A DNA stretch of 62,748 nt, filler included. It is 13 parts of 13 records of this genome, joined end to end, with 100 filler letters (N's around TTAATTAATTAA, not from the genome) between each part and the next. Parts side by side here need not be neighbours in the genome. Positions count along the whole stretch, not along the records: positions 59,290 to 62,748 come from SRR15195285_6206; 12 more parts are not named here. One strand, given 5' to 3'. Under the pieces are notes generated by a model, which worked only from the letters and a program-made list of their open reading frames with translations, made no database searches and was not told the DNA's origin. The translations under genes were made by a program, and so were the position numbers. Positions 1 to 62,748 of the stretch are shown here, piece by piece. Position 1 is the first letter of the stretch; every line of letters starts with the position of its first letter.

Positions 1-556
1 GTTTGCGGAGTGAGCCAGGAAGTGGATCATTCCGTCGGTAATGTACTTTTTTCAATGAACCCAGACTTATTTTGCAGTACAAAATACTGTTGGGTTCATG
101 AATAAACAAACTAGATCTAATCTAGTGCGTACAATTGTATCAATAGTACTACTAGTACACTGTAGTAGGATTCCAATTGCGAATCGGGACTTGTCGATCA
201 TCTGAAGAACTCTGCACGGCGTGTGACCGTGTGTCGAGGGGCGGGCGCGGGTGGGCGACCAGTCCCACGCGCTTGCGATTTTGGTTGGCGGGATTTCAAG
301 CTAAGCGGTCACTGGCAACTCCGAGTGGTCACCGGCGCGCTCACTCGCTGCTGACCACGCACCGGCGGTCCGGCGCGCGCAGTCGGTGCCAGTGGTGCAA
401 GCGATACACACACAAACACACAGAGAAAGACAGACAGAGCTGCGACAGAGACGGCCACAGCAGTCCAAGCGAGCAACGAGCAACCGACGCCCCCCTCGAC
501 GTATCTACAGCGAGGACAACCACATCTGCTAGTACGGTACTACACAGCAACCGACC

Positions 557-1414
557 ATGCAGAAAAGCACGCAGGAGCGGCCGGCGGTCAGCGCTTCTGG
601 CGACTCGTTTCCGCAACAGCCGCCGCCGACTGAGCTCAGCTATCGCCAGCGGGTGATTCGCGGTCCCTACAGCGCTGAATGGGAGAGGACGAAGGCCGAC
701 CTCATCAGCTCTGGCGACTGGACGCCGCCCACCTTCAGCGAGATGAACAGCGACGTCGCCACCCTCGATGGCAAGCGAATCTTTATCGAAGGCATGGGGG
801 AGGCTGTGGTGGTGAGCCACACACGCCGGGTGATGACGCCGAACGGCAGCATCATCCGCTTTCCAAACGGCCAGTGTTTTGAACTCAAACTCGAGCGCAA
901 GAACAACCATGGCGTACGCTGGCTCGTCCGGACCGAGACCAGCGGCCAGGACGAAGCTTTGCGCTTGGTCGCCGAGGTGGAAGCGCTGCGAAACGAGTAC
1001 AGCCGACTGTGCTGCAGCTCTTACCGCCGACTCTACTTTGGCCCTCTCTCATATGGGCCGATCCCGACCGAGCCCACTCAGGCGCGCGACTTCTTACGGG
1101 AGAAGATCCATCTAATGCGTACCGTCAAGCAGCGTCAAGCACAAATCGTGCCTGTGGTGACCGGATACTCGTACGGGACTTCGCTGGCAGCGGGAGCGGC
1201 GGCTTCAGGCGCAGGCTTTGTGTCTGGCATACTGGTTCCAATGGCGCCATTGCTCGGAGGCACTGTGGCCCTGTACACTCAAGACAATGTGCGCGCGACG
1301 TACGCTATCGAGCAAGCTAAGCGCGGACAAGATCTGGAGACGAGTGTGGTGCACCTGGGCTGCCCCACCAGTGAACTAGATGCACCACTGGTCGCACATG
1401 CTGCTGCAGCATGA
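557..1414 (+). CDS. Hypothetical protein, 285 aa (small beta-rich domain, coiled segment, C-terminal hydrophobic Gly/Ala segment)
   Basis: ATG-started intronless ORF with globular composition (GKRIFIEGMGEAVVV...LKLERKNNHGVRWLV). No family recognised. Confidence 0.6.
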   Translation: MQKSTQERPAVSASGDSFPQQPPPTELSYRQRVIRGPYSAEWERTKADLISSGDWTPPTFSEMNSDVATLDGKRIFIEGMGEAVVVSHTRRVMTPNGSIIRFPNGQCFELKLERKNNHGVRWLVRTETSGQDEALRLVAEVEALRNEYSRLCCSSYRRLYFGPLSYGPIPTEPTQARDFLREKIHLMRTVKQRQAQIVPVVTGYSYGTSLAAGAAASGAGFVSGILVPMAPLLGGTVALYTQDNVRATYAIEQAKRGQDLETSVVHLGCPTSELDAPLVAHAAAA

Positions 1415-1751
1415 ACGCAACAACCAGTAAAGGCAAGATCCCACTATGTTGTCGAGGCATGGCAGAGGCAGCCACATGCTCAGATTGAGTCTCAGAAGAA
1501 ACTACAAGACAAGACCAGCGGCACTTTATTTTGCAGCCACCCCCCCGGGAGTGCACATTGATATCCAAGGCATGCCAAAAACTTGGTCACATGAATGAAA
1601 GCATGAAATTTAAGTCAAACTGATGTGTCCGTCGACCCCCGTGACTGAGTGTTTTAGTTCTCCCTCTAGCGCAGGGGAGGGGATCCTGTATTAAACCGCA
1701 GGCAGTGGCGTAGAGCGCATACCTTTTCAACGGTGAACGACTCGACGGCCG

Positions 1752-2154
1752 GTGCGCACGGGTCCATGGGCTCAGCAGTCGACCAGCTCAGCGAACTCGC
1801 AGATTTTCGGAGGGTTGATAATCGCAGTGCCCGAACCACGCGTTGTGGCTGCCAAGTATGCACAGGCCTTCGACGAACCACTGGCGATGAGCGGCACGGC
1901 GGTACAAATTGACACTAGGGCAGATATGGGTGGCGTCTCCAAATCTTGTTAAATTTGTCTCGCCGGAGACGATTGATGGACGCCTCGGCGTCGTTGGTGT
2001 GGACCTTTCTGCAGCACCAGCGGGCGCGGGCGCTGGCTCTCGCACAGCAGGACGCAGAGTGTCTGATCGTGCAGAAGTGTGTGGCGTAGTATGGCACCTG
2101 GTCGATCGCACGAGCTATGGTCGGAATGCTGTAGAGCCAAGCAGCAAGCTCTGA
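1752..2154 (+). pseudogene. Frameshifted C-terminal fragment resembling a bacterial-type glyoxalase/VOC-like protein, ending in SKL (PTS1)
   Basis: Two overlapping ORFs (1752-1952, 1909-2154) read together as GPW...GLIIAVPEPRVVAAKYAQAF...VKFVSP...GRLGVVGVDL...EVCGVVWHLV...SKL*. In-frame stop at 1734 and no N-terminal half. Confidence 0.35.
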
Positions 2155-2275
2155 CTGCGAGCGGCCAGCCAGGCAATTCTCAACACTTTAGCCACGCTGG
2201 TCAAGGGTGCTTCACGGTTGTACCACGTAATCATTCGTTTATTGCCTCAGGGCCTCAAAGCGTGGGTGCCTAACA

Positions 2276-4717
2276 CTAGCAGACGTTGGTGGTACCAGCA
2301 CCTGACGTGTCGATGGCCGAGGGAGACTTAGATTGCACAGAGTCAACGCCAGCCCTCATCGGGATGGGCGGAGGGGATGACTGCTGCTGTTGCTGCTGCT
2401 TGTCAACTTCCTTGCCAGAGTCCATGCTTTCAAATTGCTCGTCGTCATCACTGTACGCGTCTTCACCCGCCGCAGCTGGCTCCTGCTGCCGGTCTCCGTG
2501 CTGTACCGCACTGTCTTCTACCGTCTCGTCTTCTTCCTGCTCCTCGACCTCTGTAAGGTCGTGGCCGTCATTCGGTACCAGACTTCTACCACCCATTGCA
2601 TCTTGGACAGCAGCCTCGCACTCCTCTCGTGATAGATGGGGTTGCTCCTCCATAAGCTCGCGCACCAAGTCATCGAGCTCTTCCTGCTGCTGATCTGTGT
2701 GACTCCATCTTGGCGACTTCTGTACAGACGCGCTACCATCGCTATTGGCTTGGGACACCGATGGTGAACCTGGGCTGTTGGCGACGTTCCCTTCGGCCCA
2801 GGAGGAACCCGTTTCGGTGGCTTCGCTGAGTGCGTCATCAACGGCCCCGTCCACTAGACGACTTATTGGCGAGATGCCGGGGTCACCTGATCGATCCGTA
2901 TCGTCGTCAAAAATGCCGTCGCTCATAAGCGTTGCGTCAGGCCCAACTGACAGCAGTGCTCGCGGCGCAAGGCCACTGCCTGCATCACCCCAGAGCATCC
3001 CATCCGAAGATCCCTCAACCGCAACCTCAGGTGAATCTGATTCATGCCCGGGCGTGACCTGACTGCGGGCTTCACTTTCGCGTGCATGCCGTTCACGGAG
3101 TAGAGCCATTGCGTCGTCTTCCTCGTCTGGCTCATCCGCTGCTGCTGAGGCCAGGGCGGTAGCTATGCTGAGTGGCTCCTCCTGTGGGAGCGCCCATTCT
3201 CCAGTCAGTTCGACCTCCGGCTGCAGCTGTGCCTCCTCTGCAGAAGCATTTTGCGCGTGTGAATCCTCTGGTACTGGTGGCGCGTCTGGTTCGTCCCTTA
3301 ACTTGACTGGGGAGGCTACCTTGTGCGGGGTCTTCTCTTGCCGCCGGGCACGGCGCCCTCCAGGCTCGGCTGCGGCACGACCGCGTCGCGCAGGTGGAGC
3401 ATGCGCACTAATGGCAACGCTGGTTGCGTGGACAGCTTGCGTAGGCTCCGTGCTGTCGGTGGTGCCCGGTCGTGGCGAGCCTGGTGGCGTTTCCATGGAT
3501 ACATCTGCCGCAGACTGCTGGTGCAGCCCGTTGCCGAGCTCGTCGGAGGCCGGCAGCCCGTAGTCATCGTTTTGTGCGGGCGGCTGGGGCTCTGCGGCTG
3601 CCAGGTCACAGTCCGGAGATTCCACCGTGTGATTGGCGACAGGGCTCTGAGACGTAGGCAAAGAGGCAGCGGCAATGGTAGCACGGGCACGTGCGGCAGT
3701 ATCGGCGGTCATCGCAGCTGCCTCTTTCGCACTGGCCAGCACACGAGCAGCTCTCTCATCGAATTCAGCCTCAGTGCCAGGGCCCTTGCCGCGGCCGGCC
3801 TCACCCTGTCCGCCACCCTCGACTGGCGGCTGCTTCTTACGCTGCGCCGCCAGCCGTCGCGCCAGTTTGGTCTTCTCCTCGCGCTCCTTTGCAAGCAATG
3901 TTTCCAGCTCGGCCACCCTCGCTTCGAGCTCGGCGCACCGGTTGCGGGCTGTCTTCGCGGCGCGCTTGGCTGAAAGCATCTCCGCCTTCGCTGCTGCAGC
4001 TGCGCGGCCCGGAGCGTCAGCAAGTTGCTGGCGCAGCTCAGCGATCGTGCGCTCGGCCTCCATGTGCTCGTAGCTGCTACCGCCACCCACGCTGGTCGAT
4101 CCACGTGCTGAACCTGGCGCCGTCGAGTTGACATGGCGTGCCACGCTGGCGATATCCCGCGCGCGCTGTTGCTGCTGCCGCCGGCCTTGAGCGGAGAATG
4201 CCACGAACTCATCGTCGACGTCCTCGTCTTCACCCAGCTGTCGGCGCCGACGTTTCTCCTCTGCGAGAGCCATGCGTTCGCGCTTACTCGAATGCATCGC
4301 CATGGCGCGCTCCTGGCGGGACATGTGAGACCCCCGCTGCGAATGTGCGTCATTGCCGAAGGCGGTCGGGCTCGTGCTGGCGAAGTCACGCACAGGATGG
4401 TGCGACGGGTCATCGCCGTCGCCGTCGGGCGCGTCGTAGTGCCGGTTCGACTCGTCCTCCAGCGGCTGGCGCGGCGCTCCGATATCCGGGAGCTTCTCCG
4501 AGGACGGACGGCGCGGCTGCGGGGCGGTGGAGCTCCGCTTGCCCGTCCTGCCAAAGTCCTCGAACCCCTGGCCGCCGACGCGCCCACGGCGCCGCGCTTC
4601 GTTGATCCGCTTCGAGTGCATCCGCTTCTTCCTCTCCGCCATCTTCTTCAGCAGCACCGGGTTGGTCTCGTGCGTGTCCAGCCCCATCGACGCCGCCTGC
4701 GGGTTGTAGCCACCCAT
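2276..4717 (-). CDS. Hypothetical low-complexity protein with N-terminal basic and coiled-coil regions and an acidic disordered C-terminus
   Basis: Long ORF with first ATG at 4717 (MGGYNPQ...), heptad segment ELEARVAELETLLAKERE, and E/D/S/P-rich tail. Confidence 0.65.
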   Translation of the reverse strand: MGGYNPQAASMGLDTHETNPVLLKKMAERKKRMHSKRINEARRRGRVGGQGFEDFGRTGKRSSTAPQPRRPSSEKLPDIGAPRQPLEDESNRHYDAPDGDGDDPSHHPVRDFASTSPTAFGNDAHSQRGSHMSRQERAMAMHSSKRERMALAEEKRRRRQLGEDEDVDDEFVAFSAQGRRQQQQRARDIASVARHVNSTAPGSARGSTSVGGGSSYEHMEAERTIAELRQQLADAPGRAAAAAKAEMLSAKRAAKTARNRCAELEARVAELETLLAKEREEKTKLARRLAAQRKKQPPVEGGGQGEAGRGKGPGTEAEFDERAARVLASAKEAAAMTADTAARARATIAAASLPTSQSPVANHTVESPDCDLAAAEPQPPAQNDDYGLPASDELGNGLHQQSAADVSMETPPGSPRPGTTDSTEPTQAVHATSVAISAHAPPARRGRAAAEPGGRRARRQEKTPHKVASPVKLRDEPDAPPVPEDSHAQNASAEEAQLQPEVELTGEWALPQEEPLSIATALASAAADEPDEEDDAMALLRERHARESEARSQVTPGHESDSPEVAVEGSSDGMLWGDAGSGLAPRALLSVGPDATLMSDGIFDDDTDRSGDPGISPISRLVDGAVDDALSEATETGSSWAEGNVANSPGSPSVSQANSDGSASVQKSPRWSHTDQQQEELDDLVRELMEEQPHLSREECEAAVQDAMGGRSLVPNDGHDLTEVEEQEEDETVEDSAVQHGDRQQEPAAAGEDAYSDDDEQFESMDSGKEVDKQQQQQQSSPPPIPMRAGVDSVQSKSPSAIDTSGAGTTNVC

Positions 4718-4873
4718 GGCAGCGATGGCAAGCAGCGCGAACTGCACCGCCCTCTGCCCGCCCAAGCGGAAGCGCAGCCCCGACAAACGGCTCTGTTCAA
4801 CGTCTCAACGTCTATCACGATTCCATACCACCGTTCTCTGTGTGTGTATTGTCAAACTCGCAAAAGTGGACTC

Positions 4874-4973
4874 NNNNNNNNNNNNNNNNNNNNNNNNNNN
4901 NNNNNNNNNNNNNNNNNTTAATTAATTAANNNNNNNNNNNNNNNNNNNNNNNNNNNNNNNNNNNNNNNNNNNN
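4874..4973. other. Artificial contig-joining spacer (first of 12 identical spacers)
   Basis: 44 N + TTAATTAATTAA (stops in all six frames) + 44 N. Repeated at 9461, 13493, 17455, 23114, 27127, 30988, 36056, 40132, 45772, 49734 and 59190. Confidence 0.99.
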
Positions 4974-5000
4974 GCTGCTGCTGCTGCTGCTGCTGCTGCT
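4974..5000. repeat. (GCT)9 microsatellite at a contig end; other contig ends carry similar simple repeats
   Basis: Also (GCG)n at 17555-17580, G25 at 31088-31112, (GAGAAG)n from 36157, (GCCCT)n at 40102-40131 and (CTG)9 at 45745-45771. These are typical assembly break points. Confidence 0.9.
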
Positions 5001-5071
5001 TGGCAGGGCGGGGCGGAGATCAGGCGGGCGGGGAGACGGGAGTGGATACAGGTGTGTGGGTGGCGTTCATC

Positions 5072-6065
5072 ATGGCGTTGAACGTGAGCGCTGCACGGCT
5101 TCCCGCGGTGGATGCCCCGGGCCCGCAGATTGCTCCCTACTCGACGGTGCGGAGACACTCTTGATCAGCAGAAGATTGCGACTCAGTCTGCCCACGCTCT
5201 CTGGGTGGAAAGTGACACTAGACTGATCGAGGTGTGTGCTTTCTGTCGGAGCAGGTACTTGGAATGGACAAACACATCGCACGTATGACAGGCTCAGACT
5301 CCTCCCGCTTCCTACAGACAAGGCCCCGGGGCGAAACAGAGCTACAGGAGGTTCGACAGCGTGAGCTATCTTACCTGTGCACCCGTGGCCACGTTGGGCC
5401 GCGGCCTAACACCACGTGGGTCAGCCCGCGCAGCCAAGGCGTGTCCTCTCTACCGACGCTTCGAGGGGATCAGGCAGAGAGCGGGCGCGAGCGGGGTTTG
5501 GCGAGCCTTCGCTCGAGTCGCACGTACCAAGGGAACTGGTCGCAGACGCGCTCCCCTGGTAGCGTGCGCGCTGCCACAGCTCACGGCAGCCGAGCGGCAA
5601 CAGTGAGCAGCCCTCGCAACTCTCGCTCTTTTTTGAGCACGGTGGGAAGCGATGGCCAAGGCGCTGCCACTGCCACGTCCACTCACGACATGAGCGAGCT
5701 CGCCCAAGCACGCAGCTCAATGGGATCCTCAATGTACGCGGCCACGTTCCGCGGCATGCCGAACGAGAGATACGATCGTTCCATGCGCCCGTACGCGGCT
5801 AACGGTGCACGCTCTGAAATCATGGCAACATCCTCACACTCTCTCTGCTCTGGGTCCGGGAAGTTTGGTTATTTCTGATTTTAGAGTATGGCAAAAATGG
5901 ACCGTACCACGTGAATTCAACCAAGTTTCTGCATCGCGTAGAGGTGTGGTTTGTTGGGTTTGGCCAATTTTGGTTACGAGTTTGTGGTAGTGGGCTATAA
6001 ATATGCATGCATGTATGAATAATCAGTAGGCCGGCCGCGGCGGCGTGTGCATGTGTTATCAGTGA
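5072..6065 (+). CDS. Hypothetical spliced Ser/Arg-rich protein; last exon tentative
   Basis: ATG at 5072. Introns 5147-5254 (GTGCGG..CTGAT..CAG), 5805-5884 and probably 5944-6029 give a continuous frame MALNV...YST|VLGMDK...AAN|EYGKNGPYH...VE|AGRGG...*. Confidence 0.5.
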
Positions 6066-6281
6066 GGGTTGCGCCACGCGTCAAGGGTTGACCCCGGGCA
6101 AAGGCCCCCTTCGGCCACAAAAGCAGGTGGGAGCACAAGGGCTGGTGACTATATCTTCGGCCAACTCTGGGCTAGGACTACAACGAGATGGCCTGCCGCC
6201 AGTGTTCACATCAGAGCTACACGTAGCGCATGGAGACCAACCCAAACGAACCAATGTACAGTACAACGGCTTGTCCCGTCC

Positions 6282-9200
6282 TCACTCGATCCACCAGCCC
6301 CAGAATCCTCCGTACTCGCCTAGAGCCTTGTGGCAAGCTGCGGGATCAACTGGACCGCGATGGGGGTTGAACGCAGTGGTCTCATATGCTTCGAGCTTCT
6401 TGTACATTTCAGACAGCCGCGCTGGGAACTTAGCAGCGACGTCGGTCGTCTCAAGAGCTGCAACACAGGTGCCGCTCTAGTCAGGCACTAGATGCAACCA
6501 GAACGACTAGCAAACGCAGAGAAGCTTCACATACGATCGGCTTTGATGTTGTATAAGCACCCATTCCCACAGTGGCCGACGAAATCAGCTGAAATTTCGT
6601 CAGTCGTGCTATTGGGGTAATGTGGACCCATATAGACCGCCTGTGCCACAAAAACCGATAATCAAACTGACCCCCGGGGCAACCTCTCGACACAATGTCA
6701 CAATGTTCGAGGCACACCAGCATGTCCACTCACCTGCTGCACATCACCGGTCAGCAGCTTCCAGATCCCTTGCTCTCCCTCGTCGACAATCAGGCCACTA
6801 ACGGTTGTACATCGCCCAGATGCCTCGAGCGACGAGGCCAACGGAAGTGGCAGTGGTTCATCACCTTTAACGAGTGGGTCGTCCTTTACCGCGACTTCGT
6901 TGTATGATGAGCACAGTGGTGCCGTGCTAATATTCGATGCTCGTGGCTCGGTACCAATCGGAATCTCACGTCGCGGAGACGTGAGATTCTCCCCAAGGAT
7001 CATCAGGTGGTGTGAAATGGCGTCGATCGGGGGTAAGCCAGCGAGAGCCGCCCGGTGGTCGGTGGGATCTACTCCGGCGAGCCTGCAGAAACCAAACAGA
7101 AACAGTCCAGCCATTTCTCAATTACAGACAGACAGTGGCAGAGCTGCTTGGACACGCGTACATGCAGAACGTCGCATAGTTATCCCAGACAGTAACCAGA
7201 CCTACAGGGTCGCATGTTAATTTAGTGTGCCGTGTTGAAAATTTCCAGGGACATGATCATATGGTACATAGGTCCTTACGCAAGGAATTGCGCAAGAATC
7301 ATACCTTCATACTTTACGCCACGACGCGACGCAGGCAGCATGCCACCAGAAATGAAGCCATTGCCTGAACGCAAGCGAAATTGATTCTAAAACAACTCTA
7401 AGACACTGACGGGGAGCGGAGGATATCGAAGGCATTGCATCGGCGGCACATGCACGCAGATTTTAGGGAGTACGCGTGGCTCGTCAACTGTGCTCCGTAA
7501 GACCTCACCTCTGATTCCGCCTTCCCAACTACATTCATGCATGCACCCGTTCACGGATTCGTTAGAGAAGATTCGAGCTGACAACTGACTAGAGAAAGGA
7601 GCGCGTCGTACTTGTTCATCTTGCCACCTTTCAGTGGGTAGTTGTTGGCTACAGCACGACGTGCAGCAACGGTCCACTCAACCACTAAGAACCAGGAAAA
7701 GCTTACTATGTCTCTGAGATTTGAGCCTTCGTACCTCCAGCAGAGCCGTTGTTATATATTGGTCCTCCGTTGTCTGTACCTGCTCCGGACAACGTTAGTG
7801 TAAGAGACTGACAGATTGAGACAGATAGAGCTATCCACCAATGTTGTACGGAGTCGGTACTGAAGACGACGATCATCTCGTCCCACAGTCCCTTAGCTTT
7901 CATCGCCGTAGTGATGTTCCCAACGGCCTCATCGGCGAAATTTACCATTGCGTGGTAGATTTGCCGGTTGTGAGTCGGCTTGTCTGTCTCTTCCATGAAG
8001 GCGAACTTGTCCAGGAAGTGCTGTGGCACCTGGAGAGGCGTGTGAACCTACGACACCAAGGATGCCGCCCTTCGTACCAGATCACGTGCTACAGTAGAGG
8101 CAACTAATCGGCTAACAAACGCAGAGAATTTTCACTTACGATGTGTGGAGCCCAAAACAGAAACAGAGGCGAGGTCGGCGGGTGCTTCTCGACAACCTGC
8201 ATCACCTGCTCCTCGAACAGCGCATCCTCGTAGCCTCCCCACATGTGGTCGCCCATCGGCCCAGGCTGACACTTCTCTGGGTCCACCGCGCCATTTGGCT
8301 GCCCGCGGAAGCAGGTGTTGTTATAGCCGTGACCTGGACCTTCCGGACCACCCTCCGGCATGTGCCAGAGGTCCACGACAGGCCGTGCGTTGGGATGCTG
8401 GAGGCAACCTGTGTACTTGCAGGCAGACGTGCAGTTTCCTGCATTACCTGGAACGTGAATCTTCGACTTCAGGTGGCAAGCATGGATACCCTTGGCGTTC
8501 TCCGTTAGTCCCCAAGCCCAGCCCATGCACTCGGACTCCTTCGCACACTCCGCGCAACAGGCTGCGGCATCAACTGTGTAGGTAGCTTTGAGCTCTGAGG
8601 ACGAGGCGAGGCACACGGACTGGAACAGCTCGCCGTCGCAGCTCTCTTGTGGACCAGGTGGCGGAGGCGGACCAGCCGAGCACGAGCCAACAACCATCGA
8701 CCAGTAGTCGTTATCATGGTGAAAGTAGTTCATTGCGGTTCGGTAGCCTCTCCCATGGGGCGTGTGGTCGGGGGTGGCCATACCAGCATCCCATTTCCCG
8801 AAGCTGTGTGTGAGGTACCCCGCTGCAGAGAGCTTGGTTGCGATGCCTGTCATATTCCTGGGAATGGCGGCGAAACCCGAGACCGGGTCCGAGTGGTTCG
8901 CGATGTTCGGTTCTGCGTTCAGTGGGTTGACGTGGTAAGGGTTCCTGCCAGACTGCAGCGCAGACCTCGTTGGACTGCAGTACTTGTACACGTAGGCGCG
9001 ATCCAGTTCGATTCCTTCCTTGACCATCTGGTTCAGGTTCGGCGTGACGACCTCCGGGTCGGCAGGGATGTGCACACCTCCCGGTCCGATGGTGTCCCGA
9101 TGCCAACCTGCGTCGGCCCAGCCATAATCGTCAAAAAGTAGCATCCAGATGTGCGGCTTCTTCCCCGCCGCAGGAGCGAGCAGCCGCTCCTTGATGCCAC

Positions 9201-9318
9201 CGTTGTGCTCCGCCTCGCCGAAGAACTCGCCGGGCGAGATCCACCGTTCGTCCGCCCCAGGCTCGGCGCCGGCGCAGCAAAGCCCTGCCAGTGCGCTCAT
9301 GATCATCGCGGCGAACAT
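6282..9318 (-). CDS. Formylglycine-dependent sulfatase (family S1, arylsulfatase B/I/J-like), secreted, with an inserted PAN/Apple domain; 10 exons
   Basis: Signal peptide, PHIWMLLFDDYGW, CSPTRSALQSGR (CxPxR), GKWDAG, HIVHTPLQVP, FSTDNGGP, NNYPLKGGKMNNWEGGIRG, CLYNIKADPLE, C-terminal GGFWGWWIE*. Introns: 8139-8048, 7860-7780, 7734-7649, 7611-7529, 7508-7365, 7304-7202, 7161-7083, 6733-6641, 6534-6458. Includes a 20-nt micro-exon at 7509-7528. Confidence 0.92.
6458..8139 (-). repeat. Pair of homologous introns (intron 1 at 8139-8048 and intron 9 at 6534-6458) in the sulfatase gene
   Basis: GTAAGTGAAAATTCTCTGCGTTTGTTAGCCG vs GTATGTGAAGCTTCTCTGCGTTTGCTAGTCG (26/31 identical). Further matching blocks GTTGC.TCTA.TG and GCGGCA..CT..GTGT.G.AG. 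Both follow exonic ATC. Confidence 0.8.
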
Positions 9319-9560
9319 CGCCAGCACGATCCCTCGCGCCGCCGCGGCGATCCGTCCGATCCGCACAGACCCGCCAGGCCGTCCGTCCGCACAGCGCGAG
9401 ACCCGCCAGGCGCCCCATGTGCCCACCAGCTGCAGCAACAATCAGGTCTTCGAATGCATGNNNNNNNNNNNNNNNNNNNNNNNNNNNNNNNNNNNNNNNN
9501 NNNNTTAATTAATTAANNNNNNNNNNNNNNNNNNNNNNNNNNNNNNNNNNNNNNNNNNNN

Positions 9561-12500
9561 CGAATGCTTCCTCCCAGTCGTCCGACGCAAGCGCAACCAT
9601 GACTTCTTTCAGCTCGTCGAAGCCTAGTCCTGGAATGCCGTCACGCATCTCGATGAGACGAAAAGCATCTTGTGCCATAGCAAGTGACACTTGGCTACCA
9701 CCGTTTCTCTCCCACCAGTCTGCAAACTCCTCGAAATCGATCTCGCCTGATCCGTTTTCGTCGATCTCATCAAAAATTTCGGTCACAGTTGGTGTGTACA
9801 CGGTCACGGTGGCGGCGTCCCGAGAGATTCCTGCGGCCTCCAAAAATGGTCCAACGGCGTCGATGCCCGGGGCCAGCCAGCTTGAGGTTCCGTCCACTGG
9901 GTTTACGAAGTAGCTGCGGCCAGACCCAGGATCAGTGGCCTGCTCCCAACTGTTGGACGCTACTGCTATCATTACATCTTTGAGTCCGTAGATACTGACG
10001 CCAGAAGTACCATCTCGCTCCGTTACAAGGTCAAAGGCTCGCTTAGCCAGTTCCAGCGTGCTACCAGCGCCACCACGGCTGGTCCACCACTCACCGAACT
10101 CATGAAAGGAGACACAGCCAGAGCGATCCGAGTCAATACATGCAAAGATCTCCTCTACTGTCGGTACACTGGCTGCATGTAGCGACTTAGCGCTGGTATC
10201 AGCAGCGGGCGACTCGACCTCAAAGGATGATGCAAGCGGATTGATCATTCCAGTAACTGCGTTAGATTTTGGTTGTTTGGTTTCCGTGCGAGCCCAGCCC
10301 GACGGCGATTTGGTCCAGCCGTGCTTGTGCATGTTTTCGACAACCTTCTCACGTTCCAGGTGGATGCGCTGTGTCCGAACATCGGGAGGTTCTTCGAGCT
10401 GCGACATGATTGCCTTCTGCTTGGCGTGCCAGTCGCGAAGTCCGCTGAGGATTTCGTTGAACTCATCACGGTCCACCTCACCAGACCTGTCCGCATCGAA
10501 CTTTGTAAACAGGTCTGCTGCCACCTCCCTCATTTCGTCGGCCATGCCCGAACGGATGGTGCGGATTGTCCACCAGTCTAAAAACTCGTTCAGACTAATC
10601 GTTCCCGACTCATCGACATCAATTTGCTCAAATACCGGCAGTTTCACGCTTGCGATTCCGATCTGCCCTAGCTTTGCGAGCACACCTGTCTTCTTGTTGG
10701 CATCTACCTGGAGGTCGTCCACAAGTTTGCCCACGTCCGCCAACGGGTCGCATTCGTCTCCAGACATGTGCGCCCAAGCAATCTTCCAGCGGTCCCGCGC
10801 AATCATACGGTTAATGTTGGCTGCCGTGCGACTTTTCGTGTGTGCGGTGGCGAGCAAGACTAGAACCACCAAGATTGCACTCATTACCTTTGCAACAAGA
10901 CCCGTCCTTTCCTTCAAATCTGAGTCCACTACTGCCACAAAGTCGTTGTTGATGCTCACTGTGAACATGCTCATTAGCAGCAGAACACTGAAGCTATCCA
11001 ACTGGCTCTCATTCAGGTGCTTGAATGGTCGCACGGTTGCTTGCAGGCAATTGTATAACATCAGCAGCAATACCACCAAAATTCGCCAGTCGGCAAGCTG
11101 TAACGCCACATCTGTCGCACGATTTCGGCTGTTGTAGACGAATGCAATTGCTGTTGGGCGAGTAATCCAAACGACGGCCCACCAGTATCGCTGTCGGCGC
11201 AGAGGGTAGTAGATTACGCTTAGGTAATCTCGTGCCGCGTACTCAGCACTGTGTGCATCCGACCAGTCTTTGGATTCCAACACGACTGCACCCTGCGAGA
11301 AGCCAAATTTGAGATAGGCCTCTATCCGGAGGAGCTTGGAGTGTTCATCCATTCTCTTTGCCATCTGTTTGCCCAGAATCAATGGTAGAGCGATTGCGAA
11401 CGTGGCAAAGATGAGCGCAGCTAATATCAAGTGCACGCTGTGTTCTTCAGTACTACACGATTGCGAAGGGTCGACTCGCAGATGACCGACATCAAAGGCC
11501 CAGGCAGAACAGTCATCCCCTCGCTCGCACGGCCGCGAGAGATCATCTCTGCAGAAGAACAGACTGATCGCCCGCAAATTGATAGCAAACAGCGAGGATT
11601 GCAGCGCGAAAAATAGTGCCATTTTGCCTTGCCAAGGAGCCCTCTTCCACAGGCCTGCCAGGAAGACAACGCAGACGGTGGTGCAAATGTTGTACGCGGG
11701 AATTGAGAACTTCAACATCCAGTCGTAGTAAAACGTGCCAAAGCTGATGCATTTCCCGTCCGTCTGATCTGGCGTATCCGGACTCATGGACACTGCTCCC
11801 GCGAGCTCCGTCACAAAACCGAGTCCACCAAAGGTTTGACTCGGAAGGAGCACCATGGTTTGGACAAAGAACAACGATATCCCAATGATGCTAGAGCTGT
11901 TGTGTATGTCACAGTCGCGGCCTGTGATAATGCGCCGCGACTTGAACAGGAAGAACAAGCACATCAGTAAGTACATGCCGTACGTCACGACCAAACTCTG
12001 CACGTCGAATTCCCCGCAAGGGACACAGCTCCCATCGACCTTCGTGAAATCTTCGTCCGGGCGATCATCTTTGCCGTTCCAGCAGTACGCGCACAGCGGT
12101 CCTGTTGACCCAGGGCGACAGGCGTTCGGAGAGTCTTTCTCGACATCTTGTACGTGGGGGTCTAGTTCTGCGGGGCCATCAGAGTTGCAGTCTGGCGACT
12201 TCGCGCCGTGCTTGCAATACCCGACGCAAGTTTTGTCTGACAAACAGTGTACTGGTTCAAACGGCTCTGGATTGATGCTGCTGTAGTTTGCTAGACTACT
12301 GCTCCCGCCGCCACTCTCGTCACCGGCATAGTGATACACATTGATCCAGAAGCCGGCTTTTGCATATATGTGGTTCGAAATGCCGTCGCAGACTGCACCG
12401 TCTGGGCACTGTTCGCAGTGCATCAGCTTTTGTTTGTCTCCGGAAGTTCCATTGACAAAACGTGAGTGATAATTCACGAAATAGTTGTGCTCACAAATGC

Positions 12501-13492
12501 ACTTCGTCTGCCCGCTTGTAAGTGTTGTGCTATGGTCATCACAACCCTCACAAAACTCCTGACTATCGTCCGGGATCTTGCCTATTGGACATTTTGTACA
12601 AAATCCAGCAGCGCCGGCATGACCGTCTGGACACACTTCGCAGGCAGTTTGGTTGACATTCGGAGCTTTGCCGAGGTCACAGGTTTCACATGCAGTCGTA
12701 TTTGCTGACCTATATTTACCGTCCGCACAGGGCACGCAAAGCGTCGGAGTTTCATCTGAGTTTGGTGCTTTGCCCTCAGAACACGTTTCGCATGCAACTC
12801 CGTCCACAGTGACACTACCGGTGGGACACTTGCGGCAGATATGGTTCGGCAGGGAGATATTGCCTGCAGCTGTGCTAGCTGAAATTTCCCCCGGAGAGCA
12901 CGCTATGCATTGGCCAGTGGATGAAGCGCTGCCAGGAGGACACTCCTCGCAGGAACTCCGATTGGGTGCTGGCTGCTTTCCTGAACTGCACGTTTGACAA
13001 ACACTTTGGTCGTCTACCGTGATCGCGCCCAGCGCGCATGCAGCGCATCTCCCAGTGATAGTTGCTTCTCCCATTTCGCACTGGACGCACACTGTTCTGT
13101 TCTGCCCCTGTTCCTTTCCTGGCGGGCAAACTTCACAGCGCGAAGAGCTCTCGTCAGGGATTTTGCCCTCACCACACTCAGAGCAAACTCCGGCGTATGT
13201 CGTGGCCGAGCCACTCGGGCACTCCTCGCACGTGGTCCCATCTGATGCTGGCTGCGTGCCATCATCGCACTCGCCGCATCGTGTTTGGCTGTCCTGTGGA
13301 ATCTTGCCTGGGGCACACTGCTGGCACATTCCTGTGTTTGGTGTGGCCGTGGCCTTCCCAGCATCACACTCTGTGCAATTGTCATGCGTGCTTAACGGTT
13401 GCTTTCCAGCATCGCACACAATGCAGGACCCCTGATCCTCATCAGTAAACCTACCCGGTCCACATCCCTCACAGTTGCCTGTGGTGGTGGCG
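9561..13492 (-). CDS. Receptor-like membrane protein, copy 1 (partial at both ends): Cys-rich CxxC repeats of ephrin-receptor-like/GCC2-GCC3 type, ~9 TM helices, EF-hands and WW domains
   Basis: Frame open across the whole contig. CxxCxxGK repeats, GPLCAYC, hydrophobic helices with YYPLRRQRYWW and RPF motifs, EF loops DVDESGTISLNE, DADRSGEVDRDE, DSDRSGCVSFHE, DENGSGEIDFEE, and WW domain WEQATDPGSGRSYFVNPVDGTSSWLAP. Confidence 0.85.
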
Positions 13493-13592
13493 NNNNNNNN
13501 NNNNNNNNNNNNNNNNNNNNNNNNNNNNNNNNNNNNTTAATTAATTAANNNNNNNNNNNNNNNNNNNNNNNNNNNNNNNNNNNNNNNNNNNN

Positions 13593-16500
13593 CGAATGCT
13601 TCCTCCCAGTCGTCCGACGCAATTGCAATTACAACTTCCTTCAGCTCGTCAAAGCTTAGTCCTCGCATGCCATCGCGCATCTCGATGAGACCGAAGGCTT
13701 CTTGTGCCATAGCCAGTGACACTTGACTACCACCATTTCGCTCCCACCAGTCTGCGAACTCCTCGAAATCGATTTCTCCTGATCCATTTTCGTCGATCTC
13801 ATCGAAAATTTCAGTCAGACTTGGTGTGTATACTGTGACGGTGGAGGCGTCACGAGATATTCCTGCTCGCTCCAGAAACGGCCCGACAGCGTCGATGCCT
13901 GGTGCCAGCCAGCTTGAGGCTCCACTTGCTGGATTGACGAAGTACTGGCGGCCAGATGCAGGATCAGTGGCCTGCTCCCAGCTGTCGGACGCCACTGCGA
14001 TCATTATATCCTTGAGACCGTGGATATTGACGCCTGGGGTACCATCCCGTTGTGCAACGAGGTCGAAGGCTCGCTTGGCTAGTTCCAGCAAGCTACCAGC
14101 TCCGCCGTGGCTGGTCCACCACGTGCTGAACTCGTGGAAAGAGACGCTGCCAGAGCGGTCTGAGTCAATGCACGCGAAAATCTCCTCCACTGTGGGCACA
14201 CTAGCTGCCTGTGCCACCTTAGTGCTGACAGATGGTGCCACAGCACCGGGAACACCGGCTGCAGACGACTCGACTTCAAAGGGTGATGCAAGCGGGTTGA
14301 TCATCCCGGCCACTGAGCCAGTTCCCGTGCGGACCCAGCCCGAAGGCGACTCAGTCCAGCCGTGCTTGTGCAAGTTTTCGACGACCTGCTCACGCTCGAG
14401 CCGGATGCGCTGCGTACGAGCTTCGGGAGGTTCATCGAGCTGTGACATCATTGTCTTCTGCTTGTCATGCCAGTCGCGAAGTCCGCTGAGGATTTGGTCG
14501 AACTCGTCTCGGTCTACCTCGCCAGACCCGTCCGCATCAAATTTTGTGAACAGGTCCGTTGCCACCTCCCTCATTTCGTCGGCCATACCTGTGCGGATGG
14601 TGCGGATTGTCCACCAGTCCAAAAATTCGTGCAGACTAATCGTTCCCGACTTATCGATATCAATTTGCTCAAATACTGGAAGCTTCACACTCGCGATTCC
14701 AATCTGTCCTAGTTTTGCCAGCACACCTTTCTTCTTGTTGGCATCTACCTCGAGATCCTCCACGAGTTTGCCAACCTCTGCCAACGGATCGCACTCGTCT
14801 CCAGACATGTGTGACCAAGCTGTCTTCCATCGGTCGCGCGCGATCATACGCGTGATATTGGCTGCTGTGCGGCTTTTAGATTGTGCTGTAGCGAGTAAGA
14901 CCAGGCATAACAAGATTGCAGTCATTACCCGGGCGACAGTGCCTGTCGTGACCTTCAAGGTGGAATCTACGGCTGTAACAAAGTCATTGTTGATGCTCAC
15001 TGTGAACAGGCTCATCAACAGCAGCACACTGAAGGCGTCCAGCTGACTTTCATTCAGGTGCTTGAAGGGTTGCACGGTTGCTTGAAGGCAGTTGTACAGC
15101 ATGAGCAGCAACACCACCAAGATTCTCCAATCCGCAACTCCAAAGGCCACGTCAGTTCGACGGTTTCGGCTGTTGTAGACAAATGCAATTGCTGTGGGAC
15201 GAACGATCCAAACGACCGCCCACCAGTATCGCTGTCTGCGAAGAGGATAGTAAATTACGCTTAGGTAGTCTCGTGCTGCGTACTCAGCACTGTGCGAGTC
15301 TGCCCAGTCTTTGGATTGCAGCACGACTGCCCCCTGCTCGAAGCCATATTTGAGGTAGGCCTCTATCCGGAGCAGCTTGGAGTGTGCATCCATTCTCTCT
15401 GCCATCTGTTTGCACAGAATCGATGGTAGAGCAAATGCAAACGTGGCGAAGATGAGCACGGCTAATGTCAAGTACACGTAGTAATCGCCTTTGCGGCACG
15501 ATTCAGAAGGGTCGACTTTCAGATGACCGACTGACGGCGAGAGGTCGTCTCTGCAGTAGAACAGACTAATCGCCCGCAAATTAATTGCAAACAGCGAGGA
15601 TTGCACTGCAAAAAACAGGGCCATTTTACCTTGCCAAGGAGCTCTCTTCCATAGGCCTGCCAAGAAGACAACGCAGACCGTGGCACAAACATTGTACACC
15701 GGAATTGAGAACTTCAACAGCCAATCTGTATAAAAATGGCCCGTGCTGATACACTTCCCGTCCGTCTGATCTGGTGTGTCCGGACTCATGGACACTGCTC
15801 CTGCAAGCTCCGTCACAAAACTGAGTTCACCGAAGGTTCGACTCGGCAGAAGAACCATGGTTTGGACGAAGAACAATGAGATACCAATGATGCTAGAGCT
15901 GTTGTGGATGTCACAGTCACGGCCTGTGAGAATGCGCCGCGATTTGAATAGGAAGAACAAGCACATCAGCAAGTACATGCCATACGTCATGACAAAACTC
16001 TGCACGTCAAACTGCTCGCACAAGACACAGCTCCCGTCGACCTTCACGTAATGTTTGTCTGGACGACCGTCTACACCGTCCCAGCAGTACGTGCACAGCG
16101 GTCCTTCTGAACCCTCTCGACACGCGTTGGGGGAGTCCTGTTGTACGAAGGGGTCTCGGTCTAGTCCCTCGGGTGGGCCAGCATCGCAGTACGCAGTCTT
16201 CTGGTGCTCACAATACCCGACGCAAATTTTCTTCGACAAACAGTGAACCGGTCTAAACAACTCTGGGTTGATCGTGCTAGTGGTGGTGGTGGTGTGATTC
16301 ACATTTATCCAAAACCCGGCTTCGGCGTATATGTTGTTCGAATCTGCCGGACAGACCGCACCAGTTGGGCACTTATCGCAGCACGTAAGGCAGATCGAGT
16401 TTTCGTCTCCGTTGGAAGTTCCATTGTCATCGTCGGCAAAACGTGAGTAATTCAGGAAGTAACCATTTTTACAAACACACCTGGTCGCGCCGGCTCCACG

Positions 16501-17454
16501 TGTTGTGCTGTGCGGTGGGCATTGCTCACAATTGTTCTGTGCTTTATCTGGAATTTTGCCTTCTGCACAGGTTTTGCATGATCCTGTGGCCCCAGCCTTG
16601 CCTTGTGGACACACTTCACAGTCAGTTCGATTCGAATTGGGTGCTTTACCGACAGGACACTCTATGCATGCAGTCGCATTTCTTGACCTATATTTACCAT
16701 CTTTGCACTCCACGCATTGCGTCGGACTTTCGTCGGAGTTTGGTGTTTTGCCCTCAGAACACACTTCGCATGTAACCCTATCTGCAGTGATACTCCCAGT
16801 TGTACACTTGTTGCAGGTCAGACCGTCATCCACTGGCACTTGCCCTGCAGGGCATGGACTGCATTCGCCAGTAGACGAAGCGCTGTCAGGAGGACACTCC
16901 TCGCAGGCACTCTTGTTGGTTGCTGGGTGTTTTCCTGCGGTACACATTTCACAGCTACTTTGGCCATTTTTCGTGATCCATCCACTGGCGCACGCAAGGC
17001 ATGTCCCAGTGATAGTTGCCTCTCCCGCTTCGCACTGCACGCACGCTGTTCTGTTCTCCGCTTGTTCCTTCCCTGGCGGGCAAACTTCACATCGCGAAGA
17101 GCTTTCGACCGGAACTTTGCCCTCATCACACGGAGAACAAACTCCGGCGTATGTCGTGGCGGAGCCAGGCGTGCAGTCCTCGCACGTAGTCCCATCTGGT
17201 GCTGGCTGCTTGCCAGAATTGCACTCACCACACCGGGTTTGACTATCCTGTGGAATCTTGCCTGAGGCACACTGTTGGCATATACCTGTGTTTGGGATGG
17301 CCGTGGCCTTCCCAGCGTCACATTCTGCGCAATTGTCGTGCGTGCCTAACGGTTGCTTTCCAGCATCGCACAGCATGCAGTCCCCTTGCTCGTCATCGGT
17401 TATCTTGCCCGGACCACATGCATCACAGTTGCCTATGGTGGTGGCGCTTCCGAC
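13593..17454 (-). CDS. Receptor-like membrane protein, copy 2 (partial at both ends), homologue of copy 1
   Basis: Same architecture and collinear with 9561-13492. TM, EF and WW regions are very similar; the Cys-rich and juxtamembrane regions are more divergent, with indels. Confidence 0.85.
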
Positions 17455-17554
17455 NNNNNNNNNNNNNNNNNNNNNNNNNNNNNNNNNNNNNNNNNNNNTT
17501 AATTAATTAANNNNNNNNNNNNNNNNNNNNNNNNNNNNNNNNNNNNNNNNNNNN

Positions 17555-20428
17555 GCGGCGGCGGCGGCGGCGGCGGCGGCGTCGTCGCTCGGCAAGCGGG
17601 GCAGCGACGGCGGTGGCGAGGAGCAGCCGACGAGTAAGAGGCCGCGTGAGGCGGCCGGAGAGTCCGGTGCTCCCGTTGATCTGCCAGAAGACGACGATGT
17701 GGACCTTGCACGCGCAATCCAGCTGTCTTTGGAGGGCTCACCGCCAGCGCATGACAGACCGGCCTCACCCTTACGTGACCGGAAGGACGCCGCTGGCATC
17801 GCCTTTAAGTCAGGCGCATCCTCCAAAGCCCACGCAGAAGTAACCGCACCCGCTGCAGCTGTAGCAGCATCGACCGCACCAGAGGCATCGGCTGCATCGG
17901 CCGCATCGGCCGCAGGTGAATCGGCAGCAGCTGCGGCGCCCCCGGTCGCGCCAGCAGCTTCCGAGGACGGCGACTCCTTCACATGCCCTGTGTGCTGGGA
18001 CCCTGTCGCCTGCGCCGCGCGACCTCCGTGCGGACACATGCTCTGCCGTGTCTGTGCCCAACAGCTGCTCCGAGACGGCGGCGCACGGTGCCCTCAGTGT
18101 CGTGCCGAGGTTGCTGAAGCTCAGCTGAAGGGCTCGTCCGCTGCCGACGCCGCGGCCTTAGAGCTGGCCAAGAGCACCCTCGACGCCGAAGCGTTTGCAG
18201 AATGGGAGCAGCGCCGCGCAGACGGGGAAGGCCTCGATAAGCGCGCGACCACCGGGACAGCAGCGAGCAGCGGCGAGGAGCAACGCGCGAACGCGAAGAT
18301 CGACGCCGAACTGCGATTCATGGCATCCGCAGCTCCGACCGGCAGTTCCAAATGCAAGGTGTGCGCGCAGAAGATTGCGCGGCGTGACTTGCGCATCCAT
18401 GCGCATGGCGGCGGATTCACGCACCTCGGCTGCATGGACTTTGCGGCCGGCCTGACAGCTGCGCGCGACCGCGCACGCGAAAAGACGGGAGTGCCCGGCG
18501 CTGAAGTTATTCTCAACGTGGTGACGACACCCGAATTTCACGGCCCCTGCAAGCTCAGTGAGGAGCAACTTGCCACACTGAAACAGAAGCTGCGCGAGCC
18601 AGCGGGCAACCAGCCTTGGTGGTGCGTTGTCCGACACAAAGGTTCGCTATGGGCTGATGAGGACGATGATGACGGTCTACTGAGCGACGATGATGACCTG
18701 GATGACCTTGACGATTCGGACTCAGAATCAGATTCGGATGAAGATGATTTAGACGACGATGACGACCACCATCACCACCATGATGTGCCTCCCAGTGCTT
18801 TCATCGACCAGCTGACTAGCGGTGGCACTTCTTCGCGAATATCAACATCGCTCACTGTGTCAGCCGCGCCCACGGACCGTGCGCGTTGTGCTGGATGTGG
18901 CGAAGCGATCCCTCGGGGCTCACCGCGACTGCACGAACCCACTGGGACTGGGTTCCGGCACTGGCATTGCCGCGACTTTCAGACCGAATGGACATCGGCT
19001 TGCCGCGCTGCACGGCAGGGAGACGACGACTCGGTATCGCTGGAAGTGAGATCAAATGTCGATCCGACTGGCATCGGCAATCTCGACCGCCCGATGGTGC
19101 AATTGCTGAAGCAGATTCTTCGTTCTACTGCAGAGCTCCTGCCAGATTGGGTGTGGGTGCGTCATCGTGGCACTCTGTGGAGCTCGAATAATGGTACGCC
19201 CCGCCCAGTGGCAGGGCCTCCACCGCTGCCTGCCAATCAGCATGCGATGGCTCAGGCTGTCGGGGAGATTTTCGGCGGTGCTTCGGGTGGCGCTGCCGCA
19301 GGTGAGGCCCAGGCCGGCGGTGCTGCCAGACTGGAGCCTGGAGCTACAGCCCTGCTTAGGGAGGCTTTGGGAGTAGCAGCCACTATGGGCGCAGCAGCAG
19401 CAGACAGTTGGCACGCACGTCCGATGGTGCCAGTCCGTAGACGCGCGGCCAGGCGGCAAGGCAGCAACGCGGCTGGTGGGTCCTTTTTAGACTACCCTGT
19501 TGCTGACGACGATAGCGATGAAGACAGCGCCGATGAGGAGGACAGCTCGGATGAGGCTGCCATCGCGCAAGCAGGTCACCTTGGCGCAGCTCTGGGCGGG
19601 GCCTTGAGCTTACACGACGCGGCAAATCTGGAAACAAATCAGATATCTGCAGATGAGGCAGATAGAGCAGGCCTGGTTGATGCGTTAGACGAGTTAGACA
19701 GAGCAGGTCTGGTTGACGAACCCGAGCCGTGGGCTAAGATTAGTCTCTCGTATGTGACTTCTGCGGCCCCAAGCGATCGAGGCAAGTGCAAAACATGTGG
19801 GCAGGCCATTGCTCAAGGTTCGCTTGTCGTGGCAGAACGCCAGGGAGGAGGACATTGCCACTTCGGCTGCAAAGACTTCGAGAAAGAAGTGACCGAGGCA
19901 TGTTTGGAGGCTCGTGCTGGACCGTGTCAAGAGCGTTTCGTTGCCCGCCCGGTCGGGGCTGATGAGGACGTTGGCTCCTCCGAGGCGGAGCGCCAAGTTG
20001 CTTTGACGCTTGCAGTGGACATCGAATCGCGCTCGGACAGATTGACGGTACGTGTGCCGTCCGAGCCAACCAGGCTTGCATTCAGCAAAGCTTGGATTGT
20101 TTCTGATCTAACTTGTGTGTACTTCGATCTGCTGTGCTGTTCTGTGATTTGCTTTTACTATCAGCTGGTGCATGATCAAATTGAGGTGGCGCGCAGAAGT
20201 GTAGAAGAAGCGGCAGATCGGCAGCCCTGGTGGGTCAGGACTGCCCTCCTACGCGGTTCGCTCTGGGAGGGCGCCACCCCTGGACTAGACAACCTCGACC
20301 TGAACTATCCCTACTCGGACGACGATCTCGACGAGGACAGTGATACGTCCAGCGACGAGGAAGAAGGCGGTGGAAACTGCGACTGCGAGTTTTGTGTTGC
20401 GACAAGGATGTCAAGGATGAATTCGTAG
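17555..20428 (+). CDS. Putative E3 ubiquitin ligase: UIM + C3HC4 RING + three PARP-type zinc-finger modules with acidic linkers (5'-partial)
   Basis: Frame open from the contig start. UIM EDDDVDLARAIQLSLE; RING CPVC...CGHMLCRVC...CPQCR; three repeats of AAP-x-[GD]-[SR]-x-x-CxxC-x-x-x-I...HxxC. Probable intron 20048-20164. Confidence 0.8.
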   Translation, partial: AAAAAAAAASSLGKRGSDGGGEEQPTSKRPREAAGESGAPVDLPEDDDVDLARAIQLSLEGSPPAHDRPASPLRDRKDAAGIAFKSGASSKAHAEVTAPAAAVAASTAPEASAASAASAAGESAAAAAPPVAPAASEDGDSFTCPVCWDPVACAARPPCGHMLCRVCAQQLLRDGGARCPQCRAEVAEAQLKGSSAADAAALELAKSTLDAEAFAEWEQRRADGEGLDKRATTGTAASSGEEQRANAKIDAELRFMASAAPTGSSKCKVCAQKIARRDLRIHAHGGGFTHLGCMDFAAGLTAARDRAREKTGVPGAEVILNVVTTPEFHGPCKLSEEQLATLKQKLREPAGNQPWWCVVRHKGSLWADEDDDDGLLSDDDDLDDLDDSDSESDSDEDDLDDDDDHHHHHDVPPSAFIDQLTSGGTSSRISTSLTVSAAPTDRARCAGCGEAIPRGSPRLHEPTGTGFRHWHCRDFQTEWTSACRAARQGDDDSVSLEVRSNVDPTGIGNLDRPMVQLLKQILRSTAELLPDWVWVRHRGTLWSSNNGTPRPVAGPPPLPANQHAMAQAVGEIFGGASGGAAAGEAQAGGAARLEPGATALLREALGVAATMGAAAADSWHARPMVPVRRRAARRQGSNAAGGSFLDYPVADDDSDEDSADEEDSSDEAAIAQAGHLGAALGGALSLHDAANLETNQISADEADRAGLVDALDELDRAGLVDEPEPWAKISLSYVTSAAPSDRGKCKTCGQAIAQGSLVVAERQGGGHCHFGCKDFEKEVTEACLEARAGPCQERFVARPVGADEDVGSSEAERQVALTLAVDIESRSDRLTVRVPSEPTRLAFSKAWIVSDLTCVYFDLLCCSVICFYYQLVHDQIEVARRSVEEAADRQPWWVRTALLRGSLWEGATPGLDNLDLNYPYSDDDLDEDSDTSSDEEEGGGNCDCEFCVATRMSRMNS

Positions 20429-20785
20429 GAGCTTGTCATGGAAGATTAGCGCAACCCGGGTTGCCAGGCGTGGTCGCAGCAGACCAGCTGGCTTGTATGT
20501 AATCTAGACTGGTCTGAATCCTGAATCCTGCACCCACACCCTGGCAGATCAGCAGGCAGATACTCCGCAGAAAGAACGAATGCAGATGTCGATATGTTCT
20601 TGCCATTATGGTATCTCAATTTTGCATTCCACAGCAAGTCTCAACTTGATGGGGTCTGCAGACGGAATGGTCAGACTGCTGTATCGACAGCACGCCATAA
20701 AAGGGTCGGGCTGGCGGGCTTGGACGCTTGTCCGGATTTACTGACACATCCTAACTCGATCTCAAATCTGTGCGTGTCGCTGACC

Positions 20786-21781
20786 TCACCCCTCTATCGA
20801 GGAGCTGAGCTCAGCCATCAACTTCTTGAACTCCTCTAGTTCTTCTGGAGTGATGCAGCCGCTTTGTATCTTGTCCATCATTTGCTCCTGCAAGGCGCCA
20901 ATAGCTTCATACGCCTTGTCTGCGTGCTCATGCTGTTTGTGCAGGACCCACCCTTTGCGGTAGGGCTTCATGGAGTGACCAGCCGCCTTGAACGCTATAA
21001 TGCTGTCCGGTGAGGGCTGACTCCTCGGAGCTGGCTCCGGCTCCGGCTCCGGCTGTGGCGGCTCCGGCTGTAGTGGCTCCAGCTCCGGCTCCGCATCACA
21101 AACTTCCTTGGACGGTGGTTGCGGCATCTGCAGCTTAGATCGCTTTGTCAGGGGAGGCAACCCGGAGCCCGGTCCAGCGAAACCAGGGCCGCAGGCAGAG
21201 TCAGGACTGAGCCGTCGCCTCTCACTGTGGCTGCTGCGCGCTGTTCGCGGCGAGTACCAGCTTGATCTGGGCGCAGCCTTCCACGGGTGCTGCGTCACCG
21301 TTGGCTCATCTGATACAACCAGGCCGCGGATTAAGAAGTACACGAGTAGGTCGTGAAGGCGGGGACCTGGGACAAGACGAAACCGAAGAAGGCGCGGAAC
21401 AACCAGACACCACAGAGACTTACAGTGTCTCCGATTCCACGTCATCGAGTTCGTGAAGATGGTCGGACTGACCTTCTTTCGGTGCGTCGGAGGGGCGGCT
21501 GCTCGTGGCCGATCCTCGAGCTTGCGCGCGACACGCCAGCCGTCGCTGGTGATCGGCCGCTTGACGTGCTCCTCGATTTGGTCGATCGCCGCGTAGTGCC
21601 TCGGGGTGCCCAGGTTCGGGATGTAGTTTGTCCACGATGGATTGGTGTTGTCCCAGGCCGCCTCGAGCCGTGCCGTCGTAGGCGACGCCCACCGTGGATC
21701 CCTGCAGCCGCCGTCAAACATCGGGTGCGAGACCAGCCGCGCATTCAGCGCCAGCCTGCTCTGGCGCTCGCGTTCACCCAT
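20786..21781 (-). CDS. Hypothetical protein with a PE-repeat linker; one probable intron
   Basis: ATG at 21781 (MGERERQ...). Intron 21423-21310 (GTAAGT..TCAG) removes an atypical hydrophobic insert. Contains EPEPEP. Confidence 0.55.
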   Translation of the reverse strand: MGERERQSRLALNARLVSHPMFDGGCRDPRWASPTTARLEAAWDNTNPSWTNYIPNLGTPRHYAAIDQIEEHVKRPITSDGWRVARKLEDRPRAAAPPTHRKKVSPTIFTNSMTWNRRHCKSLWCLVVPRLLRFRLVPGPRLHDLLVYFLIRGLVVSDEPTVTQHPWKAAPRSSWYSPRTARSSHSERRRLSPDSACGPGFAGPGSGLPPLTKRSKLQMPQPPSKEVCDAEPELEPLQPEPPQPEPEPEPAPRSQPSPDSIIAFKAAGHSMKPYRKGWVLHKQHEHADKAYEAIGALQEQMMDKIQSGCITPEELEEFKKLMAELSSSIEG

Positions 21782-23213
21782 ATGCCTGAACGCCGAGAGA
21801 AACGCTCCACTCCGCCGTCCCCACCGCCACGTCTCTGCCAGAGCGCGTCCGACCCCCGCTCGCTCCACCTGCCTCCACACGCACCCCGCAGCCAGCCAGC
21901 TCCGGACACGCCAGCCTGTCTTTCGCGCAGCACCGCACGCTCCAGCACTGCCCCTGCTGCCCAGCGAGCACCGCAGGCGGCGGCGGCGATGCGCTAATAC
22001 GGTACCGACCGCGGCAGCCAAGATTGAAGGAAGATGGTCGCCACCCGCCGGACCCGGAGTGCCGTCCTGCGAGTCCGACTCGATCAATTGATGCAACCTC
22101 GTCAGGAGTTCTCATTGAGGCGTTGATCGCACGCAACTCCAGACTCGTCGGCGATTTGCATGAGACTGCTGAGAAATCGAGCGTCTCTTCAGTGTTGTCC
22201 ACCGTCCGAGTCATGAGTGCTTTTCGCATCCACCGCAGTTATGAATGGCATCAATTATGCGTGTGGCACCCGGTTGGGCTTCGCGTTGTTCTTGACGGGA
22301 CAAGTTCTATGATAGTTGATAGAGCAGCTGCCGAATCCAGGATAATGCAGAATGGTACTATTTTCCAGATCAGAATCCACGAACATTGAAAGAAATTTGT
22401 CCCGGCGCTTGACTTGCATGTCGAGCACAGCTGTTCCGCTGTCCACGACAGACAGCGACATGCCCATCGAGCCGAAAGATCAAAATTTGACATGGAGCTC
22501 ACTCATCGAAAAAGTCAAACTGGCCTCAGGCCGCACGCTCACAAAGACTTATTTCACCGGGATTGCGCTGAGTCAATTCATCATTATACAGAGACTGGGT
22601 GACTGAAAGAGTGAAAGTCCTTGTGGGTCCGAGCCGTGATAGTTTAATTATTCACTGTGTCGGCCGGTCAGAGGTCATCGACTCGCTGGGTCAAAGCCAG
22701 AACGAGAGCGCCGGGCTGGCGGTGTTGAGCGCCTGTCCGGAGGCGCTAGCGCCGGACCGGGGGGCTACCACCCGCCGAGTGCCACATGGACGGATGCGTC
22801 GCGACATTTCCTGCACATTGATGCCCCAGACCACGTTCACCTCGAGGTTGGTAAGGATTACCGCGCGTTTTACCACAGTCGCCCGAGAGGGCACATGCGC
22901 CGCCTACCGGACGCATCGCAGGCGCACTGAGCGAGACAGGGCAAAGAATCGCTCTATACGGTGTTTTGGGCAGGTCTGAACACCCATGATACCCCCCCGA
23001 CCGACGAGCTCATCAAGCAGATCGCCAAAAGACGCACTAGGCTTTCCGTGCTGCTCCACACTGCTCGAAGCCTCCGGAAATTGGCTGGAGACAGCTCAAA
23101 AGGGCTCGAGGACNNNNNNNNNNNNNNNNNNNNNNNNNNNNNNNNNNNNNNNNNNNNTTAATTAATTAANNNNNNNNNNNNNNNNNNNNNNNNNNNNNNN
23201 NNNNNNNNNNNNN

Positions 23214-23468
23214 CTGCGCGGTGGGGTCCGTAACGACCACATCGACTAGTGTGGAGCTGGCTCCACCACGATGGTAGTCGTAGATCGCCAAGTCAGGCTG
23301 CTGTTGAGACCTGTCGGTTGGATCTGGGCTGCCGTCAGGCAGCGAGCGGCGTGCCAGCCGCAAGACTGAAGTCATCGTAGACTGGACTCGAAGGAGGTCC
23401 AGCCCCGACTGAAATGCACGTACAATCGCATTGTGGCGACGAAGCCTCTCTGCACTGACATTACTAAT
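23214..23468 (-). mobile_element. 5'-truncated non-LTR retrotransposon fragment encoding the restriction-like endonuclease (RLE; CRE/R2-type) C-terminal domain
   Basis: Reads RLRRHNAIVRAF...QPDLAIYDYHRGGASSTLVDVVVTDP, i.e. RHN followed by PD...D-V-x-V. A stop lies just upstream and the contig breaks inside the element. Confidence 0.7.
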
Positions 23469-23743
23469 CTAGTACCGGTAGTAGGAAGTTCCTATCGTAG
23501 GAATCCCGGCGCTAGGAAGTTCCTAATCGACACGTGGTGGCAATGTTCCGATCCGACCTTGCTTTCGCTCGCTCGCTCGCGGCGGCGATGCGCGGAGCCG
23601 GGCTCGGCGCGCGGTGATGAGGGCGCGCGGCGGGACCGACGCAAGGATGCGTGGCGCCGTCGGTCATCACGTCCTCAGTTACCACACCCACAACGCACGC
23701 AACGCCACACCGTGGAGTCGGTCTGGACCGAGTCAGCCCGAGC

Positions 23744-25072
23744 ATGGGCACCACGACCACCTCGAGCTGCGCCCCTGCGGCGGCGAAGGATGCGGCGGCG
23801 CCCCCGAGGCGCAGCCTGCAGCAGTGGCACGCGCGAAGCCGCTGGGCGGGGCGCGTGCAGCGCAAGCGCATCGGCCGCGACATCGGCTGCAAGCTCCTAT
23901 GGAACCCGGCCATAAGTCGCTTTGAGATCAGGGGCTGCAGCCCCGCGACTACACACGCGACTACACAGAGCAGCAAAGCCGCGCTACTCTGCCTGGAAGC
24001 AAAGTTTCACCACGACCAGGCACTCTGGACCGCGAAGAAAGCGAAGCGACGGGCCGATAGACTCGCGGCCTGCACGCCTACAGAGGGTTACGAGACGCAG
24101 ATGGAGCGCTACGAGACCCACTCCTCCAGTCTCTGGCACCGACACCGACGCGGCAAGCGCAAGGCGTCCAATCAGCACCGGCAGCAGGACAAGGTTGATA
24201 GCACCAGACGATCGACAGCCCCTGGAGGCAGGCGATCAAAGCTGCTGAAATTCGGCGTCGGGAGATCAACGAGGAGATCGTCTTGTGCAAAGACCATATC
24301 ATGTGTGTATGAGCAGCTGCTGGCCGACAGGCGGGCTCTGCCCTTTGCTGTGTGCGCCGATCAACAATACCAGGAGTGGCAGGAGTGGCAGTGGCAATAC
24401 CAGGAGTGGAAGGAGTGGCAGCAGCTCCGCGAGCAGCACACAGCGCAGCTCCGCGAACACCACAAGCAAGCGAAGGAACAAGCCAAGGCCAGAGCAAAAC
24501 GAAAGGACCCGGTCCGCGCTGCTGTCCTCCAAGTGCAATCCGTCGCAATCAAACTGGACTCTGCCGCACAGCAGCAGTGGGATCTACTCGTGAAGAGCCG
24601 ACGGTGGGGTGGCCTTGTGCAGGGGCTGATCAACCTGCTCCGCCCGCGCTTCGCTGGCGCTGCGATGTTTGCACTGAAGCAAGCCTTCACGCTCTGCGAC
24701 AGCAGCGACATCACCACCGGCGCTGAGACTGTCGTGCTAGCAGGGCGTGGTCGAAACCTGCAGAAGATAAGTGCAGTTCTAGTGCAGTTGTTCGCACCGG
24801 CCAAGCCGAAACGCCGAAGTACGACGGCAGTAGATCTAGTCGCAGGGGAGGCAGCGTGGCAGCGTGAGCAGGCGGCAAGGTTGCGGCTGGGTCGCGCCGT
24901 AGAGCTGCTTTTCGGCGATGTGTCAGCGTTGGCGCAGGCGCAGCTGGCATACGTTCAGGATCAGGCCACACGGCCGGAGCTGGGGCCGGCGCCGCTGAAG
25001 CCTGAGCCTGAGCCGTTGTACCATGCGGCAGAGTGGCCAGAGCTAGTCGTACCCGGTGCTGCCGCAGCGTAG
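23744..25072 (+). CDS. Orphan basic ORF with a QEW repeat; function unknown, possibly element-derived
   Basis: Long ORF with first ATG at 23744, containing QYQEWQEWQWQYQEWKEWQQ. No domain recognised. Confidence 0.35.
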   Translation: MGTTTTSSCAPAAAKDAAAPPRRSLQQWHARSRWAGRVQRKRIGRDIGCKLLWNPAISRFEIRGCSPATTHATTQSSKAALLCLEAKFHHDQALWTAKKAKRRADRLAACTPTEGYETQMERYETHSSSLWHRHRRGKRKASNQHRQQDKVDSTRRSTAPGGRRSKLLKFGVGRSTRRSSCAKTISCVYEQLLADRRALPFAVCADQQYQEWQEWQWQYQEWKEWQQLREQHTAQLREHHKQAKEQAKARAKRKDPVRAAVLQVQSVAIKLDSAAQQQWDLLVKSRRWGGLVQGLINLLRPRFAGAAMFALKQAFTLCDSSDITTGAETVVLAGRGRNLQKISAVLVQLFAPAKPKRRSTTAVDLVAGEAAWQREQAARLRLGRAVELLFGDVSALAQAQLAYVQDQATRPELGPAPLKPEPEPLYHAAEWPELVVPGAAAA

Positions 25073-25173
25073 TGGCAATAAAGTCCAATTCGACTGAGTA
25101 CATTCACGACCGGTCTGCACAGTCTCACATGCAAACCACGCACGTAATTGTATGAATTATGACGCTTGTCACC

Positions 25174-26976
25174 TCACGATGGCCAAACTAGACCACTGCG
25201 GCACGGCACAAGCCGTGCTGGCTCTGCGAGCCAGCTTGTCAGCGCCTCAAGCGCAGCTGTATTCCCCGCCTCGTCCCATGGCGTTTTCCAGCAGCTTGAA
25301 TTTGCTGCGACCTCCTGCCAGCTCGTTGTATTGGCCATCCACGCGCTGAAGATCGCCTTATTGTAAGTGGCCACGTCCATAGCGACTTTCGGGTAGTCCA
25401 CCTGGCTCAGGATCGAACGCTGCAACATCGCAACCGTGGCAGCATACTCCATCTCTCCTTCTGGCGTCGCCACGAGATTGTTCTTCTCATCCGGATCTTG
25501 ATCTAGATCAAACAGCTGATTAGGCACCTGAGAACCATTGCCCCATACAATCAGCTTCAGCGTGCTGGTGCTATTGCTCTGCTGCAGTTGCTGCACCACG
25601 AGAAACCAGCTCATCGCAATGTTCTTTCCATGAAACTGACTGACAATGAAGCTCGGACGGCGGCCAGAACTTTCCTGCCTCCCAGCACTAGCTGCCCCAC
25701 GCGCTAGTGGCGAGGAGGTAGATGCGACCATCAGTGGGAGCAGCGATGCGCCATCGAGGCTCTGTGGCCGCTGCGCTTCGCGCAACTGCGCCAGGTCAAG
25801 AATAGTGGGCATAATATCAATGAGCTGCGTCGGAGCTGAGATGACCTGTGCCCCTCCTGCGTGGCGAGGTACTCCAAATTGCCGTAGCTGCTGCAATGGC
25901 ACTGAAACGACCATCGGGACGGAGGCTGAGGCATCATATGGGGTCATCTTGTAGAACTGCTGATGCTCAAGCTGCATGTCGCCATGATCGCTCGTCACGA
26001 TCCAAACCGTGTTATCCCACGCGTCGGCAGCCTTCACAGCATCGATGAACGCGCCGACCATGGCGTCGAACTCAGCAATCATCGCAAGATAAATCCGTCG
26101 GATCCTCCGACGACGCTCTGTCGAGTAGAATGTTGCGGCAGTCTCTGCCGACGGAATGCAGCCTTTGAGCATCGAGCTCTGGAAGGCGCATGGGTGCATA
26201 TCTTCCAGCGGCTCCCACTCGGGGACTGACACCTTGTCCGGATCGATGGAATCATACCAGAACTGGCTCGTGACGTACGGCGGGTGGACGATGTTCATTC
26301 CCGCGTACGCAAACCACGGGATCTGGGTGGCTGACGCGGATGCGTTTGCGAGCCACGCGGTCGTGGCGGCGGTGGTTGCCCAGTCCGTACTGTGCGCGCT
26401 GCCGTTAGCTCCACGGCTCCCACCCGGCGTCACGGTACCATTGCTGGCACAGCCACCACCCGTGACCTCGCTGGCCCAGCCGCCGTTGCTGGTGTTGTAC
26501 GGGAACGCCACCTGCATCGTCCAAAGCGCAAGGTCCGTGTGCTGCGCGCTCTCGCGGTGGCCAGCGGTGTCCCAGTCACGCTTGCCAAAGACACCGACTT
26601 TGTAGCCCGCGCGCTCTAGCACCTGGTCAACGCGGTCGTCGTAGCCGGACGGCAGGCCCTCGTAGTTGTTGTACACCCCGCCTACACTGATCGCCCCGTG
26701 GCGATGCGGGATGTTCGACGCGTGCCGTCCGCTCCAGAACGTCGCGCGCGAGGGGCAGCAGACCGGGGCATTTGCATAGTGTCTTCGGAACTCAAACCCA
26801 GTAGCCTGCAGCTCGCGGATCGCAGGCAGAGCCAGTGCGCCACCCGAGTAGCCTGGTGCCCAGGTGCGGCCGTCCGTGCTCTCCACGACTAAGAAAAGGA
26901 CGTTCGGTCGGCGTGGGCGCGCAGCGGCGGCATCGTTGATAACAGCAGCACACGCAGCCAGCGTCAGCAGCAGCAT
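25174..26976 (-). CDS. ARSK-like: Arylsulfatase K-like S1 sulfatase, secreted, intronless
   Basis: Signal peptide. PNVLFLVVESTDGR, APVCCPSRATFWSG, YNNYEGL, FGKRDW..GH, TSDHGDMQLEHQQFYKMTPYDASASVP and QLFDLDQDPDE parallel the ARSK motifs (SDSFDGR, PICCPSR, WNNFKGL). Confidence 0.85.
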   Translation of the reverse strand: MLLLTLAACAAVINDAAAARPRRPNVLFLVVESTDGRTWAPGYSGGALALPAIRELQATGFEFRRHYANAPVCCPSRATFWSGRHASNIPHRHGAISVGGVYNNYEGLPSGYDDRVDQVLERAGYKVGVFGKRDWDTAGHRESAQHTDLALWTMQVAFPYNTSNGGWASEVTGGGCASNGTVTPGGSRGANGSAHSTDWATTAATTAWLANASASATQIPWFAYAGMNIVHPPYVTSQFWYDSIDPDKVSVPEWEPLEDMHPCAFQSSMLKGCIPSAETAATFYSTERRRRIRRIYLAMIAEFDAMVGAFIDAVKAADAWDNTVWIVTSDHGDMQLEHQQFYKMTPYDASASVPMVVSVPLQQLRQFGVPRHAGGAQVISAPTQLIDIMPTILDLAQLREAQRPQSLDGASLLPLMVASTSSPLARGAASAGRQESSGRRPSFIVSQFHGKNIAMSWFLVVQQLQQSNSTSTLKLIVWGNGSQVPNQLFDLDQDPDEKNNLVATPEGEMEYAATVAMLQRSILSQVDYPKVAMDVATYNKAIFSAWMANTTSWQEVAANSSCWKTPWDEAGNTAALEALTSWLAEPARLVPCRSGLVWPS

Positions 26977-27239
26977 CTGGCTGACAAATGCTAGGAGAGC
27001 GGCTGGCCTCGGCGCGTGCTGTCGCCGCGCGGCTCATCGCGGCGCGCGCTGGATGTGTGATTCTGTATGCCGAGGGCCCATGATCCCGGGTACGTAACGT
27101 AGTACAGTACGCAAATTCAGCCTATGNNNNNNNNNNNNNNNNNNNNNNNNNNNNNNNNNNNNNNNNNNNNTTAATTAATTAANNNNNNNNNNNNNNNNNN
27201 NNNNNNNNNNNNNNNNNNNNNNNNNNCGCGATTCCAACG

Positions 27240-27340
27240 ATGGCCGTTGGCACACGGCGACCTCCTCGCGCGATGACCGTTGGCGAGGGCGAGGTGACCG
27301 TTGGACAACGGCTTTATTCAACGGTACAATTCGGCCGTTA
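27240..27340. promoter_or_regulatory. Cluster of six AACGG (Myb/MSA-type) sites
   Basis: RTGRCCGTTGG at 27240, 27273 and 27294; CAACGG at 27306 and 27319; CCGTTA at 27335. The reverse complement CCAACGGYCA matches the MSA core. Confidence 0.5.
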
Positions 27341-27517
27341 CGGGGCCGCGAAGGGTCATGGTCCCCATTTGACGGTTGTCGGGCTCCGAGGGCCGCCTAA
27401 GGACTGAAACAACAAGGCACGGGGGTGACTGGGCCGCGGCCGCGCCTAAGGGGCTTACGCAATTGTACATTGGAATTCACCACACAACTTGAACCTCGGC
27501 TCGCACTCGCTGCATGG

Positions 27518-30500
27518 CTAGCCAGCTGGGGCTACGTGACTGATGCCACTGTTGTTGCGCTTGCCTGCGTTTGCGTGCTTTTCGCGATGTCTTCGCCGAC
27601 TTCGTCTCACCCCAGTCGCGATACCCCTCGGGCTCTGGTTCGCTTTGCGATTGCGTGGTCGCCGATCAGCCTGCTGGCTCACTCTCAGTACACGACGGCA
27701 AAGCTTGAGCTGGCGGTCGCCGTATCGTATTGCTGCCTTCGCTGCGTCTTGCTCTGCAAACTCCAAGATTGCGAAGCCACGACAAGGTACCATACCACCC
27801 GAGTCCAACGCACGCCACCCACCGCGCCAGCTTGGGCGTAGCTCCACTGCCTTTTTGATCACATCTGTGTCGCTCATCTGGCTCACAGCCTCCAACTGTG
27901 GGGTCAGGTGTCTGCCCCCAGTGCCACCGCTGCAGCAAAGGTGCACCTCGATGTGGGTCGCAATGTGCAGTGCCCCGTGCTCAGAAAGAATTTTGCGCGC
28001 CTCAGAGACAGTCTTTGCCATGGCCCGTGCTGCCGCTGCCTCCGCGTCTCGTCCTGTTGCAACCGGCAGCTCGACATTGAGCACCACTCCAAATGGTTGA
28101 AACAATGCCGCGAGCTCCGTCTCGCTGCAGTTGTAAGGGCAGTTGCCCACAAATATCTTGCGCCCCTTCCCTGTTGCATTGCACTGAGTTGCTACATTCG
28201 CCTGCTGCTGCTCGCCGTGTTGCTGCTGCTGCTGGCACCATCTAGGATCGAGTGACTCACGTATTGCAGTTGCCTCCTCCATCTCGTAGCCGTCCAAGCG
28301 TCGGTGATATCCACGGAGCTCGCTCGTCACAACTGCTGCGCGAAGCTGCTCACTGAGTGCTGCTTCGGTCGGTACTGGAAGTTCCAGCCGCTCAAAGAAC
28401 TTGTTCCAGCTCAAGCGATTCTGAGCATTGCGGGCGCCAGCGCCTAGTATGTCAACGCACGCCGCTTGCAGCTTCGCAGCAGTTCTAGGACGTGGGCGAG
28501 AAAGGCGCGCGCGATAAGCTTCCGCCCTCTGTTGAATGCCACCCGATGGCAATGCCCCGACATTGAGCAGGAAAAACGCCTGAAACATGCAGAGACGTAA
28601 AGACGTGCCACAGCAGCGCAGAGTTGCCTTCAGCCGGTAGTCTGAGACAGTGCTGTCGTCACCGTGACTGGCCATCACGCATCCAGGAGAGACAGCATCT
28701 GTTCTGGGCTCCATCAACGCCAGCGATTTGTCCTTGTCAATATTCCAGCGAACATTGCGAATTAGTACCTCTTGAATAAACACAGGCGCAATCTCAGCCC
28801 ACGAATTTGCGGGGCACAAGTAGAGCAGAATCAACAGCTCGCCAAGGTCGTGGATCACGTGCTTGTTCCGGCAGGACTCATGGCTGGCGAACTCGTTAAC
28901 CCAATGCTCAGCGCGTTGAGTGATGATGGGATATTTGACTGCTAGCTCGAGCAGCATGTGGTGCAGCGCACAGAAGCCAAGCAGTGATTTTTCTGAAGCG
29001 AACCGCGAGGTCTCACCCTTCTCCATCAGAGAAACCACAAGAGCATTCATGATCCTCGGTAGTACTTCCAACGCGATCATTGGGTTGAAACCACAAGCGC
29101 CGGTTGCTGTGAGACTTGGGGAAGCGAGCCGAGTGAGGTATCGCTCAAGAAGCGGGAGTGAGCGTTCTGCGTGCCGGTGATCCAGCACCAATGGCAGCCA
29201 AGCGTCGAAGTGCGTACCCCAGACCCCTCTGCGCACTGCACACTCGACAAAGGCTGCCTCTGACAGCAAGTCAAATTCGCAGGACACCTCCACGAGGCTC
29301 GAGCAGAGCTGTCCACAGCGTGGGTTTCGTCTCTTCGTACGCAAACAAATCCCGAGCGTCTGATCTTCCAGAGAGCAGCGGGTGTGGAAGCAGAGCATCT
29401 CACGACGAGTAAAAACTCTGTAGACGTCGCCAAACTCAGCAAAATGTTTGCAAGTTCTGAGCAGAGCGCTGATTGCATCCACTTCCAGCAGCTGACAGAC
29501 TGCCAGCCATACATCGTCATCGACGTCGCACCAGTCTACCACCAGCTCTGCGATCGTCACTGCGGTTTCGAGACTCACATCGACGAGATGACCCTCCTTT
29601 CCCGCAATGCACGCAATTGCTGTGGCCTCTGGTGGTGGTGGCGGCGACGGCGATGGCAATTGTGGGTAGTGCCGTCCGTGCTGCTCGTGGAACGCGTGTG
29701 CTGCACGAATCGATTCTCCTTGACAGTCGACCTGACCGGACCAGCTAAAATCAAAAATCACACCGGTTCCAGTCTTCGGTGTCCAGATGCCGTCATGCTG
29801 AAGTGGCTGCATTCCCTTGCGTCGAAGAATACATATGAATGGGATTTCGTCTCGGCTTTCATCTCGGTGACAGAAATTTTCCACCCACGCGCGGTAGCGG
29901 CCTTTCGGTGCAGCCTGCCAGTGAACGTTTTCGACGGGAGCAGCGCTGTACGGAGTGCTCGCATTCATGTCTACGTCCAACTCACCACCGCAGGACCCAC
30001 GGCGATGAAAATAGGAGATTTCGTCGCCGCCTGGTCCGACACAGTGCAAATCAAGATCGTCGATTGAGTCCCACATCAAAGAGACGGTGATCTCGCCCGT
30101 GCATGCTCCTGCTCGTGCAAGGCGCTTGCGCATTGCATCTGGCACATTGCCGATGTCTCCGATAGCACCCGTATCCCGACCACCATGAGGACGGCCTGAT
30201 ATCATGTAGCTCTTGATTCGCCGGCCATCGTCCTGTGGAACGTACTCGGCGAAGAGAAAACTCTGCAATTGCAGCAGAATAGAGAGCACGGTGTATGCTG
30301 AAGACCATCCACTGTAAATGCTACCTGTCGCAGGTTTCAGCATATCCAAACAGATGTAGTGGCCTTTGCAGGCGCGGTGGTGATTGAAGTCGTAGCCTGT
30401 GAAAACGTTTGGGTGCGGTAGATCGGTACACAGCTTGATAACTGGTGGGGCGACCGGATACTCGTGTGAGAAGCTCATCTCGGCGTGAAACACGACGCCG

Positions 30501-30838
30501 TGGTATTTGCCGTCCGGAGCGGTCATCGTCAACCTCCACTCAAGAATATCGTCGTCTGCAGGCTCTGCAGCAATCGTCGGCAGCTGCCCGGACTTGGTCG
30601 CCGCACGAACCTCACGCAGATCCCGCAGCAGCCGCTTCGCTGCGTCAAAGCCAGGCTGTAGGACCATCCCGTGTGGCACAGCGCCACTCTCAGTGCCTTC
30701 CTCACGAGATGTGCCACACTCAGTGCAGGCTGCCGCCCCCGCCGCTGGTGACGTGCGAGTGGCGCTGGGGCCCTCCTCGTCGTCGGAGTCCGAGCTCTCC
30801 AGCGGGGCGAATGGATTGGTGGACCTATTGGACGCCAT
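27518..30838 (-). CDS. Multidomain ubiquitin-conjugating (E2) protein: UBC + YfaP/DUF2135-like domain + F-box-like segment + helical domain + split RRM
   Basis: KRLLRDL...YPVAPP...HPNVF...ICLDML...WSSAYTVLSILLQLQSFL with catalytic Cys; VSLMWDSIDDLDLH...GGELDVDMN...VENVHW; DDDVWLAVCQLLEVDAISALLRTCKHF; KIFVGNCP...RGFAILEF. Alternative start at 30916. Confidence 0.85.
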   Translation of the reverse strand: MASNRSTNPFAPLESSDSDDEEGPSATRTSPAAGAAACTECGTSREEGTESGAVPHGMVLQPGFDAAKRLLRDLREVRAATKSGQLPTIAAEPADDDILEWRLTMTAPDGKYHGVVFHAEMSFSHEYPVAPPVIKLCTDLPHPNVFTGYDFNHHRACKGHYICLDMLKPATGSIYSGWSSAYTVLSILLQLQSFLFAEYVPQDDGRRIKSYMISGRPHGGRDTGAIGDIGNVPDAMRKRLARAGACTGEITVSLMWDSIDDLDLHCVGPGGDEISYFHRRGSCGGELDVDMNASTPYSAAPVENVHWQAAPKGRYRAWVENFCHRDESRDEIPFICILRRKGMQPLQHDGIWTPKTGTGVIFDFSWSGQVDCQGESIRAAHAFHEQHGRHYPQLPSPSPPPPPEATAIACIAGKEGHLVDVSLETAVTIAELVVDWCDVDDDVWLAVCQLLEVDAISALLRTCKHFAEFGDVYRVFTRREMLCFHTRCSLEDQTLGICLRTKRRNPRCGQLCSSLVEVSCEFDLLSEAAFVECAVRRGVWGTHFDAWLPLVLDHRHAERSLPLLERYLTRLASPSLTATGACGFNPMIALEVLPRIMNALVVSLMEKGETSRFASEKSLLGFCALHHMLLELAVKYPIITQRAEHWVNEFASHESCRNKHVIHDLGELLILLYLCPANSWAEIAPVFIQEVLIRNVRWNIDKDKSLALMEPRTDAVSPGCVMASHGDDSTVSDYRLKATLRCCGTSLRLCMFQAFFLLNVGALPSGGIQQRAEAYRARLSRPRPRTAAKLQAACVDILGAGARNAQNRLSWNKFFERLELPVPTEAALSEQLRAAVVTSELRGYHRRLDGYEMEEATAIRESLDPRWCQQQQQHGEQQQANVATQCNATGKGRKIFVGNCPYNCSETELAALFQPFGVVLNVELPVATGRDAEAAAARAMAKTVSEARKILSEHGALHIATHIEVHLCCSGGTGGRHLTPQLEAVSQMSDTDVIKKAVELRPSWRGGWRALDSGGMVPCRGFAILEFAEQDAAKAAIRYGDRQLKLCRRVLRVSQQADRRPRNRKANQSPRGIATGVRRSRRRHREKHANAGKRNNSGISHVAPAG

Positions 30839-31375
30839 GTGGAGGTGAGTGGGAAGCTTCCGACAGTGTGTTGTGCCACTGTTGTTGGTTCTTCTTGCTG
30901 ACCCGCCATCGAGCACCGTACGTACCGATCGCGCCGCGCGGTGCGCCCTCAGCCGGACGCGCGCCCGGGGCGCGGCCGCGCGGCCGCNNNNNNNNNNNNN
31001 NNNNNNNNNNNNNNNNNNNNNNNNNNNNNNNTTAATTAATTAANNNNNNNNNNNNNNNNNNNNNNNNNNNNNNNNNNNNNNNNNNNNGGGGGGGGGGGGG
31101 GGGGGGGGGGGGCGCAGGGGGATGAGCCCCTGGCGGGGCTCACAGCAACGCTAGTTAACAAATGTATCGAAATGTATCCAAATCATCTGTCCAGTAACGC
31201 TGCGTGTAGTTTGCAGTCAACGTGTGGCGGCGTTGTGGCAACAATTATGACACTACTAAAGCCAGGCAGCTAATGGAGAGGAGACAATCGGTTCGTGCGC
31301 CGCTCGACGACGCGTAAGGCGATCCCGCGTCGATTACGATGCGACATACATTAGATCATTTAGCTCCGTTCCCAT

Positions 31376-34300
31376 TCATAGCGGCGTGTACTTTTCCACA
31401 AATTCTGTGACTGGTCCGTAAAATTCTTGACCAACAGGTATTCGGTGGCCTTCGTTGTGCTCGAGTCGCTGCGGCGAGATAATGCTACTCTTCCCTGAAC
31501 GATCTCGGCTTATCTGTAGTTCGCTTATCAATTGCTCCGTTGCGGAGAACACCTCGTCAGCGCGATCATAAACGACAAGTGTCGGGCAGTCGCACTGTGC
31601 CTGATATCCTGCGGCGTAGATTGGCGAAAATAGCAGAACCCACTTCGCGCGTAGCCTGTTGGCGAGTTGTGCGGCCATTGCGCCCCCTTGCGAAAACCCG
31701 ATGATGCCTACAACTGCTGTTGATGCCGGCTGGTTGTCACTTCCTTTTTCGTTGCGATTGCTGTCCTGTTCGTTGCCGAGCAGGTCTTCAATGTAAGCAA
31801 TCGACTCGTTCAACCCGATCGGGGGCTGGTCGTTTCCTCCGTCCTCGTCGGGGTACGTCCACCAACCGTAGCTGTCATTTTGATCGAGCCCTTCAGCAAA
31901 TTGTGCCGCTCCAGAAGTCTTGTGTGGGCCATTAGGTACCACCATTTGGTATCCAAGACGCTCTAATATCTCAGTTCCAAGCGGAGACTGCACCGAGATT
32001 TGCTGCTGGAGTACAGTGCTGCTGGTGCGGTACCCATGCAGGCATAACACGCGGCCACGCGTGGCCTGACGTTGAACTACATCTGGCTCGCCTTGACTGA
32101 GCTGCTGTGCTAGCTCCGAAATGGTCGGATTCTTTGATAAAACGAACGGCGAAAAGTCGCGACCAAGAAATCGCCGTAGTCTCTGCGAGAGTCGGAGGGA
32201 CAAGAGGGACGTCACTCCGAGGTCATCGATGCCCATGTCTGTAACTAGTTGTGATAGATCAACCTTTAGTTGCTCCGCCAATTCCTGCAGCAGAAACAGA
32301 CGCACATCATCCTCACCGCGCACCACAATGTCCGATACACTTGCAACGCGCGAGTAGTGCTTCAAAATTGCGCCCGGTGGTGGCATGCCGAAGATATAGT
32401 CCGCCGCTTCTGTCATGTCGGCTAGTGCCTCGACCATCTTGTCAACGCTGCATCGATGGAAACCGGCTGGTGCTGGTGGCTCAAACCAATGGCCATCGAA
32501 AAGTGGTGGCACGAAGACAACCCAAGACGCATGGCCTGCCTGAGCGCGCTCCCAGGAGAGTGTAGTAGCTTGTGCTGATGGGCCTGCTCGGCATGAGTGC
32601 ACCGAAGGGAGAAGCACATCTATGCTTGCCAGCGTGACACATGATCCAGAACCTGCACAGATGGGCTCGAAGCTGTCAACATGGCCTGGACCAACACTGC
32701 AAAGCATCACCGTAGCTTTGCCCAGTTCGGCTGGTGCTTCGTCCCCTGGCAGTAGAAGCTTCGGTGTAGTTCCTACCTTCTCAATCGCGTTGAGCATCGC
32801 GGTAACCAAAGGGTTCACTTCGGCGGCTAAAACTAGCACATGCGATCCTGGCTGTAGAGTCGCACCGCACAGTTGGCTGGCACGAGGCGTGCCTTCATCA
32901 GGATAATCTAAGAACCATGTGCGCCCGTTGTTGATGTATGGTGGAGCCGAGATATCAAGCAACGGTGCAATGCATCTGTCATCGACGGTTTTTACAGACA
33001 GCACAGACAACATCAAAGCTGGAAGCGACACTGACCATGCTCTGCCACGTGACTGCCAGTTTTCGTTGCCGTCACCAACGACCATCAGCCAAACCCTGCC
33101 AGTCCATGGAAGCTCTTGTTGCAACGCAAGTAGCAGCGTCTCCACGCCAGGTATACTCTCCTCTTCACTGCCAACCACCAAGACCACTGAACGTAGTGGA
33201 ATCCTTTCGACCGGCTCACCAGACCATGTGCAGACCTCTGGCGTGTCCAGCTGGCGTGCCAGTGCTCCTGCGTGACTACTAGCACATGTGCCTAAAGCGA
33301 TTACTCTTGGTATTGCAGCCATGTTCTCTGCAGATGATGGTGCATAATTGCGGTGCTGTACACGTAGAGGTTCAGGAGGTAAAACATCAAACGGTCGCAA
33401 TTCTAAACCTTTCAAAGTGAACAATGGAACATCTGAGAAGATATGGAAATCTAGCAGAGATGTGGATTCGTCTGCTGTCACGTTGACGTCCACTGATTTT
33501 TCTGGACACTGGGCGTAGAATTGAACGCAATTGATGCGCACAGGTGCGCCCTGGAAGCCTAGCGCTGAAACTAACGGAGCAATATGGAAGCACGCGTCTA
33601 TAGTCACGAAGTCCAGTAGAAAAGGACTTTCCCGATGAGCGACTGCACCGATACCCGAGTTTGGCGACTGCAAATGAACAGAGCTGAGGGCCTGAAAGCG
33701 ATGACCATAGTCGAAGCCTCCGTCAGCCATCTGGGCGTACAGCTGTTCCACAGGGTAAGCTTGATGTGTCGCCCCAATCCCACTATGCATATCAGAAATT
33801 ATGACATCATGTGCGTCATCTAAGCGCACGCCATGGCAGGTGCAGTGGGTGACCCACTCGCCTGATGGCGACCAGCTTGCAATCAAAATGTCAACACCCG
33901 TCTCGATTGGTGTAGCCGTAACGCGCAATGGTCGAGGCGCACCGCCATCTTCGAGCGGCAGTGCCTTGCTGAAGATTACATCCTGCAATTCCCAGCTTAC
34001 CCAAGCATTTGCTTGGCAAACTTCGGCAGCAAGCGCGACGTAGCCAGCGCCAGGAAATATCGGTTCACCGCGGTACCGATGATCCGCCAGCGGCTTCCAT
34101 ACCGGCTGTCGTAGATCCACGTGCCACGACTGTCTGCCGCAAGGCTCAAGCTTTGCGTAATCAAGCACCTTCGACAAGCTCGTAGTTCCAGTTCCATTCG
34201 GCTCATTGTTGCTGATAGCAGCTGTGGCAGGTTCGTGGTCTTCTTGCTCCGATGCCATTTGTTTGAGAGTGTTCTGGTCTGGCTTGCCTGACGCTGTGCG

Positions 34301-35938
34301 TGGAAGACCCTCTACGAGGTGTACAATGTGCTTCGGAACGTACAATCTTCCTAATTCTTGGCGGAGAAATGACCGCACTGCTGATATATCCACAGTTTCA
34401 TCGATGTTGCCAGTTTCAAAAAATGCAACCAGCTCGACTGGTTGGTGTTGCGTAGGTACGACCAGGCAGGCCTTAATTGGCATGTCACCGCCCACAACAT
34501 ACCGTTTCAACACTGCTTCAATGCTCTCGGGCTGAGTGCGGACACCGTGCACCTTCACCTGCCTATCCAAACGCCCGCACACTATCACTTCACCGTTGCG
34601 CCACTGTCCTGCGTCACCAGTCCTATAGATCCGCCCGTAACTTCTTGTATCAATGAACACTTGATCAGTCAGGTCTTGACGCCGCCAGTAGCCCTGCGCA
34701 AGAAACCCAGCCGGTCCGCCACCACCAAAGCAGATCTCACCAACCTGACCAGTTTTGACAGGCGATAGTGGATCTTCCAAATCGCCACCAGTCGTCTCTT
34801 CCATGATGAACACATCCACGTAGCTCTGCGGCACACCAGCGGGCACGCCGTCCGGATAATCGCGCAGCCGAGCTTCGTCACCTTTTTGGCATGCAAAGTA
34901 GGTACAGCCGGCCTCCGTTGCCCCGTACATATTCCACAGTTTGGCGTGCAAGCCTGGCGTCGCTAGAAACGCTTCAGCCGTACTAGTGAACAGCTTCTCC
35001 CCTGAGCTGACCACGTGCTGCAAGCTACGCAGCGGATAGCTACCACTCGCCCCCTTGTGCTCATCCAGCAGCAGGTTGAGCAACGTCGGCTGAATGACGA
35101 CTGCATGGATGCTCTCTTTCTCAATCGTCTCCGATATGTACTGGACGTTCTTATGGCCACCAGGTGGTGGAATAAAGAGACACCCACCCACCATATTGGC
35201 TGGAAACAGGTCGTAGAGCGAGACGCTCCACACGTAGGAGCAGCGGAGTAGGCAGCGCGAAGACGGATTCAGCTCCAGGTCCTGGCAAATAAACCAGCTG
35301 CCGCCAGCCAGCCAGCGATGATCGTAAACGATACCCTTGGGAACACCAGTCGACCCACTGCTATAGAGCAACAGCGCGTTGTCATCCACAGTAGATTTTC
35401 CCAGCATAAGCGCCCCGCCGTCCTGGCCGCCCCGCACAACGACTAACCCATCCGCAACGCTTGTCGGGAAGGTGCCCATAGGCAGGCCCAGCTCAGCTGC
35501 CAGCGCCGCCAATGGCGTATCGCCTACCTCACCTATAACCGCACTGGGCTGGGTCTCTTTTGCCAGCGTGCGCAGTCGTGCAACCTGGGTCTCTGCGTCG
35601 ATCGGCACGTAGCCACACCCAGCCATCAGCACGCCCCACACGGCGCACACCTGCGCCAGGCCCTCTGGCAGCACGATCATTACCCATCGGCTCCCGCTCC
35701 GCGCGCCAGCACGGACCAGCTCCTGCGCAATCTGGGTGACATGGGACCACATCTCGCTGTAAGGCACTTCCCGCCGCACGCCATCAACCCGCTCTCCCTC
35801 CGGCAGCACCAGTGCCAGCGCTGCCGGAGTTGCGTGCACGTGCTGCTGCAGCATGTCCAGGATCGTCGAGTCGTTCGGAAATGGTGGGCGAGGCCCATGG
35901 TTGATCTCCAGCTGACGAGACTCGTGGGCAGCCGCCAT
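31376..35938 (-). CDS. Single-module NRPS/PKS-like enzyme: adenylation - PKS dehydratase - degenerate KR - carrier protein - FSH1-type serine hydrolase
   Basis: A-domain motifs AGCGYVPID, YSSGSTGVPKG, YGATE, GEICFGG, YRTGD, GRLDRQVKVHG, SGK. DH motifs HRYRGEPIFPG, YGHRFQ, DACFH. Carrier LGVTSL. FSH1 motifs VLCLHGY, GFSQG, GHRIP. Intronless. Confidence 0.9.
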   Translation of the reverse strand: MAAAHESRQLEINHGPRPPFPNDSTILDMLQQHVHATPAALALVLPEGERVDGVRREVPYSEMWSHVTQIAQELVRAGARSGSRWVMIVLPEGLAQVCAVWGVLMAGCGYVPIDAETQVARLRTLAKETQPSAVIGEVGDTPLAALAAELGLPMGTFPTSVADGLVVVRGGQDGGALMLGKSTVDDNALLLYSSGSTGVPKGIVYDHRWLAGGSWFICQDLELNPSSRCLLRCSYVWSVSLYDLFPANMVGGCLFIPPPGGHKNVQYISETIEKESIHAVVIQPTLLNLLLDEHKGASGSYPLRSLQHVVSSGEKLFTSTAEAFLATPGLHAKLWNMYGATEAGCTYFACQKGDEARLRDYPDGVPAGVPQSYVDVFIMEETTGGDLEDPLSPVKTGQVGEICFGGGGPAGFLAQGYWRRQDLTDQVFIDTRSYGRIYRTGDAGQWRNGEVIVCGRLDRQVKVHGVRTQPESIEAVLKRYVVGGDMPIKACLVVPTQHQPVELVAFFETGNIDETVDISAVRSFLRQELGRLYVPKHIVHLVEGLPRTASGKPDQNTLKQMASEQEDHEPATAAISNNEPNGTGTTSLSKVLDYAKLEPCGRQSWHVDLRQPVWKPLADHRYRGEPIFPGAGYVALAAEVCQANAWVSWELQDVIFSKALPLEDGGAPRPLRVTATPIETGVDILIASWSPSGEWVTHCTCHGVRLDDAHDVIISDMHSGIGATHQAYPVEQLYAQMADGGFDYGHRFQALSSVHLQSPNSGIGAVAHRESPFLLDFVTIDACFHIAPLVSALGFQGAPVRINCVQFYAQCPEKSVDVNVTADESTSLLDFHIFSDVPLFTLKGLELRPFDVLPPEPLRVQHRNYAPSSAENMAAIPRVIALGTCASSHAGALARQLDTPEVCTWSGEPVERIPLRSVVLVVGSEEESIPGVETLLLALQQELPWTGRVWLMVVGDGNENWQSRGRAWSVSLPALMLSVLSVKTVDDRCIAPLLDISAPPYINNGRTWFLDYPDEGTPRASQLCGATLQPGSHVLVLAAEVNPLVTAMLNAIEKVGTTPKLLLPGDEAPAELGKATVMLCSVGPGHVDSFEPICAGSGSCVTLASIDVLLPSVHSCRAGPSAQATTLSWERAQAGHASWVVFVPPLFDGHWFEPPAPAGFHRCSVDKMVEALADMTEAADYIFGMPPPGAILKHYSRVASVSDIVVRGEDDVRLFLLQELAEQLKVDLSQLVTDMGIDDLGVTSLLSLRLSQRLRRFLGRDFSPFVLSKNPTISELAQQLSQGEPDVVQRQATRGRVLCLHGYRTSSTVLQQQISVQSPLGTEILERLGYQMVVPNGPHKTSGAAQFAEGLDQNDSYGWWTYPDEDGGNDQPPIGLNESIAYIEDLLGNEQDSNRNEKGSDNQPASTAVVGIIGFSQGGAMAAQLANRLRAKWVLLFSPIYAAGYQAQCDCPTLVVYDRADEVFSATEQLISELQISRDRSGKSSIISPQRLEHNEGHRIPVGQEFYGPVTEFVEKYTPL

Positions 35939-36156
35939 TGTCCCGCGTACCCGGCGCTCGCCGCCCGATCCACGCGACACAGTTTCCCGCCCCCTGATCG
36001 AAAGCTGGGGCGCTCAGCCACCCCCAGCTGCAGCACCCACCCCAGCCCCGCGAGCNNNNNNNNNNNNNNNNNNNNNNNNNNNNNNNNNNNNNNNNNNNNT
36101 TAATTAATTAANNNNNNNNNNNNNNNNNNNNNNNNNNNNNNNNNNNNNNNNNNNNT

Positions 36157-36750
36157 GAGAAGGAGAAGGAGAAGGAGAAGGAGAACGCGAAGGAGTCTGA
36201 GAGGAAGGATGAGGACGCCACCGCGAACGGAGCGAAGGCTGATGGGCACCATCAAGGCCGCAGCAATGGCTACAGCGCTGGAAATGGTGCAGGCATGGGT
36301 ATCGAGCCGCCGTTGGGGTTTCCTGGCCGCGCTACCCTCCGGCTGCCTCCTCCACGGCCATACCCACCGGCTGGCAAACTTGGCGCCGATCTGGAGGCCT
36401 GGAGTGCTCGGGAGGTAGTGCCTGGAAACAGTATGAACGGGCACGGTAGCAGAAGCGCGGGGAGTCAGGCAGACGGGACAGATCCGTCTGCGGCCACCAC
36501 GTCAAAAGCATCGCCACAGCAGCGCGGCAAGAAGGCCGCAGCTGCTGCTGCAGCTGCCGCGGCGGCTCAGCAGCAGCCCTTTGTCCCAGCTGTCGCCGCG
36601 TCAGTTGGCGTGAACTACGTAGAGACTGAGGCGTACAAGCTGTACCCACACGTGACGATGAGTGATCTGTCGCTCGCTTTACAAAAAGCGCGCGTCCATC
36701 GAAATGCGGTCTATGGCGCAGGAGGCGCACTCGCAGGAGGGATGCGATGA
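36157..36750 (+). CDS. C-terminal fragment of a hypothetical protein (5'-partial)
   Basis: Frame open from the contig start (EKEKEK...) to the stop at 36750; ends in a short helical segment (HVTMSDLSLAL). Confidence 0.5.
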   Translation, partial: EKEKEKEKENAKESERKDEDATANGAKADGHHQGRSNGYSAGNGAGMGIEPPLGFPGRATLRLPPPRPYPPAGKLGADLEAWSAREVVPGNSMNGHGSRSAGSQADGTDPSAATTSKASPQQRGKKAAAAAAAAAAAQQQPFVPAVAASVGVNYVETEAYKLYPHVTMSDLSLALQKARVHRNAVYGAGGALAGGMR

Positions 36751-37050
36751 ACAACATAAACGTGTTGTATGTATACATATACATATAAGCCAAGATTTCA
36801 TGTACCTTTGCAGTCGATCGTATACAGTTCTATTGACTCAATTGAACGGGCGATGGAGGAGCGCGTTGACACCTCTGCATAACCTTCATAGTTGCGTACA
36901 ATGAACGATATCGTTCTGTCGGTAAAACCAAACTCCACTACGTCGAGTGAGAATCGAGTCAATCTCGGCGTCATGCTCGCCGCGGGGCAGCCCAATCTCG
37001 GGCTCCACACACTGCCATGTTAAATGCTAGCAAGCCTCAGCAGCGCAAGA

Positions 37051-40000
37051 TTACAGGTTCCGCTTCTTCAGCGCCTCGAGCCGAGATGTTTGCGTATCAC
37101 GCTGGCGTTGCGCCGCCGATAGATTGTCACCATTGATAATCTCAATTATTCGGCCATCGGCTGCCATCTCGAATGCTCGCCAAGTTCGTCTGCTGCCACC
37201 ACCGATTCCAGGTTCCTCGTCCGTACTCTGCTTCTTTGTCTGCATGACTTCGTCGATATAAATTTTGTGCAGCCTACGACGCCACATCACACCGGCACGA
37301 ACATTACGGGGGGCCAAACATGCCACCCAAGTTGCGACAGAGATGGGTGCAGGACGGAATCACTCTGCTGCGTACGTTTCTGTTTTGCTCGGATCTTTCT
37401 TGTCAGTCAGAATCATGTCGGTGATGACTACTTCTTTGACTACACCGCGCTTTCGTGCGATTTGGTTGGCGTGCGAGCAAAGGTGTTCCTGTGGCAACAC
37501 ACAGCAATTTGGGGCACCACCATCAGCAGCAACATCAGAGCAGGAATCGCAGAAGGAAGGCAGGCAGTGTGCCAAGTGGGCACGTATGGAACACGGCTGC
37601 AGGTGCATGCTCGGGCATAGGCGTATGGACGAATCTTCAGATGCGCATGTACCAGTTCTGCCCAGCTGATCTCGTCGTCCTCAGGCACGAAGAAATCTCC
37701 TTCTTGGGCCTCTGAGCGTCTCAAGATGTCCTGCACTTGTGCGTTGCGATGAAGGTTCACCAGGTAGAGGTATGACGAGCAGAACGTCAAGAGACAGTGG
37801 ATCCCAACCAAAAAGATTGTGATCCCAATTCCGACTTTGCCGTCACCTTCGGTAACTGCAGAACACGCACAGTTCACTTTTGAGCATGGCTGCCCTGAGT
37901 GGGCGCCTGATGAAACTTGGATGGTGGCGTTGCGTGTAAGGCGCTGCATATGGAACGTACATAGGAACGCGTTGTGACATTTGAAAGCATCGCCTTGGCT
38001 CCAGTTAGCGTGGTAGATATCGTTGAGGAGGATGATAAAGGGGTCGAGGAACGTGACAACGCACCACGCGAGCAAGAACATTGAATAGGCATCCGGAAAT
38101 TGTCCGACTATTCGCATCGACAGCCACGCGCAGGTGACGAACAAGATCTGAGCGATCCACACTGAACTCATACCAATGACTGTGACCGCCATCTCGGTGT
38201 AAGGATGCAATTGCTGCGTATCGTAGGCTAGCACTACTCCAGATTCACGGATTGCAAACTTTGTAATCGGCACGCCAAGTGCCTCCAGATAGAGCAACTG
38301 TCCAAAGTAATGAAGATAGTGCCGCAAAACAAACGCAGAGAGGATGAGCATTATCTGCCCCAAGAATGAAGTCGTCCGCCACTGTGTTGCGTAAATCTCT
38401 GCCGCCAGGTTTCGTCGCACTACTTCCATCTGATCTAGCGGCTTCTTCGTGCGCAGCAGACGCGAACTTTCGCGCGGCTGAACGCTGAATCGGTAATCTT
38501 CCAGATGCAGCTCTGCTCGAGCCGCACGGTCCGCGGTGACCACACCTCCACGCGAACCATGGTGTCGTTTGTCCCCCGCTGCTTGCCGTTTCCCAAGGGC
38601 CAAGACGCCGTCATCCTCATCGAGCGGCTTCAATCGCAGCACCTCCTGCGCATATTCAAGGCGCTGGTCAAACTCAGTGCTGTTGTCGTCTTTCTGCCTG
38701 GCGGCGAGCTCGATATCGAAGTAGAGGTTGCAGAGCCAGTTGTCGAGATCCTGGCTGACTGCCTGCTCGACCTTATAGTATTTGTCCATCCCCGGATTCA
38801 CCTCACCGTACAGCATTGTCGTCTTGAATTCGCCTTGCACGTAACGAAACGTCGCGTCGCAGACTGGAAAGGCGCCCCACGCTACGACTTCATCACGGGC
38901 CTGGAGTCGACCCTTCAGCATGACCAGCTCGAAGACGAAACACATTGCGGGCTGCAGTTCCTCCTCTGACGGGAGCACAAACTCCAATGGTTGATTGAAA
39001 AAAATCTCGGCGTCGTCTCGCGGCCTGCCGGCGTGCTGTTTCGGTCCAGTCTTGTCGTCAAGCTTCCAGTGCTCTGTCTCTTCCGCGCCGCTCGTGGCAG
39101 CTGTTAGAACCTTTCCACCGAGTCGGTCGTACAGCTTCACCTGGACGCTGTAGCGTCCGCGTAGAACTTTGTCGCGGACAACTCGTAGTGCTCTGATCGT
39201 AAGTACCAGTGGCTGAGGCGTGGCACCCCAGTCCGCAGACTGGGTCGCTTCCGTCATCGCAAAATTTGCACGGGCCCTCTCGGTGATTCCGATGTTGCTT
39301 ATCACATCTTTTTTCCGCGCCTTCAGCGCATTTGCGAGAGTGTCCGCAACCTTACCAAATGCAGCCTTCAGTTTGCCGTGCGCGGCGTGCTCCTTCTTGC
39401 GGAGCTGTGCCCACAACATACGCATGAGGTCAGCGTAGTTGCAACCAGAACTAGTAGCGTGGCGCGTAGCAAGAACAGCAGAGAGCGGCCACAAACACGA
39501 ACGAATTCGCGGATACTACGCACCGACGCTTCCATCCCACGAATCGTCTTGGCAGTTTCTGAGTTTTGCTCACGGATGCGGTCGAGTGCGGCCGCTTCCA
39601 GCCGTCGGAGAGCGGCGTTGGCCTCGGTGTGCTGCTGCGCACTCGACACAGCCTGTTGGTGTCTTTCGTCATCGCGCCGGTCAGAGATGAACTGCAAGGT
39701 GTCGAGCGGCACACTGCCCACTCGTGTGGTCAGCAGGCCCACCTCGCGCTCAAAGTCACACAGTACTGTCTCCTGCTTCACGGCAACGGCCACCCTGGCC
39801 TCCTGCACCCACGAGCAAATGCCGTGAGCAACACACTGCCAAGAACACAGCAAGTGTAGCAGACTGTGGGCCGTCTATCGTGTTCGTGGCGAAAACCAGT
39901 GCAACTTTCAACCACGGAAAGAGACCGCAACGCCAAGAAAACTGTCTGTTCGGACAGCAATTTACCTCTGCGTTGAGCTCGCTATACTTCGCGCCGATCT

Positions 40001-40073
40001 TGCTCCTCAGCGACGCCAGCCGCTCCGCCGGCTCCGCCAGCGGCGGCGGCACCACCGGCTCGAACGCTGCCAT
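37051..40073 (-). CDS. OFCC1-like protein (coiled coil, C2-like domain, multi-TM C-terminus); 6 exons
   Basis: TPQP...RDKV..GRY...LYDRLGG, CFVFEL, VVAWGAFP, DLDNWLCNLYF, FFVPEDDEIS. Introns 39965-39803, 39523-39405, 37960-37856, 37652-37489, 37375-37274. Family assignment is from memory of the motifs. Confidence 0.65.
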
Positions 40074-40375
40074 CGCGGCTGCCCCCGGCAGAGTCAGCGC
40101 AGCCTGCCCTGCCCTGCCCTGCCCTGCCCTGNNNNNNNNNNNNNNNNNNNNNNNNNNNNNNNNNNNNNNNNNNNNTTAATTAATTAANNNNNNNNNNNNN
40201 NNNNNNNNNNNNNNNNNNNNNNNNNNNNNNNCCTCCACAAGAATCCAACCCAGCCTGTGATAGCGAGGGGCAGAAGGCGCGGGCGTGCGTCATGGCTGCC
40301 CGATGAGGCAGTCAACACGCGTGTGAGCTGGTGCCAGCAGCACTTGATCTTGAGTGCCCTGTCCTGTTTTTGCAG

Positions 40376-41191
40376 CAAGAGCAAGGCAGAACGCGCTCGA
40401 GAATGGTGCAAGTGAGCCTAGCGCATATCAAGAAATCTGAGCCCGCTCCGGTACCGTCTCTGGATACTGCTCCCGCGCGCCCCTTTGCTCCTGTGCCGGG
40501 CAAGGGACTGTCCAAGCTGGTGACGAACAAGGATGCCGCATTGGAAAAGTTCCTCTTGCGGAAACAGGGAACACTTGCACCACAGCAAATGGAGCTCGTG
40601 AACATGGCGCAGCGCAAGATCGCAGAGACGCCAGCAGAGCGGCTATCGGGGGCCTCAGTCTGGAAAAAGGTCCGACGCGAGGATGAGGCTGATGGTGCAG
40701 CGCAATCGCAGGCTAAGCTGCGGAAGCAGAAAGGTGGACGGGGTGACGGCAAGCAGAGAGGACGCGGAAGGCGAGCAGGACGAGGCGGCGCAGGCCGCGG
40801 GGGAGGCGCGGTCACTCGGCTTGTGATTGAAAAGAATCAGGTTCAGTCCACGGCTAAGGCTAAGAAGAAAACGGTGTTCAACCAGGCTGTGCAAGACGCC
40901 AGGACAAGTCTAGAAGGGCGAACCAGCAGGGGTAGCAGCAAGCCCAGTGTACTGTCTCGGCTAGGCAGCAAACAGGACATAGCATCAGAGGGGGCGAGTG
41001 GGAAGCCTGTAGCCGGCTGCGTAGATTGGGTCCAATATCGTGACGATGAAGGAACACCGTATTACTTCAACTTAGTTACGGAGGCAACCCAATGGGAGTT
41101 GCCCACTCGAAAGAAAAGCAGCGGCGTCGGTGACGAGCGCGGCGACACCAAACCCGCAGTCCTCGCGCGGCTCGGACGCGTGTACAAATAG
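40376..41191 (+). CDS. Basic RGG-containing protein with a C-terminal WW domain (5' structure uncertain)
   Basis: WW domain DWVQYRDDEGTPYYFNLVTEATQWELP; RGRGRRAGRGGAGRGG; acceptor-like TTTTTGCAG ending at 40375. Confidence 0.65.
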   Translation, partial: QEQGRTRSRMVQVSLAHIKKSEPAPVPSLDTAPARPFAPVPGKGLSKLVTNKDAALEKFLLRKQGTLAPQQMELVNMAQRKIAETPAERLSGASVWKKVRREDEADGAAQSQAKLRKQKGGRGDGKQRGRGRRAGRGGAGRGGGAVTRLVIEKNQVQSTAKAKKKTVFNQAVQDARTSLEGRTSRGSSKPSVLSRLGSKQDIASEGASGKPVAGCVDWVQYRDDEGTPYYFNLVTEATQWELPTRKKSSGVGDERGDTKPAVLARLGRVYK

Positions 41192-41254
41192 ATCTGCTTT
41201 CTGTCGTTTTTGATGAGACTGTGGCGACGACATTATCAACAGCGCACGCCAACG

Positions 41255-42576
41255 TCACAACGCCGCTTGAGGTGGACGGCTGTCACGCGAGGCCGGTTCC
41301 ACATATTCTGCTAGCTCTCTCAACGCTATAACGATGAACCCCTCTGCGTGTAAGTACCTGCGCGAGTGTCGGCATTGAGCTGCGTGCACCGTTCCTAGCC
41401 CGTTGTTGAATGGAGGCTAAGAGAGTCTTACGGATGAGCGTTCGACCTAAAAACCCCTAGAGACAGAGAGAAATAGCAGCGATGCTGATGCATGAACAGT
41501 CTGAGACGGTCTGGTTTGCTCACCTCATGCAACGCTCAAAAAATTCTGCTGGTGTGTCAACCCAAGGATAGTTAGTATCGGGCACGCCGTGGAAGGTCAG
41601 GACACATGCTTTACCATCCCGTGCCTGCTCAGTGGCCCACACGAAGTCAGGCCACTTGATATTCTCTCCACCGGAGATAGTGGTCGGGACGAGGAGCGGC
41701 GGATGCTTCAACGGATCGTATGCAAGGCCACGAAGCACCTCGCCACCTTTTGGCGAGTCTCCGGTGTCTTTTGCCCAAAGATTCGGTTCTAGCAGCACGC
41801 GTGCGACGCCGAACAAGCATAGTATATGTCAGCACCAGTCTGGTGGCAGCGGCGACGGGGGAACCAGAAGGCCGCTGCGCATGAACCTGTGGCTGACTGG
41901 TGATTAGTAGCGGAAGCGCGTTGCTATACCTGTTGAGCCACGCCGAGCGAACCCCATTCCATACTGGCGCAGAGTCTCCACCGCCTCTGGCGTGTTGCCG
42001 TAGCCTGGATAGCAGAAGGTGCTGGTAGGCGGCACACCATACTCCTCGCATCGCTGGTCAATCACCTCCAGCTCTGCAATCAGGTCGTCATGGCTTAGCC
42101 CAGCGACGCCACGATGGTTCTCGGTGTGGTTCCCGACCTCGAAGCGCCCAGCACCCATCTGCTCAAGCTCTTTCACCTCTGGCCAGGTCATGAAGGTGCG
42201 CTCGTCTGCAGGAAGTAGCTTGTCCTCTGGGATCTTGAGGCCCTGCTCGATTCCGACCAACAACGCTCTGGATCAGACGACAGAAAGACGAACGGCAAGG
42301 CAAACAAAATCCCAGTGAGCCAGCAGGTATCCCCACACAAAGGAATGGTGCCTCCAACTCCACGGACAGCAACATGTGTCTGTCTGCAGTCTATGGCCCG
42401 CGCCGGCACGAGTAGAGTGCGTGCACACATGCAGTACGAACCTCGGTGATGAAGAACGTGGCGCCAAAACCCAGCTGCTTGAGGAGCGGCGCTGCATTTC
42501 GAAGCTGTGAGATGCTGCCATCATCGAATGTCAGCACCACCAGCTTCTCGGGGAGAGCTTTCCGCAGCACGGACAT
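41255..42576 (-). CDS. Polysaccharide deacetylase (CE4/NodB family); 4 exons
   Basis: VVLTFDDG, GATFFIT, MTW, EVGNHTENH, FCYPG, VLTFHGVPD..PWV, YLHAEGFIVIALREL. Introns 42441-42243, 41929-41789, 41523-41358. Confidence 0.88.
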
Positions 42577-43036
42577 CGATCTGCTCTCTATATTCCAGGG
42601 TATGCAACCAACTCGTGCGCGCTCTACAACTTGACGGAGTGCGCCGTTCGTTGCACTGCCTGAGTGTACAGTGCCGTGTACAGTAGCGCTACCGCGCGGT
42701 ACAAGTGCCTGCCTTCCTCGCGCGTGCGACGCGGATCGCGGTCGTCGAGCCGCCGGTACGGTCGCGTCGGCGGCGGACGCGCGTGCGAGCGCGCGCGCGT
42801 GCATGCTGCGTGCATGGCGCGTGCAGGTGAACGATCGACCGCCGTTGCGTAGATGTAGTCTAATTTCCGCACGTTTGACACGAAACACTTGGTGTGCCCA
42901 GAACGGCGGGACGGACGGATCGGAAGCAGCTGCACGCAGGGCAAGGAGCGATACTCTGTGCGTAGCTGACGTGCGCTGGGACGGATTGATTACTTGAGTA
43001 CCCGTGCAGTCGGTACTGGTACCTCTGTCGCACATC

Positions 43037-44464
43037 ATGACGGCTTCAAGAGAGATGGCGACGTTGGTGGCGGTGACGCCGGAGGAGCGAGTGGCAGGGG
43101 CGCTGCACGACGAAACCCTCTCGCTGCTGCAGCAGGATATTCGCCACTACGGCTTTTGCCTACTGGGTCCAGTGATCTCGGACGAGGTGCTCGAACAACT
43201 CGGCCTGGACCTGGATCTCATATGTGCAGGGCTGGCTGCGACACAGGTCCTAGAGCGTCCACCCAGCGAGCGCTCGTGGCACCTTGGCGCTGGCGTGCCA
43301 CGCAGTGCCCCATTCATGCGCGAAGAGTTCGTTGCTAACCCGCTTATCGAGAACGCTGTGGCGGCGTTGCTGGGCGAAGGCGCATTTATGAACTTCTGCA
43401 ACGCGAACACCAACGCAACTTGTCCAAGTTCCGGCCCCAGAGCCGATGGAGCAGATGTCCAAGGCCTGCACGGTGATGGTCGCTGGGCCTTCGCGTCTCC
43501 CGAAGATGCTCGCGCAGCTGGGGACTCTAGATGGCCCCATGGTCCCACGCAGGTTGTTGTGAACTTCGGCAGCGACCACTGCAACGAGGCAAACGGTGCC
43601 ACGCAGATATGGCCGTGAGGTTCACCATTTCTTTGCATTGGCGCAGTTGGTCAACCCTCTGCGGGCGGTAGCTCACGTTGTGTGATGCCGGCTCTCTGTT
43701 GACAGTGGTTCACACGCTGTTGAAGACGTGGTTGCGATTGAAAATGGTGGCCAGGGCGCCTCTGGCGCCAATTCCTTGCAGGAGTTGGCAGACGGACGTG
43801 CGAATGGATTCGATCCGATTGCTGCGATGATTCCTCGCGGTGCAGTTCTGATCAGAGACGTAAGACTATGTGAGTTCTGCGACTGAGTTCACGGGCTAAG
43901 CCACGGCCAGTCACACGCCTGGTAGATCATGATTGACACGGCAAGCTCGACTTTTTTGTGACCGTGATGTGCACAGGGCATCGTGGTATCCACAACCCAG
44001 CCGACCGGCCAAGGCACATGGTTGCTGTTTGCTACAGCTCCGCGAGCGTGCGTGATCGGTGCATCGTCAATTCGACTGGGATGTGCAATCTCGGCGATGA
44101 TCGGTCGCAGCTGCGCTGCCAAGGCGGCTTTTCTCCTCCACTTGGCAAGTTGCGCTTCTCTGACAGCTGCGCCTCGGCTTTCGATATGCCGTCGCTTCAT
44201 GGTATTGACCGCAATATAGAGCTAGTACCAGGCCTATGTGACAACTGGGGTCGGGCTGTTGACACTCTTGCGGTTTCCCCCACGCGAACAGTCGGTACTG
44301 ATGGAGAGCCGTGCTGGGAGTTTACCAACGCTGCCACTCATAGCGCGCAGGGCATTCCCATCAATGTTATGACCGATCGCCGTCGCACAGTTCCGGAGAA
44401 GGAATTGCCTAAGTGGGCGGTGCGCATTTTCAAGGACCACGTTGCTGGAGCGCCGAAGCTTTAG
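43037..44464 (+). CDS. Phytanoyl-CoA dioxygenase (PhyH)-family Fe(II)/2OG dioxygenase with C-terminal PKL (PTS1 variant); 3 exons
   Basis: QGLHGD (HxD), NGATQIWPGSH, GAVLIRDVRLWHRGIHNPADRPR. Introns 43615-43705 and 43870-43976. Confidence 0.88.
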
Positions 44465-44772
44465 GGCCAGCGCCACTGCACTGTAGACGGCCTTGGCAAA
44501 GTTTACTGACGAGCATTTTGTTGCATTAATGCCAGTATCGATTTTTTTCGCCGACTTCCTTCCGTTCTGTCTGACCTTTGCCACGTAATGTACATTCTGA
44601 TGCCATTTCACCATGGAATAACTTGCTTGTTGCCTCGCTTCGCTGGCGTGCTATGCGCAATCAAAGGTTCACATCCAGGTTCGAAGCGTGGGCAAGCACA
44701 CACCGGTCCAGCAATGCTGAGTTGCCAAGACAGATGAGTTAAACATGGAACAGCTACACGAACGAAGCGCAC

Positions 44773-45771
44773 TTACGGCAGTGGGTGATTTGGTGGTATA
44801 GACCAACCAGCCACGTAGTCTGGTTGGTAGTACCCCGGCATCACCTGCTCACTCAGTCGTGTGAGCCAGCGAGGGCAATGGGAGTGGATGCTGCACTGGC
44901 CACGTGTTGCACGCACCATAGACGTGCCATTGAAGCCCTCTTTGGCTGGAGAGTCGCCGAGGTTAAGGATGAAGGGCGCAGCGAGGACCGCCCATTCTGT
45001 CGCATCGGGAACGTCGGCATCGGTCATTTCAGTACGCACAACGCCAGGTGCGAACGGAACACAGATCACTGGCTCCGGTAGCGTCATTGCCACACACTTC
45101 GAGATCGACTCCACACACCATTTACTAGTGCTATACACGCCGTTGCCACTGCTGTCAAAGGTGCTGTGACCTGTACCAGAGCTCATGTTGACAACGAGCC
45201 CACTGCCAGCCTCCACCATCGCTGGGACGATGTGACGCATCACGTTCAGAATGCCATGCACATTAACATTCATCACACTGTCCCAGGTTTCCTTCGGCAC
45301 CTCCCACAGCGGCTTTCCTTGTGCGTCGTCGCCTGACACCCCAGCGTTGTTGATCAACACGTCCGGCGCGGCGCCATCCAGCAGTTGCAGCACCATGGCA
45401 CTCCACTGGGCGACAGAGCCCTCGTCCGCAGTGTCGCACACGCCGAAAATGTGGTCGCCACCAAGCGTGGCAGCCATAGAGTCAATTCGCTCTTCACGCC
45501 GACCACATCCCACCACACGATGGCCCATCTGCGCGTAGCTCTCGCACAGTGCCTTCCCAAGCCCACTGGTGCACCCCGTGACGATGATGACCTTGCGAGC
45601 TACCCCGCCTGCCCGCACTGCAGCAGGCACTGTCTCCCGGCGGCGGTGGCTACTGGTACTGTGCTCCGCCAGCAGGGCTGCTCGGAGGTGAGACAGACGT
45701 CCTGTCGGCCCAGCCTGCGCCCTGCTGGTGCGGGTGGACGTGTACTGCTGCTGCTGCTGCTGCTGCTGCTG
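44773..45771 (-). CDS. Short-chain dehydrogenase/reductase resembling NADPH-dependent pterin aldehyde reductase (5'-partial)
   Basis: TGCTSGLG, NNAG, VNMSSG, YSTSK (YxxxK), PGVVRTEM, WAVLAAPFILNL. Frame open to the contig end. Probable intron 44916-44845. Confidence 0.85.
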   Translation of the reverse strand, partial: QQQQQQQQQYTSTRTSRAQAGPTGRLSHLRAALLAEHSTSSHRRRETVPAAVRAGGVARKVIIVTGCTSGLGKALCESYAQMGHRVVGCGRREERIDSMAATLGGDHIFGVCDTADEGSVAQWSAMVLQLLDGAAPDVLINNAGVSGDDAQGKPLWEVPKETWDSVMNVNVHGILNVMRHIVPAMVEAGSGLVVNMSSGTGHSTFDSSGNGVYSTSKWCVESISKCVAMTLPEPVICVPFAPGVVRTEMTDADVPDATEWAVLAAPFILNLGDSPAKEGFNGTSMVRATRGQCSIHSHCPRWLTRLSEQVMPGYYQPDYVAGWSIPPNHPLP

Positions 45772-46423
45772 NNNNNNNNNNNNNNNNNNNNNNNNNNNNN
45801 NNNNNNNNNNNNNNNTTAATTAATTAANNNNNNNNNNNNNNNNNNNNNNNNNNNNNNNNNNNNNNNNNNNNGCCCTCTCGATCTTGGCGTGACACAGGGC
45901 ACAAGGGCCTTATGCCCTGTGTCAGCGTTTGCGACATGGTTTGCGGAAGTATTCGAATATAAGTCATATTGAATCTGCAAATCTGGGCACTGTGTCTTGG
46001 TTTGGCGTTCAGTCATCTGCTTTTTTCCGCACACCACAGTTTAGACTACACATGCAAGGACGCAGGGACGTGCAGGCAGCCCAGTGAGACTCACAGTCTC
46101 ACTCAGGCCTCATCGATCGCACGTTCCAACATCTTCTACAGTACAGTACCTTCCCCGGTATGAATACTGTATATCATAATCTGAGATCCTCACCAGGCAT
46201 TTTAGAATTTCTTGAGGTCGCGCGCGATGAACTCACCCAGGCAGGTGCCCAGTCGGACGGACGGAACATTTTCAACGGAACTCGGACTCCGATCGCGATG
46301 CGATGCGCGCGCGCCCTCCACCCCGGTGCCGTGCAGGGAGCTCGGTTTGGCGCGACGATCGCTGCTCGTGAGGGCGCCACACGAGCCGCGAGGAGAGGGA
46401 GAGTTCCTGCCCTACCTGCACAT

Positions 46424-47539
46424 ATGCAGCACAGTCACAGGCTGATCTTAGCGCTCCTTCTCTACATCCCGCCGGCCTGTCCACAGCCTGAGGCACCCTA
46501 CCCAGACACGGCCGGCTGGCTGCCGCTGGTGCGCCACGCACGCGCACCTTAGATCCTGCAGCTCCGGCCGACGTCTGGATCAGTGCAGCATCTGTTTCCC
46601 CTACAGATCTAGTCGGCTGATTGAGAGAGTGATTGGTCGGGACAGGTGTACGAGAAAACAAGCGATGGGTACGATAACCACGATGAGCACTACGCCAACA
46701 AAGGGGAATGTCTGCCAGGCTCGACTGTAAAGCTCCGCGGGCACATCCAGTGCGTGAGTGGCAATCAGGAGTGGTACGCATGAGCGCTGTCCGCGTCATT
46801 CTTGTCCGGCTCACGCCCGTTCCGTTCATCAACGCTGAAACCGAGCATCTTGCGGGCAGTTGGAAGGATGCTGCGGTCAGCCCTGGTTTCGCCACTGCGC
46901 CTCCTGCGTGCCGTCCTGGAGGAACTGTCGATTCGACCCCTGCGAAAATCGATGGCTCTGCAGCCGGGTACACACTGGATGGCCCTAGCATTCCAATCGT
47001 CATTAATTCTGAAGGAATGATGACACTGTCATCTGCTGCCGGAGATCACTGGTATACGATACTAGCAACCATCCGTTCCCTCGATTCTCGAGCAGTACAT
47101 CCTAAACTTTCAAGCGTTAACTCGTTTGCGCACGTGGGTTCTGTTGGCGTTCCACAGGGCGTTGCACTTGGAAGGTGTGACATATGACGGCGCTAGCAAC
47201 TGGGGCCTCGCTTTTCTAATTGTCCTGCTAGCTGTCGCCGCGCTGTACGTCGGCGGTGGCGTCGGCTTTGCGCACAAAACGCAGGGCTCGGACCTGGTCA
47301 TTCGGTCCCACCCTCATTTTGCGCACTGGACGCAGTTGCAGGGCCTGGTGACTGATGGCGCTGTCTATGCAAAAGCCAGGGTCGACGAGCATCGTGGAGT
47401 AGGTGGTGGGGCGCTTGTGGAGAATCTTGTAGATGGCGACGGCAATGGTGGCACACGGGAGTTGGATGCACAAGAAGGGACGAAGCCAGAGGAGGACGCA
47501 GAAGAGGCGGTTGACGACGAAGACGGCTTGGTGGAATGA
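46424..47539 (+). CDS. Type I membrane protein with an M6PR/ATG27-like TM and cytoplasmic tail; 4 exons
   Basis: Signal peptide MQHSHRLILALLL. Introns 46529-46645, 46774-46859, 47052-47157. TM ...ALYVGGGV, then HPHFAHWTQLQGLVTDG, and acidic end DDEDGLVE*. Confidence 0.65.
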
Positions 47540-47811
47540 CCGCCAAAGTGGTCTTGTTGCGTAGGCCTCCTGGTGGCAGCGACTTCGCTGTTTGCCTTGT
47601 TTGAACTGCCTGCTATGGAATGAAGCTTTGCATCATTCGCTTTTCCCGACAGCCATTCTATGGCTTGGTGGTCGTGCTTACCGTAGAGTCAGCTCTTCCT
47701 GCTCTGTGGCAAGAGCACGGCTGTCCTCCGAATCGGGCGAGTAGTCAGCAGCAAGAAGCTACGTCCCATCAATGTCTCGAAACAGAAGGTGCAGGTAGAA
47801 ATGACCTCGCA

Positions 47812-48050
47812 CCCCAAACCGTTCAAAAAGCTGCCCAATCATCAGTCGAAGGATCACCTCCCCTGCTGTGCTTGCACCTGCGATGCATAGTGATGCCCGT
47901 CGCCCTGTCACCAACACGCATGCCTGTTAGAGAACGGATATGTGATGCGTGCACGGATCATCGGACAACGCACCCGAAAACGGCATGGGAGTCTCATACA
48001 CTGCTAGCGTGGATTCAAAGAAGGATGCCAAAGTAAGCCCAATCGCAATG
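47812..48050 (-). pseudogene. Possible decayed MFS-transporter C-terminal fragment
   Basis: Frameshifted pieces IGLTLASFF / GMRVGDRATG / IAGASTAGEVILRLMIGQLFERFG resemble late MFS helices. An intron-like GT..CTAACAG lies between the first two pieces. Confidence 0.25.
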
Positions 48051-48300
48051 GAAATCACCCACAAGGCGGGAGTTCAACAAAACGGCAGAACGTAGTACCA
48101 GTACGTTTGGGGTTTGGGTTGGGGCAGAACGGATCTCGAAAGTGATGTGGCACGGCTCGCTCGAAGCAGCCCGAGATTCGATCGCGCGTACGCAGGTTGT
48201 TGTGGAGATGGGTAGATGATTTCGGGTCGGTCGCAAGCTTGTTGTTGTAAAATCACGTTCGATTCATCAAGTACACATAATAATTAATATCCTATTATGT

Positions 48301-49431
48301 TTAGCAAGGAATTGGTGTGCGGAGATCCAGGAGGCCGCGCTCTTTCGCCTGACGCCACAGCGCTGTGGGTATCGACCCCGTTGTCCGAAGTAATTCAACA
48401 TTTTCTTCCACGTCAGCTGGCGAGCTCATCCCCACGACTACCCGCGTCACACAGCGCGGTAACGCTGCAAAGGCCAATGCAACTGCGGGAAGGGCGACAC
48501 CGTGCTCCTCTGTCAGTCGACGCCAGCCGTCCACGCGCTGCAGAAGCTCGTCAGAAGGAGCTTGGCCGTTATCTGCGCCTGCTGCGTACACGGTGCTGCC
48601 TCCTGCGAGCAGTCCCGAGCTAAACACTCCCGCCATGTGGATCTCGATACCCTGAGCCTCTGCCTCCTCGAGCAACGGCAGGGCATTCTGGTTGAGCAGA
48701 TTGAAGCCGCCTGCCAGCAGTGCCGACTGCACAGTGCCCGGCGGCGGACGCTTGAACAGCCGGCGATGCCCTTGGACGATGGCGGGATCGAACGCATTTA
48801 GGCCCAAGCTCACCTCTTCAATCACACCTTCGTTTCTCAGCGCAGAGAGACCCACAAGAATGCCGTCCGCCGCGACAGCCTGCTCCGTGCCGTCCACCAC
48901 CATGGGCTCATGCAGATTCCCTCCAATCGTTACACGATCTTGGCGATTTGGTCCATGTACGCGGAGCCCTGTAACTGCGGGAAGCCGCAGCCTTACGAGC
49001 GACTCTTTGAGACCACGCTGCGCCATGCCGAACGAATAGTCTCGGAAGGTAGCGCGCTCGCCCGTGAAGCTGAGAGGGAGGGGAGCATGATCCAGCGAGG
49101 CCCGGCCAGCACGCCGGATGACGACCCCAACCTTTGTCCACACTTTCAGGCCGACCATCGTGTCGAGCCCCGCCTCGAGCAGAGCATCACCGACATACTC
49201 CTCTGACAGACCAGCGCCATACAGAGGCGCTGTGTCCAGCTGGCGAATACCGGCCTGCAGCGCAGCCAGCACTGTAGCTACAGCTTCTGGACGGGAGATG
49301 AAAGCCAACGCCTCAGGGTGCGCTAGATCCGGCTTGTTGAAGCCACAGCCGAGGATCAGATCATCTACGCCGAGAGCTGTAGTCTCGCGCAGAGCGACGC
49401 GGCTCACCACCTCGCTGCTGCTGGATGTCAT
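48301..49431 (-). CDS. Aldo-keto reductase (D-threo-aldose/pyridoxal dehydrogenase-like)
   Basis: LDTAPLYGAGLSEE, TKVG, DYS...SLVRL, VHGP, AGVFSSGLL, VALAF, VVVGMSS. Likely ATG at 49431. Confidence 0.88.
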   Translation of the reverse strand: MTSSSSEVVSRVALRETTALGVDDLILGCGFNKPDLAHPEALAFISRPEAVATVLAALQAGIRQLDTAPLYGAGLSEEYVGDALLEAGLDTMVGLKVWTKVGVVIRRAGRASLDHAPLPLSFTGERATFRDYSFGMAQRGLKESLVRLRLPAVTGLRVHGPNRQDRVTIGGNLHEPMVVDGTEQAVAADGILVGLSALRNEGVIEEVSLGLNAFDPAIVQGHRRLFKRPPPGTVQSALLAGGFNLLNQNALPLLEEAEAQGIEIHMAGVFSSGLLAGGSTVYAAGADNGQAPSDELLQRVDGWRRLTEEHGVALPAVALAFAALPRCVTRVVVGMSSPADVEENVELLRTTGSIPTALWRQAKERGLLDLRTPIPC

Positions 49432-49833
49432 GGGATTCTTGCGAGTTCTAGCTCGTGAGGGCCGACCTCGGGTGGTGACGGCGGCGCTAATCGTGAGCAA
49501 ACGCCGTCGCCATATGCATATGCATGGGCAAGCTGGCTGTAGGGTCGCCGTGCTTCTAGTGCTCTCCACGCCGGCTGTCATGTGGATCTCCCGCTGAGCG
49601 GCGTGCACGCACCCCGCCGTCGGCGCGTGCGTGGTACACACACCGACGATACCCGCCGCCGCAGGTACCAATTGCGAATTGGTCAGCAATTGGTACAGTA
49701 CCCATCCAGTCAAATCCTGCCGTATCGGCTAGANNNNNNNNNNNNNNNNNNNNNNNNNNNNNNNNNNNNNNNNNNNNTTAATTAATTAANNNNNNNNNNN
49801 NNNNNNNNNNNNNNNNNNNNNNNNNNNNNNNNN

Positions 49834-51999
49834 CGTGCACCGCCCGGTCCGCCGCCGCCGCCGCCGCCACCACCACCTGGCGGCGCACGCCGTGGTCCGC
49901 CTGGTCCGCCACCACCACCGCCGCCTCCCCCACCTGGTGGTGCACGTCGGGGCCCTCCTGGTCCTGCCCCTCCGCCCCCAGGTGGTTTCCGTGGTCGAGG
50001 ACCCCCAGGTGCACCGCCGCCGCCGCCGCCGCCCGGTGGGTTCCGCGGTCGAGGTCCTCCAGGGGCGCCTCCACCGCCACCTGGGGCCCGAGGGCGAGGT
50101 CCACCAGGCCCGCCACCACCACCAGGTGGTCGTGGACCTCCACCTCCGCCTGGAGGGTTCCGTGGGCCACCGGCGCCTGCATTTGCTCCCCGAGGCCCCC
50201 CAAAGCCGTCGGCCAAAATGGTACCATTTCATTGGAAAAAGCTGCCACCGCCGAAGACTCCCGGCACAGTGTGGATTGATCTTCCGAATATTGTGATCAA
50301 CGGCGATAACGCTCCGGGCTGGGCCGAAAAGCATCCGCAGGGAGAAGGACACTCACTGATGTCGGCGCTGGATCTCGGCAAGGTGGATGTGTTGACAAAG
50401 CGCTTGCAGGACGTGCAAGATGTCTTCAAGCTCAGACAGAAGGTTGCGAAGAAGAAAGCGGCCAAGACGGATACCCAGCCTAAGGTTGAGCTGATCGACG
50501 GCAAGCGCCAAACGAATTTGCTCATTGCGCTAAATCAGTTCAAAACTGACGGAAAACAACTGTCGAACGAAGACATTTGGGCCGCCATCAGAGAGACGGA
50601 CGCCGACAAGCTGAATATCGATAAACTCGAGCGGCTACAGACCATGGTGCCAATGGACGGTGAGGCTGAGATGCTGGGTGCGCCGCTTCCGCCAGGGGTG
50701 AAAGTGACCGACCTTGACAACGCCACACAGTTTCTCATCGGCCTTTCCAAAATTCCGTGTGTAACGGAGCGTCTAGCGGCGTGGTTGTTCTATGAGTCAT
50801 CCTCTGGTTTGCTGGGTCCAGTGAAACACAACATTGGACTGCTGAACGGGGCAATGAAAGAGATGAAGGACGGCGTTCGCATGAAAGGGATCTTCAAGAT
50901 TCTGCTTGACATAGGAAACTACATCAACGCAGGAACCTATCGCGCCAACGCCAAGGGATTCTACTTGGAGACGCTGGCGAAGGTTCCTGAAACGAAGGGC
51001 ACACTCACGGGCGGTGAAACAACCAACCTGATGCGATACGTCGCTCGGATGTGCGAAAAGGAGTATCATATACTGGTTGACTTTGGTTGTGAGGAAGAGT
51101 GGGGCAATCTACGTGCCGCGTGTGATGTCATCTTATCGGACTGTGTCAACACCACAAATGATGTCAAGAAACAGGTTGCGGAGCACAAGAAGTATGTTGC
51201 TAAGCTGAAGAATATCCCTTCTGCGAAAGATGATCCCTTCGTCCTGCCGCTTGGGAAATACCTTGAAAACATGCAAAAAGAAGTCGACTTAGTGTTTGTG
51301 GAGATGGACAAGCTCGTGCCAACGTTCCAGGAGCTGATTGATTACTTCGGTGAGAAGATGAAGAAAGACGACATAGCACTTGACGCGTCCACCCCAGACG
51401 GGAAGCATGCGATCACGACCTTCATGCAGGTAATCATGCTTTCTTTCCCCCATATGCCGACCTGCCACACACAGACACCCCTCCTCGCCATCCCTCGCAC
51501 CGGGAGGACTTACAGAGTGCCATCCTTATTCCAGTGGAGAGACGCCGGTACCAGCAACTAACGCTGCGTGCGTTCATCACCTGCAACTGCAATGTTCTGC
51601 CTGTACAGGAAATCGTCGCTTTCGGGGATGCCTTCATTGAAGCTGGTGACCAGAACAAACAGGCGGACGAGGAACGTGTCAAAGCCATTGAACGCAAAAA
51701 GAAGAAGGCAATCAGGGATAAAAAGGAGGCAGAGTTGAAGGCGAAAAGAAAAGCAGCAAAAGAGGCAGCAAAAGCAGCCAAGGAAAAGGGTGGAGCTGTG
51801 GCCAAAGTGCGTCACATTCTCACTCCGCCTGGATGGTTTCTGGCCTACTGTGTGCACTGTCTGACCGCTTTATGCTATCTCGCAGAAAGCCGACCCCGAT
51901 GAATCCCCAAGAAACATTGGAGGCATCGACGGGCTGATGGCCCGTGCTAGAGCCAAGGGCGTAGAAACAGAACGCCCTGTAGATGACGATTGGGACTGA
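49834..51999 (+). CDS. Formin (FH1 poly-proline + FH2 + short tail), 5'-partial; 3 exons visible
   Basis: Poly-Pro tracts with GGRG spacers in frame with KMVPFHWKKL..GTVW, LIDGKRQTNLLIAL, IGNYINAG..AKGFYLETLAKVPETK. Introns 51430-51608 and 51807-51885. Ends GGIDGLMARARAKGVETERPVDDDWD*. Confidence 0.92.
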
Positions 52000-52064
52000 T
52001 CTAACGAGCATCGTTGCTGTGGCGGTTTGCGTGCAATGCATTCTATATATCGCAAGCTTTACTG

Positions 52065-55000
52065 CTACTCCACAGATTCCACCAGCGCGGACAGGATTGA
52101 TACCTCAGCACTGACGTCCGCAACGTCGGCATCCAAGCCTTCCAGCCGTTGATCAATCATTCTGGCAGGTTCCTCGTCGCGCACCTCTTCGGCCAACGTC
52201 TTGACCGCCTCTGTCAAGTCTTTAATGTCGTTGTCTACCATCATCATCGCTGTCTTCAGCTCAGTTTTTTCGCACGTTACCAACAGCTTGGCCTGCGTAG
52301 ATGCAATCGCAGGCGAGACCTGACCCAACACTTCCCGCACGGCGTCGCGGCGGGCTGGCGAACATGCACACAAGGCAGCGAGGGACGTGTCAGACAGGTG
52401 CCAACTGCAATCAACATGGCGAGCGTAGCACGCCATACCTGCCGATGCCTGTTCTTTGCACAGCATCTCGAGGTCAGACATTAATTCAGCAGCACGTGCA
52501 GCCTGGCGTTTCTCTTCGTCTTGCGCGCGGCCTACCTCCGCCTGAAGATTCGCTGCTATCGATTTAATGAAGTCGTCAAGCTGTGCACACGTGGTCGCAT
52601 GCTTGTCACCCTGCTCATTAATTCTATCGTCAATGCTGAGTCTCAGAGTCTCTGTTGCAAGCGCCGAAGCTTTCTGCCCTGCGCCAAAGTCAGCTCGCAA
52701 TGCTTCAATAACTTTGATAACAGTGCGATCTTTTTCATCAATTATGTCTAGCCGGTTGCCAAGCGCTGTCATCTTCTCTTCAACTCTCGCAGTCCTGCCC
52801 TCGTGCCCTGCTATCAGCGTTCTGCCCAGGCCCTCGAGCTCAGTGGCCAACTTGAGTTCAGATGCCGTCAGAGAAGCTGATAGCGAGCCCAACGACTCCG
52901 CTAACGCTTGCTTATCAGCTTGAGTCGTGCGCGAGAGCTCACCCACCATTTCTTTGAGCGCACGTTCCAATTGAACGCGCTCACTGCTCGCAGTCTTGCT
53001 CAGGCTGTCGAGAGCCTGACCTGATGTTCTGTGTAGACTGTTCATTGTCTTCTCAATTCTGGCTATTTCCAGCCTATTCTTGCCCTCCAAGTCAGCTAAC
53101 TTGTGAGCCTGCTTCGTACTGTCTTCCTGCAATGACATCGACCTAGCCAGGAGGTCTTTCGAGATGACGTTCAGCTCAGTCGACACTTTGTGGTCGATTT
53201 TATCAGTTGAGCTGCGTATCTCTGCAAGTTGTGACGTGAAGCGAATTTCCTGTTCTTCCTGCGCAGTTGCCACACGCTTGACCTCCATTTCAAGCATACC
53301 CGACAACGTTTCGTGGCGCAGAGCCTCACGGCTGTCGCGCTCGGTGGCTTCAGCCTTAATTTCATTTGTAGTGCTTGAGAATTGATTGTGTTGGACATCA
53401 ATCTTGGCCTGCAGCTCCAGTGCGTGTTCCTTCCACTGCTGTCCCTGTGCTTTGATCGATGCTTTCAGCTCATTATGCATTGCAACGAGCTCAAACTTGT
53501 TTTTGTCTACCTGCTGCCCCATCGCTTCGATTTTCTCGAACAACTCTGCACGAGTTCCCGTTAGGGTTTCGGACAGCATCGTCTCTAAACCTTTGCAAGT
53601 ATCGGTCACCAATACTGCTGTGGCAGTTGCAACCTGTGTGAAATGCTCGCGTTGTTCTTTCAATTGCCGATCGTGTCTTTCGATAGCAGTGTCGAACCTG
53701 CTCTCCTGAGCATCAAGCGAACGCTTGAGCTGCATCTCATTCCGACCAACTTCATCGTGCAATTCATCTACCCGCCGTGACAACGTATCATTCAAATCTC
53801 TTAGTTCTAGGTTGATCCGTTCAGTGGTCCCTGCAAGCGATGAATCAAGATTAGTGATCCTCATATCGGTCGAGGAATGATGCTCGCTCAGTTTGGCCGT
53901 CAAAGTGCTGAGTCCATCCGTCGAAGCACGTTTATTGTCCTGCAAGATCCGACGCAAATCATCAACCTTTGTGTCCGTTTCCTGGACCTTACTGAGAACG
54001 CGGTCCCGAAAGCTACTCAGCTCCTGCTGCATGTCAACATGAACCTTAGCTGTCTCTGCGGTAGCGTCCTGTCGCACCGTGTTGCCTGCTGCTTCCACAC
54101 GCTCACACTGGTCTCTGAGACCCTGCATGCCAGTGTCCATGTCCTTTTTGAGTCTGTCGAGCAAGTCGCTATGTACCTTATCATTTGCATCAGAGCGAGC
54201 AGTCAAATCCTTCACGCAAACGGAGAGTTCTTTGCGTATATCAGCTATTGTGTTTCCGTGAGTTTCTACGGTAGAGCTAAGCCTGGTCTCAAGCTGGCTC
54301 ATCTGCGTCCGCATCTGGGCGCTCGTCGCACCATTTTCGCTCATAAACTCAGACAGTTGATTGGCAACACCCTCGATCTTCTGTGTGGACAGTATTTCTA
54401 GTTGTCTGATGGACTCCCCAACACTTGCAAGCTGAGAGTCAACCCGGCGTGTTTCTTCTTCGCTACGGCTGATGATGGTCTGCTTTATTTGATTAGTCTC
54501 TCCATTGGTCCACGTGTGGTTGTTTAGAACTGTCTCGCTGAGCTCAGAGTGAAGTTTTGTCAGCGCCTGAAGTTTTGCAGTCAGAGCTGCTTCCATGTCG
54601 ACAAGTCCTGTGGTGTGGCTCTGGTGTTGATCGGCTGATTTCTCTTCAAGTGATGCGACTGCGTTCGCCGACTTTGCATCTAGGCTACTAATCTGTCTAC
54701 TAGTGTCTAGCTCCAATTCACTGACTTTAGACCGCGCATCAACAAGCTGTGCTTCGTGTTGCTGCAATTGCTCCTCGGCCCTGCGGTCTACGTCTTCCAA
54801 GCGCGCAACTAGCCTAGAATTTAACTCGTGCAGCGCGATATCTGCAGCCGTAGATGTTTCTGTAAAGCGCTGCTCAAGACTCGTCAAGGTATTGCTCGTC
54901 TTGCGACCGTCAGACTCCAACGCAGCTGCCAACGAGCTCACGTCAGCCTCAGTTTTTGTCGCACGCTGATGAACAGCTGTTGTCACCTGCTCCAGTTTTT

Positions 55001-58000
55001 CACTAGAGTGGGCAGTGAGATGCTCAATACGCGCCTGGTGATCGCTCTGCACTGCAGACAGCTTGGTTTGCAGCATCGTCGATTTTGCCTCGAGATCTTC
55101 TATGCTTGCTGTGGACTTTTCTGTCAAGGCGTTCAGAGTCTTCTCGACCGCGTCCAGAGCTGCACTCAGGTTTTCTCCCTGCTTGATGTGCTGCTCATTA
55201 AGTTCATCGTAGCTCTTGACAATGGACGCTTGGATTTCTTCTTGCCGATCTTTGTTCTCCAGAGACAGATCGTGAAGCTGCTTGTCCAGGTCCCCACATG
55301 TACGCGAGAGCTTCTCCCACCGTTCAGCTGCATGCTTCTCGCTTTGCATGTGCTTCTCATGCTGGGCAGCTTCTAGATCATTGTGTGATTGTGCCCATTG
55401 CTGTTGTCGCTCTTGAAGCTTGTGGCGCAAGTCACCGAGCTGCTTCTCTAGTGCGATATCCTTCGCAGTGAAACGTTTCTCCAGGCTTGCGCAGGTCGTT
55501 GTTAGGTTTGCCTGACATCGCTCAATCAGGCCACTAGCTTCTCTGGCTGCCTTGGTGTGGACGTCATGCTTCTCATCATATTGTACCTTCAAGTTTTTCT
55601 GTTCGTCCATGATATTCTCCATGAATCCCGCCAAGCGTGTATCATATGATGCTGCAGCCGCCTCTATTTTCGTGCTGACGTCACCCATGTCAGCCTCACG
55701 CTGCTGATGATGATTTGCAAGCCGACTCTCGTTCGTTGCACAGCGCTGCGATAATTTCTCATCAAGCGCCCTGTGCGTTTGCATAACTTGAACGTGATTA
55801 TCGTCACTTTTCTGCTCGAGTTTGCTCAGCTTCTCGATTAGGCTCCCAACACTCTTTTCTAGGTCTGCTTCCGAAGCTGCGAACTTTGACGCCAATTGAT
55901 CGGTAGCAAGGCTGGCATTGCTGCCAGTTGCCATGATGGTTGAACGCAGGTCTTTGGCGCTCTCCTGCAACCGTTCTTGCATTGCGTGAAACCTTTCGTC
56001 CACCGTATTACCCCGTGCGCTGAATTGTTGGTCTAGGCGAGCTAATGCCTCTGTCGATTCCCGCCGAAGGTTTTGCAAACCCGTATCCATCAGGTCAGCA
56101 CTCTTCGAAACCTTGCGCACATCCTGTTGTATACTGGTTGCATCGCGCTCCAGCACATCCAAGCGCTGGTCATGTCGAATCGCTCGATCAGTTGTGGCTA
56201 CCTGTAGATGGCTCAATTTATCGCTCAGCTGCGAGTCTAGTGAAGCGGCGGCCGTCTTTGTATGCTCTTCTAGAGCGCGCACCATGCTCGCACTCTCGCT
56301 AGCTTTTGCAGTGATGCGCTTGCCCAGCTCGGTCGTAAGCTCCAGCATATGCTCACGGTCTCGTTCAAAGTGTTGATCGACAGTTGCAGCCTGTGCACAC
56401 AACTTCTCCTCGAGGAGCCGCAGCTGGTCTGGAAGGGTCGTCTTTAGTGCGTCCAGCTCTCGCTGCACAATGCTATCTTTCGTTTCAATATCAGCAGTGA
56501 ATCGTTTCGCCTGCATCTCCACTGCCTGCTCGATTTCATCTGCCTTGGCTAGCATATTTCGAAGGCGTAGGTCGTAATCTGCATTGTACCCGAGCATCTT
56601 TTCATTCAAGTCAGCATTATCATTCACTAGCCGGCTGTTGTGAAGCTGGACTGTACTTTCTAGCTCGGAAGTTTTCGTCTTGATCAACTCAGTGCTCTCT
56701 GCAGTGATCTTGGTGACATGTGCACGGTGCTCTTGGATTTCTTTGGTCAGCTTGTGTGCCACATCCCCCAGCTTAGTGTCAACGCGACTAATGGAAGACT
56801 GTGTGATCTCCTTATCGAGACCAACTTCGATGACAAACTGTTGTACTTCCAACTGTGTTGCTTCTTGAGTTTTTACCACCTGCCCAAGCGTCTCGTCAAC
56901 CTGCACTGAAAGGCCACGCATCTGCGCATCCTGTTGCTTCAACTGCTCGTCCACGGACGTGACAAGTTCTGTAGTGGTTTTGTCAAGCTTTGCATCCATC
57001 GCACTGACGCGTTCATCCATCTCACCAATTCCCATCTCCATCCTTTCGTACAGCGCACGGACTTCTTTGGCAACCACGTCATTCACGCGCAACTTTTCAT
57101 CTTCAATGCGCTCACGCAGCTGTGTACTCTGCTCGTCAACTCTATGAATGATCCCAGATGTTTCCTTGTCTACGAAAGCCGTCAAATTTCGAACTTGCAT
57201 ACCCAGTGCTGTCGATGTCGACTTCACTTCGTCACTCAACGATGTGACTGAGCTCTCAACCCGCACCCGCAGGTCGTCGGTCTTAGCCTGTACTTTCTCA
57301 GATATTTCTTCAGTCACCTGAGTCATTTTGGCTCGCAGTGCCGCGCCAAGGTTATCGACGCTCGTAGATATTTGCTTGTGTTGCTGATCGGCAGTGTTGC
57401 GTGCAGCGATGACGTCATCCTTTGCGGTCTCCACTGCAGCAGCTGTTTCTGTTTTCAGCTGAACCACCATGTTATCCAAAGCCTCCGAAAGCTTTGTCGC
57501 GCTACTGTCTAGCCTCTCGGACAGTTCAGTCGCTTGCACGTCCGTCCTGGCCAAATTCCGCTCCACAGCTGCAGTGAGAGTGGTCTCGATTGCCGTCGCC
57601 CTTACCTGCTGCTCTTCAGTGCTCGTTCTGATCAGGTTTTCTAGCCTCGCCTCTTCTTGCTCAGCATCAGCCCCGACCCCCTTGATCTGCTTCATCAAAT
57701 CATCTGCCATCGCACCGAGACGCTCTTCTATCTCCACCATCTTTTGTGACTGCTCTTCGCACCTGGCCGAGAGATTATCCGCGCAGTCACGGATTTCAGT
57801 GGTGAGCTGCTCATGCAGTTCGGAAGCATCGTCGACTGTCATGGTCTTCTCCAGTAGGTCCATTAGCGACCCGATCGCTTCGCGCTGCTCGTCACTTTCA
57901 GCCTGCAGCTTCGCGATGCCTCCTTGAAACGTTTCGTCGGACTGCCCTGTCAAGCTCTTGAGATCGGTCACGGACTCTGCAAGCATTGACAGCTCGTCCG

Positions 58001-58904
58001 CAGCAAGGTTCATCTCCTCCTGAAGACTTGCTGTTTCCTGTTGCAGAACAGGCACTGCTTCTTGAAGTGGCCTGACTGCGGCCTGGAACAGATCCTTGTG
58101 GTCCTGGTAGTCACTCCGCACGTCATCCAAAAGCGCCCTCGTGGCCTGCACCTCGTGTGCTTCGTCACGGCGCGATTCACGCTCGGCTGCTGAGCGCTGG
58201 CGCTCAGCCTCCAGCTCTCCTGCAAGAGCCATGCGCTGCTCCTCCTCTCTGCGCAGAGACTCTCCCCACTGCCGCTCCTTCTCAACCCACTCCTTCTCGC
58301 TCGCATCCAGTCGCCGTGCGAGCTCATCCATTGCAGTTCTCGTGTCTCTCGCAACTGTCAACGCCAAAGTCTCGCTAGTACTAGCGCCGTAACCCACGCG
58401 CTGCTGAGTGGGAGGCTCTTCCGGCCCATGTCTCGCAGTCGGCTGCTGCCACGCCAGCAACGTCTCCTCCATAGGCTGCTGCGCCATCTCCTGCTCCTGA
58501 TGCTGCTGTTGTGCCATTCCCTGGTACTCGTCTTGCTGCTGTTGCTGCTGCTGCTGCCGCCGCCACTGCTGCTGCTGCTGCCGACTCCGACGCCGCTGCT
58601 CCTGCTCTTCAACCTGGTCCTTTTCCCGCAACCGGCTGATCGTGGACAGCACACTGGAACGCGGCGCAGTGTCGAGCTGCTCGACGGGACGACTCGCCGT
58701 GTCACGTAGTGCCGCCCGCGTAGACCGAGCTCCCAGCTTCTGGCGCAGCCGCTCTGGCGGGACGCTGGCCGGATCGGGCCAGCCGGAGAACTCCACCTCG
58801 TAGACTCCGTTTGCTCCGCTAGGCAGCGCCCGGATCCTACCTTGGTACCAGTTCGAGCCTTCGAATTTTTGTGCCTCCACCCAATCACCCACTTGGTATG
58901 ACAT
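52065..58904 (-). CDS. Giant (~2250 aa) coiled-coil protein with an N-terminal Tudor/Agenet-like domain and poly-Q
   Basis: MSYQVGDWVEAQ...WYQGRI...YEVEF...VPPERLR, followed by about 2000 aa of Pro-poor helical sequence. Probable intron 52438-52355. Confidence 0.8.
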   Translation of the reverse strand: MSYQVGDWVEAQKFEGSNWYQGRIRALPSGANGVYEVEFSGWPDPASVPPERLRQKLGARSTRAALRDTASRPVEQLDTAPRSSVLSTISRLREKDQVEEQEQRRRSRQQQQQWRRQQQQQQQQDEYQGMAQQQHQEQEMAQQPMEETLLAWQQPTARHGPEEPPTQQRVGYGASTSETLALTVARDTRTAMDELARRLDASEKEWVEKERQWGESLRREEEQRMALAGELEAERQRSAAERESRRDEAHEVQATRALLDDVRSDYQDHKDLFQAAVRPLQEAVPVLQQETASLQEEMNLAADELSMLAESVTDLKSLTGQSDETFQGGIAKLQAESDEQREAIGSLMDLLEKTMTVDDASELHEQLTTEIRDCADNLSARCEEQSQKMVEIEERLGAMADDLMKQIKGVGADAEQEEARLENLIRTSTEEQQVRATAIETTLTAAVERNLARTDVQATELSERLDSSATKLSEALDNMVVQLKTETAAAVETAKDDVIAARNTADQQHKQISTSVDNLGAALRAKMTQVTEEISEKVQAKTDDLRVRVESSVTSLSDEVKSTSTALGMQVRNLTAFVDKETSGIIHRVDEQSTQLRERIEDEKLRVNDVVAKEVRALYERMEMGIGEMDERVSAMDAKLDKTTTELVTSVDEQLKQQDAQMRGLSVQVDETLGQVVKTQEATQLEVQQFVIEVGLDKEITQSSISRVDTKLGDVAHKLTKEIQEHRAHVTKITAESTELIKTKTSELESTVQLHNSRLVNDNADLNEKMLGYNADYDLRLRNMLAKADEIEQAVEMQAKRFTADIETKDSIVQRELDALKTTLPDQLRLLEEKLCAQAATVDQHFERDREHMLELTTELGKRITAKASESASMVRALEEHTKTAAASLDSQLSDKLSHLQVATTDRAIRHDQRLDVLERDATSIQQDVRKVSKSADLMDTGLQNLRRESTEALARLDQQFSARGNTVDERFHAMQERLQESAKDLRSTIMATGSNASLATDQLASKFAASEADLEKSVGSLIEKLSKLEQKSDDNHVQVMQTHRALDEKLSQRCATNESRLANHHQQREADMGDVSTKIEAAAASYDTRLAGFMENIMDEQKNLKVQYDEKHDVHTKAAREASGLIERCQANLTTTCASLEKRFTAKDIALEKQLGDLRHKLQERQQQWAQSHNDLEAAQHEKHMQSEKHAAERWEKLSRTCGDLDKQLHDLSLENKDRQEEIQASIVKSYDELNEQHIKQGENLSAALDAVEKTLNALTEKSTASIEDLEAKSTMLQTKLSAVQSDHQARIEHLTAHSSEKLEQVTTAVHQRATKTEADVSSLAAALESDGRKTSNTLTSLEQRFTETSTAADIALHELNSRLVARLEDVDRRAEEQLQQHEAQLVDARSKVSELELDTSRQISSLDAKSANAVASLEEKSADQHQSHTTGLVDMEAALTAKLQALTKLHSELSETVLNNHTWTNGETNQIKQTIISRSEEETRRVDSQLASVGESIRQLEILSTQKIEGVANQLSEFMSENGATSAQMRTQMSQLETRLSSTVETHGNTIADIRKELSVCVKDLTARSDANDKVHSDLLDRLKKDMDTGMQGLRDQCERVEAAGNTVRQDATAETAKVHVDMQQELSSFRDRVLSKVQETDTKVDDLRRILQDNKRASTDGLSTLTAKLSEHHSSTDMRITNLDSSLAGTTERINLELRDLNDTLSRRVDELHDEVGRNEMQLKRSLDAQESRFDTAIERHDRQLKEQREHFTQVATATAVLVTDTCKGLETMLSETLTGTRAELFEKIEAMGQQVDKNKFELVAMHNELKASIKAQGQQWKEHALELQAKIDVQHNQFSSTTNEIKAEATERDSREALRHETLSGMLEMEVKRVATAQEEQEIRFTSQLAEIRSSTDKIDHKVSTELNVISKDLLARSMSLQEDSTKQAHKLADLEGKNRLEIARIEKTMNSLHRTSGQALDSLSKTASSERVQLERALKEMVGELSRTTQADKQALAESLGSLSASLTASELKLATELEGLGRTLIAGHEGRTARVEEKMTALGNRLDIIDEKDRTVIKVIEALRADFGAGQKASALATETLRLSIDDRINEQGDKHATTCAQLDDFIKSIAANLQAEVGRAQDEEKRQAARAAELMSDLEMLCKEQASAGMACYARHVDCSWHLSDTSLAALCACSPARRDAVREVLGQVSPAIASTQAKLLVTCEKTELKTAMMMVDNDIKDLTEAVKTLAEEVRDEEPARMIDQRLEGLDADVADVSAEVSILSALVESVE

Positions 58905-59848
58905 TGCTGCCGAAGAGACGAGAGCTCTCGGCACTCTGCCACAGACCGACACCGCTCCAAGCGGCGAGATTCAGCGCAGATTGCCGGCGACGAACAGATG
59001 CCTCTTGCTCGAAAGCTGCCAGCGCAGTTTCCGTCTAGTCGAATCGCGGACTCCTGCGCATACGGGGACCCACAGTTGCCTTCGCGCCCTCGCGCCACTT
59101 CGGCGATGTCCTCTGCCTCCAGCCTGGGCGGGCGCTGCGTGGTCCACACCCCCGGGAGCCTCCCAAATGCCAACGGCCGTCGTCACTCCNNNNNNNNNNN
59201 NNNNNNNNNNNNNNNNNNNNNNNNNNNNNNNNNTTAATTAATTAANNNNNNNNNNNNNNNNNNNNNNNNNNNNNNNNNNNNNNNNNNNNCCGGAAACCCC
59301 ACCACCCCCACCGGAGACCTCTGACTCTATAGGCAAATATGTTTTTATGTTCGTTTTTGTTTTGGGGTTATGCTTGTTTCATTACATCGACCAAAAAACG
59401 GATGGATGCTTGAGCGACATGCTCAAATGTCTGCACAAGGATCACGGCTAAGCATAGTTGGGCAGTAGTACTGTCACTTTGGCGTGGAGCCATTGCATTG
59501 CAATGTTCGAAACACACAATGACATGTTGTCCTAAACTGCATTCTATTATCCCTAGCACTATGTAAGCCTATATCCGTATGTAGCCAGTAGCAATGAGCT
59601 ACCGAAAACAAATGGGCTTTTGTGGTCGAATGGTGGTTGCTCGTGTGGGTCGTGGAAATGTTCGCAAGCTAGGGTATCCACGTCGTTGGCAATGTTTCTC
59701 TGCATGATGACCTCACCTATTACGTGCATGATCTTAGAGCTGCCGCAACCCGGACCGAATTGCATTAGGAACTCTCAGTGCGCAGCAACTCGTCGCTACC
59801 AGCTGCAGTTCGTTCCCTCAATCCATACGCTACGGTCGATCGGTTAGG

Positions 59849-62614
59849 TCAATTAGACCTGAGCGTCATAACGAACCGACTGAGAATTTCTGTGTCCTCC
59901 GTGTCGAATGGGTACCTGGCGGTGGCAATCCAGCGGATTGGTTCCTGTTAGAACTTGCGAATCACAATGGGTGCATAAAGACCAGAGATTTGGCGCACCA
60001 CTGGGGGTAGTTCGTATTCCTGTACACACCATTCGCAATATCATTCAACGTTGTTCCTACATGCCCGCGGTGCATACAGCACAAATGATTGTGTATGAAG
60101 GTAGTGGGCGTACCATATCTGGTTCTGAACATTGTAGTGCCAGCCGCCTTCTTCGATCCAATGCTCGATGAGCGAAGTCGTGTTGTCCTTCGTAGAGTTG
60201 TCCAACGCACTAGGAAATGGCGATAGCAGCCCTGCAGACACCACCGGCACATCCAGCGAGACGATCTCCATCTCAACCCCAGCGGGTAAAGAGTCACCAT
60301 CCTTCGCGTCAGCATGTTTATAAACTAATGCACCATCTGGTCCGAGCGCGTGCAGGTGTACTGCGCCATGCTCTACAACATCAGTCGGCGCAACGTCACT
60401 TGAGCCGTAGTAGCGCAGCTTCCACCCGCTTGGCTCGGTAGTCGCAGTTTTGAATGAAACCCACAGCGCCTCCGGCAAGCGGCTGGCAGTCTTGTTAACC
60501 GCTGAGACATTCAGTTCGAGCCCTGTTGCAGTCAGCACTACTGAGGTGAAGATCCTCTGAGGGGCACCGTTTGTTATGTAGAGGGGTGCAGCGAACTCAG
60601 ACTCGGTGGCAAATGCGCAGCTGTCCGTGCTCCGCCACAGTTTTGTCAGGCTCGGCGAGTGCACCCCCCATCCACCAAAAACATCGCCACCGTATGCAGA
60701 GCTCATGTTTGGTTTGGCAAAATTGTGGCACCCAATCGTCTCCGTCGCACCGTCCGTGTCGTTGAGGCAGTTGCCAGTGTACAACGAATCAAATGCAGTG
60801 AAGTTGTGCTCGGACAGAGTCTGGTACCTAACCTGCCCAAGCCTCGCATCACTGGACAATTTACCACCCACTTGGATCCGATCTTTTTCGTACTTGACCG
60901 AAGCCACGGAGCCATCAGAAGCAAATGCGATAGTGGCCGCATGAGCTTTGCAGTGGAACTCCCTATGCAAATCGCCCACCAGCTCCAATTGCTTCATCTG
61001 TTCCTCGCGCGCAGCAGCCAGCTGCGTTGAGGACAAGGCAGCGAGTGCGTCTAGTAGCTCCGAGCGGAAGGCACCATGCTGACCAGCTAGATTGAGGTTG
61101 AGTACAGCGTTTTTTACGTACGAGCGCTGCTCCTGCCAGCTCTCAATAGTCAGCTGGTAGTTCGCTCTGTTCAGATTCTCTTGCAGCTGCTCGTTGCTCC
61201 AGTTGCCATAATCACCTAGATAAAAAGTCGTGTCAAGCCCCCACGTGTGCTCTGGTATGAGTGACAGTAACCGGTCAAAACGGACGAAGTCGATGGAGCT
61301 GACGTTGCAGCGGCCCGCTGAAATGCATGCAAAGCGGCGACGGCCAACCTCGCGGAACTCGCTGTTCTTACGGGGATCTGAGGCAGTTGTCAGCGTACAG
61401 CGAGTCAAGTGCAGTGGAGTTGTGCTCGGACAGAGTCTGGTACCTACCTGTTGGAATTCCGTACAGCCAGGTGTCACCGATTTCCTGCCGCACAATGGGC
61501 AGCAGGTGGCGCTCGTCTTCGGCCTGTGCGAAGAAATCGTCAAAGTTCGATGCAAAGACGTGCGCTTCCGGGTGCTCGCTGCGTAGCATTGCTATGGTCG
61601 AGTTGAATATGTCAGCGGATGGACCAGAGTTGTCCCTATTCCTGCAATAGCAAGAAGTACGGTGCGCCAACACACAATGAGTGGGTGGACTGAAACTCAG
61701 GCCTGCAGCGAGCGGCGCGCCACACGTTCCCAAGCCGACTGCTCAAAAGTATCGGAAGGGCGGGCTCACCAAGCACAATATAGCCCAACCCCAGAAGGCA
61801 GCACGTGTAGACCACTACCGTATCCATGGTCTGCCGTCATCAGGACCTCTGCCCGAGATGCCTCGTCGACCCAACGGAAAACGCCCATGTTGCCCTTGCT
61901 GGGAGTATGGCTGCCTGGAAGAACCGGGTGCCCAACCGTTGACCCTCCAGAGCCAAGCGAGATATACTTTACGCCATGCTTGTTGAGGAGAGGGAGGATG
62001 GCCCGGGACATGCCAGTCTCATCGCGCTGAGAGAAAGTCCTGGGCCGCCGCACGCCCAACTCTTCAGCCAGACGCGAGCTAATCGCCAGGCTGGCCTCGA
62101 ACTGGGATGCATCGTAGCTCTCTGGACAGCTAGAGTGTGGAAACGCCTGAAAGAATATGTCGCCCTGTGCCACGGCTGCTTTGAACTGTGCAATCGTCGT
62201 TGCGTTGGGACAGCTCAACAGTAGGTCGCTCGTGTGGCCCACGCGCCAGTCGTTCACGCCGGACTTGGCGCAGTCCAAGAAGAGAGCAACTATCCATGGC
62301 TGCGCCATGTAGATATACCGATCGCCCCCTGCCGCACGCGTAGCATCGGCCATCGCTGCCGCGCGCGGAAAAAACACATTGAAGTACTCGGATGTTACGT
62401 TGGCGGCCAGTGGCATGCAGCGCTCGCCGTTTGGGGAGAACAATCCCTCGCACCGCTCGGGCCCACCAGTGCCGTCGTTCCAGGAGCGCTCATTGAAACC
62501 GACGTCCAAATGGTTCGAGAAGACGACATGAATCTTGGTCACTTTAGCAGAGGTGGTCGCCGTCGTAATCGTCGCCGCCAACCACATGGCGATGGCGCCT
62601 TTCGTGAACGACAT
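59849..62614 (-). CDS. Secreted DUF5054 / GH38-N-like glycoside hydrolase; 5 exons
   Basis: IHVVFSNHLDVGF, QRDETG, FRW, DNSGP, IGDTWLYGIPTDP, EHTWG, SWQEQR, NKTASRLPEALW, NQIWNTNYPQWYPF. Introns 61769-61642, 61447-61378, 60113-60020, 59998-59916. Includes a 21-nt micro-exon at 59999-60019. Confidence 0.85.
60762..61447 (-). repeat. Dispersed direct repeat: intron 61378-61447 is a copy of coding sequence 60762-60832
   Basis: Manual alignment gives 63 of 70 intron positions identical plus one 1-nt gap. Confidence 0.95.
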
Positions 62615-62748
62615 CGCGCGCGATAACAACACGATCGGAGCGCGCCGCCCCGCCGCCGGCGCCGGCGCGCGCGCGAGGCCGCATGCGCTGATCGGCACAG
62701 GCGCCCACAGTAGACCCACTCGATGGCCGATGCGTCCGTCCGGTGAAC

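Follow-up and report, generated by a model that had tools for sequence, protein, structure and literature searches.

Two introns of a single sulfatase gene resemble each other along their length, and the question arises as to where such introns come from. The origin of spliceosomal introns is a long-standing open question, and few new introns have a source that can be named; a 2012 review (PMC3443670, Table 1) counts 14 events under intron transposition and 5 under break repair. The pair lies in a window of 62,748 nt, which is the whole stretch of DNA that was analysed, and the original prediction had explained it as the product of a recently gained mobile or locally copied intron.

The sulfatase gene and its similar introns

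The gene is located on the minus strand (6282..9318) of the contig that occupies positions 4974-9460 and comprises 10 exons and 9 GT..AG introns. The model is based on ORFs, an in-frame CDS of 2199 nt (732 aa plus stop), Pfam matches, and RNA contigs that join exons across introns 1-7. Exons 1-5 occupy 9318-8140, 8047-7861, 7779-7735, 7648-7612 and 7528-7509, and exons 6-10 occupy 7364-7305, 7201-7162, 7082-6734, 6640-6535 and 6457-6282, all on the minus strand. The protein exhibits a signal peptide, a PAN-like insert and, in exon 1, the sequence CSPTRS, which we take to be the formylglycine motif C-x-P-x-R. Exon 1 also contains the Pfam matches Sulfatase (PF00884, 4.4e-14) and PAN_4 (1.1e-4). 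With a Sulfatase domain and the C-x-P-x-R motif, the protein has the features of a type I sulfatase, and its closest relatives are arylsulfatase-like. Among the matches listed, the gene or part of it was found in 19 public runs from 16 studies, in seawater data. Some DNA joints from run X1 (6452>6612, 7650>7862 and 7649>8742) belong to records of less than 90% likeness with short sides.

Intron 1 (8048..8139, minus strand) is a phase 0 intron of 92 nt, GTAAGT..TAG, and intron 9 (6458..6534, minus strand) is a phase 1 intron of 77 nt, GTATGT..CAG, with the sequence CTGAC 29 nt before the acceptor, presumably the branch site. The predicted interval was correctly bounded, with intron 9 ending outwards at 6458 and intron 1 at 8139. 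With regard to splicing, an RNA contig from the public runs (X16, record 16) skips 92, 81, 86, 83, 144, 103 and 79 nt at introns 1-7; at intron 1 exactly 92 nt are skipped, with CT..AC on the plus strand. Introns 3-7 are also skipped by an RNA contig from X14. In record 9 of X14, the listed piece stops at 6457 and the other 55 nt fit exon 9 by depth bins, which suggests that intron 9 is spliced out as well. Intron 1 is also present at the DNA level, being spanned by contigs from X1 and X2.

Introns 1 and 9, which are 1605 nt apart, are homologous beyond chance. As had been noticed at first, 26 of their first 31 nt are identical, and the alignment confirmed further blocks up to the acceptor: 39 of the first 49 columns match, and in the full alignment 57 columns match, 19 do not and 17 contain gaps. 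On the 3' side, the BLAST alignment spans the first 52 nt only, and the blocks GCGGCA and GTGT.G.AG up to the acceptor come from the global alignment. The comparison with unrelated pairs and shuffled sequences, which could have undone the claim, strengthened it instead. The local score of the pair is 46, compared with at most 19 (median 14) for the remaining 35 intron pairs of the gene, and none of 5000 dinucleotide shuffles with splice sites kept reached this score (maximum 31, z = 13.4). In self-BLAST, the E-value of the pair is 4e-5 for the whole window and 2e-7 for its own contig. Of the 9 introns, only introns 1 and 9 could be traced to a significant source within the contig (46 versus a null maximum of 27). 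The likeness begins at ATC|GT, whereas the exon flanks do not align. The trinucleotide ATC does precede both introns despite their different phases; these exonic copies (8140..8142 and 6535..6537, minus strand), adjoining introns 1 and 9 upstream, are candidates for a priming microhomology.

The introns in close and distant relatives

The absence of introns was read from gene-caller read-throughs in relatives, in which the protein runs straight across the site. In a 91%-identical relative, the stretch APHIVHTPL..VFSTDNGGP is unbroken in all seven cluster members that extend to this site, and these therefore lack introns 1 and 2. Five of the eight members of this relative's C-terminal cluster give LYNIKDDPLETTDV unbroken and thus lack intron 9. 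Introns 3 and 8 have been kept, as the read-throughs of this relative enter the former and emerge from the latter. Because this relative lacks introns 1, 2 and 9 but retains introns 3 and 8, introns 1 and 9 appear to be young.

A wider comparison points the same way. Intron 1 is absent from P0002, P0149-P0151, P0153-P0155, P0003 (61%) and P0007 (55%), intron 9 from P0121, P0156, P0158, P0159, P0160 and P0126 (64%), and intron 2 from P0002 with its cluster-mates and from P0007. P0007 and P0126 are more distant homologues whose contigs show other read-through introns, yet the sites of intron 1 and intron 9 are empty. P0002 and P0160 are each listed with an 8382-nt contig, and P0150 and P0156 each with a 12196-nt contig. 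The remaining three of the eight members of the C-terminal cluster (P0157, P0161 and P0162) carry an intron at the position and in the phase of intron 9, for which reason there may have been loss in some lineages, or intron 9 may be older than intron 1. The sister lineage P0144 keeps intron 1, and its read-through is VSEASLRLLAD where the window gives VSENSLRLLAD. The corresponding triplet must be GCN in P0144 and is AAT in the window and GCT in intron 9; the older intron 1 would therefore have been closer still to intron 9.

Scoring of presence and absence in orthologues thus supports a recent gain of introns 1 and 9, as originally claimed, with the intron 9 position occupied in three sequences. 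The likeness of whole introns without their flanking exons and the empty sites in close relatives are the signs expected of intron propagation. Further lineage-specific introns were observed in this gene family (P0143; P0141/P0145/P0147/P0148; P0122; P0128), which gains introns very fast. One cluster-mate of a relative is labelled Picozoa; a non-exhaustive literature search returned nothing on introners in Picozoa in the texts that it covered. Within the window, contigs 3 and 4 are 77.6% alike, and they differ by gaps that are all multiples of 3, which carry no information on the presence or absence of introns.

Intron 2 (7780..7860, minus strand, 81 nt), which is absent from the close relative, is unlike introns 1 and 9 in sequence. 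The 8 nt at its start (GTACCGAC) and the first 8 nt of exon 3 (GTACAGAC, 7779-7772) form a direct repeat with 7 of 8 positions identical, and its cut in the RNA contig placement can slide by 4. This repeat looks like a target-site duplication.

A predicted DUF5054 intron and proposed local copying

Self-BLAST of the window revealed only two short non-simple direct repeat pairs. Both are intragenic and both involve an intron; the first consists of introns 1 and 9, and the second was found in a DUF5054 gene on the minus strand. Intron A (61378..61447, 70 nt, GTAGGT..CTGAC..CAG) is predicted from sequence and splits GDTWLYGIPT|DPRKNSEF. Its removal restores the frame between the ORFs 61368-61742 and 60041-61591, and its site is unbroken in all 12 inspected homologues. 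Exon block B (60763..60835, ..GQVRYQTLSEHNFTAFDSLYTGNCLN..) lies 615 nt downstream in the same gene and aligns with intron A in 66 of 73 columns (90.4%, E = 3e-20). Block B falls inside the Pfam DUF5054 match, and its YQTLS..Y is nearly invariant in alignment A1. As four of the six substitutions in intron A would alter residues that block B shares with relatives, block B is the source; two more changes in intron A yield GTAGGT and CTGAC. The trinucleotide CAG is duplicated at both junctions of intron A. Judged by its sequence, intron A is a copy of a coding block that became a predicted GT..AG intron, and a putative intron of such origin cannot be either mobile or reverse-spliced. Two weak intra-contig pairs (12938/13217 and 20707/22712) were set aside, as they look like coding repeats or chance.

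Both copied pairs have exactly 3 nt in common upstream (ATC and CAG, respectively), their flanks being otherwise unrelated, and neither is a tandem duplication, given the 615 nt and 1605 nt that separate their members. Since the second of the two short repeat pairs likewise lies within one gene and led from an exon to an intron, the evidence leans towards local copying. Between the two origins first offered, a mobile or a locally copied intron, we therefore favour the latter, homology and youth having been borne out for introns 1 and 9.

Our preferred reading, to which we assign a probability of roughly 0.45, is that introns 1 and 9 arose by locally templated, microhomology-primed insertion during DNA repair, as part of a recent lineage-specific burst of intron gain. 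Both would be ordinary U2-type introns of common origin, one having been derived from the other or both from one lost source. A break in a coding exon would have been repaired with filler DNA copied from a nearby template in the same gene, and synthesis would have been primed by a few bases of microhomology, namely the ATC before both introns. As donor, branch site and acceptor would already have been part of the copied piece, the piece would have been spliced out and the gene would have survived. How the break was repaired, whether ATC and CAG primed the synthesis, and which of introns 1 and 9 was copied from the other are matters of inference.

Several observations argue against local copying of the DNA. 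Both introns are missing from the same relative, which therefore offers no source for the first copy. Beyond GT, introns 1 and 9 are not flanked by a direct repeat of the kind present at intron 2 and intron A. The homology between introns 1 and 9 ends exactly at the intron ends, for which DNA copying needs selection among events, whereas reverse splicing would give it automatically. With regard to priming by ATC or CAG, a 3-nt match has a chance of 1 in 64 in each case, and CAG is the usual exon end before a donor.

Introns attributed to break repair, described in 2009 and in other cases, contain inserted filler DNA and often short flanking direct repeats (PMC3443670, section 9). Intron 2, with its 7/8 repeat, and intron A, with CAG at both ends, resemble these, and filler of identifiable origin is the key evidence. 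For intron A, such filler is found in block B, together with the CAG at both junctions; for introns 1 and 9, the source of each is the other, with the 3-nt ATC at the 5' junction and no 3' repeat, and in the lack of flanking repeats they differ from the break-repair introns that have them. Moreover, the fillers identified in PMC3443670 are mitochondrial DNA, whereas here the source would lie within the gene itself, at a distance of 0.6-1.6 kb, and would in one case be an intron.

Local copying of introns has also been described in Oikopleura dioica (Denoeud et al. 2010), with a mechanism given as unknown or as reverse splicing in the accounts of PMC3443670, PMC4122922 and 10.1101/051292. As in that species, the new introns are lineage-specific and match another intron. 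In contrast to what those accounts report, a survey of a tunicate, the present case concerns a protist and one pair, accompanied by an exon-copied intron that points to a mechanism at the DNA level. In the model of Rogers (1989) and Hellsten et al. (2011), as summarised in PMC3443670 and 10.1101/051292, tandem duplication of an AGGT-containing exon segment creates an intron. Intron A resembles the outcome described there in being duplicated exon sequence with a duplicated ..AG|GT.. context; it differs in lying 615 nt upstream of its source rather than in tandem, and introns 1 and 9 differ in being copies of intron sequence.

A broader proposal, which we regard as tentative and somewhat unlikely in its full extent, is that this uncultured marine protist lineage is amid a burst of intron gain in which broken exons are repaired with a copy of whatever part of the same gene, intronic or coding, lies nearby, and the spliceosome removes the insert.

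Alternatives and significance of the pair

An unlikely alternative is a low-copy or old dispersed family of introner-like elements, in which introns 1 and 9, and perhaps an intron of an OFCC1-like gene, would be separate mobile insertions, two of which came to lie in one gene by a chance landing or a local hop. Introners are defined by the resemblance of introns to one another (PMC9860276), and according to the figures given there they are commoner in aquatic species (17.0% versus 2.6%). The rapid gain of lineage-specific introns by several relatives in the sulfatase family and the TSD-like repeat of intron 2 would also fit such a family. Like the introners of Gozashti et al. 2022 (PMC9860276) and the elements of Micromonas, Aureococcus, Pelagomonas and dinoflagellates, introns 1 and 9 are similar as far as the donor boundary, were gained rapidly in particular lineages and belong to an aquatic single-celled host. 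In section 15 of PMC9860276, introners are defined by similarity that starts no more than 5 exonic or 10 intronic bases from each of the two boundaries and by at least four similar introns in genes with dissimilar proteins. Families usually have hundreds of members in unrelated genes, many with TSDs or TIRs, whereas the 62 kb contain two copies in one gene, with lengths of 77 and 92 nt and neither type of repeat, and one non-significant candidate.

That candidate is the OFCC1-like intron (39405..39523, minus strand), which lies on another contig and had been described at the outset as a weaker match. The match is really present: 20 of 23 nt agree with intron 9 in the sense orientation, with a collinear TCTCTGC..TTGCTA block. 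Its score of 31 makes it the best match of intron 9 outside the pair (next best 24), and the fact that this best match is another intron, in sense, speaks for a family. The CTGAC block of this match is presumably the usual branch-point consensus. Significance is lost after correction, as the score was reached by 13 of 20000 shuffles per comparison, or about 0.1 expected chance matches for two query introns against some 100 introns in the window (a rough guess, uncounted), and the nhmmer pair profile gave E = 1.8. If real, the match would mean spread between genes.

No further significant copy of introns 1 and 9 was found in the 62-kb window by self-BLAST or the nhmmer pair profile, and neither the pair profile nor a three-intron profile revealed a new member there. 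Two to three copies per 62 kb would nevertheless scale to many genome-wide. Of the two possibilities first named, intron copying or an introner family, the former is favoured and the latter not established. The suggested inspection for TSDs and TIRs, which are frequent though not obligatory in introners of the DNA-transposon type, went against mobility, as introns 1 and 9 lack terminal inverted repeats and share nothing but GT between their flanks. In length they do not exceed the other seven introns (79-144 nt), and their folds are not unusually stable (z-scores of -1.25 and -1.51). The other new introns, intron 2 and intron A, are unlike them, and two hits of a rare family in one 3-kb gene would need a local bias anyway. 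The putative introners of Pelagomonas, as reported in 10.1101/2021.10.25.465678, are grouped in length around 210 bp and have TIRs. Fungal introner-like elements, as portrayed in PMC3609843, are similarly short, lack TSDs and TIRs, and decay into ordinary introns; in that description they also have hundreds of copies, exceed regular introns in length and have a stable predicted structure, none of which is seen for introns 1 and 9.

Public data were also searched. A metagenome scan with GTGAANNTTCTCTGCGTTTG gave 9 loci, all pattern-only, with no GTA before and no extension; as the scanned collection is without the window's own two copies, this result has no bearing on dispersal. No match to GTGAANNTTCTCTGCGTTTG was found in the viral contigs scanned. 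In the DNA runs X1 and X2 (80% likeness), the depth over introns 1 and 9 is that of single gene-carrying contigs (7.77 and 7.41 over intron 1). Neither intron 1 nor intron 9 drew any further contig from these runs; contigs show presence, and a copy as diverged as the pair may be missed. The depth speaks weakly against a young high-copy family.

Reverse splicing, which we consider quite improbable, would have re-inserted the excised intron RNA elsewhere in the same transcript, followed by reverse transcription and recombination of the cDNA with the gene. This would account for a homology bounded exactly by GT and AG without a TSD, the only sequence features that set it apart here, and for the presence of both copies in one gene, the own transcript being the nearest substrate. 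The process has been proposed for similar introns of Oikopleura and Mycosphaerella in the discussions of PMC3443670 and PMC4122922, and the former describes its demonstrations as confined to non-physiological conditions. Reverse splicing gives no reason to expect ATC upstream of both copies, and a cDNA that recombines with the gene would tend to remove introns nearby, whereas introns 2 to 8 remain between the copies. As intron A copies an exon, a second mechanism would also be needed in the same genome. Other grounds for the likeness, namely gene conversion between ancient introns that the relatives have lost, a shared functional RNA or regulatory element, or chance, are very improbable: the introns at the intron 9 position and phase in P0157, P0161 and P0162 would suit old introns, but the sites are empty in P0007 and P0126, Rfam gave nothing at E <= 1 for 6200-8300 and no significant structure was seen, and chance is excluded by the shuffles. 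We know of no precedent for gene conversion between two 80-nt introns 1.6 kb apart with everything between them unlike.

The copied intron pair is a new case of an already known kind of intron gain; knowledge of sulfatases is unchanged, and no new kind of element is shown. A sample of 62 kb has nevertheless provided two events with a source, one intron having been copied from another intron and one from coding sequence elsewhere in its gene, and a third new intron with a target-site-like repeat. Because close relatives differ at intron positions and occur in public seawater data, the mechanism can be tested directly by comparison at the population level. If local copying during repair is correct, new introns would be born from arbitrary local DNA rather than from specialised mobile elements, and the many sister lineages found together in seawater metagenomes would constitute a natural time series of intron birth, polishing (GTAGGT, CTGAC) and decay.

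Homologous introns in a sulfatase gene and their setting

The sulfatase gene (9318-6282, minus strand of contig 4974-9460) comprises 10 exons and encodes a protein of 732 aa with a signal peptide, a CSPTRS motif and a PAN-like insert. Its intron 1 (8139-8048, minus strand, 92 nt, phase 0) and intron 9 (6534-6458, minus strand, 77 nt, phase 1) were found to be homologous, as stated in the original prediction. The alignment reproduced the 26 identities in the first 31 nt that had been noticed there and extended them to 39 of the first 49 columns; the full-length alignment counts 57 matches, 19 mismatches and 17 gap columns. The local alignment score of this pair is 46, whereas the remaining 35 pairings of the nine introns reach at most 19, and none of 5000 dinucleotide shuffles with the splice sites kept matched it (maximum 31, z = 13.4). 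A search of each of the nine introns against both strands of the remaining contig gave an above-shuffle source for introns 1 and 9 alone (46 versus a null maximum of 27). The gene model also agrees with the earlier remark that exonic ATC precedes both introns and that their phases differ; beyond this ATC, the exon flanks cannot be aligned.

With regard to splicing, contigs of four public runs were aligned to 6200-9400. A poly-A RNA contig (record 16 of run X16) skips exactly 92, 81, 86, 83, 144, 103 and 79 nt at introns 1-7, all skips ending in CT..AC on the plus strand, and the metatranscriptome X14 shows joints at introns 3-7. The listed piece of X14 record 9 (235 nt) stops at 6457. As the depth bins of 1.40 and 1.75 correspond to 44 and 55 nt at the depth of this record (3.4), its remaining 55 nt fall on exon 9, directly beyond intron 9, and from this depth table we infer that intron 9 is spliced. 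Both introns 1 and 9 are in place in the DNA contigs of runs X1 and X2. Four of the nine introns start with GTAC, which is an unusual donor (minus-strand donors at 7860, 7734, 7611 and 7161, reading GTACCG, GTACGA, GTACGA and GTACGC), and all four are spliced in the RNA contigs. Exon 8 contains a 29-nt palindrome (6961-6989).

The 62,748 bases of the window form 13 short contigs (3.4-9.4 kb, 53-61% G+C) with spacers of the form N..TTAATTAATTAA..N, and their genes are eukaryotic, including formin FH2, RING, WW and UBC domains, a PKS-like protein and two sulfatases. The sulfatase gene is present, whole or in part, in 19 of the 23 listed public runs, from 16 studies; nearly all are labelled as seawater or marine metagenomes and one as rhizosphere. 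EukProt contains one protein identical to that of the window. The label Picozoa sp. is attached to a cluster-mate of a relative of another gene of the window, which hints that the source may be an uncultured marine protist of this kind. The second sulfatase (25177-27033, minus strand) is a single unbroken ORF of 619 aa, and P0008, a 631-aa relative of the studied sulfatase from a 4082-nt contig, lacks all nine introns, provided that this contig is DNA. Contigs 9561-13492 and 13593-17446, each coding for an EF-hand/WW protein of about 1300 aa, share 77.6% identity across about 3985 nt, with all gaps multiples of 3; they are either paralogues or come from two related genomes that were assembled together. 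Other features include an imperfect inverted repeat (49930-50129, 209 nt, 67%), a 35-nt palindrome (45890-45924, 91%) and an identical simple repeat at two contig ends and one contig interior (4974-5000, 45745-45771 and 58534-58560), which appears as poly-Q, poly-A or poly-S in the ORF table and may be an assembly break point.

Occurrence of the introns in relatives

The proteins of relatives in public collections are prokaryote-style gene calls on metagenome contigs, in which an intron-free junction is read through and an intron gives stop codons. In a relative with 91% identity in exon 1, all seven members reaching the site (P0002, P0149, P0150, P0151, P0153, P0154 and P0155) show ..FLFWAPHIVHTPLQ..VVFSTDNGGPIYNNGSAG unbroken and then foreign sequence, which indicates that this relative lacks introns 1 and 2 and has intron 3. 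Of the eight members of the corresponding C-terminal cluster, five show ..GCLYNIKDDPLETTDVAAKYP.. unbroken and therefore lack intron 9, while P0160 and P0158 start with the intron 8 tail (MVVWPAQ/AVYMGP) and thus possess intron 8. P0002 and P0160 each come from an 8382-nt contig, and P0150 and P0156 each from a 12196-nt contig; each of these pairs probably shares one contig. The scoring of homologues that had been proposed extends to more distant relatives: the intron 1 site is empty in P0007 (55%) and P0003 (61%), that of intron 2 in P0007 and that of intron 9 in P0126 (64%), and all three contigs show other read-through introns.

The remaining three of the eight C-terminal members (P0157, P0161 and P0162) start with ..IA/LETTDV, which corresponds to an intron at the place and phase of intron 9, so that intron 9 is common to several lineages. 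It may be older than intron 1, and was possibly lost in the intron-free lineage. P0144, from a sister lineage, has intron 1, with the read-through VSEASLRLLAD versus VSENSLRLLAD in the window. This requires GCN at the AAT of the window, and the aligned codon of intron 9 is GCT; the earlier form of intron 1 was therefore even nearer to intron 9. Judged by these gene calls, introns 1 and 9 are young. The recent gain originally proposed fits the sites found empty in 7/7 and 5/8 members, but is qualified for intron 9 by the three members that carry an intron there.

Relatives at about 90% identity have introns that are missing from the window gene. P0143 has an extra intron after ..DAGMA, and the sequence of P0144 resumes with MATPDH, so that at least ATGGC must be repeated at the two ends of this intron. 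Extra introns are also found after ..MATP in P0141, P0145, P0147 and P0148, and within exon 10 in P0122. Intron 2, absent from the 91% relative, starts with GTACCGAC (7853-7860) and the next exon with GTACAGAC (7772-7779, minus strand), a 7/8 direct repeat resembling a target-site duplication; its cut can slide by 4 in the contig alignment. Turnover of intron positions in this group is very fast, and the sulfatase gene family is, on these comparisons, gaining introns fast.

An exon-derived predicted intron in the DUF5054 gene

Self-BLAST of the whole window yielded only two short non-simple direct repeats, namely the intron 1/9 pair and a pair in the DUF5054 gene (60763-60835 versus 61379-61450; 73 nt, 90.4% identity, E = 3e-20). 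A permissive contig-by-contig search added only three direct pairs, all weak, which resemble coding repeats or chance similarity. Intron A (61447-61378, minus strand, contig 59290-62748) spans 70 nt, runs from GT to AG, has CTGAC 17 nt ahead of the CAG, and divides ..QEIGDTWLYGIPT/DPRKNSEF.. with a frame shift of one. Block B (60763-60835, minus strand, same contig) is coding (..GQVRYQTLSEHNFTAFDSLYTGNCLN..) and lies inside the Pfam DUF5054 match, its YQTLS..Y residues being nearly invariant among homologues. The site of intron A is unbroken in all 12 homologues inspected (P0128 to P0134, P0137, P0164, P0169, P0171 and P0175). Four of the six substitutions in intron A would alter residues that block B has in common with relatives, and one further change together with a single deleted T yields CTGAC and GTAGGT. 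Both junctions of intron A carry CAG. These features indicate that part of an exon was copied to a place 615 nt upstream, where it has every mark of an intron and is a predicted one. Introns of sister lineages at about 90% identity follow DPRKN, SLYTG and LGDYG in P0128, P0171 and P0169/P0164, respectively; none is present there in the window.

Origin of introns 1 and 9

Our leading reading, tentative at a probability of about 0.45, is that introns 1 and 9 would represent locally templated filler DNA from break repair. A single process would then cover both the intron 1/9 and the A/B pairs, and would explain their intragenic location and the common 3 nt (ATC and CAG, respectively) that immediately precede the copies. 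However, introns 1 and 9 have no flanking repeat, and their homology coincides exactly with the intron ends. This reading is in line with the break-repair gains described for Daphnia and a few others in section 9 of PMC3443670.

It is doubtful that the two introns belong to a low-copy or old introner-like family, which would agree with the rapid gains and with a weak third match in intron 2 of the OFCC1-like gene (39523-39405). The latter, on another contig, shares a collinear TCTCTGC..TTGCTA block with intron 9, as originally noticed; the two also agree in 20 of 23 nt, and it is the top match of intron 9 outside the pair (31 versus 24 for the next best). When the OFCC1-like intron was shuffled 20000 times, 13 of the shuffles nevertheless reached its score, and a profile of the pair gave E = 1.8 with nhmmer; about 0.1 such chance matches are expected, as a rough guess for two query introns and about 100 window introns. 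Its CTGAC block matches the usual branch-site consensus. The relation to intron 9 is at most suggestive. No further copy was seen in the window, and introns 1 and 9 showed neither the TSD nor the TIR that had been looked for, nor excess length or a stable fold. The at least four members in unrelated genes by which section 15 of PMC9860276 delimits introners are missing from the present data.

Re-insertion of the intron into its own transcript by reverse splicing is somewhat less probable still: it yields exact ends with no repeat, but does not predict the ATC and cannot copy an exon into an intron. Chance, ancient introns or a shared functional RNA, the last without an Rfam match, are together very improbable.

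In Oikopleura and Mycosphaerella, homologous introns are known at new positions, and PMC3443670, PMC4122922 and 10.1101/051292 term them local propagation or intron transposition, and the intron 1/9 pair is of the same kind. Introners are described as widespread in aquatic protists in PMC9860276. Given these systems and Daphnia, the present case adds to a known phenomenon; a limited literature search found no such report for this lineage. Its value lies in a clean event, of which the copy, the source and the empty site can each be seen, in the exon-derived companion intron A within the same window, and in the many co-occurring sister lineages with differing intron content.

Follow-up and report, generated by a model that had tools for sequence, protein, structure and literature searches.

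A predicted RING-type ubiquitin ligase with three divergent PARP-like zinc fingers that may tag proteins at DNA

PARP-type zinc fingers, familiar from PARP1, DNA ligase III and plant ZDP, are classic first responders to DNA breaks. Among damage-response RING ligases, RNF138, RAD18 and RNF168 carry ubiquitin-binding motifs, and RNF138 and RAD18 add DNA-binding zinc-finger or SAP modules whose folds are other than that of zf-PARP. The pairing of RING and zf-PARP in one protein has precedent in protist Rad16-type translocases: the supplement to one study gives Trypanosoma brucei orthologues, by Pfam, as zf-PARP + SNF2_N + RING + Helicase_C (PMC5976635 supplement). Here we describe a gene whose product joins a RING to three PARP-like fingers. 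An earlier sequence-only reading of this locus had suggested an architecture search for RING plus zf-PARP. That combination is already known in T. brucei; a ligase uniting a ubiquitin-interacting motif (UIM) with RING and zf-PARP was not found in CC-licensed PMC literature or bioRxiv.

The gene is a single eukaryotic one at positions 17555-20428 of the window, by which we mean the whole analysed stretch of 62,748 nucleotides, made up of 13 short contigs with N44-TTAATTAATTAA-N44 linkers at the joints. It lies, with all the features given below, on the plus strand and within one 5.6-kb contig (17555-23113), on which the only other long ORF is without a Pfam match, leaving the genomic context uninformative. 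Position 17555 is not a gene start but the contig edge: the linker and N runs stop at 17554, alignment with the orthologue P0002 indicates a loss of about 18 N-terminal residues, and P0002, P0003 and P0005 are all N-terminally longer than the protein encoded here. Exon 1 (17555..20047), an open frame truncated at its 5' end, starts within a GCG (poly-Ala) repeat and is followed by an in-frame GT..AG intron of 117 nt (20048..20164) and by exon 2 (20165..20428), which encodes the end of the third repeat, an acidic tail, CDCEFC and the stop codon. The intron is confirmed by a metatranscriptome contig (run X16, record 22) that connects 20046 to 20164; a DNA contig (run X1, record 5) crosses the region unspliced, and an RNA contig (X15, record 19) stops at 20047. 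Orthologue gene models part ways at the intron, directly after RSDR[LF][ST], and exon 2 is kept in the fragments P0014, P0023 and P0052.

A window stitched from short contigs, a 5'-truncated gene and low-complexity runs of Ala and Asp/Glu could also be expected of a pseudogene in decay or of a chimera made by the assembly, whose architecture would be unreal. Against this, the gene lies wholly within one contig, near-identical contigs of one DNA run fill 30 of 30 bins of the stretch, and contigs of three metatranscriptome runs cover the gene, one of them spliced. Independent assemblies of several origins moreover show the same architecture, and across six orthologue clusters (53-81% identity) the domains are conserved while the linkers drift, so that we regard a chimera or pseudogene as essentially refuted. 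On balance, we judge instead that the gene is expressed, that its host is an uncultured marine eukaryote (a protist), and that its product is probably, as predicted, a nuclear RING-type E3.

The sequence-only reading had listed a UIM, a C3HC4 RING, three repeats, D/E tracts and a terminal CDCEFC, and all are there, near the positions first assigned to them. The N-terminal part of the protein also contains a bipartite basic motif, KR-x12-KRPR (17594..17647), which is conserved in the orthologue alignment (KR.S.GG.EQP..K..R) and which we call NLS-like on what we take to be the bipartite NLS consensus. The UIM, an acidic run with LARAIQLSLEG (17687..17737), shows by eye what is presumably the consensus pattern (acidic-x-L-x-x-A-x-x-x-S-x-x-acidic), is kept in P0002, P0003 and P0005, and is degenerate in P0007. 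With 21.0 bits the orthologue P0005 is at the Pfam cut-off of 21 (PF02809); the protein encoded here falls just below it with 19.3 bits (E 9.6e-4), and we consider its UIM probable. Beyond RING, UIM and zf-PARP the Pfam scan gave only sub-threshold noise and none of the modules particular to the RNF168, RAD18 and RNF138 families (MIU/UMI, UBZ4, SAP, C2HC/C2H2 fingers), though Pfam may lack models for MIU and UMI; matches to Znf_XAF1_N, DUF7479, zf-Vps39_C and DUF2076, below threshold and on CxxC knuckles or acidic runs, were taken as noise.

The C3HC4 RING finger (17984..18100) scores 33.7 bits with PF13920 and 23.2 bits with PF00097, above the respective cut-offs of 27 and 21, and its eight ligands (C-x2-C-x11-C-x-H-x2-C-x2-C-x10-C-x2-C) are conserved across the family alignment. 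Its best PDB sequence matches are TRIM21 and TRAF6 (E about 2e-7), with the RINGs of RAD18 and RNF168 matching at E 1e-3 to 2e-2. AlphaFold2 (AF2) models it with a pLDDT of about 90, and Foldseek places the TRAF6 RING at the top (E 8.9e-5, rmsd 1.8-3.2), some of the matched TRAF6 entries having been solved with the E2 Ubc13. Judged by its sequence the RING is genuine, and ligase activity is predicted. It is followed by a helical hairpin (18137..18262; model residues 61-74 and 77-102, pLDDT about 90 in AF2) that is present in all family members. A complex prediction for two copies of RING and hairpin scored 0.00, which is no verdict on a homodimer either way, and the RING-finger module retrieved only generic RING clusters from the ESM Atlas, with scores <=0.88.

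After the hairpin come three repeats: R1 at 18305..18652 (Cx2Cx19Hx2C at 18353-18433; pI 9.55), R2 at 18836..19180 (Cx2Cx20Hx2C at 18887-18970; pI 8.55) and R3 at 19733..20266 (Cx2Cx20Hx2C at 19787-19870; pI 5.65). The shared finger and tail claimed for them are borne out in all three: the CxxC...HxxC ligands are invariant, and each repeat carries the tail [QL]P[WD]W...[KR]G[ST]LW, which reads QPWWCVVRHKGSLW in R1 (18611-18652) and lies at 19139-19180 in R2 and 20222-20266 in R3. With pairwise BLASTP E-values of 1e-17 (R1-R2), 6e-12 (R1-R3) and 4e-18 (R2-R3), the similarity is far above chance and marks R1, R2 and R3 as paralogous. The repeats had been put at about 110-170 aa, and their coordinates held; R3, however, seemed about 170 aa because the in-frame intron lies inside it, and is 139 aa when spliced.

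The segments between the repeats are long, acidic and presumably disordered. Linker 1 (18653..18835) is rich in D, E and His and has 61 aa with a net charge of -28; linker 2, from R2 to R3 (19181..19732), has 184 aa with a net charge of -19 and contains an acidic + AIAQAGHLGAALGG motif (19505-19600) that is conserved in the orthologue alignment. A reading of this motif as another UIM was dropped, since Pfam gives a single UIM stretch only. The C-terminal tail carries a net charge of -14, and the whole protein -67. The CDCEFC end (20378-20395) is conserved as CxC[ED]FC in the fragments P0023 and P0052.

The proposal that these are PARP-type fingers stood as far as homology is concerned, by profile and, with modest scores, by predicted fold, but not at the level of the Pfam model, and the loop is short. 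Checked one by one against PF00645, the repeats score 19.4, 17.8 and 17.0 bits against a cut-off of 39.3, which is missed also by the whole protein (30.3 bits over three stretches); orthologues score 25-36 bits, and the repeats match only model positions 3-27/49 of 87. A profile of the three repeats, searched against 1.84e9 representatives at a threshold of E<=1e-3, retrieved 104 proteins, of which 98 were Pfam-scanned; PF00645 lies above its cut-off in 86 of these 98 (37/47 + 49/51), among them polynucleotide 3'-phosphatases (PNK3P) and PARP1-like proteins that carry PADR1. Two of the profile matches were set aside: P0016, with a magnetochrome-like match, and P0041, with an FGE-sulfatase domain, are without PF00645, align to the profile only outside its zinc-binding part and seem to owe their scores to chance or to repeats. 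In a PDB profile search PARP1 Zn1-Zn2 ranked first (E 5.9e-6), and when 15 repeats of the family were aligned by hhalign with 130 canonical fingers, the probability was 98.4% and the E 7.7e-15 over 42 columns. HMM and hhalign alignments alike are restricted to the N-terminal half of the finger.

Predicted structure points the same way, though with modest scores. The AF2 model of R1 (pLDDT 89.3, pTM 0.76) drew PARP1 Zn1 or Zn2 as 22 of 23 among the Foldseek matches listed through rank 27, with a best E of 5.1e-3 and none at E<=1e-3. VIA-align, which is independent of Foldseek, likewise placed PARP1 Zn1 and Zn2 at the top (Z 6.0, rmsd 2.9-3.0, 72-77 residues, model 6-103) and gave Z 5.1 for LigIII, in a range where the unrelated PLC-beta2 and rhamnose isomerase reach Z 5.6 and where, as the tool warns, a Z <8 may reflect a common arrangement. 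The profile evidence, with the predicted fold agreeing, thus makes the repeats divergent members of the homologous group that includes the zinc fingers of PARP1 and DNA ligase III. Their CxxC-HxxC spacer is 19-20 residues long, whereas 157 of the 178 fingers in non-family matches have one of 26-31; the loop that holds the base-stacking residues of PARP1 is about 8-10 residues shorter, and because of the short spacer the segment of the base-stacking residue F44 is largely absent. The R1 model also has two extra strands, E72-81 after the first helix and E112-117 at the W-rich end.

The extension behind the finger had been put forward as a possible unnamed subdomain, and this survives only in part. 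Its W-rich tail is by sequence a family-specific addition, present among the 1.84 billion representatives in the RING-hairpin-finger family only; much of the rest falls inside the PARP1 Zn1 alignment, in which model residues 7-103 of R1 align structurally to Zn1 residues 6-91. As the helices of the extension (after HxxC, and later) lie within this span, they seem to be no more than what any zf-PARP fold has as its C-terminal half.

The family to which the tail belongs includes, besides the orthologues, P0010, P0011, P0015, P0018, P0019, P0021, P0031 and P0110-P0116, at 28-43% identity, which have in common a RING, a helical hairpin and an extended finger with the tail W...G-x-[LI]-[WF]. This RING-hairpin-finger core defines, on sequence grounds, a small family without a name, found in environmental assemblies only. 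Unlike the three-finger protein, these relatives have a single finger, with no second or third, and no UIM was seen in the sequences examined, in contrast to the probable one described above; P0010, P0019 and P0110 run on into TPR_12/TPR_10 repeats (Pfam). Of the 404 pattern stretches that the orthologue alignment picked out in metagenome contigs, none was confirmed, and the three metagenome loci L001-L003, found with the RING-finger module as query, match only query residues 6-57, the RING, and are not family members. The orthologue P0004 carries PF27116 in precomputed annotation, a model absent from the Pfam copy used; should this model describe the extended finger or its tail, the subdomain would have a name already.

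In PARP1, the grip of R18/R122 on the phosphate backbone is described as key for DNA binding (PMC8150716). The equivalent position, three residues before the first Cys, is occupied by Arg in R2 and R3 and in the relatives with one finger, and by Ser in R1. By pI, R1 and R2 are basic and R3 is acidic; the fingers of P0010, P0011 and P0019 are basic as well (pI 9.2-9.6). The reading to which we incline overall is that of a nuclear RING E3 whose PARP-like fingers tether it to nucleic acid. In this model the fingers, or at any rate R1 and R2, which are basic, would hold the ligase on nucleic acid, most probably by contact with the DNA backbone or with some DNA structure, and the RING would deliver E2~ubiquitin to substrates on chromatin. 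The UIM would grip pre-existing ubiquitin, leading to retention or amplification, and the acidic linkers may mask the basic fingers until displaced by DNA, or may bind histones.

The same features admit a clearly less probable reading, though one to be taken seriously, in which the RING E3 is active and the fingers no longer bind DNA, serving instead to bind proteins, poly(ADP-ribose) or RNA, or to regulate the RING from within the same molecule. The loss of the base-stacking loop, the gain of two strands, the Ser in place of the grip Arg in R1 and the acidity of R3 are all consistent with such a change of function, as is the C-terminal half of the finger, in which hhalign finds no sequence similarity to canonical fingers. 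So is the setting of the finger, which adjoins the RING in every family member and which P0010, P0019 and P0110 pair with TPR protein-interaction repeats, not with more fingers. That the grip Arg is kept by R2 and R3 and by the relatives with one finger argues for retained DNA binding, however, as does the basic character of R1, of R2 and of the fingers of P0010, P0011 and P0019, and to our knowledge all characterised zf-PARP fingers (PARP1, LIG3, plant ZDP) bind DNA.

With its base-stacking loop cut short, the protein offers least security, within the preferred tethering model, for strict PARP1-like recognition of DNA ends or nicks; DNA-break sensing, the function first suggested for this protein, is only inferred, given the sub-cut-off PF00645 scores, the shorter loop and the acidic R3. 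We consider it very unlikely that the protein is a true break sensor of the PARP1 kind, with three fingers that cooperate on a nick or end, as Zn1 and Zn2 of PARP1 do, and a RING that DNA activates allosterically. Its fingers do appear to belong to the same fold family as the break-sensing fingers of PARP1, the same profile retrieves proteins with three to four zf-PARP fingers and PNK3P (P0068, P0078, P0107), and RING, UIM and DNA-binding module together follow the logic of damage-response ligases. Yet the loop is truncated, the fingers are separated by acidic linkers of 61 and 184 residues, whereas the Zn1-Zn2 linker of PARP1 is much shorter, and the AF2 model of RING and R1 (pTM 0.54; pLDDT <50 in the linker 101-110) shows no confident packing of the RING-hairpin part against the finger.

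A broader and rather doubtful reading would make the protein a ubiquitin counterpart of PARP1, in which the finger array reads lesions and ubiquitin is written instead of poly(ADP-ribose), with the UIM providing feed-forward retention and the acidic linkers acting as DNA-mimic autoinhibitors or histone grips. As part of this reading it could be speculated that the fingers form a new beta-extended, short-loop subtype and that the ligases are a lineage-specific RING family of uncultured marine protists. If true, the damage response of these little-studied marine eukaryotes would be wired differently, with lesion recognition coupled straight to ubiquitin, and a new structural subtype of the PARP-type finger would be defined. 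The searches made gave no named or cultured representative of the family, which thus points to a diversity of the eukaryotic ubiquitin system confined to environmental data; its practical impact will stay limited as long as neither organism nor protein is experimentally tractable.

Among known systems, the protist Rad16-type SNF2/RING translocases resemble this protein in uniting a RING module with one or more PARP-type fingers, N-terminal in their case, in one polypeptide. Their RING is embedded in a SNF2 ATPase, whereas here the fingers are C-terminal to the RING and neither SNF2_N nor Helicase_C gave a Pfam match at E<=10; three fingers, UIM, acidic linkers and W-rich tail further set the protein apart. 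One profile match, P0039, has two zf-PARP fingers, one with a loop of 21 residues, followed by what appears by eye to be the start of an SNF2 domain. The plant ZDP-like 3'-phosphatases (P0068, P0078, P0107) similarly use an array of three to four fingers to bring an enzyme to DNA, but that enzyme is a phosphatase where the present protein has a RING, and their fingers are canonical and well above the Pfam cut-off. With RNF138, RAD18 and RNF168, sequence kinship is limited to the RING. PARP1 Zn1/Zn2 and the DNA ligase III finger have in common with the repeats the CxxC...HxxC zinc site, the N-terminal strand and the motif GRxxCxxCxxxIxxGxLR; the repeats differ from them in their short loop, two added strands and an invariant DF after HxxC, and are joined to a RING, whereas the fingers of PARP1 and ligase III accompany the catalytic domain of a PARP or a ligase.

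The gene at 17555-20428 (+) encodes what we interpret as a RING E3 with fingers of a DNA-binding type, a predicted function, and here we report its domain composition, homology, conservation and expression. The sequence-only reading of this gene is confirmed as an observation with two corrections, and its interpretation is partly supported. The frame and the elements assigned to 17555..20428 are present, but 17555 is a contig edge rather than a gene start, and an intron interrupts repeat 3. A single open frame runs from this edge to a stop codon at 20426-20428; orthologues reach further N-terminally, alignment with the orthologue P0002 indicates that the frame lacks its start codon and about 18 residues, and the missing 5' part falls at a GCG-repeat contig end.

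The intron is an in-frame GT..AG element of 117 nt at 20048-20164 (+). It is supported by the orthologues' predicted proteins, in which similarity is gone directly after RSDR[LF][ST], and the downstream exon is conserved in the separate fragments P0014, P0023 and P0052. In one metatranscriptome contig (run X16, record 22), 20046 is linked directly to 20164, with GT..AG ends; this is the sole contig behind the spliced junction, at low depth (2.2), but the orthologue comparison points the same way. The region is unspliced in a DNA contig that crosses it (run X1, record 5), an RNA contig (run X15, record 19) ends exactly at 20047, and parts of the gene are represented in contigs from three RNA runs.

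The 62.7-kb window consists of 13 short contigs with N44-TTAATTAATTAA-N44 between neighbours (linkers at 4918, 9505, 13537, 17499, 23158, 27171, 31032, 36100, 40176, 45816, 49778 and 59234), and thus represents several molecules, not one. Because separate contigs were joined, genes flanking a linker are not true neighbours, and the sole real genomic context is therefore the contig carrying the gene, 17555-23113. The only other long ORF there (20786-22096, -, 436 aa) is without a Pfam match at E<=0.01 and may be part of a multi-exon gene. Proteins typical of eukaryotes are encoded on the other contigs (formin FH2, EF-hand/WW giants, a UBC+RRM protein, a sulfatase, a PKS-like protein), and sequencing runs with a seawater or marine metagenome label, as well as metatranscriptome runs, contain near-identical DNA; on these grounds the source is an uncultured marine eukaryote. 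Two separate contigs carry paralogous proteins of ~1,260-1,290 aa (9561-13419, -, and 13593-17376, -), each with many CxxC-type Cys-rich repeats, hydrophobic segments, several EF-hands and one WW domain. The ORF at 27518-30916 (-, 1,132 aa) combines a UQ_con (ubiquitin-conjugating) domain and an RRM in one frame, an unusual E2 architecture, while that at 31376-35980 (-, 1,534 aa) contains AMP-binding, PKS dehydratase, PP-binding and FSH1 serine hydrolase domains.

The N-terminal part of the protein carries a KR-x12-KRPR motif (17594-17647), conserved among orthologues, which we take to resemble a bipartite NLS. The proposed UIM is present as a motif at 17687-17737, but scores 19.3 bits against a Pfam cut-off of 21, a value that the orthologue P0005 just attains (21.0 bits). 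The C3HC4 RING (17984-18100) was correctly recognized: it exceeds the cut-offs for PF13920 and PF00097, its sequence matches the RINGs of TRIM21 and TRAF6, and its fold matches that of TRAF6. A conserved helical hairpin follows C-terminally (18137-18262). An AlphaFold2 model of the RING with repeat R1 (pTM 0.54; disordered linker at model residues 101-110) predicts no confident packing of the RING-hairpin part on the finger.

The three CxxC...HxxC repeats described earlier, R1 (18305-18652), R2 (18836-19180) and R3 (19733-20266, containing the intron), are mutually similar (pairwise BLASTP E = 1e-17, 6e-12 and 4e-18), and their four zinc ligands are invariant. The acidic D/E separators are likewise real, with net charges of -28 (R1-R2) and -19 (R2-R3), alongside -14 for the C-terminal tail and -67 for the whole protein; R1 and R2 are basic (pI 9.55 and 8.55) and R3 acidic (pI 5.65). 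Within the second linker, an acidic run and a AIAQAGHLGAALGG motif (19505-19600) are kept throughout the orthologues, down to the most distant one (P0007) and the fragment P0008; Pfam makes no UIM call in this region. The terminal CDCEFC is present as claimed, at 20378-20395, and the exon-2 fragments P0023 and P0052 retain it in the form CxC[ED]FC-x-ATR. Three Cys would not suffice for a zinc site by themselves.

Direct comparison with the zf-PARP family (PF00645) did not reach the cut-off of 39.3 bits (30.3 for the whole protein, 17-19.4 per repeat), the match being limited to the first third of the model, but profile searches and hhalign uphold the claimed homology. A three-repeat profile retrieved 104 proteins at E<=1e-3 from 1.84 billion representatives. 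We scanned 98 of these with Pfam, leaving out P0002, P0006, P0008, P0014, P0023 and P0052 (orthologues or fragments), and 86 carry PF00645 above cut-off (37/47 and 49/51 in two batches), among them PADR1-containing PARP1-like proteins and 3'-phosphatases that carry 3-4 fingers. The remaining 12 comprise eight members of a RING-hairpin-finger family, the orthologue fragment P0050, P0082 with a sub-threshold finger (32.1 bits), and P0016 and P0041, apparently unrelated repeat proteins. In the PDB, the same profile ranked PARP1 Zn1-Zn2 first (E 5.9e-6), and an hhalign comparison of 15 family repeats with 130 canonical fingers gave 98.4% probability (E 7.7e-15) over only 42 columns, ending at HxxC. 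By sequence, the repeats are clearly homologous to PARP-type fingers.

The AlphaFold2 model of R1 (pLDDT 89.3, pTM 0.76) was built from a 15-row alignment containing no canonical finger. In a Foldseek search of the PDB, PARP1 Zn1/Zn2 made up 22 of the 23 rows listed down to rank 27, with a best E of 5.1e-3 and no row at E<=1e-3. VIA-align, which is independent of Foldseek, also put Zn1 and Zn2 at the top (Z 6.0, rmsd 2.9-3.0, 72-77 residues aligned) and covered model residues 6-103 and almost all of the finger; LigIII scored 5.1 and unrelated chains up to 5.6, and the tool cautions that Z <8 may reflect a common arrangement. Taking model and sequence evidence together, we read R1 as a zf-PARP fold with additions. 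The extension had been proposed as a possible unnamed subdomain, but helices 51-66 (after HxxC) and 91-105 both lie within the stretch that aligns with the canonical domain; a long strand (72-81) and a terminal W-rich strand (112-117) are extra, and would extend a sheet built on the long first strand 3-14.

Outside the orthologues, full-repeat matches including the tail (P0010, P0011, P0015, P0018, P0019, P0031; partial in P0021, P0026) are all RING proteins, which share the N-terminal order RING, helical hairpin, single extended finger. TPR_12/TPR_10 repeats continue the protein in P0010, P0019 and P0110, and the first zinc knuckle of the finger in P0010, P0011 and P0019 is Cx4C (CRAAGC, CRNPSC), not CxxC. 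The RING is longer in a third subgroup (P0015, P0018, P0111-P0116), and several gene models of this subgroup show a read-through interruption within the tail. In P0113, P0115 and related models of the short RING-finger subfamily, similarity is lost after '...SQWFCE' and returns at 'H[RQ]NSGN[VI]WG', which suggests an unspliced intron inside the W-rich tail. No RING family was found by Pfam, at the E thresholds used, in any of the 86 PF00645-positive matches; in our sample, therefore, only this family has the RING-finger combination and the W-rich tail. A profile of the RING-finger module retrieved 19 proteins at E<=1e-5 from 5.8 billion clustered proteins, all of environmental or single-cell origin (ena, jgi, lgn, one eukprot) and none with a functional or organism name, the labels being jgi 'hypothetical protein' and one eukprot contig identifier. 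Precomputed annotation lists PF27116.1 on the orthologue P0004 only, with no return in our local scan; this entry may represent a more recent family or reflect a match to the poly-Asp run.

Based on these features, we suggest that the protein is a nuclear E3 whose fingers would bind nucleic acid and thereby put the RING on chromatin; the UIM would read ubiquitin, and the acidic linkers may either mask the fingers or bind to histones. The least secure element is that nicks or ends would be specifically recognized, given the truncated loop and the length of the linkers. The CxxC-HxxC spacer has 19-20 residues in the repeats and 18-20 in orthologues, against 26-31 in 157 of 178 fingers from non-family matches (18-23 in the other 21), and in PARP1 the base-stacking residue F44 lies in the segment that is shortened here. 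The review PMC8150716 describes the base-stacking loop as only a modest contributor to DNA binding and the phosphate backbone grip of R18/R122 as key. The R18-equivalent Arg, three residues N-terminal of the first Cys, is kept in R2, R3 and the relatives' single finger; the position is Ser in R1 of this protein and of six of six orthologue clusters.

We found no description of a UIM-RING-multi-zf-PARP ligase in CC-licensed PMC and bioRxiv literature. Kinetoplastid proteins that combine RING and zf-PARP have been annotated before: in the supplement of PMC5976635, T. brucei orthologues of a T. cruzi protein are listed with zf-PARP, SNF2_N, RING and Helicase_C; among our matches, P0039 has two fingers ahead of an apparent SNF2 domain start. 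What is new here is an extended short-loop subtype of the PARP-type finger, in a protein that belongs to a small, so far unnamed family from uncultured marine protists. Rad16-type SNF2/RING translocases with a PARP finger contain an SNF2 domain, whereas a Pfam scan returns none in our protein, which therefore stands outside that family.

Follow-up and report, generated by a model that had tools for sequence, protein, structure and literature searches.

A spliceosomal intron very likely copied from a downstream exon of its own gene in a marine protist

The second intron of a DUF5054 gene from a marine protist is, with high probability, a gained intron that was copied from an exon of the very gene in which it resides. 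Namely, the entire intron aligns with a segment of exon 3 of the same gene, it is a functional spliceosomal intron of the U2 type, and it is a recent gain specific to its lineage.

The host gene and the splicing of intron 2

The window analysed here, that is, the whole stretch of DNA of 62.7 kb, is made up of some 13 short contigs, unrelated to one another, with spacers between them. The host gene lies on the minus strand and was modelled with five exons encoding 796 amino acids and no internal stop; the model is 57% identical to a homologue (P0002) over 792 alignment columns, and it matches DUF5054 (Pfam PF16477; E = 4.5e-28, 99.5 bits versus a cut-off of 37.6) over profile positions 5-284 of 291. 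Exon 1 (61770..62614) is an open reading frame with its ATG at 62614-62612 and an N-terminus collinear with P0002. Intron 1 (61642..61769; 128 nt, GTGAGC..TTGCAG) is seen removed in an oligo-dT RNA contig (X17 record 25) that joins 61640/61769 ('cut +1') and skips 128 nt. Exon 2 (61448..61641) encodes at its 3' end ..GDTWLYGIPT and supplies the G of an Asp codon, and is followed by intron 2 (61378..61447), which is 70 nt long, lies in phase 1 and reads GTAGGT..CTGAC..CAG, and by exon 3 (60114..61377), which carries the DUF5054 domain. Downstream, an intron 3 (60020..60113; 94 nt, GTACGC..TACAG) is predicted from homology only, as NIWNTNYPQW is uninterrupted in homologues, and a micro-exon 4 of 21 nt (59999..60019), encoding NTNYPQ(W), and an intron 4 (59916..59998; 83 nt, GTGCGC..GCCAG) are likewise predicted; exon 5 (59849..59915) ends with a TGA stop codon at 59851-59849.

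Intron 2 extends from GTAGGT to CTCAG on the minus strand, and the ends of the joint read CT..AC on the plus strand. Its exact splice joint, 61377|61448, is present in one contig from one run, namely an oligo-dT RNA contig of depth 3.41 (X17 record 24), which aligns over 277 nt with 0 mismatches and skips 70 nt. The unspliced form is found in independent contigs of a DNA run (X1) and of two RNA libraries (X14 and X15), as well as in read-through peptides (P0007-P0010). The two metatranscriptome runs, X14 and X15, have only unspliced contigs over the intron; these may reflect DNA carry-over or intron retention, and we do not read them as absence of splicing. Excision of 61447-61378 gives ..GDTWLYGIPT|DPRKN.., which is contiguous in homologues, where the junction motif GDTWLYGxPxDPxKN runs uninterrupted, while with the intron retained the frame stops at model residue 373. 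A first-pass annotation of this DNA had stated that excision restores the motif DTWLYGIPT-D-PRK in an otherwise frameshifted gene and had named the RNA junction 61448/61377 as a check; both statements are borne out. Close to the 3' end of the intron, CTGAC (61389..61393) is a plausible branch-site candidate whose A lies 12 nt before the final base of the intron and which reads CTGGC at the corresponding place in the exon copy; a second candidate, TTGAC, lies farther upstream in the intron.

The copy, its alleles and its age

Between the intron (61447-61378) and its counterpart in exon 3 (60832-60762, minus strand), 63 of 71 columns match, with seven substitutions, all of them transitions, and one gap. 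The exon segment is 71 nt long, reads GTTAGG..CTCAA and encodes VRYQTLSEHNFTAFDSLYTGNCLN; CAG stands before it at 60835-60833, as it does before the intron. A repeat search of positions 59500-62748 returned a single direct-repeat family, 60763-60830 and 61379-61446 (68 nt, 91% identical without gaps), in which the copies are spaced 616 nt from start to start and are separated by 545 nt of unique exon sequence; no inverted repeat in or around intron 2 was found in the same search. When the copies were aligned with MAFFT together with 20-nt flanks, the similarity occupied columns 18-90, which comprise CAG and the intron as far as ..CCTCA (66 identities, six substitutions and one gap), and the flanks agreed no better than expected by chance (5 of 17 columns upstream, 7 of 21 downstream). 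The seventh 'substitution' of the first-pass count is the G/A difference in column 91. We thus reproduce the earlier description of a copy that spans exactly the intron, down to its matches, gap, transitions and preceding CAG, the similarity ending at the intron borders plus CAG; its distance of about 550 nt corresponds to the interval between the copies and not to their start-to-start spacing. Within the MAFFT alignment no difference falls in the first 28 nt that follow the donor, and all six internal substitutions lie in the 28 nt after these. Even when up to three mismatches are tolerated, the window contains the shared 28-mer exactly two times, and none of 100 dinucleotide shuffles gave a match. 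In a blastn comparison of the whole window with itself, which gave eight pairs in total, the intron and exon segment form the only short pair outside two mutually similar contigs, one 35-nt palindrome aside.

The exon copy is the original and the intron the derived copy, as shown by the residues that the exon copy encodes, which are invariant across homologues. In particular, the segment sits within the DUF5054 domain and includes Y184, Q185, T186, L187, F195, Y199 and C203, all invariant in a six-sequence alignment, and when the MAFFT alignment of the two copies is compared with the homologues, the intron copy has both conserved Phe codons, the Thr codon and the Gly codon altered. Contigs from RNA libraries (records 11 and 17) cross the source segment unspliced. 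Two other origins were considered and rejected: conversion of exon to intron in situ, given that in relatives ..PT is directly followed by DP.., and transposition of an existing intron by reverse splicing, given that the source is a conserved coding segment and not an intron.

Natural alleles show what happened to the intron afterwards. A 71-nt form that starts with GTGAGGT is found in the DNA run X1, in the RNA-library run X14 and in three proteins (P0008-P0010). Most alleles thus have a 71-nt intron, and the one-nucleotide gap is a later change in the strain of the window; the annotated idea that the gap yields the donor GTAGGT holds for that strain and fails as an account of the original event. 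Since the 71-nt alleles start with GTGAGGT and the exon copy with GTTAGG, the earlier change at donor position +3 is a T>G transversion. At the other end, the joint 61377|61448 has boundaries that can slide by 3 nt ('both = 3'), and therefore the acceptor G can be the target's own: CAG does serve as the acceptor, as had been proposed, but the proposed change from CAA to CAG need not be a substitution. The X1 allele reads TAG at 61378..61380 (61380 G>A on the plus strand), and in this one DNA run only the intron-bearing form is found over the site. A strain that is 94% identical (P0010) reads ..LHCI where window-type alleles read ..LHCT, which implies, at the level of a nucleotide deduced from the peptide, an exon-like T at one of the seven differing sites. 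Transitions also make up 13 of the 15 single-base differences that distinguish populations along this stretch, and the all-transition pattern is therefore the ordinary spectrum and carries no mechanistic signal. RNA editing was dismissed as its cause on the same ground, and also because both T>C and A>G changes occur on a single strand. We likewise set aside the reading frame shared by intron and exon copies, which is a property of the 70-nt allele only; the exon-like start GTTAGG places TAG at once in the upstream frame.

No intron is present at this position in any of the 12 loci that cover the site, among 15 homologous metagenome loci fetched, and 10 homologous proteins, some of which duplicate these loci, read through it (P0002-P0006, P0011, P0015, P0016, P0017 and P0029). 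The nearest of them are P0017 (83% identity), P0029 (81%) and P0011 (70%). As their frames each run into non-homologous sequence elsewhere, the protein frames suggest that these three represent unspliced genomic DNA. The sequence of the closest relative, P0012 (96%), starts within the 3' end of the intron, which is therefore present; its first residues, MLTTAS|DPRKN, show that this relative, too, carries CTGAC..CAG. With relatives at 83%, 81% and 70% reading through and that at 96% having the intron, the gain is recent and lineage-specific, and it is bracketed between 83% and 96% protein identity. Consequently, of the alternatives that had been named beforehand, neither misassembly, nor a form that is only ever unspliced, nor an old intron is borne out by the independent contigs, the splice joint and the intron-less relatives.

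Two side observations concern the surroundings of the site. One homologous locus (L003) has a 72-nt hairpin-ended intron 14 nt upstream of it, and P0029 has a 39-residue in-frame insert just downstream. Together with the intron of the window, this makes three different introns or inserts in three related lineages, all no more than about 30 nt apart, and for this reason the local history may be more complex, involving sliding or replacement.

How the insertion may have arisen

The explanation that we consider best overall, and likely to be correct, is a recent gain from the gene's own exon 3 by templated insertion. In this scenario, about 70 nt of exon 3, located 616 nt downstream, would have been inserted in direct orientation at ..ACAG|AT.. 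into what was then a continuous exon. By chance the copy would have started with GT immediately after CAG, and its last base, A, would have adjoined the target's G. Donor and acceptor could therefore have existed from the start, making a frameshifting insert of 71 nt removable by splicing. Later on, donor position +3 would have changed from T to G in most alleles, followed by the one-base deletion in the strain of the window, a G>A change would have created CTGAC, and other sites would have drifted. As for the insertion itself, repair synthesis on a DNA template in cis is the most probable mechanism: a 3' end, broken or stalled, would have annealed at downstream CA/CAG microhomology, copied about 70 nt and rejoined, as happens in synthesis-dependent microhomology-mediated end joining or when replication switches templates. 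We regard a DNA-templated mechanism acting in a single step as somewhat more probable than not, where the break, the enzyme and the single step are what we infer. CAG does stand on both sides of the insertion, the upstream one (61448..61450) being the last 3 nt of exon 2 that precede the donor and the downstream one (61378..61380) doubling as the acceptor; the segment that served as template is likewise preceded by CAG, and it ends with ..CA. Being only 2-3 nt long and, in the case of CAG, a generic exon-end consensus, this flanking repeat is weak evidence for any particular repair pathway. In Drosophila, as the cited part of a review has it, flanking repeats are about equally frequent at conserved and at gained introns (PMC3443670). 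The earlier proposal of microhomology-guided templated insertion from the same gene or transcript stands with respect to the source and the 3-nt CAG repeat, with the mechanism as a conjecture.

Could the template have been RNA rather than DNA? If a piece of the transcript of this very gene, or a cDNA made from it, had been taken up at a double-strand break, it would have brought in a source that shares one transcript and one orientation with the target. What is more, one relative ends in ..SLYTG followed by unrelated residues (P0017) and another starts with unrelated residues followed by CLNETQ.. (P0013), which suggests an intron within the source-homologous region in relatives at 81-83% identity; if the ancestor had had that intron, an uninterrupted copy would have needed a spliced template. 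All other homologues, the 96% relative included, nevertheless read ..YTG(N/G/H)C.. without a break, and so the intron in the source region is most simply the relatives' own gain. Moreover, a single exon of the window contains the whole source, such that DNA and RNA templates predict the same product, and there is no poly-A or other mark of a retro-copy. We consider capture of an RNA-derived template unlikely. Less probable still, and in our view quite improbable, is a sequence of two steps, in which the part of exon 3 that reaches from the target site through the source, about 687 nt, was first duplicated in tandem, after which a deletion of the first 616 nt between the CAG sites left a 71-nt tail as the intron. 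Duplication of exon segments in tandem is the best-documented route to exon-derived introns, with 188 events listed in Table 1 of the review cited above (PMC3443670) and further cases described in the text of another study (PMC4974935), and the CAG/CAG repeat could mediate such a deletion. This route, however, needs two rare events and an intermediate with a frameshifting 687-nt duplication, of which there is no trace in four runs or in protein searches, while one templated insertion gives the same product.

The remaining alternatives differ in where the sequence came from or in whether there was a gain at all. A paralogous DUF5054 gene elsewhere in the genome might have been the source, seeing that marine samples contain several DUF5054 homologues side by side. 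When translated in the frame of the exon, however, the intron shares residues specific to the window's own exon (..SEHN.., ..TA.. and ..NCL..), where the nearest other homologues have SEDN/TT/GCL (P0001) and SSDN/ST/HCF (P0002), and protein searches gave no closer match; a paralogous origin is accordingly a shade less credible even than duplication and deletion. Finally, an old intron might have been overwritten by gene conversion from the exon, or the insertion might be pseudogenising or an assembly error. The division of the alignment into an identical half and one that holds the substitutions could reflect a recent conversion tract, but this clustering is borderline (p about 0.05 by our own scan-statistic estimate), and the intron is absent at this position from all the loci and proteins enumerated above. 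A pseudogene or a misassembly is ruled out by splicing and by the independent contigs. To this last group as a whole we assign next to no probability, and templated insertion from the gene's own exon 3 is the reading that we retain.

Significance and comparison with known systems

The source of a newly gained intron is hardly ever found: according to the texts consulted, it was identified for none of 168 gains in Caenorhabditis (PMC9169325) and for 2 of 98 in Dictyostelium (PMC4683709). The present intron is a rare case in which the source can be read directly and in which the entire intron has a template in the same gene. Its natural alleles record early steps, in that donor position +3 has changed in two ways, a sister strain is exon-like at one site and CTGAC has been created. 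The model is testable, namely that templated insertion brings GT at its start and forms AG at the junction with the target, and it suggests a simple screen for any genome, in which each intron is compared with its own gene.

This is a single case, and by itself it does not show a general mechanism. The first-pass annotation had seen signs of a general local-copy mechanism in a further pair of introns in sulfatase genes, a suggestion that finds no support here. Namely, that pair was not reproduced by blastn comparison of the window with itself at E <= 1e-3; repeat search and blastn gave no second intron-exon or intron-intron pair in the window beyond the two mutually similar contigs and low-complexity repeats; and self-comparison of the 15 homologous loci gave no analogous pair within DUF5054 genes. 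The sulfatase open reading frames (8107-9441 and 25177-27033) are, moreover, on other contigs than the DUF5054 gene, the window being a composite of unrelated ones. We consider it doubtful that introns in this protist lineage are born recurrently by copying of a nearby piece of the same gene into breaks, with the GDTWLYG..DPRKN region as a break hot spot. If it were true, genome-wide comparison of introns with their own genes would reveal many more exon-derived introns, and the 'missing source' problem in intron gain would be explained in part.

In the main texts of the open-access literature searched, we found no report of an intron that derives from a non-adjacent exon of its own gene. Rogers is said to have put forward, in 1989, tandem duplication of an AGGT-containing exon segment as a source of introns, and intron gain by tandem genomic duplication was reportedly described by Hellsten et al. 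in 2011. As in the present case, such a gain, exemplified in the part of the study cited by potato RdRp (PMC4974935), starts from a duplicated exon segment of the same gene, draws its splice sites from AG|GT-like sequences and restores the coding sequence exactly. There, however, the copies are adjacent and the intron is the interval between two tandem AGGT sites, whereas here 545 nt of exon separate the copies and the displaced copy alone is the intron.

Intron gain by double-strand-break repair, as described for Daphnia in 2009 and 2014 and summarized in the review (PMC3443670), likewise places a new intron with a short flanking direct repeat in a continuous exon. Daphnia neointrons also resemble intron 2 in being about 70-80 nt long, spliced at once and destructive of the frame if retained; in the text cited, their mean length is 77.7 nt and 88 of 90 would disable the gene if unspliced (PMC4202315). 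They are AT-rich, whereas intron 2 has a GC content of 0.56, the same as the exons. Their sources are, by the account given there, mostly still unknown (PMC4202315), and where filler sources of break-repair introns are identified in section 9 and Table 1 of the review, they are mitochondrial DNA (PMC3443670), whereas for the insert described here a nuclear template in cis, within the same gene, accounts for the entire length.

The gained introns of Dictyostelium are similar in that ordinary nuclear genic sequence was turned into an intron by insertion, and one of them, as far as the text cited goes, originated in a gene's coding sequence together with its 3' UTR (Ma et al. 2015, PMC4683709). 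The source there is a different gene, the authors stating that the sources are not sequences of the same gene, and no flanking repeats were observed, whereas intron 2 stems from its own host gene and is flanked by a 3-nt repeat. Introners and introner-like elements of Micromonas, Aureococcus and fungi, as presented in the part of the text consulted (PMC8469720), share with intron 2 the seamless insertion into coding exons at new, lineage-specific positions. They form families of many copies, which frequently have terminal repeats or target-site duplications; a search with the read-through peptide here gave five matches among six candidates, all of them alleles of the DUF5054 locus, and the sequence is present in only two copies in the window, one of which is a conserved exon.

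Host gene and splicing of intron 2

The window consists of approximately 13 short contigs (3.4-9 kb) joined by 12 spacers of the form N44-TTAATTAATTAA-N44 (4874-4973, 9461-9560, 13493-13592, 17455-17554, 23114-23213, 27127-27226, 30988-31087, 36056-36155, 40132-40231, 45772-45871, 49734-49833 and 59190-59289), and since it is not a continuous stretch, arguments from neighbourhood across the spacers are invalid. The DUF5054 gene (PF16477, E = 4.5e-28) lies on the minus strand of the last contig (59290-62748). In our model, built from our own reading of the sequence and from homologues, it comprises exon 1 (62614-61770), intron 1 (61769-61642, 128 nt), exon 2 (61641-61448), intron 2 (61447-61378, 70 nt), exon 3 (61377-60114), intron 3 (60113-60020, 94 nt), exon 4 (60019-59999, a putative micro-exon of 21 nt, NTNYPQW), intron 4 (59998-59916, 83 nt) and exon 5 (59915-59849), all on the minus strand. 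Once spliced, this model stays open over 796 aa, free of internal stops, and shares 57% identity over 792 alignment columns with the full-length homologous protein P0002; with intron 2 kept, the frame meets a stop at residue 373. The source organism is a marine protist present in many seawater runs, and the nearest protein, P0012, is labelled as coming from a EukProt single-cell assembly. Metagenome locus L003 is without intron 3 (L003:1380-1485, compared with the window's 59999-60019 region), and an apparent intron starts there 5 nt downstream of the place of intron 4 in the window.

We mapped contigs from four public runs to 60000-62748. In the oligo-dT RNA run X17, record 24, a 277-nt contig without mismatches, passes directly from 61377 to 61448 and leaves out exactly 70 nt, with ends CT..AC on the plus strand, that is, GT..AG on the gene strand; this is precisely the joint anticipated by the first-pass annotation. 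Intron 2 is a real spliced intron, the basis for its splicing being this one low-depth contig. Record 25 of the same run has intron 1 (128 nt) removed. Moreover, unspliced intron 2 is present in independent samples, namely in the DNA run X1 (record 3, 1314 nt) and in the RNA-library runs X14 and X15, which rules out an assembly artefact as the origin of the insertion; the unspliced X14 and X15 contigs may reflect DNA carry-over or a retained intron. Upstream of the gene, 62640-62748 is very GC-rich, and many unrelated loose-ended contigs pile up there in all four runs, so that depth in this stretch is uninformative.

Elsewhere in the window, the neighbouring contigs at 9460-13178 and 13492-17132 share 71-92% identity over most of their length and are linked by repeat families D2-D6, D8, D10 and D12; they are paralogous or allelic, and none of their long ORFs matches a Pfam family. 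At 31379-36013 (minus strand), a 1545-aa frame resembles a hybrid NRPS/PKS-like enzyme; its domains are AMP-binding, polyketide-synthase dehydratase, phosphopantetheine-binding and FSH1 serine-hydrolase.

Similarity of intron 2 to exon 3

A repeat search returned a sole direct repeat in the region, pairing 60763-60830 in exon 3 with 61379-61446 in intron 2 (68 nt, 91% identical, spacing 616). When aligned with flanks, the similarity block extends from the CAG before each copy to ..CCTCA; 66 of its columns agree, 6 carry substitutions and 1 is a gap, while flank identity is at chance level (5/17 columns upstream, 7/21 downstream). The 28-mer common to both copies has two occurrences in the window; none of 100 shuffles contained it. 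The resemblance between intron and exon is thus just as first described, including the count of seven substitutions, all of them transitions: six lie in the block and one in the following column (G versus A). The all-transition pattern is not special: of the 15 single-base differences that separate populations in this stretch, 13 are transitions too.

The exon copy encodes VRYQTLSEHNFTAFDSLYTGNCLN, within the DUF5054 domain, and alignment to five homologues shows no variation at its residues Y184, Q185, T186, L187, F195, Y199 and C203. Translated in the frame of the exon, the intron copy retains neither of the conserved Phe residues, and its Thr and Gly are altered relative to the homologues. 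Consequently, the exon is the source and the intron the derived copy. Five nucleotides upstream of the insertion point lies an 8-nt perfect palindrome, GGAATTCC (61451-61458, minus strand), which may be due to chance.

Gain of the intron and its alleles

Among 15 metagenome loci encoding relatives, 12 cover the intron-2 site and none of these has an intron there: GDTWLYGxPxDPxKN is unbroken in 10, L008 reads GDTWNYGVPSDPLKN, and L003 reads ..GVPSDSRKN.., with another intron, of 72 nt, lying 14 nt upstream. The site is also read through in ten proteins (P0002-P0006, P0011, P0015, P0016, P0017 and P0029; some of them duplicate these loci). The closest intron-less relatives, P0017, P0029 and P0011 (83%, 81% and 70% identical), are continuous across the site and each enters non-homologous residues elsewhere, as expected if the frame were open in unspliced genomic DNA and an intron lay at that other place. 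P0012 (96% identical) begins MLTTAS-DPRKN, which corresponds to the intron's final 15 nt in the exon-3 frame, and its source therefore has intron 2, including CTGAC and CAG. Orthologues free of the intron do exist; the intron was gained here, not lost elsewhere, and the gain falls between the 83% and 96% levels of divergence.

The intron occurs in two alleles. The 70-nt form, starting GTAGGT, is found in the window, one X15 contig and P0007; the 71-nt form, with one base more, starts GTGAGGT, is collinear with the exon's GTTAGGT and is found in X1, X14 and P0008-P0010. The latter is probably the older, since it is also present in a strain that has diverged further (P0008 and P0010, with 94-97% identity in exon 2). 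Donor position +3 would then first have undergone a T>G transversion, which gave the usual GTGAG, and the gap in the window would be a 1-nt deletion that came later. The gap from which the first-pass proposal derives the GTAGGT donor is specific to the window's strain. As for the acceptor, the insertion joint is ambiguous by 3 nt ("both = 3"), and the proposed CAA>CAG mutation is not required: the insert may end ..CTCA before the target's own G. The G>A change creating CTGAC, a candidate branch site, is common to the window and P0012; TTGAC upstream is an alternative candidate, and CTGAC is absent from introns 1, 3 and 4 of the gene. Finally, P0010 ends ..LHCI and the other alleles ..LHCT, which implies, at a nucleotide deduced from peptide, that the P0010 intron keeps the exon's T at one differing site, and hence that divergence from the source built up stepwise after insertion.

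Origin, generality and known systems

What resulted is a direct copy of approximately 70 nt, displaced from its origin 616 nt downstream, with CAG on both sides and the donor segment also after CAG. This pattern matches templated insertion, in which the target's 3' end would anneal at a 2-3-nt microhomology, copy a stretch and rejoin; a pattern of this kind is described for synthesis-dependent microhomology-mediated end joining (PMC7407515). We only infer this pathway, given how short the microhomology is and that it matches the consensus of exon ends in general. Replication template switching would give the same product, and an RNA template for the copy, duplication followed by deletion, or a paralogous gene as the source are minor rivals. 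Under templated insertion, the only functional survivors would be inserts starting with GT and able to form AG, which would explain why the copy spans exactly the intron.

The finding is real and its core interpretation well supported, for a single case whose mechanism we infer. No other intron-exon pair was found in the window or in the 15 homologous loci, and no source could be detected in the window for introns 1, 3 and 4, so that a lineage-wide mechanism, as initially suggested, is unsupported for now. Related lineages do carry different introns or inserts within approximately 30 nt of the intron-2 site (window, L003, P0029), a possible hint of a recurrent mechanism. In L003 (56% identical), the 72-nt GT..AG intron (L003:18-89) lies within the Tyr codon of GDTWLY and has a perfect 11-nt inverted repeat near both ends, plus CTGAC; no match to it was found elsewhere in its own 1.5-kb contig. 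P0029 reads through both the intron-1 and intron-2 sites and has, between DPRKN and SEFREVG, a 39-residue in-frame insert seen in no other homologue, probably an unspliced intron. Among relatives at 81-83%, the P0017 frame ends just after ..SLYTG and that of P0013 begins just before CLNETQ.., which suggests an intron within the region homologous to intron 2's source segment.

In the open-access literature, main texts considered, no published intron turned up that had a non-adjacent exon of the same gene as its template. A review of intron gain gives seven models, naming only mitochondrial sources for break repair, and notes that short direct repeats were also proposed for new introns in Daphnia (PMC3443670). 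Dictyostelium provides one gained intron from another gene's coding sequence, and the authors describe the identified sources as not being same-gene sequences (PMC4683709). Tandem duplication of AGGT-containing exon segments is well documented (PMC4974935), but that model demands adjacent copies, and those of intron 2 are not adjacent. We file intron 2 as a variant of break-repair or duplication-based intron gain, new as such.
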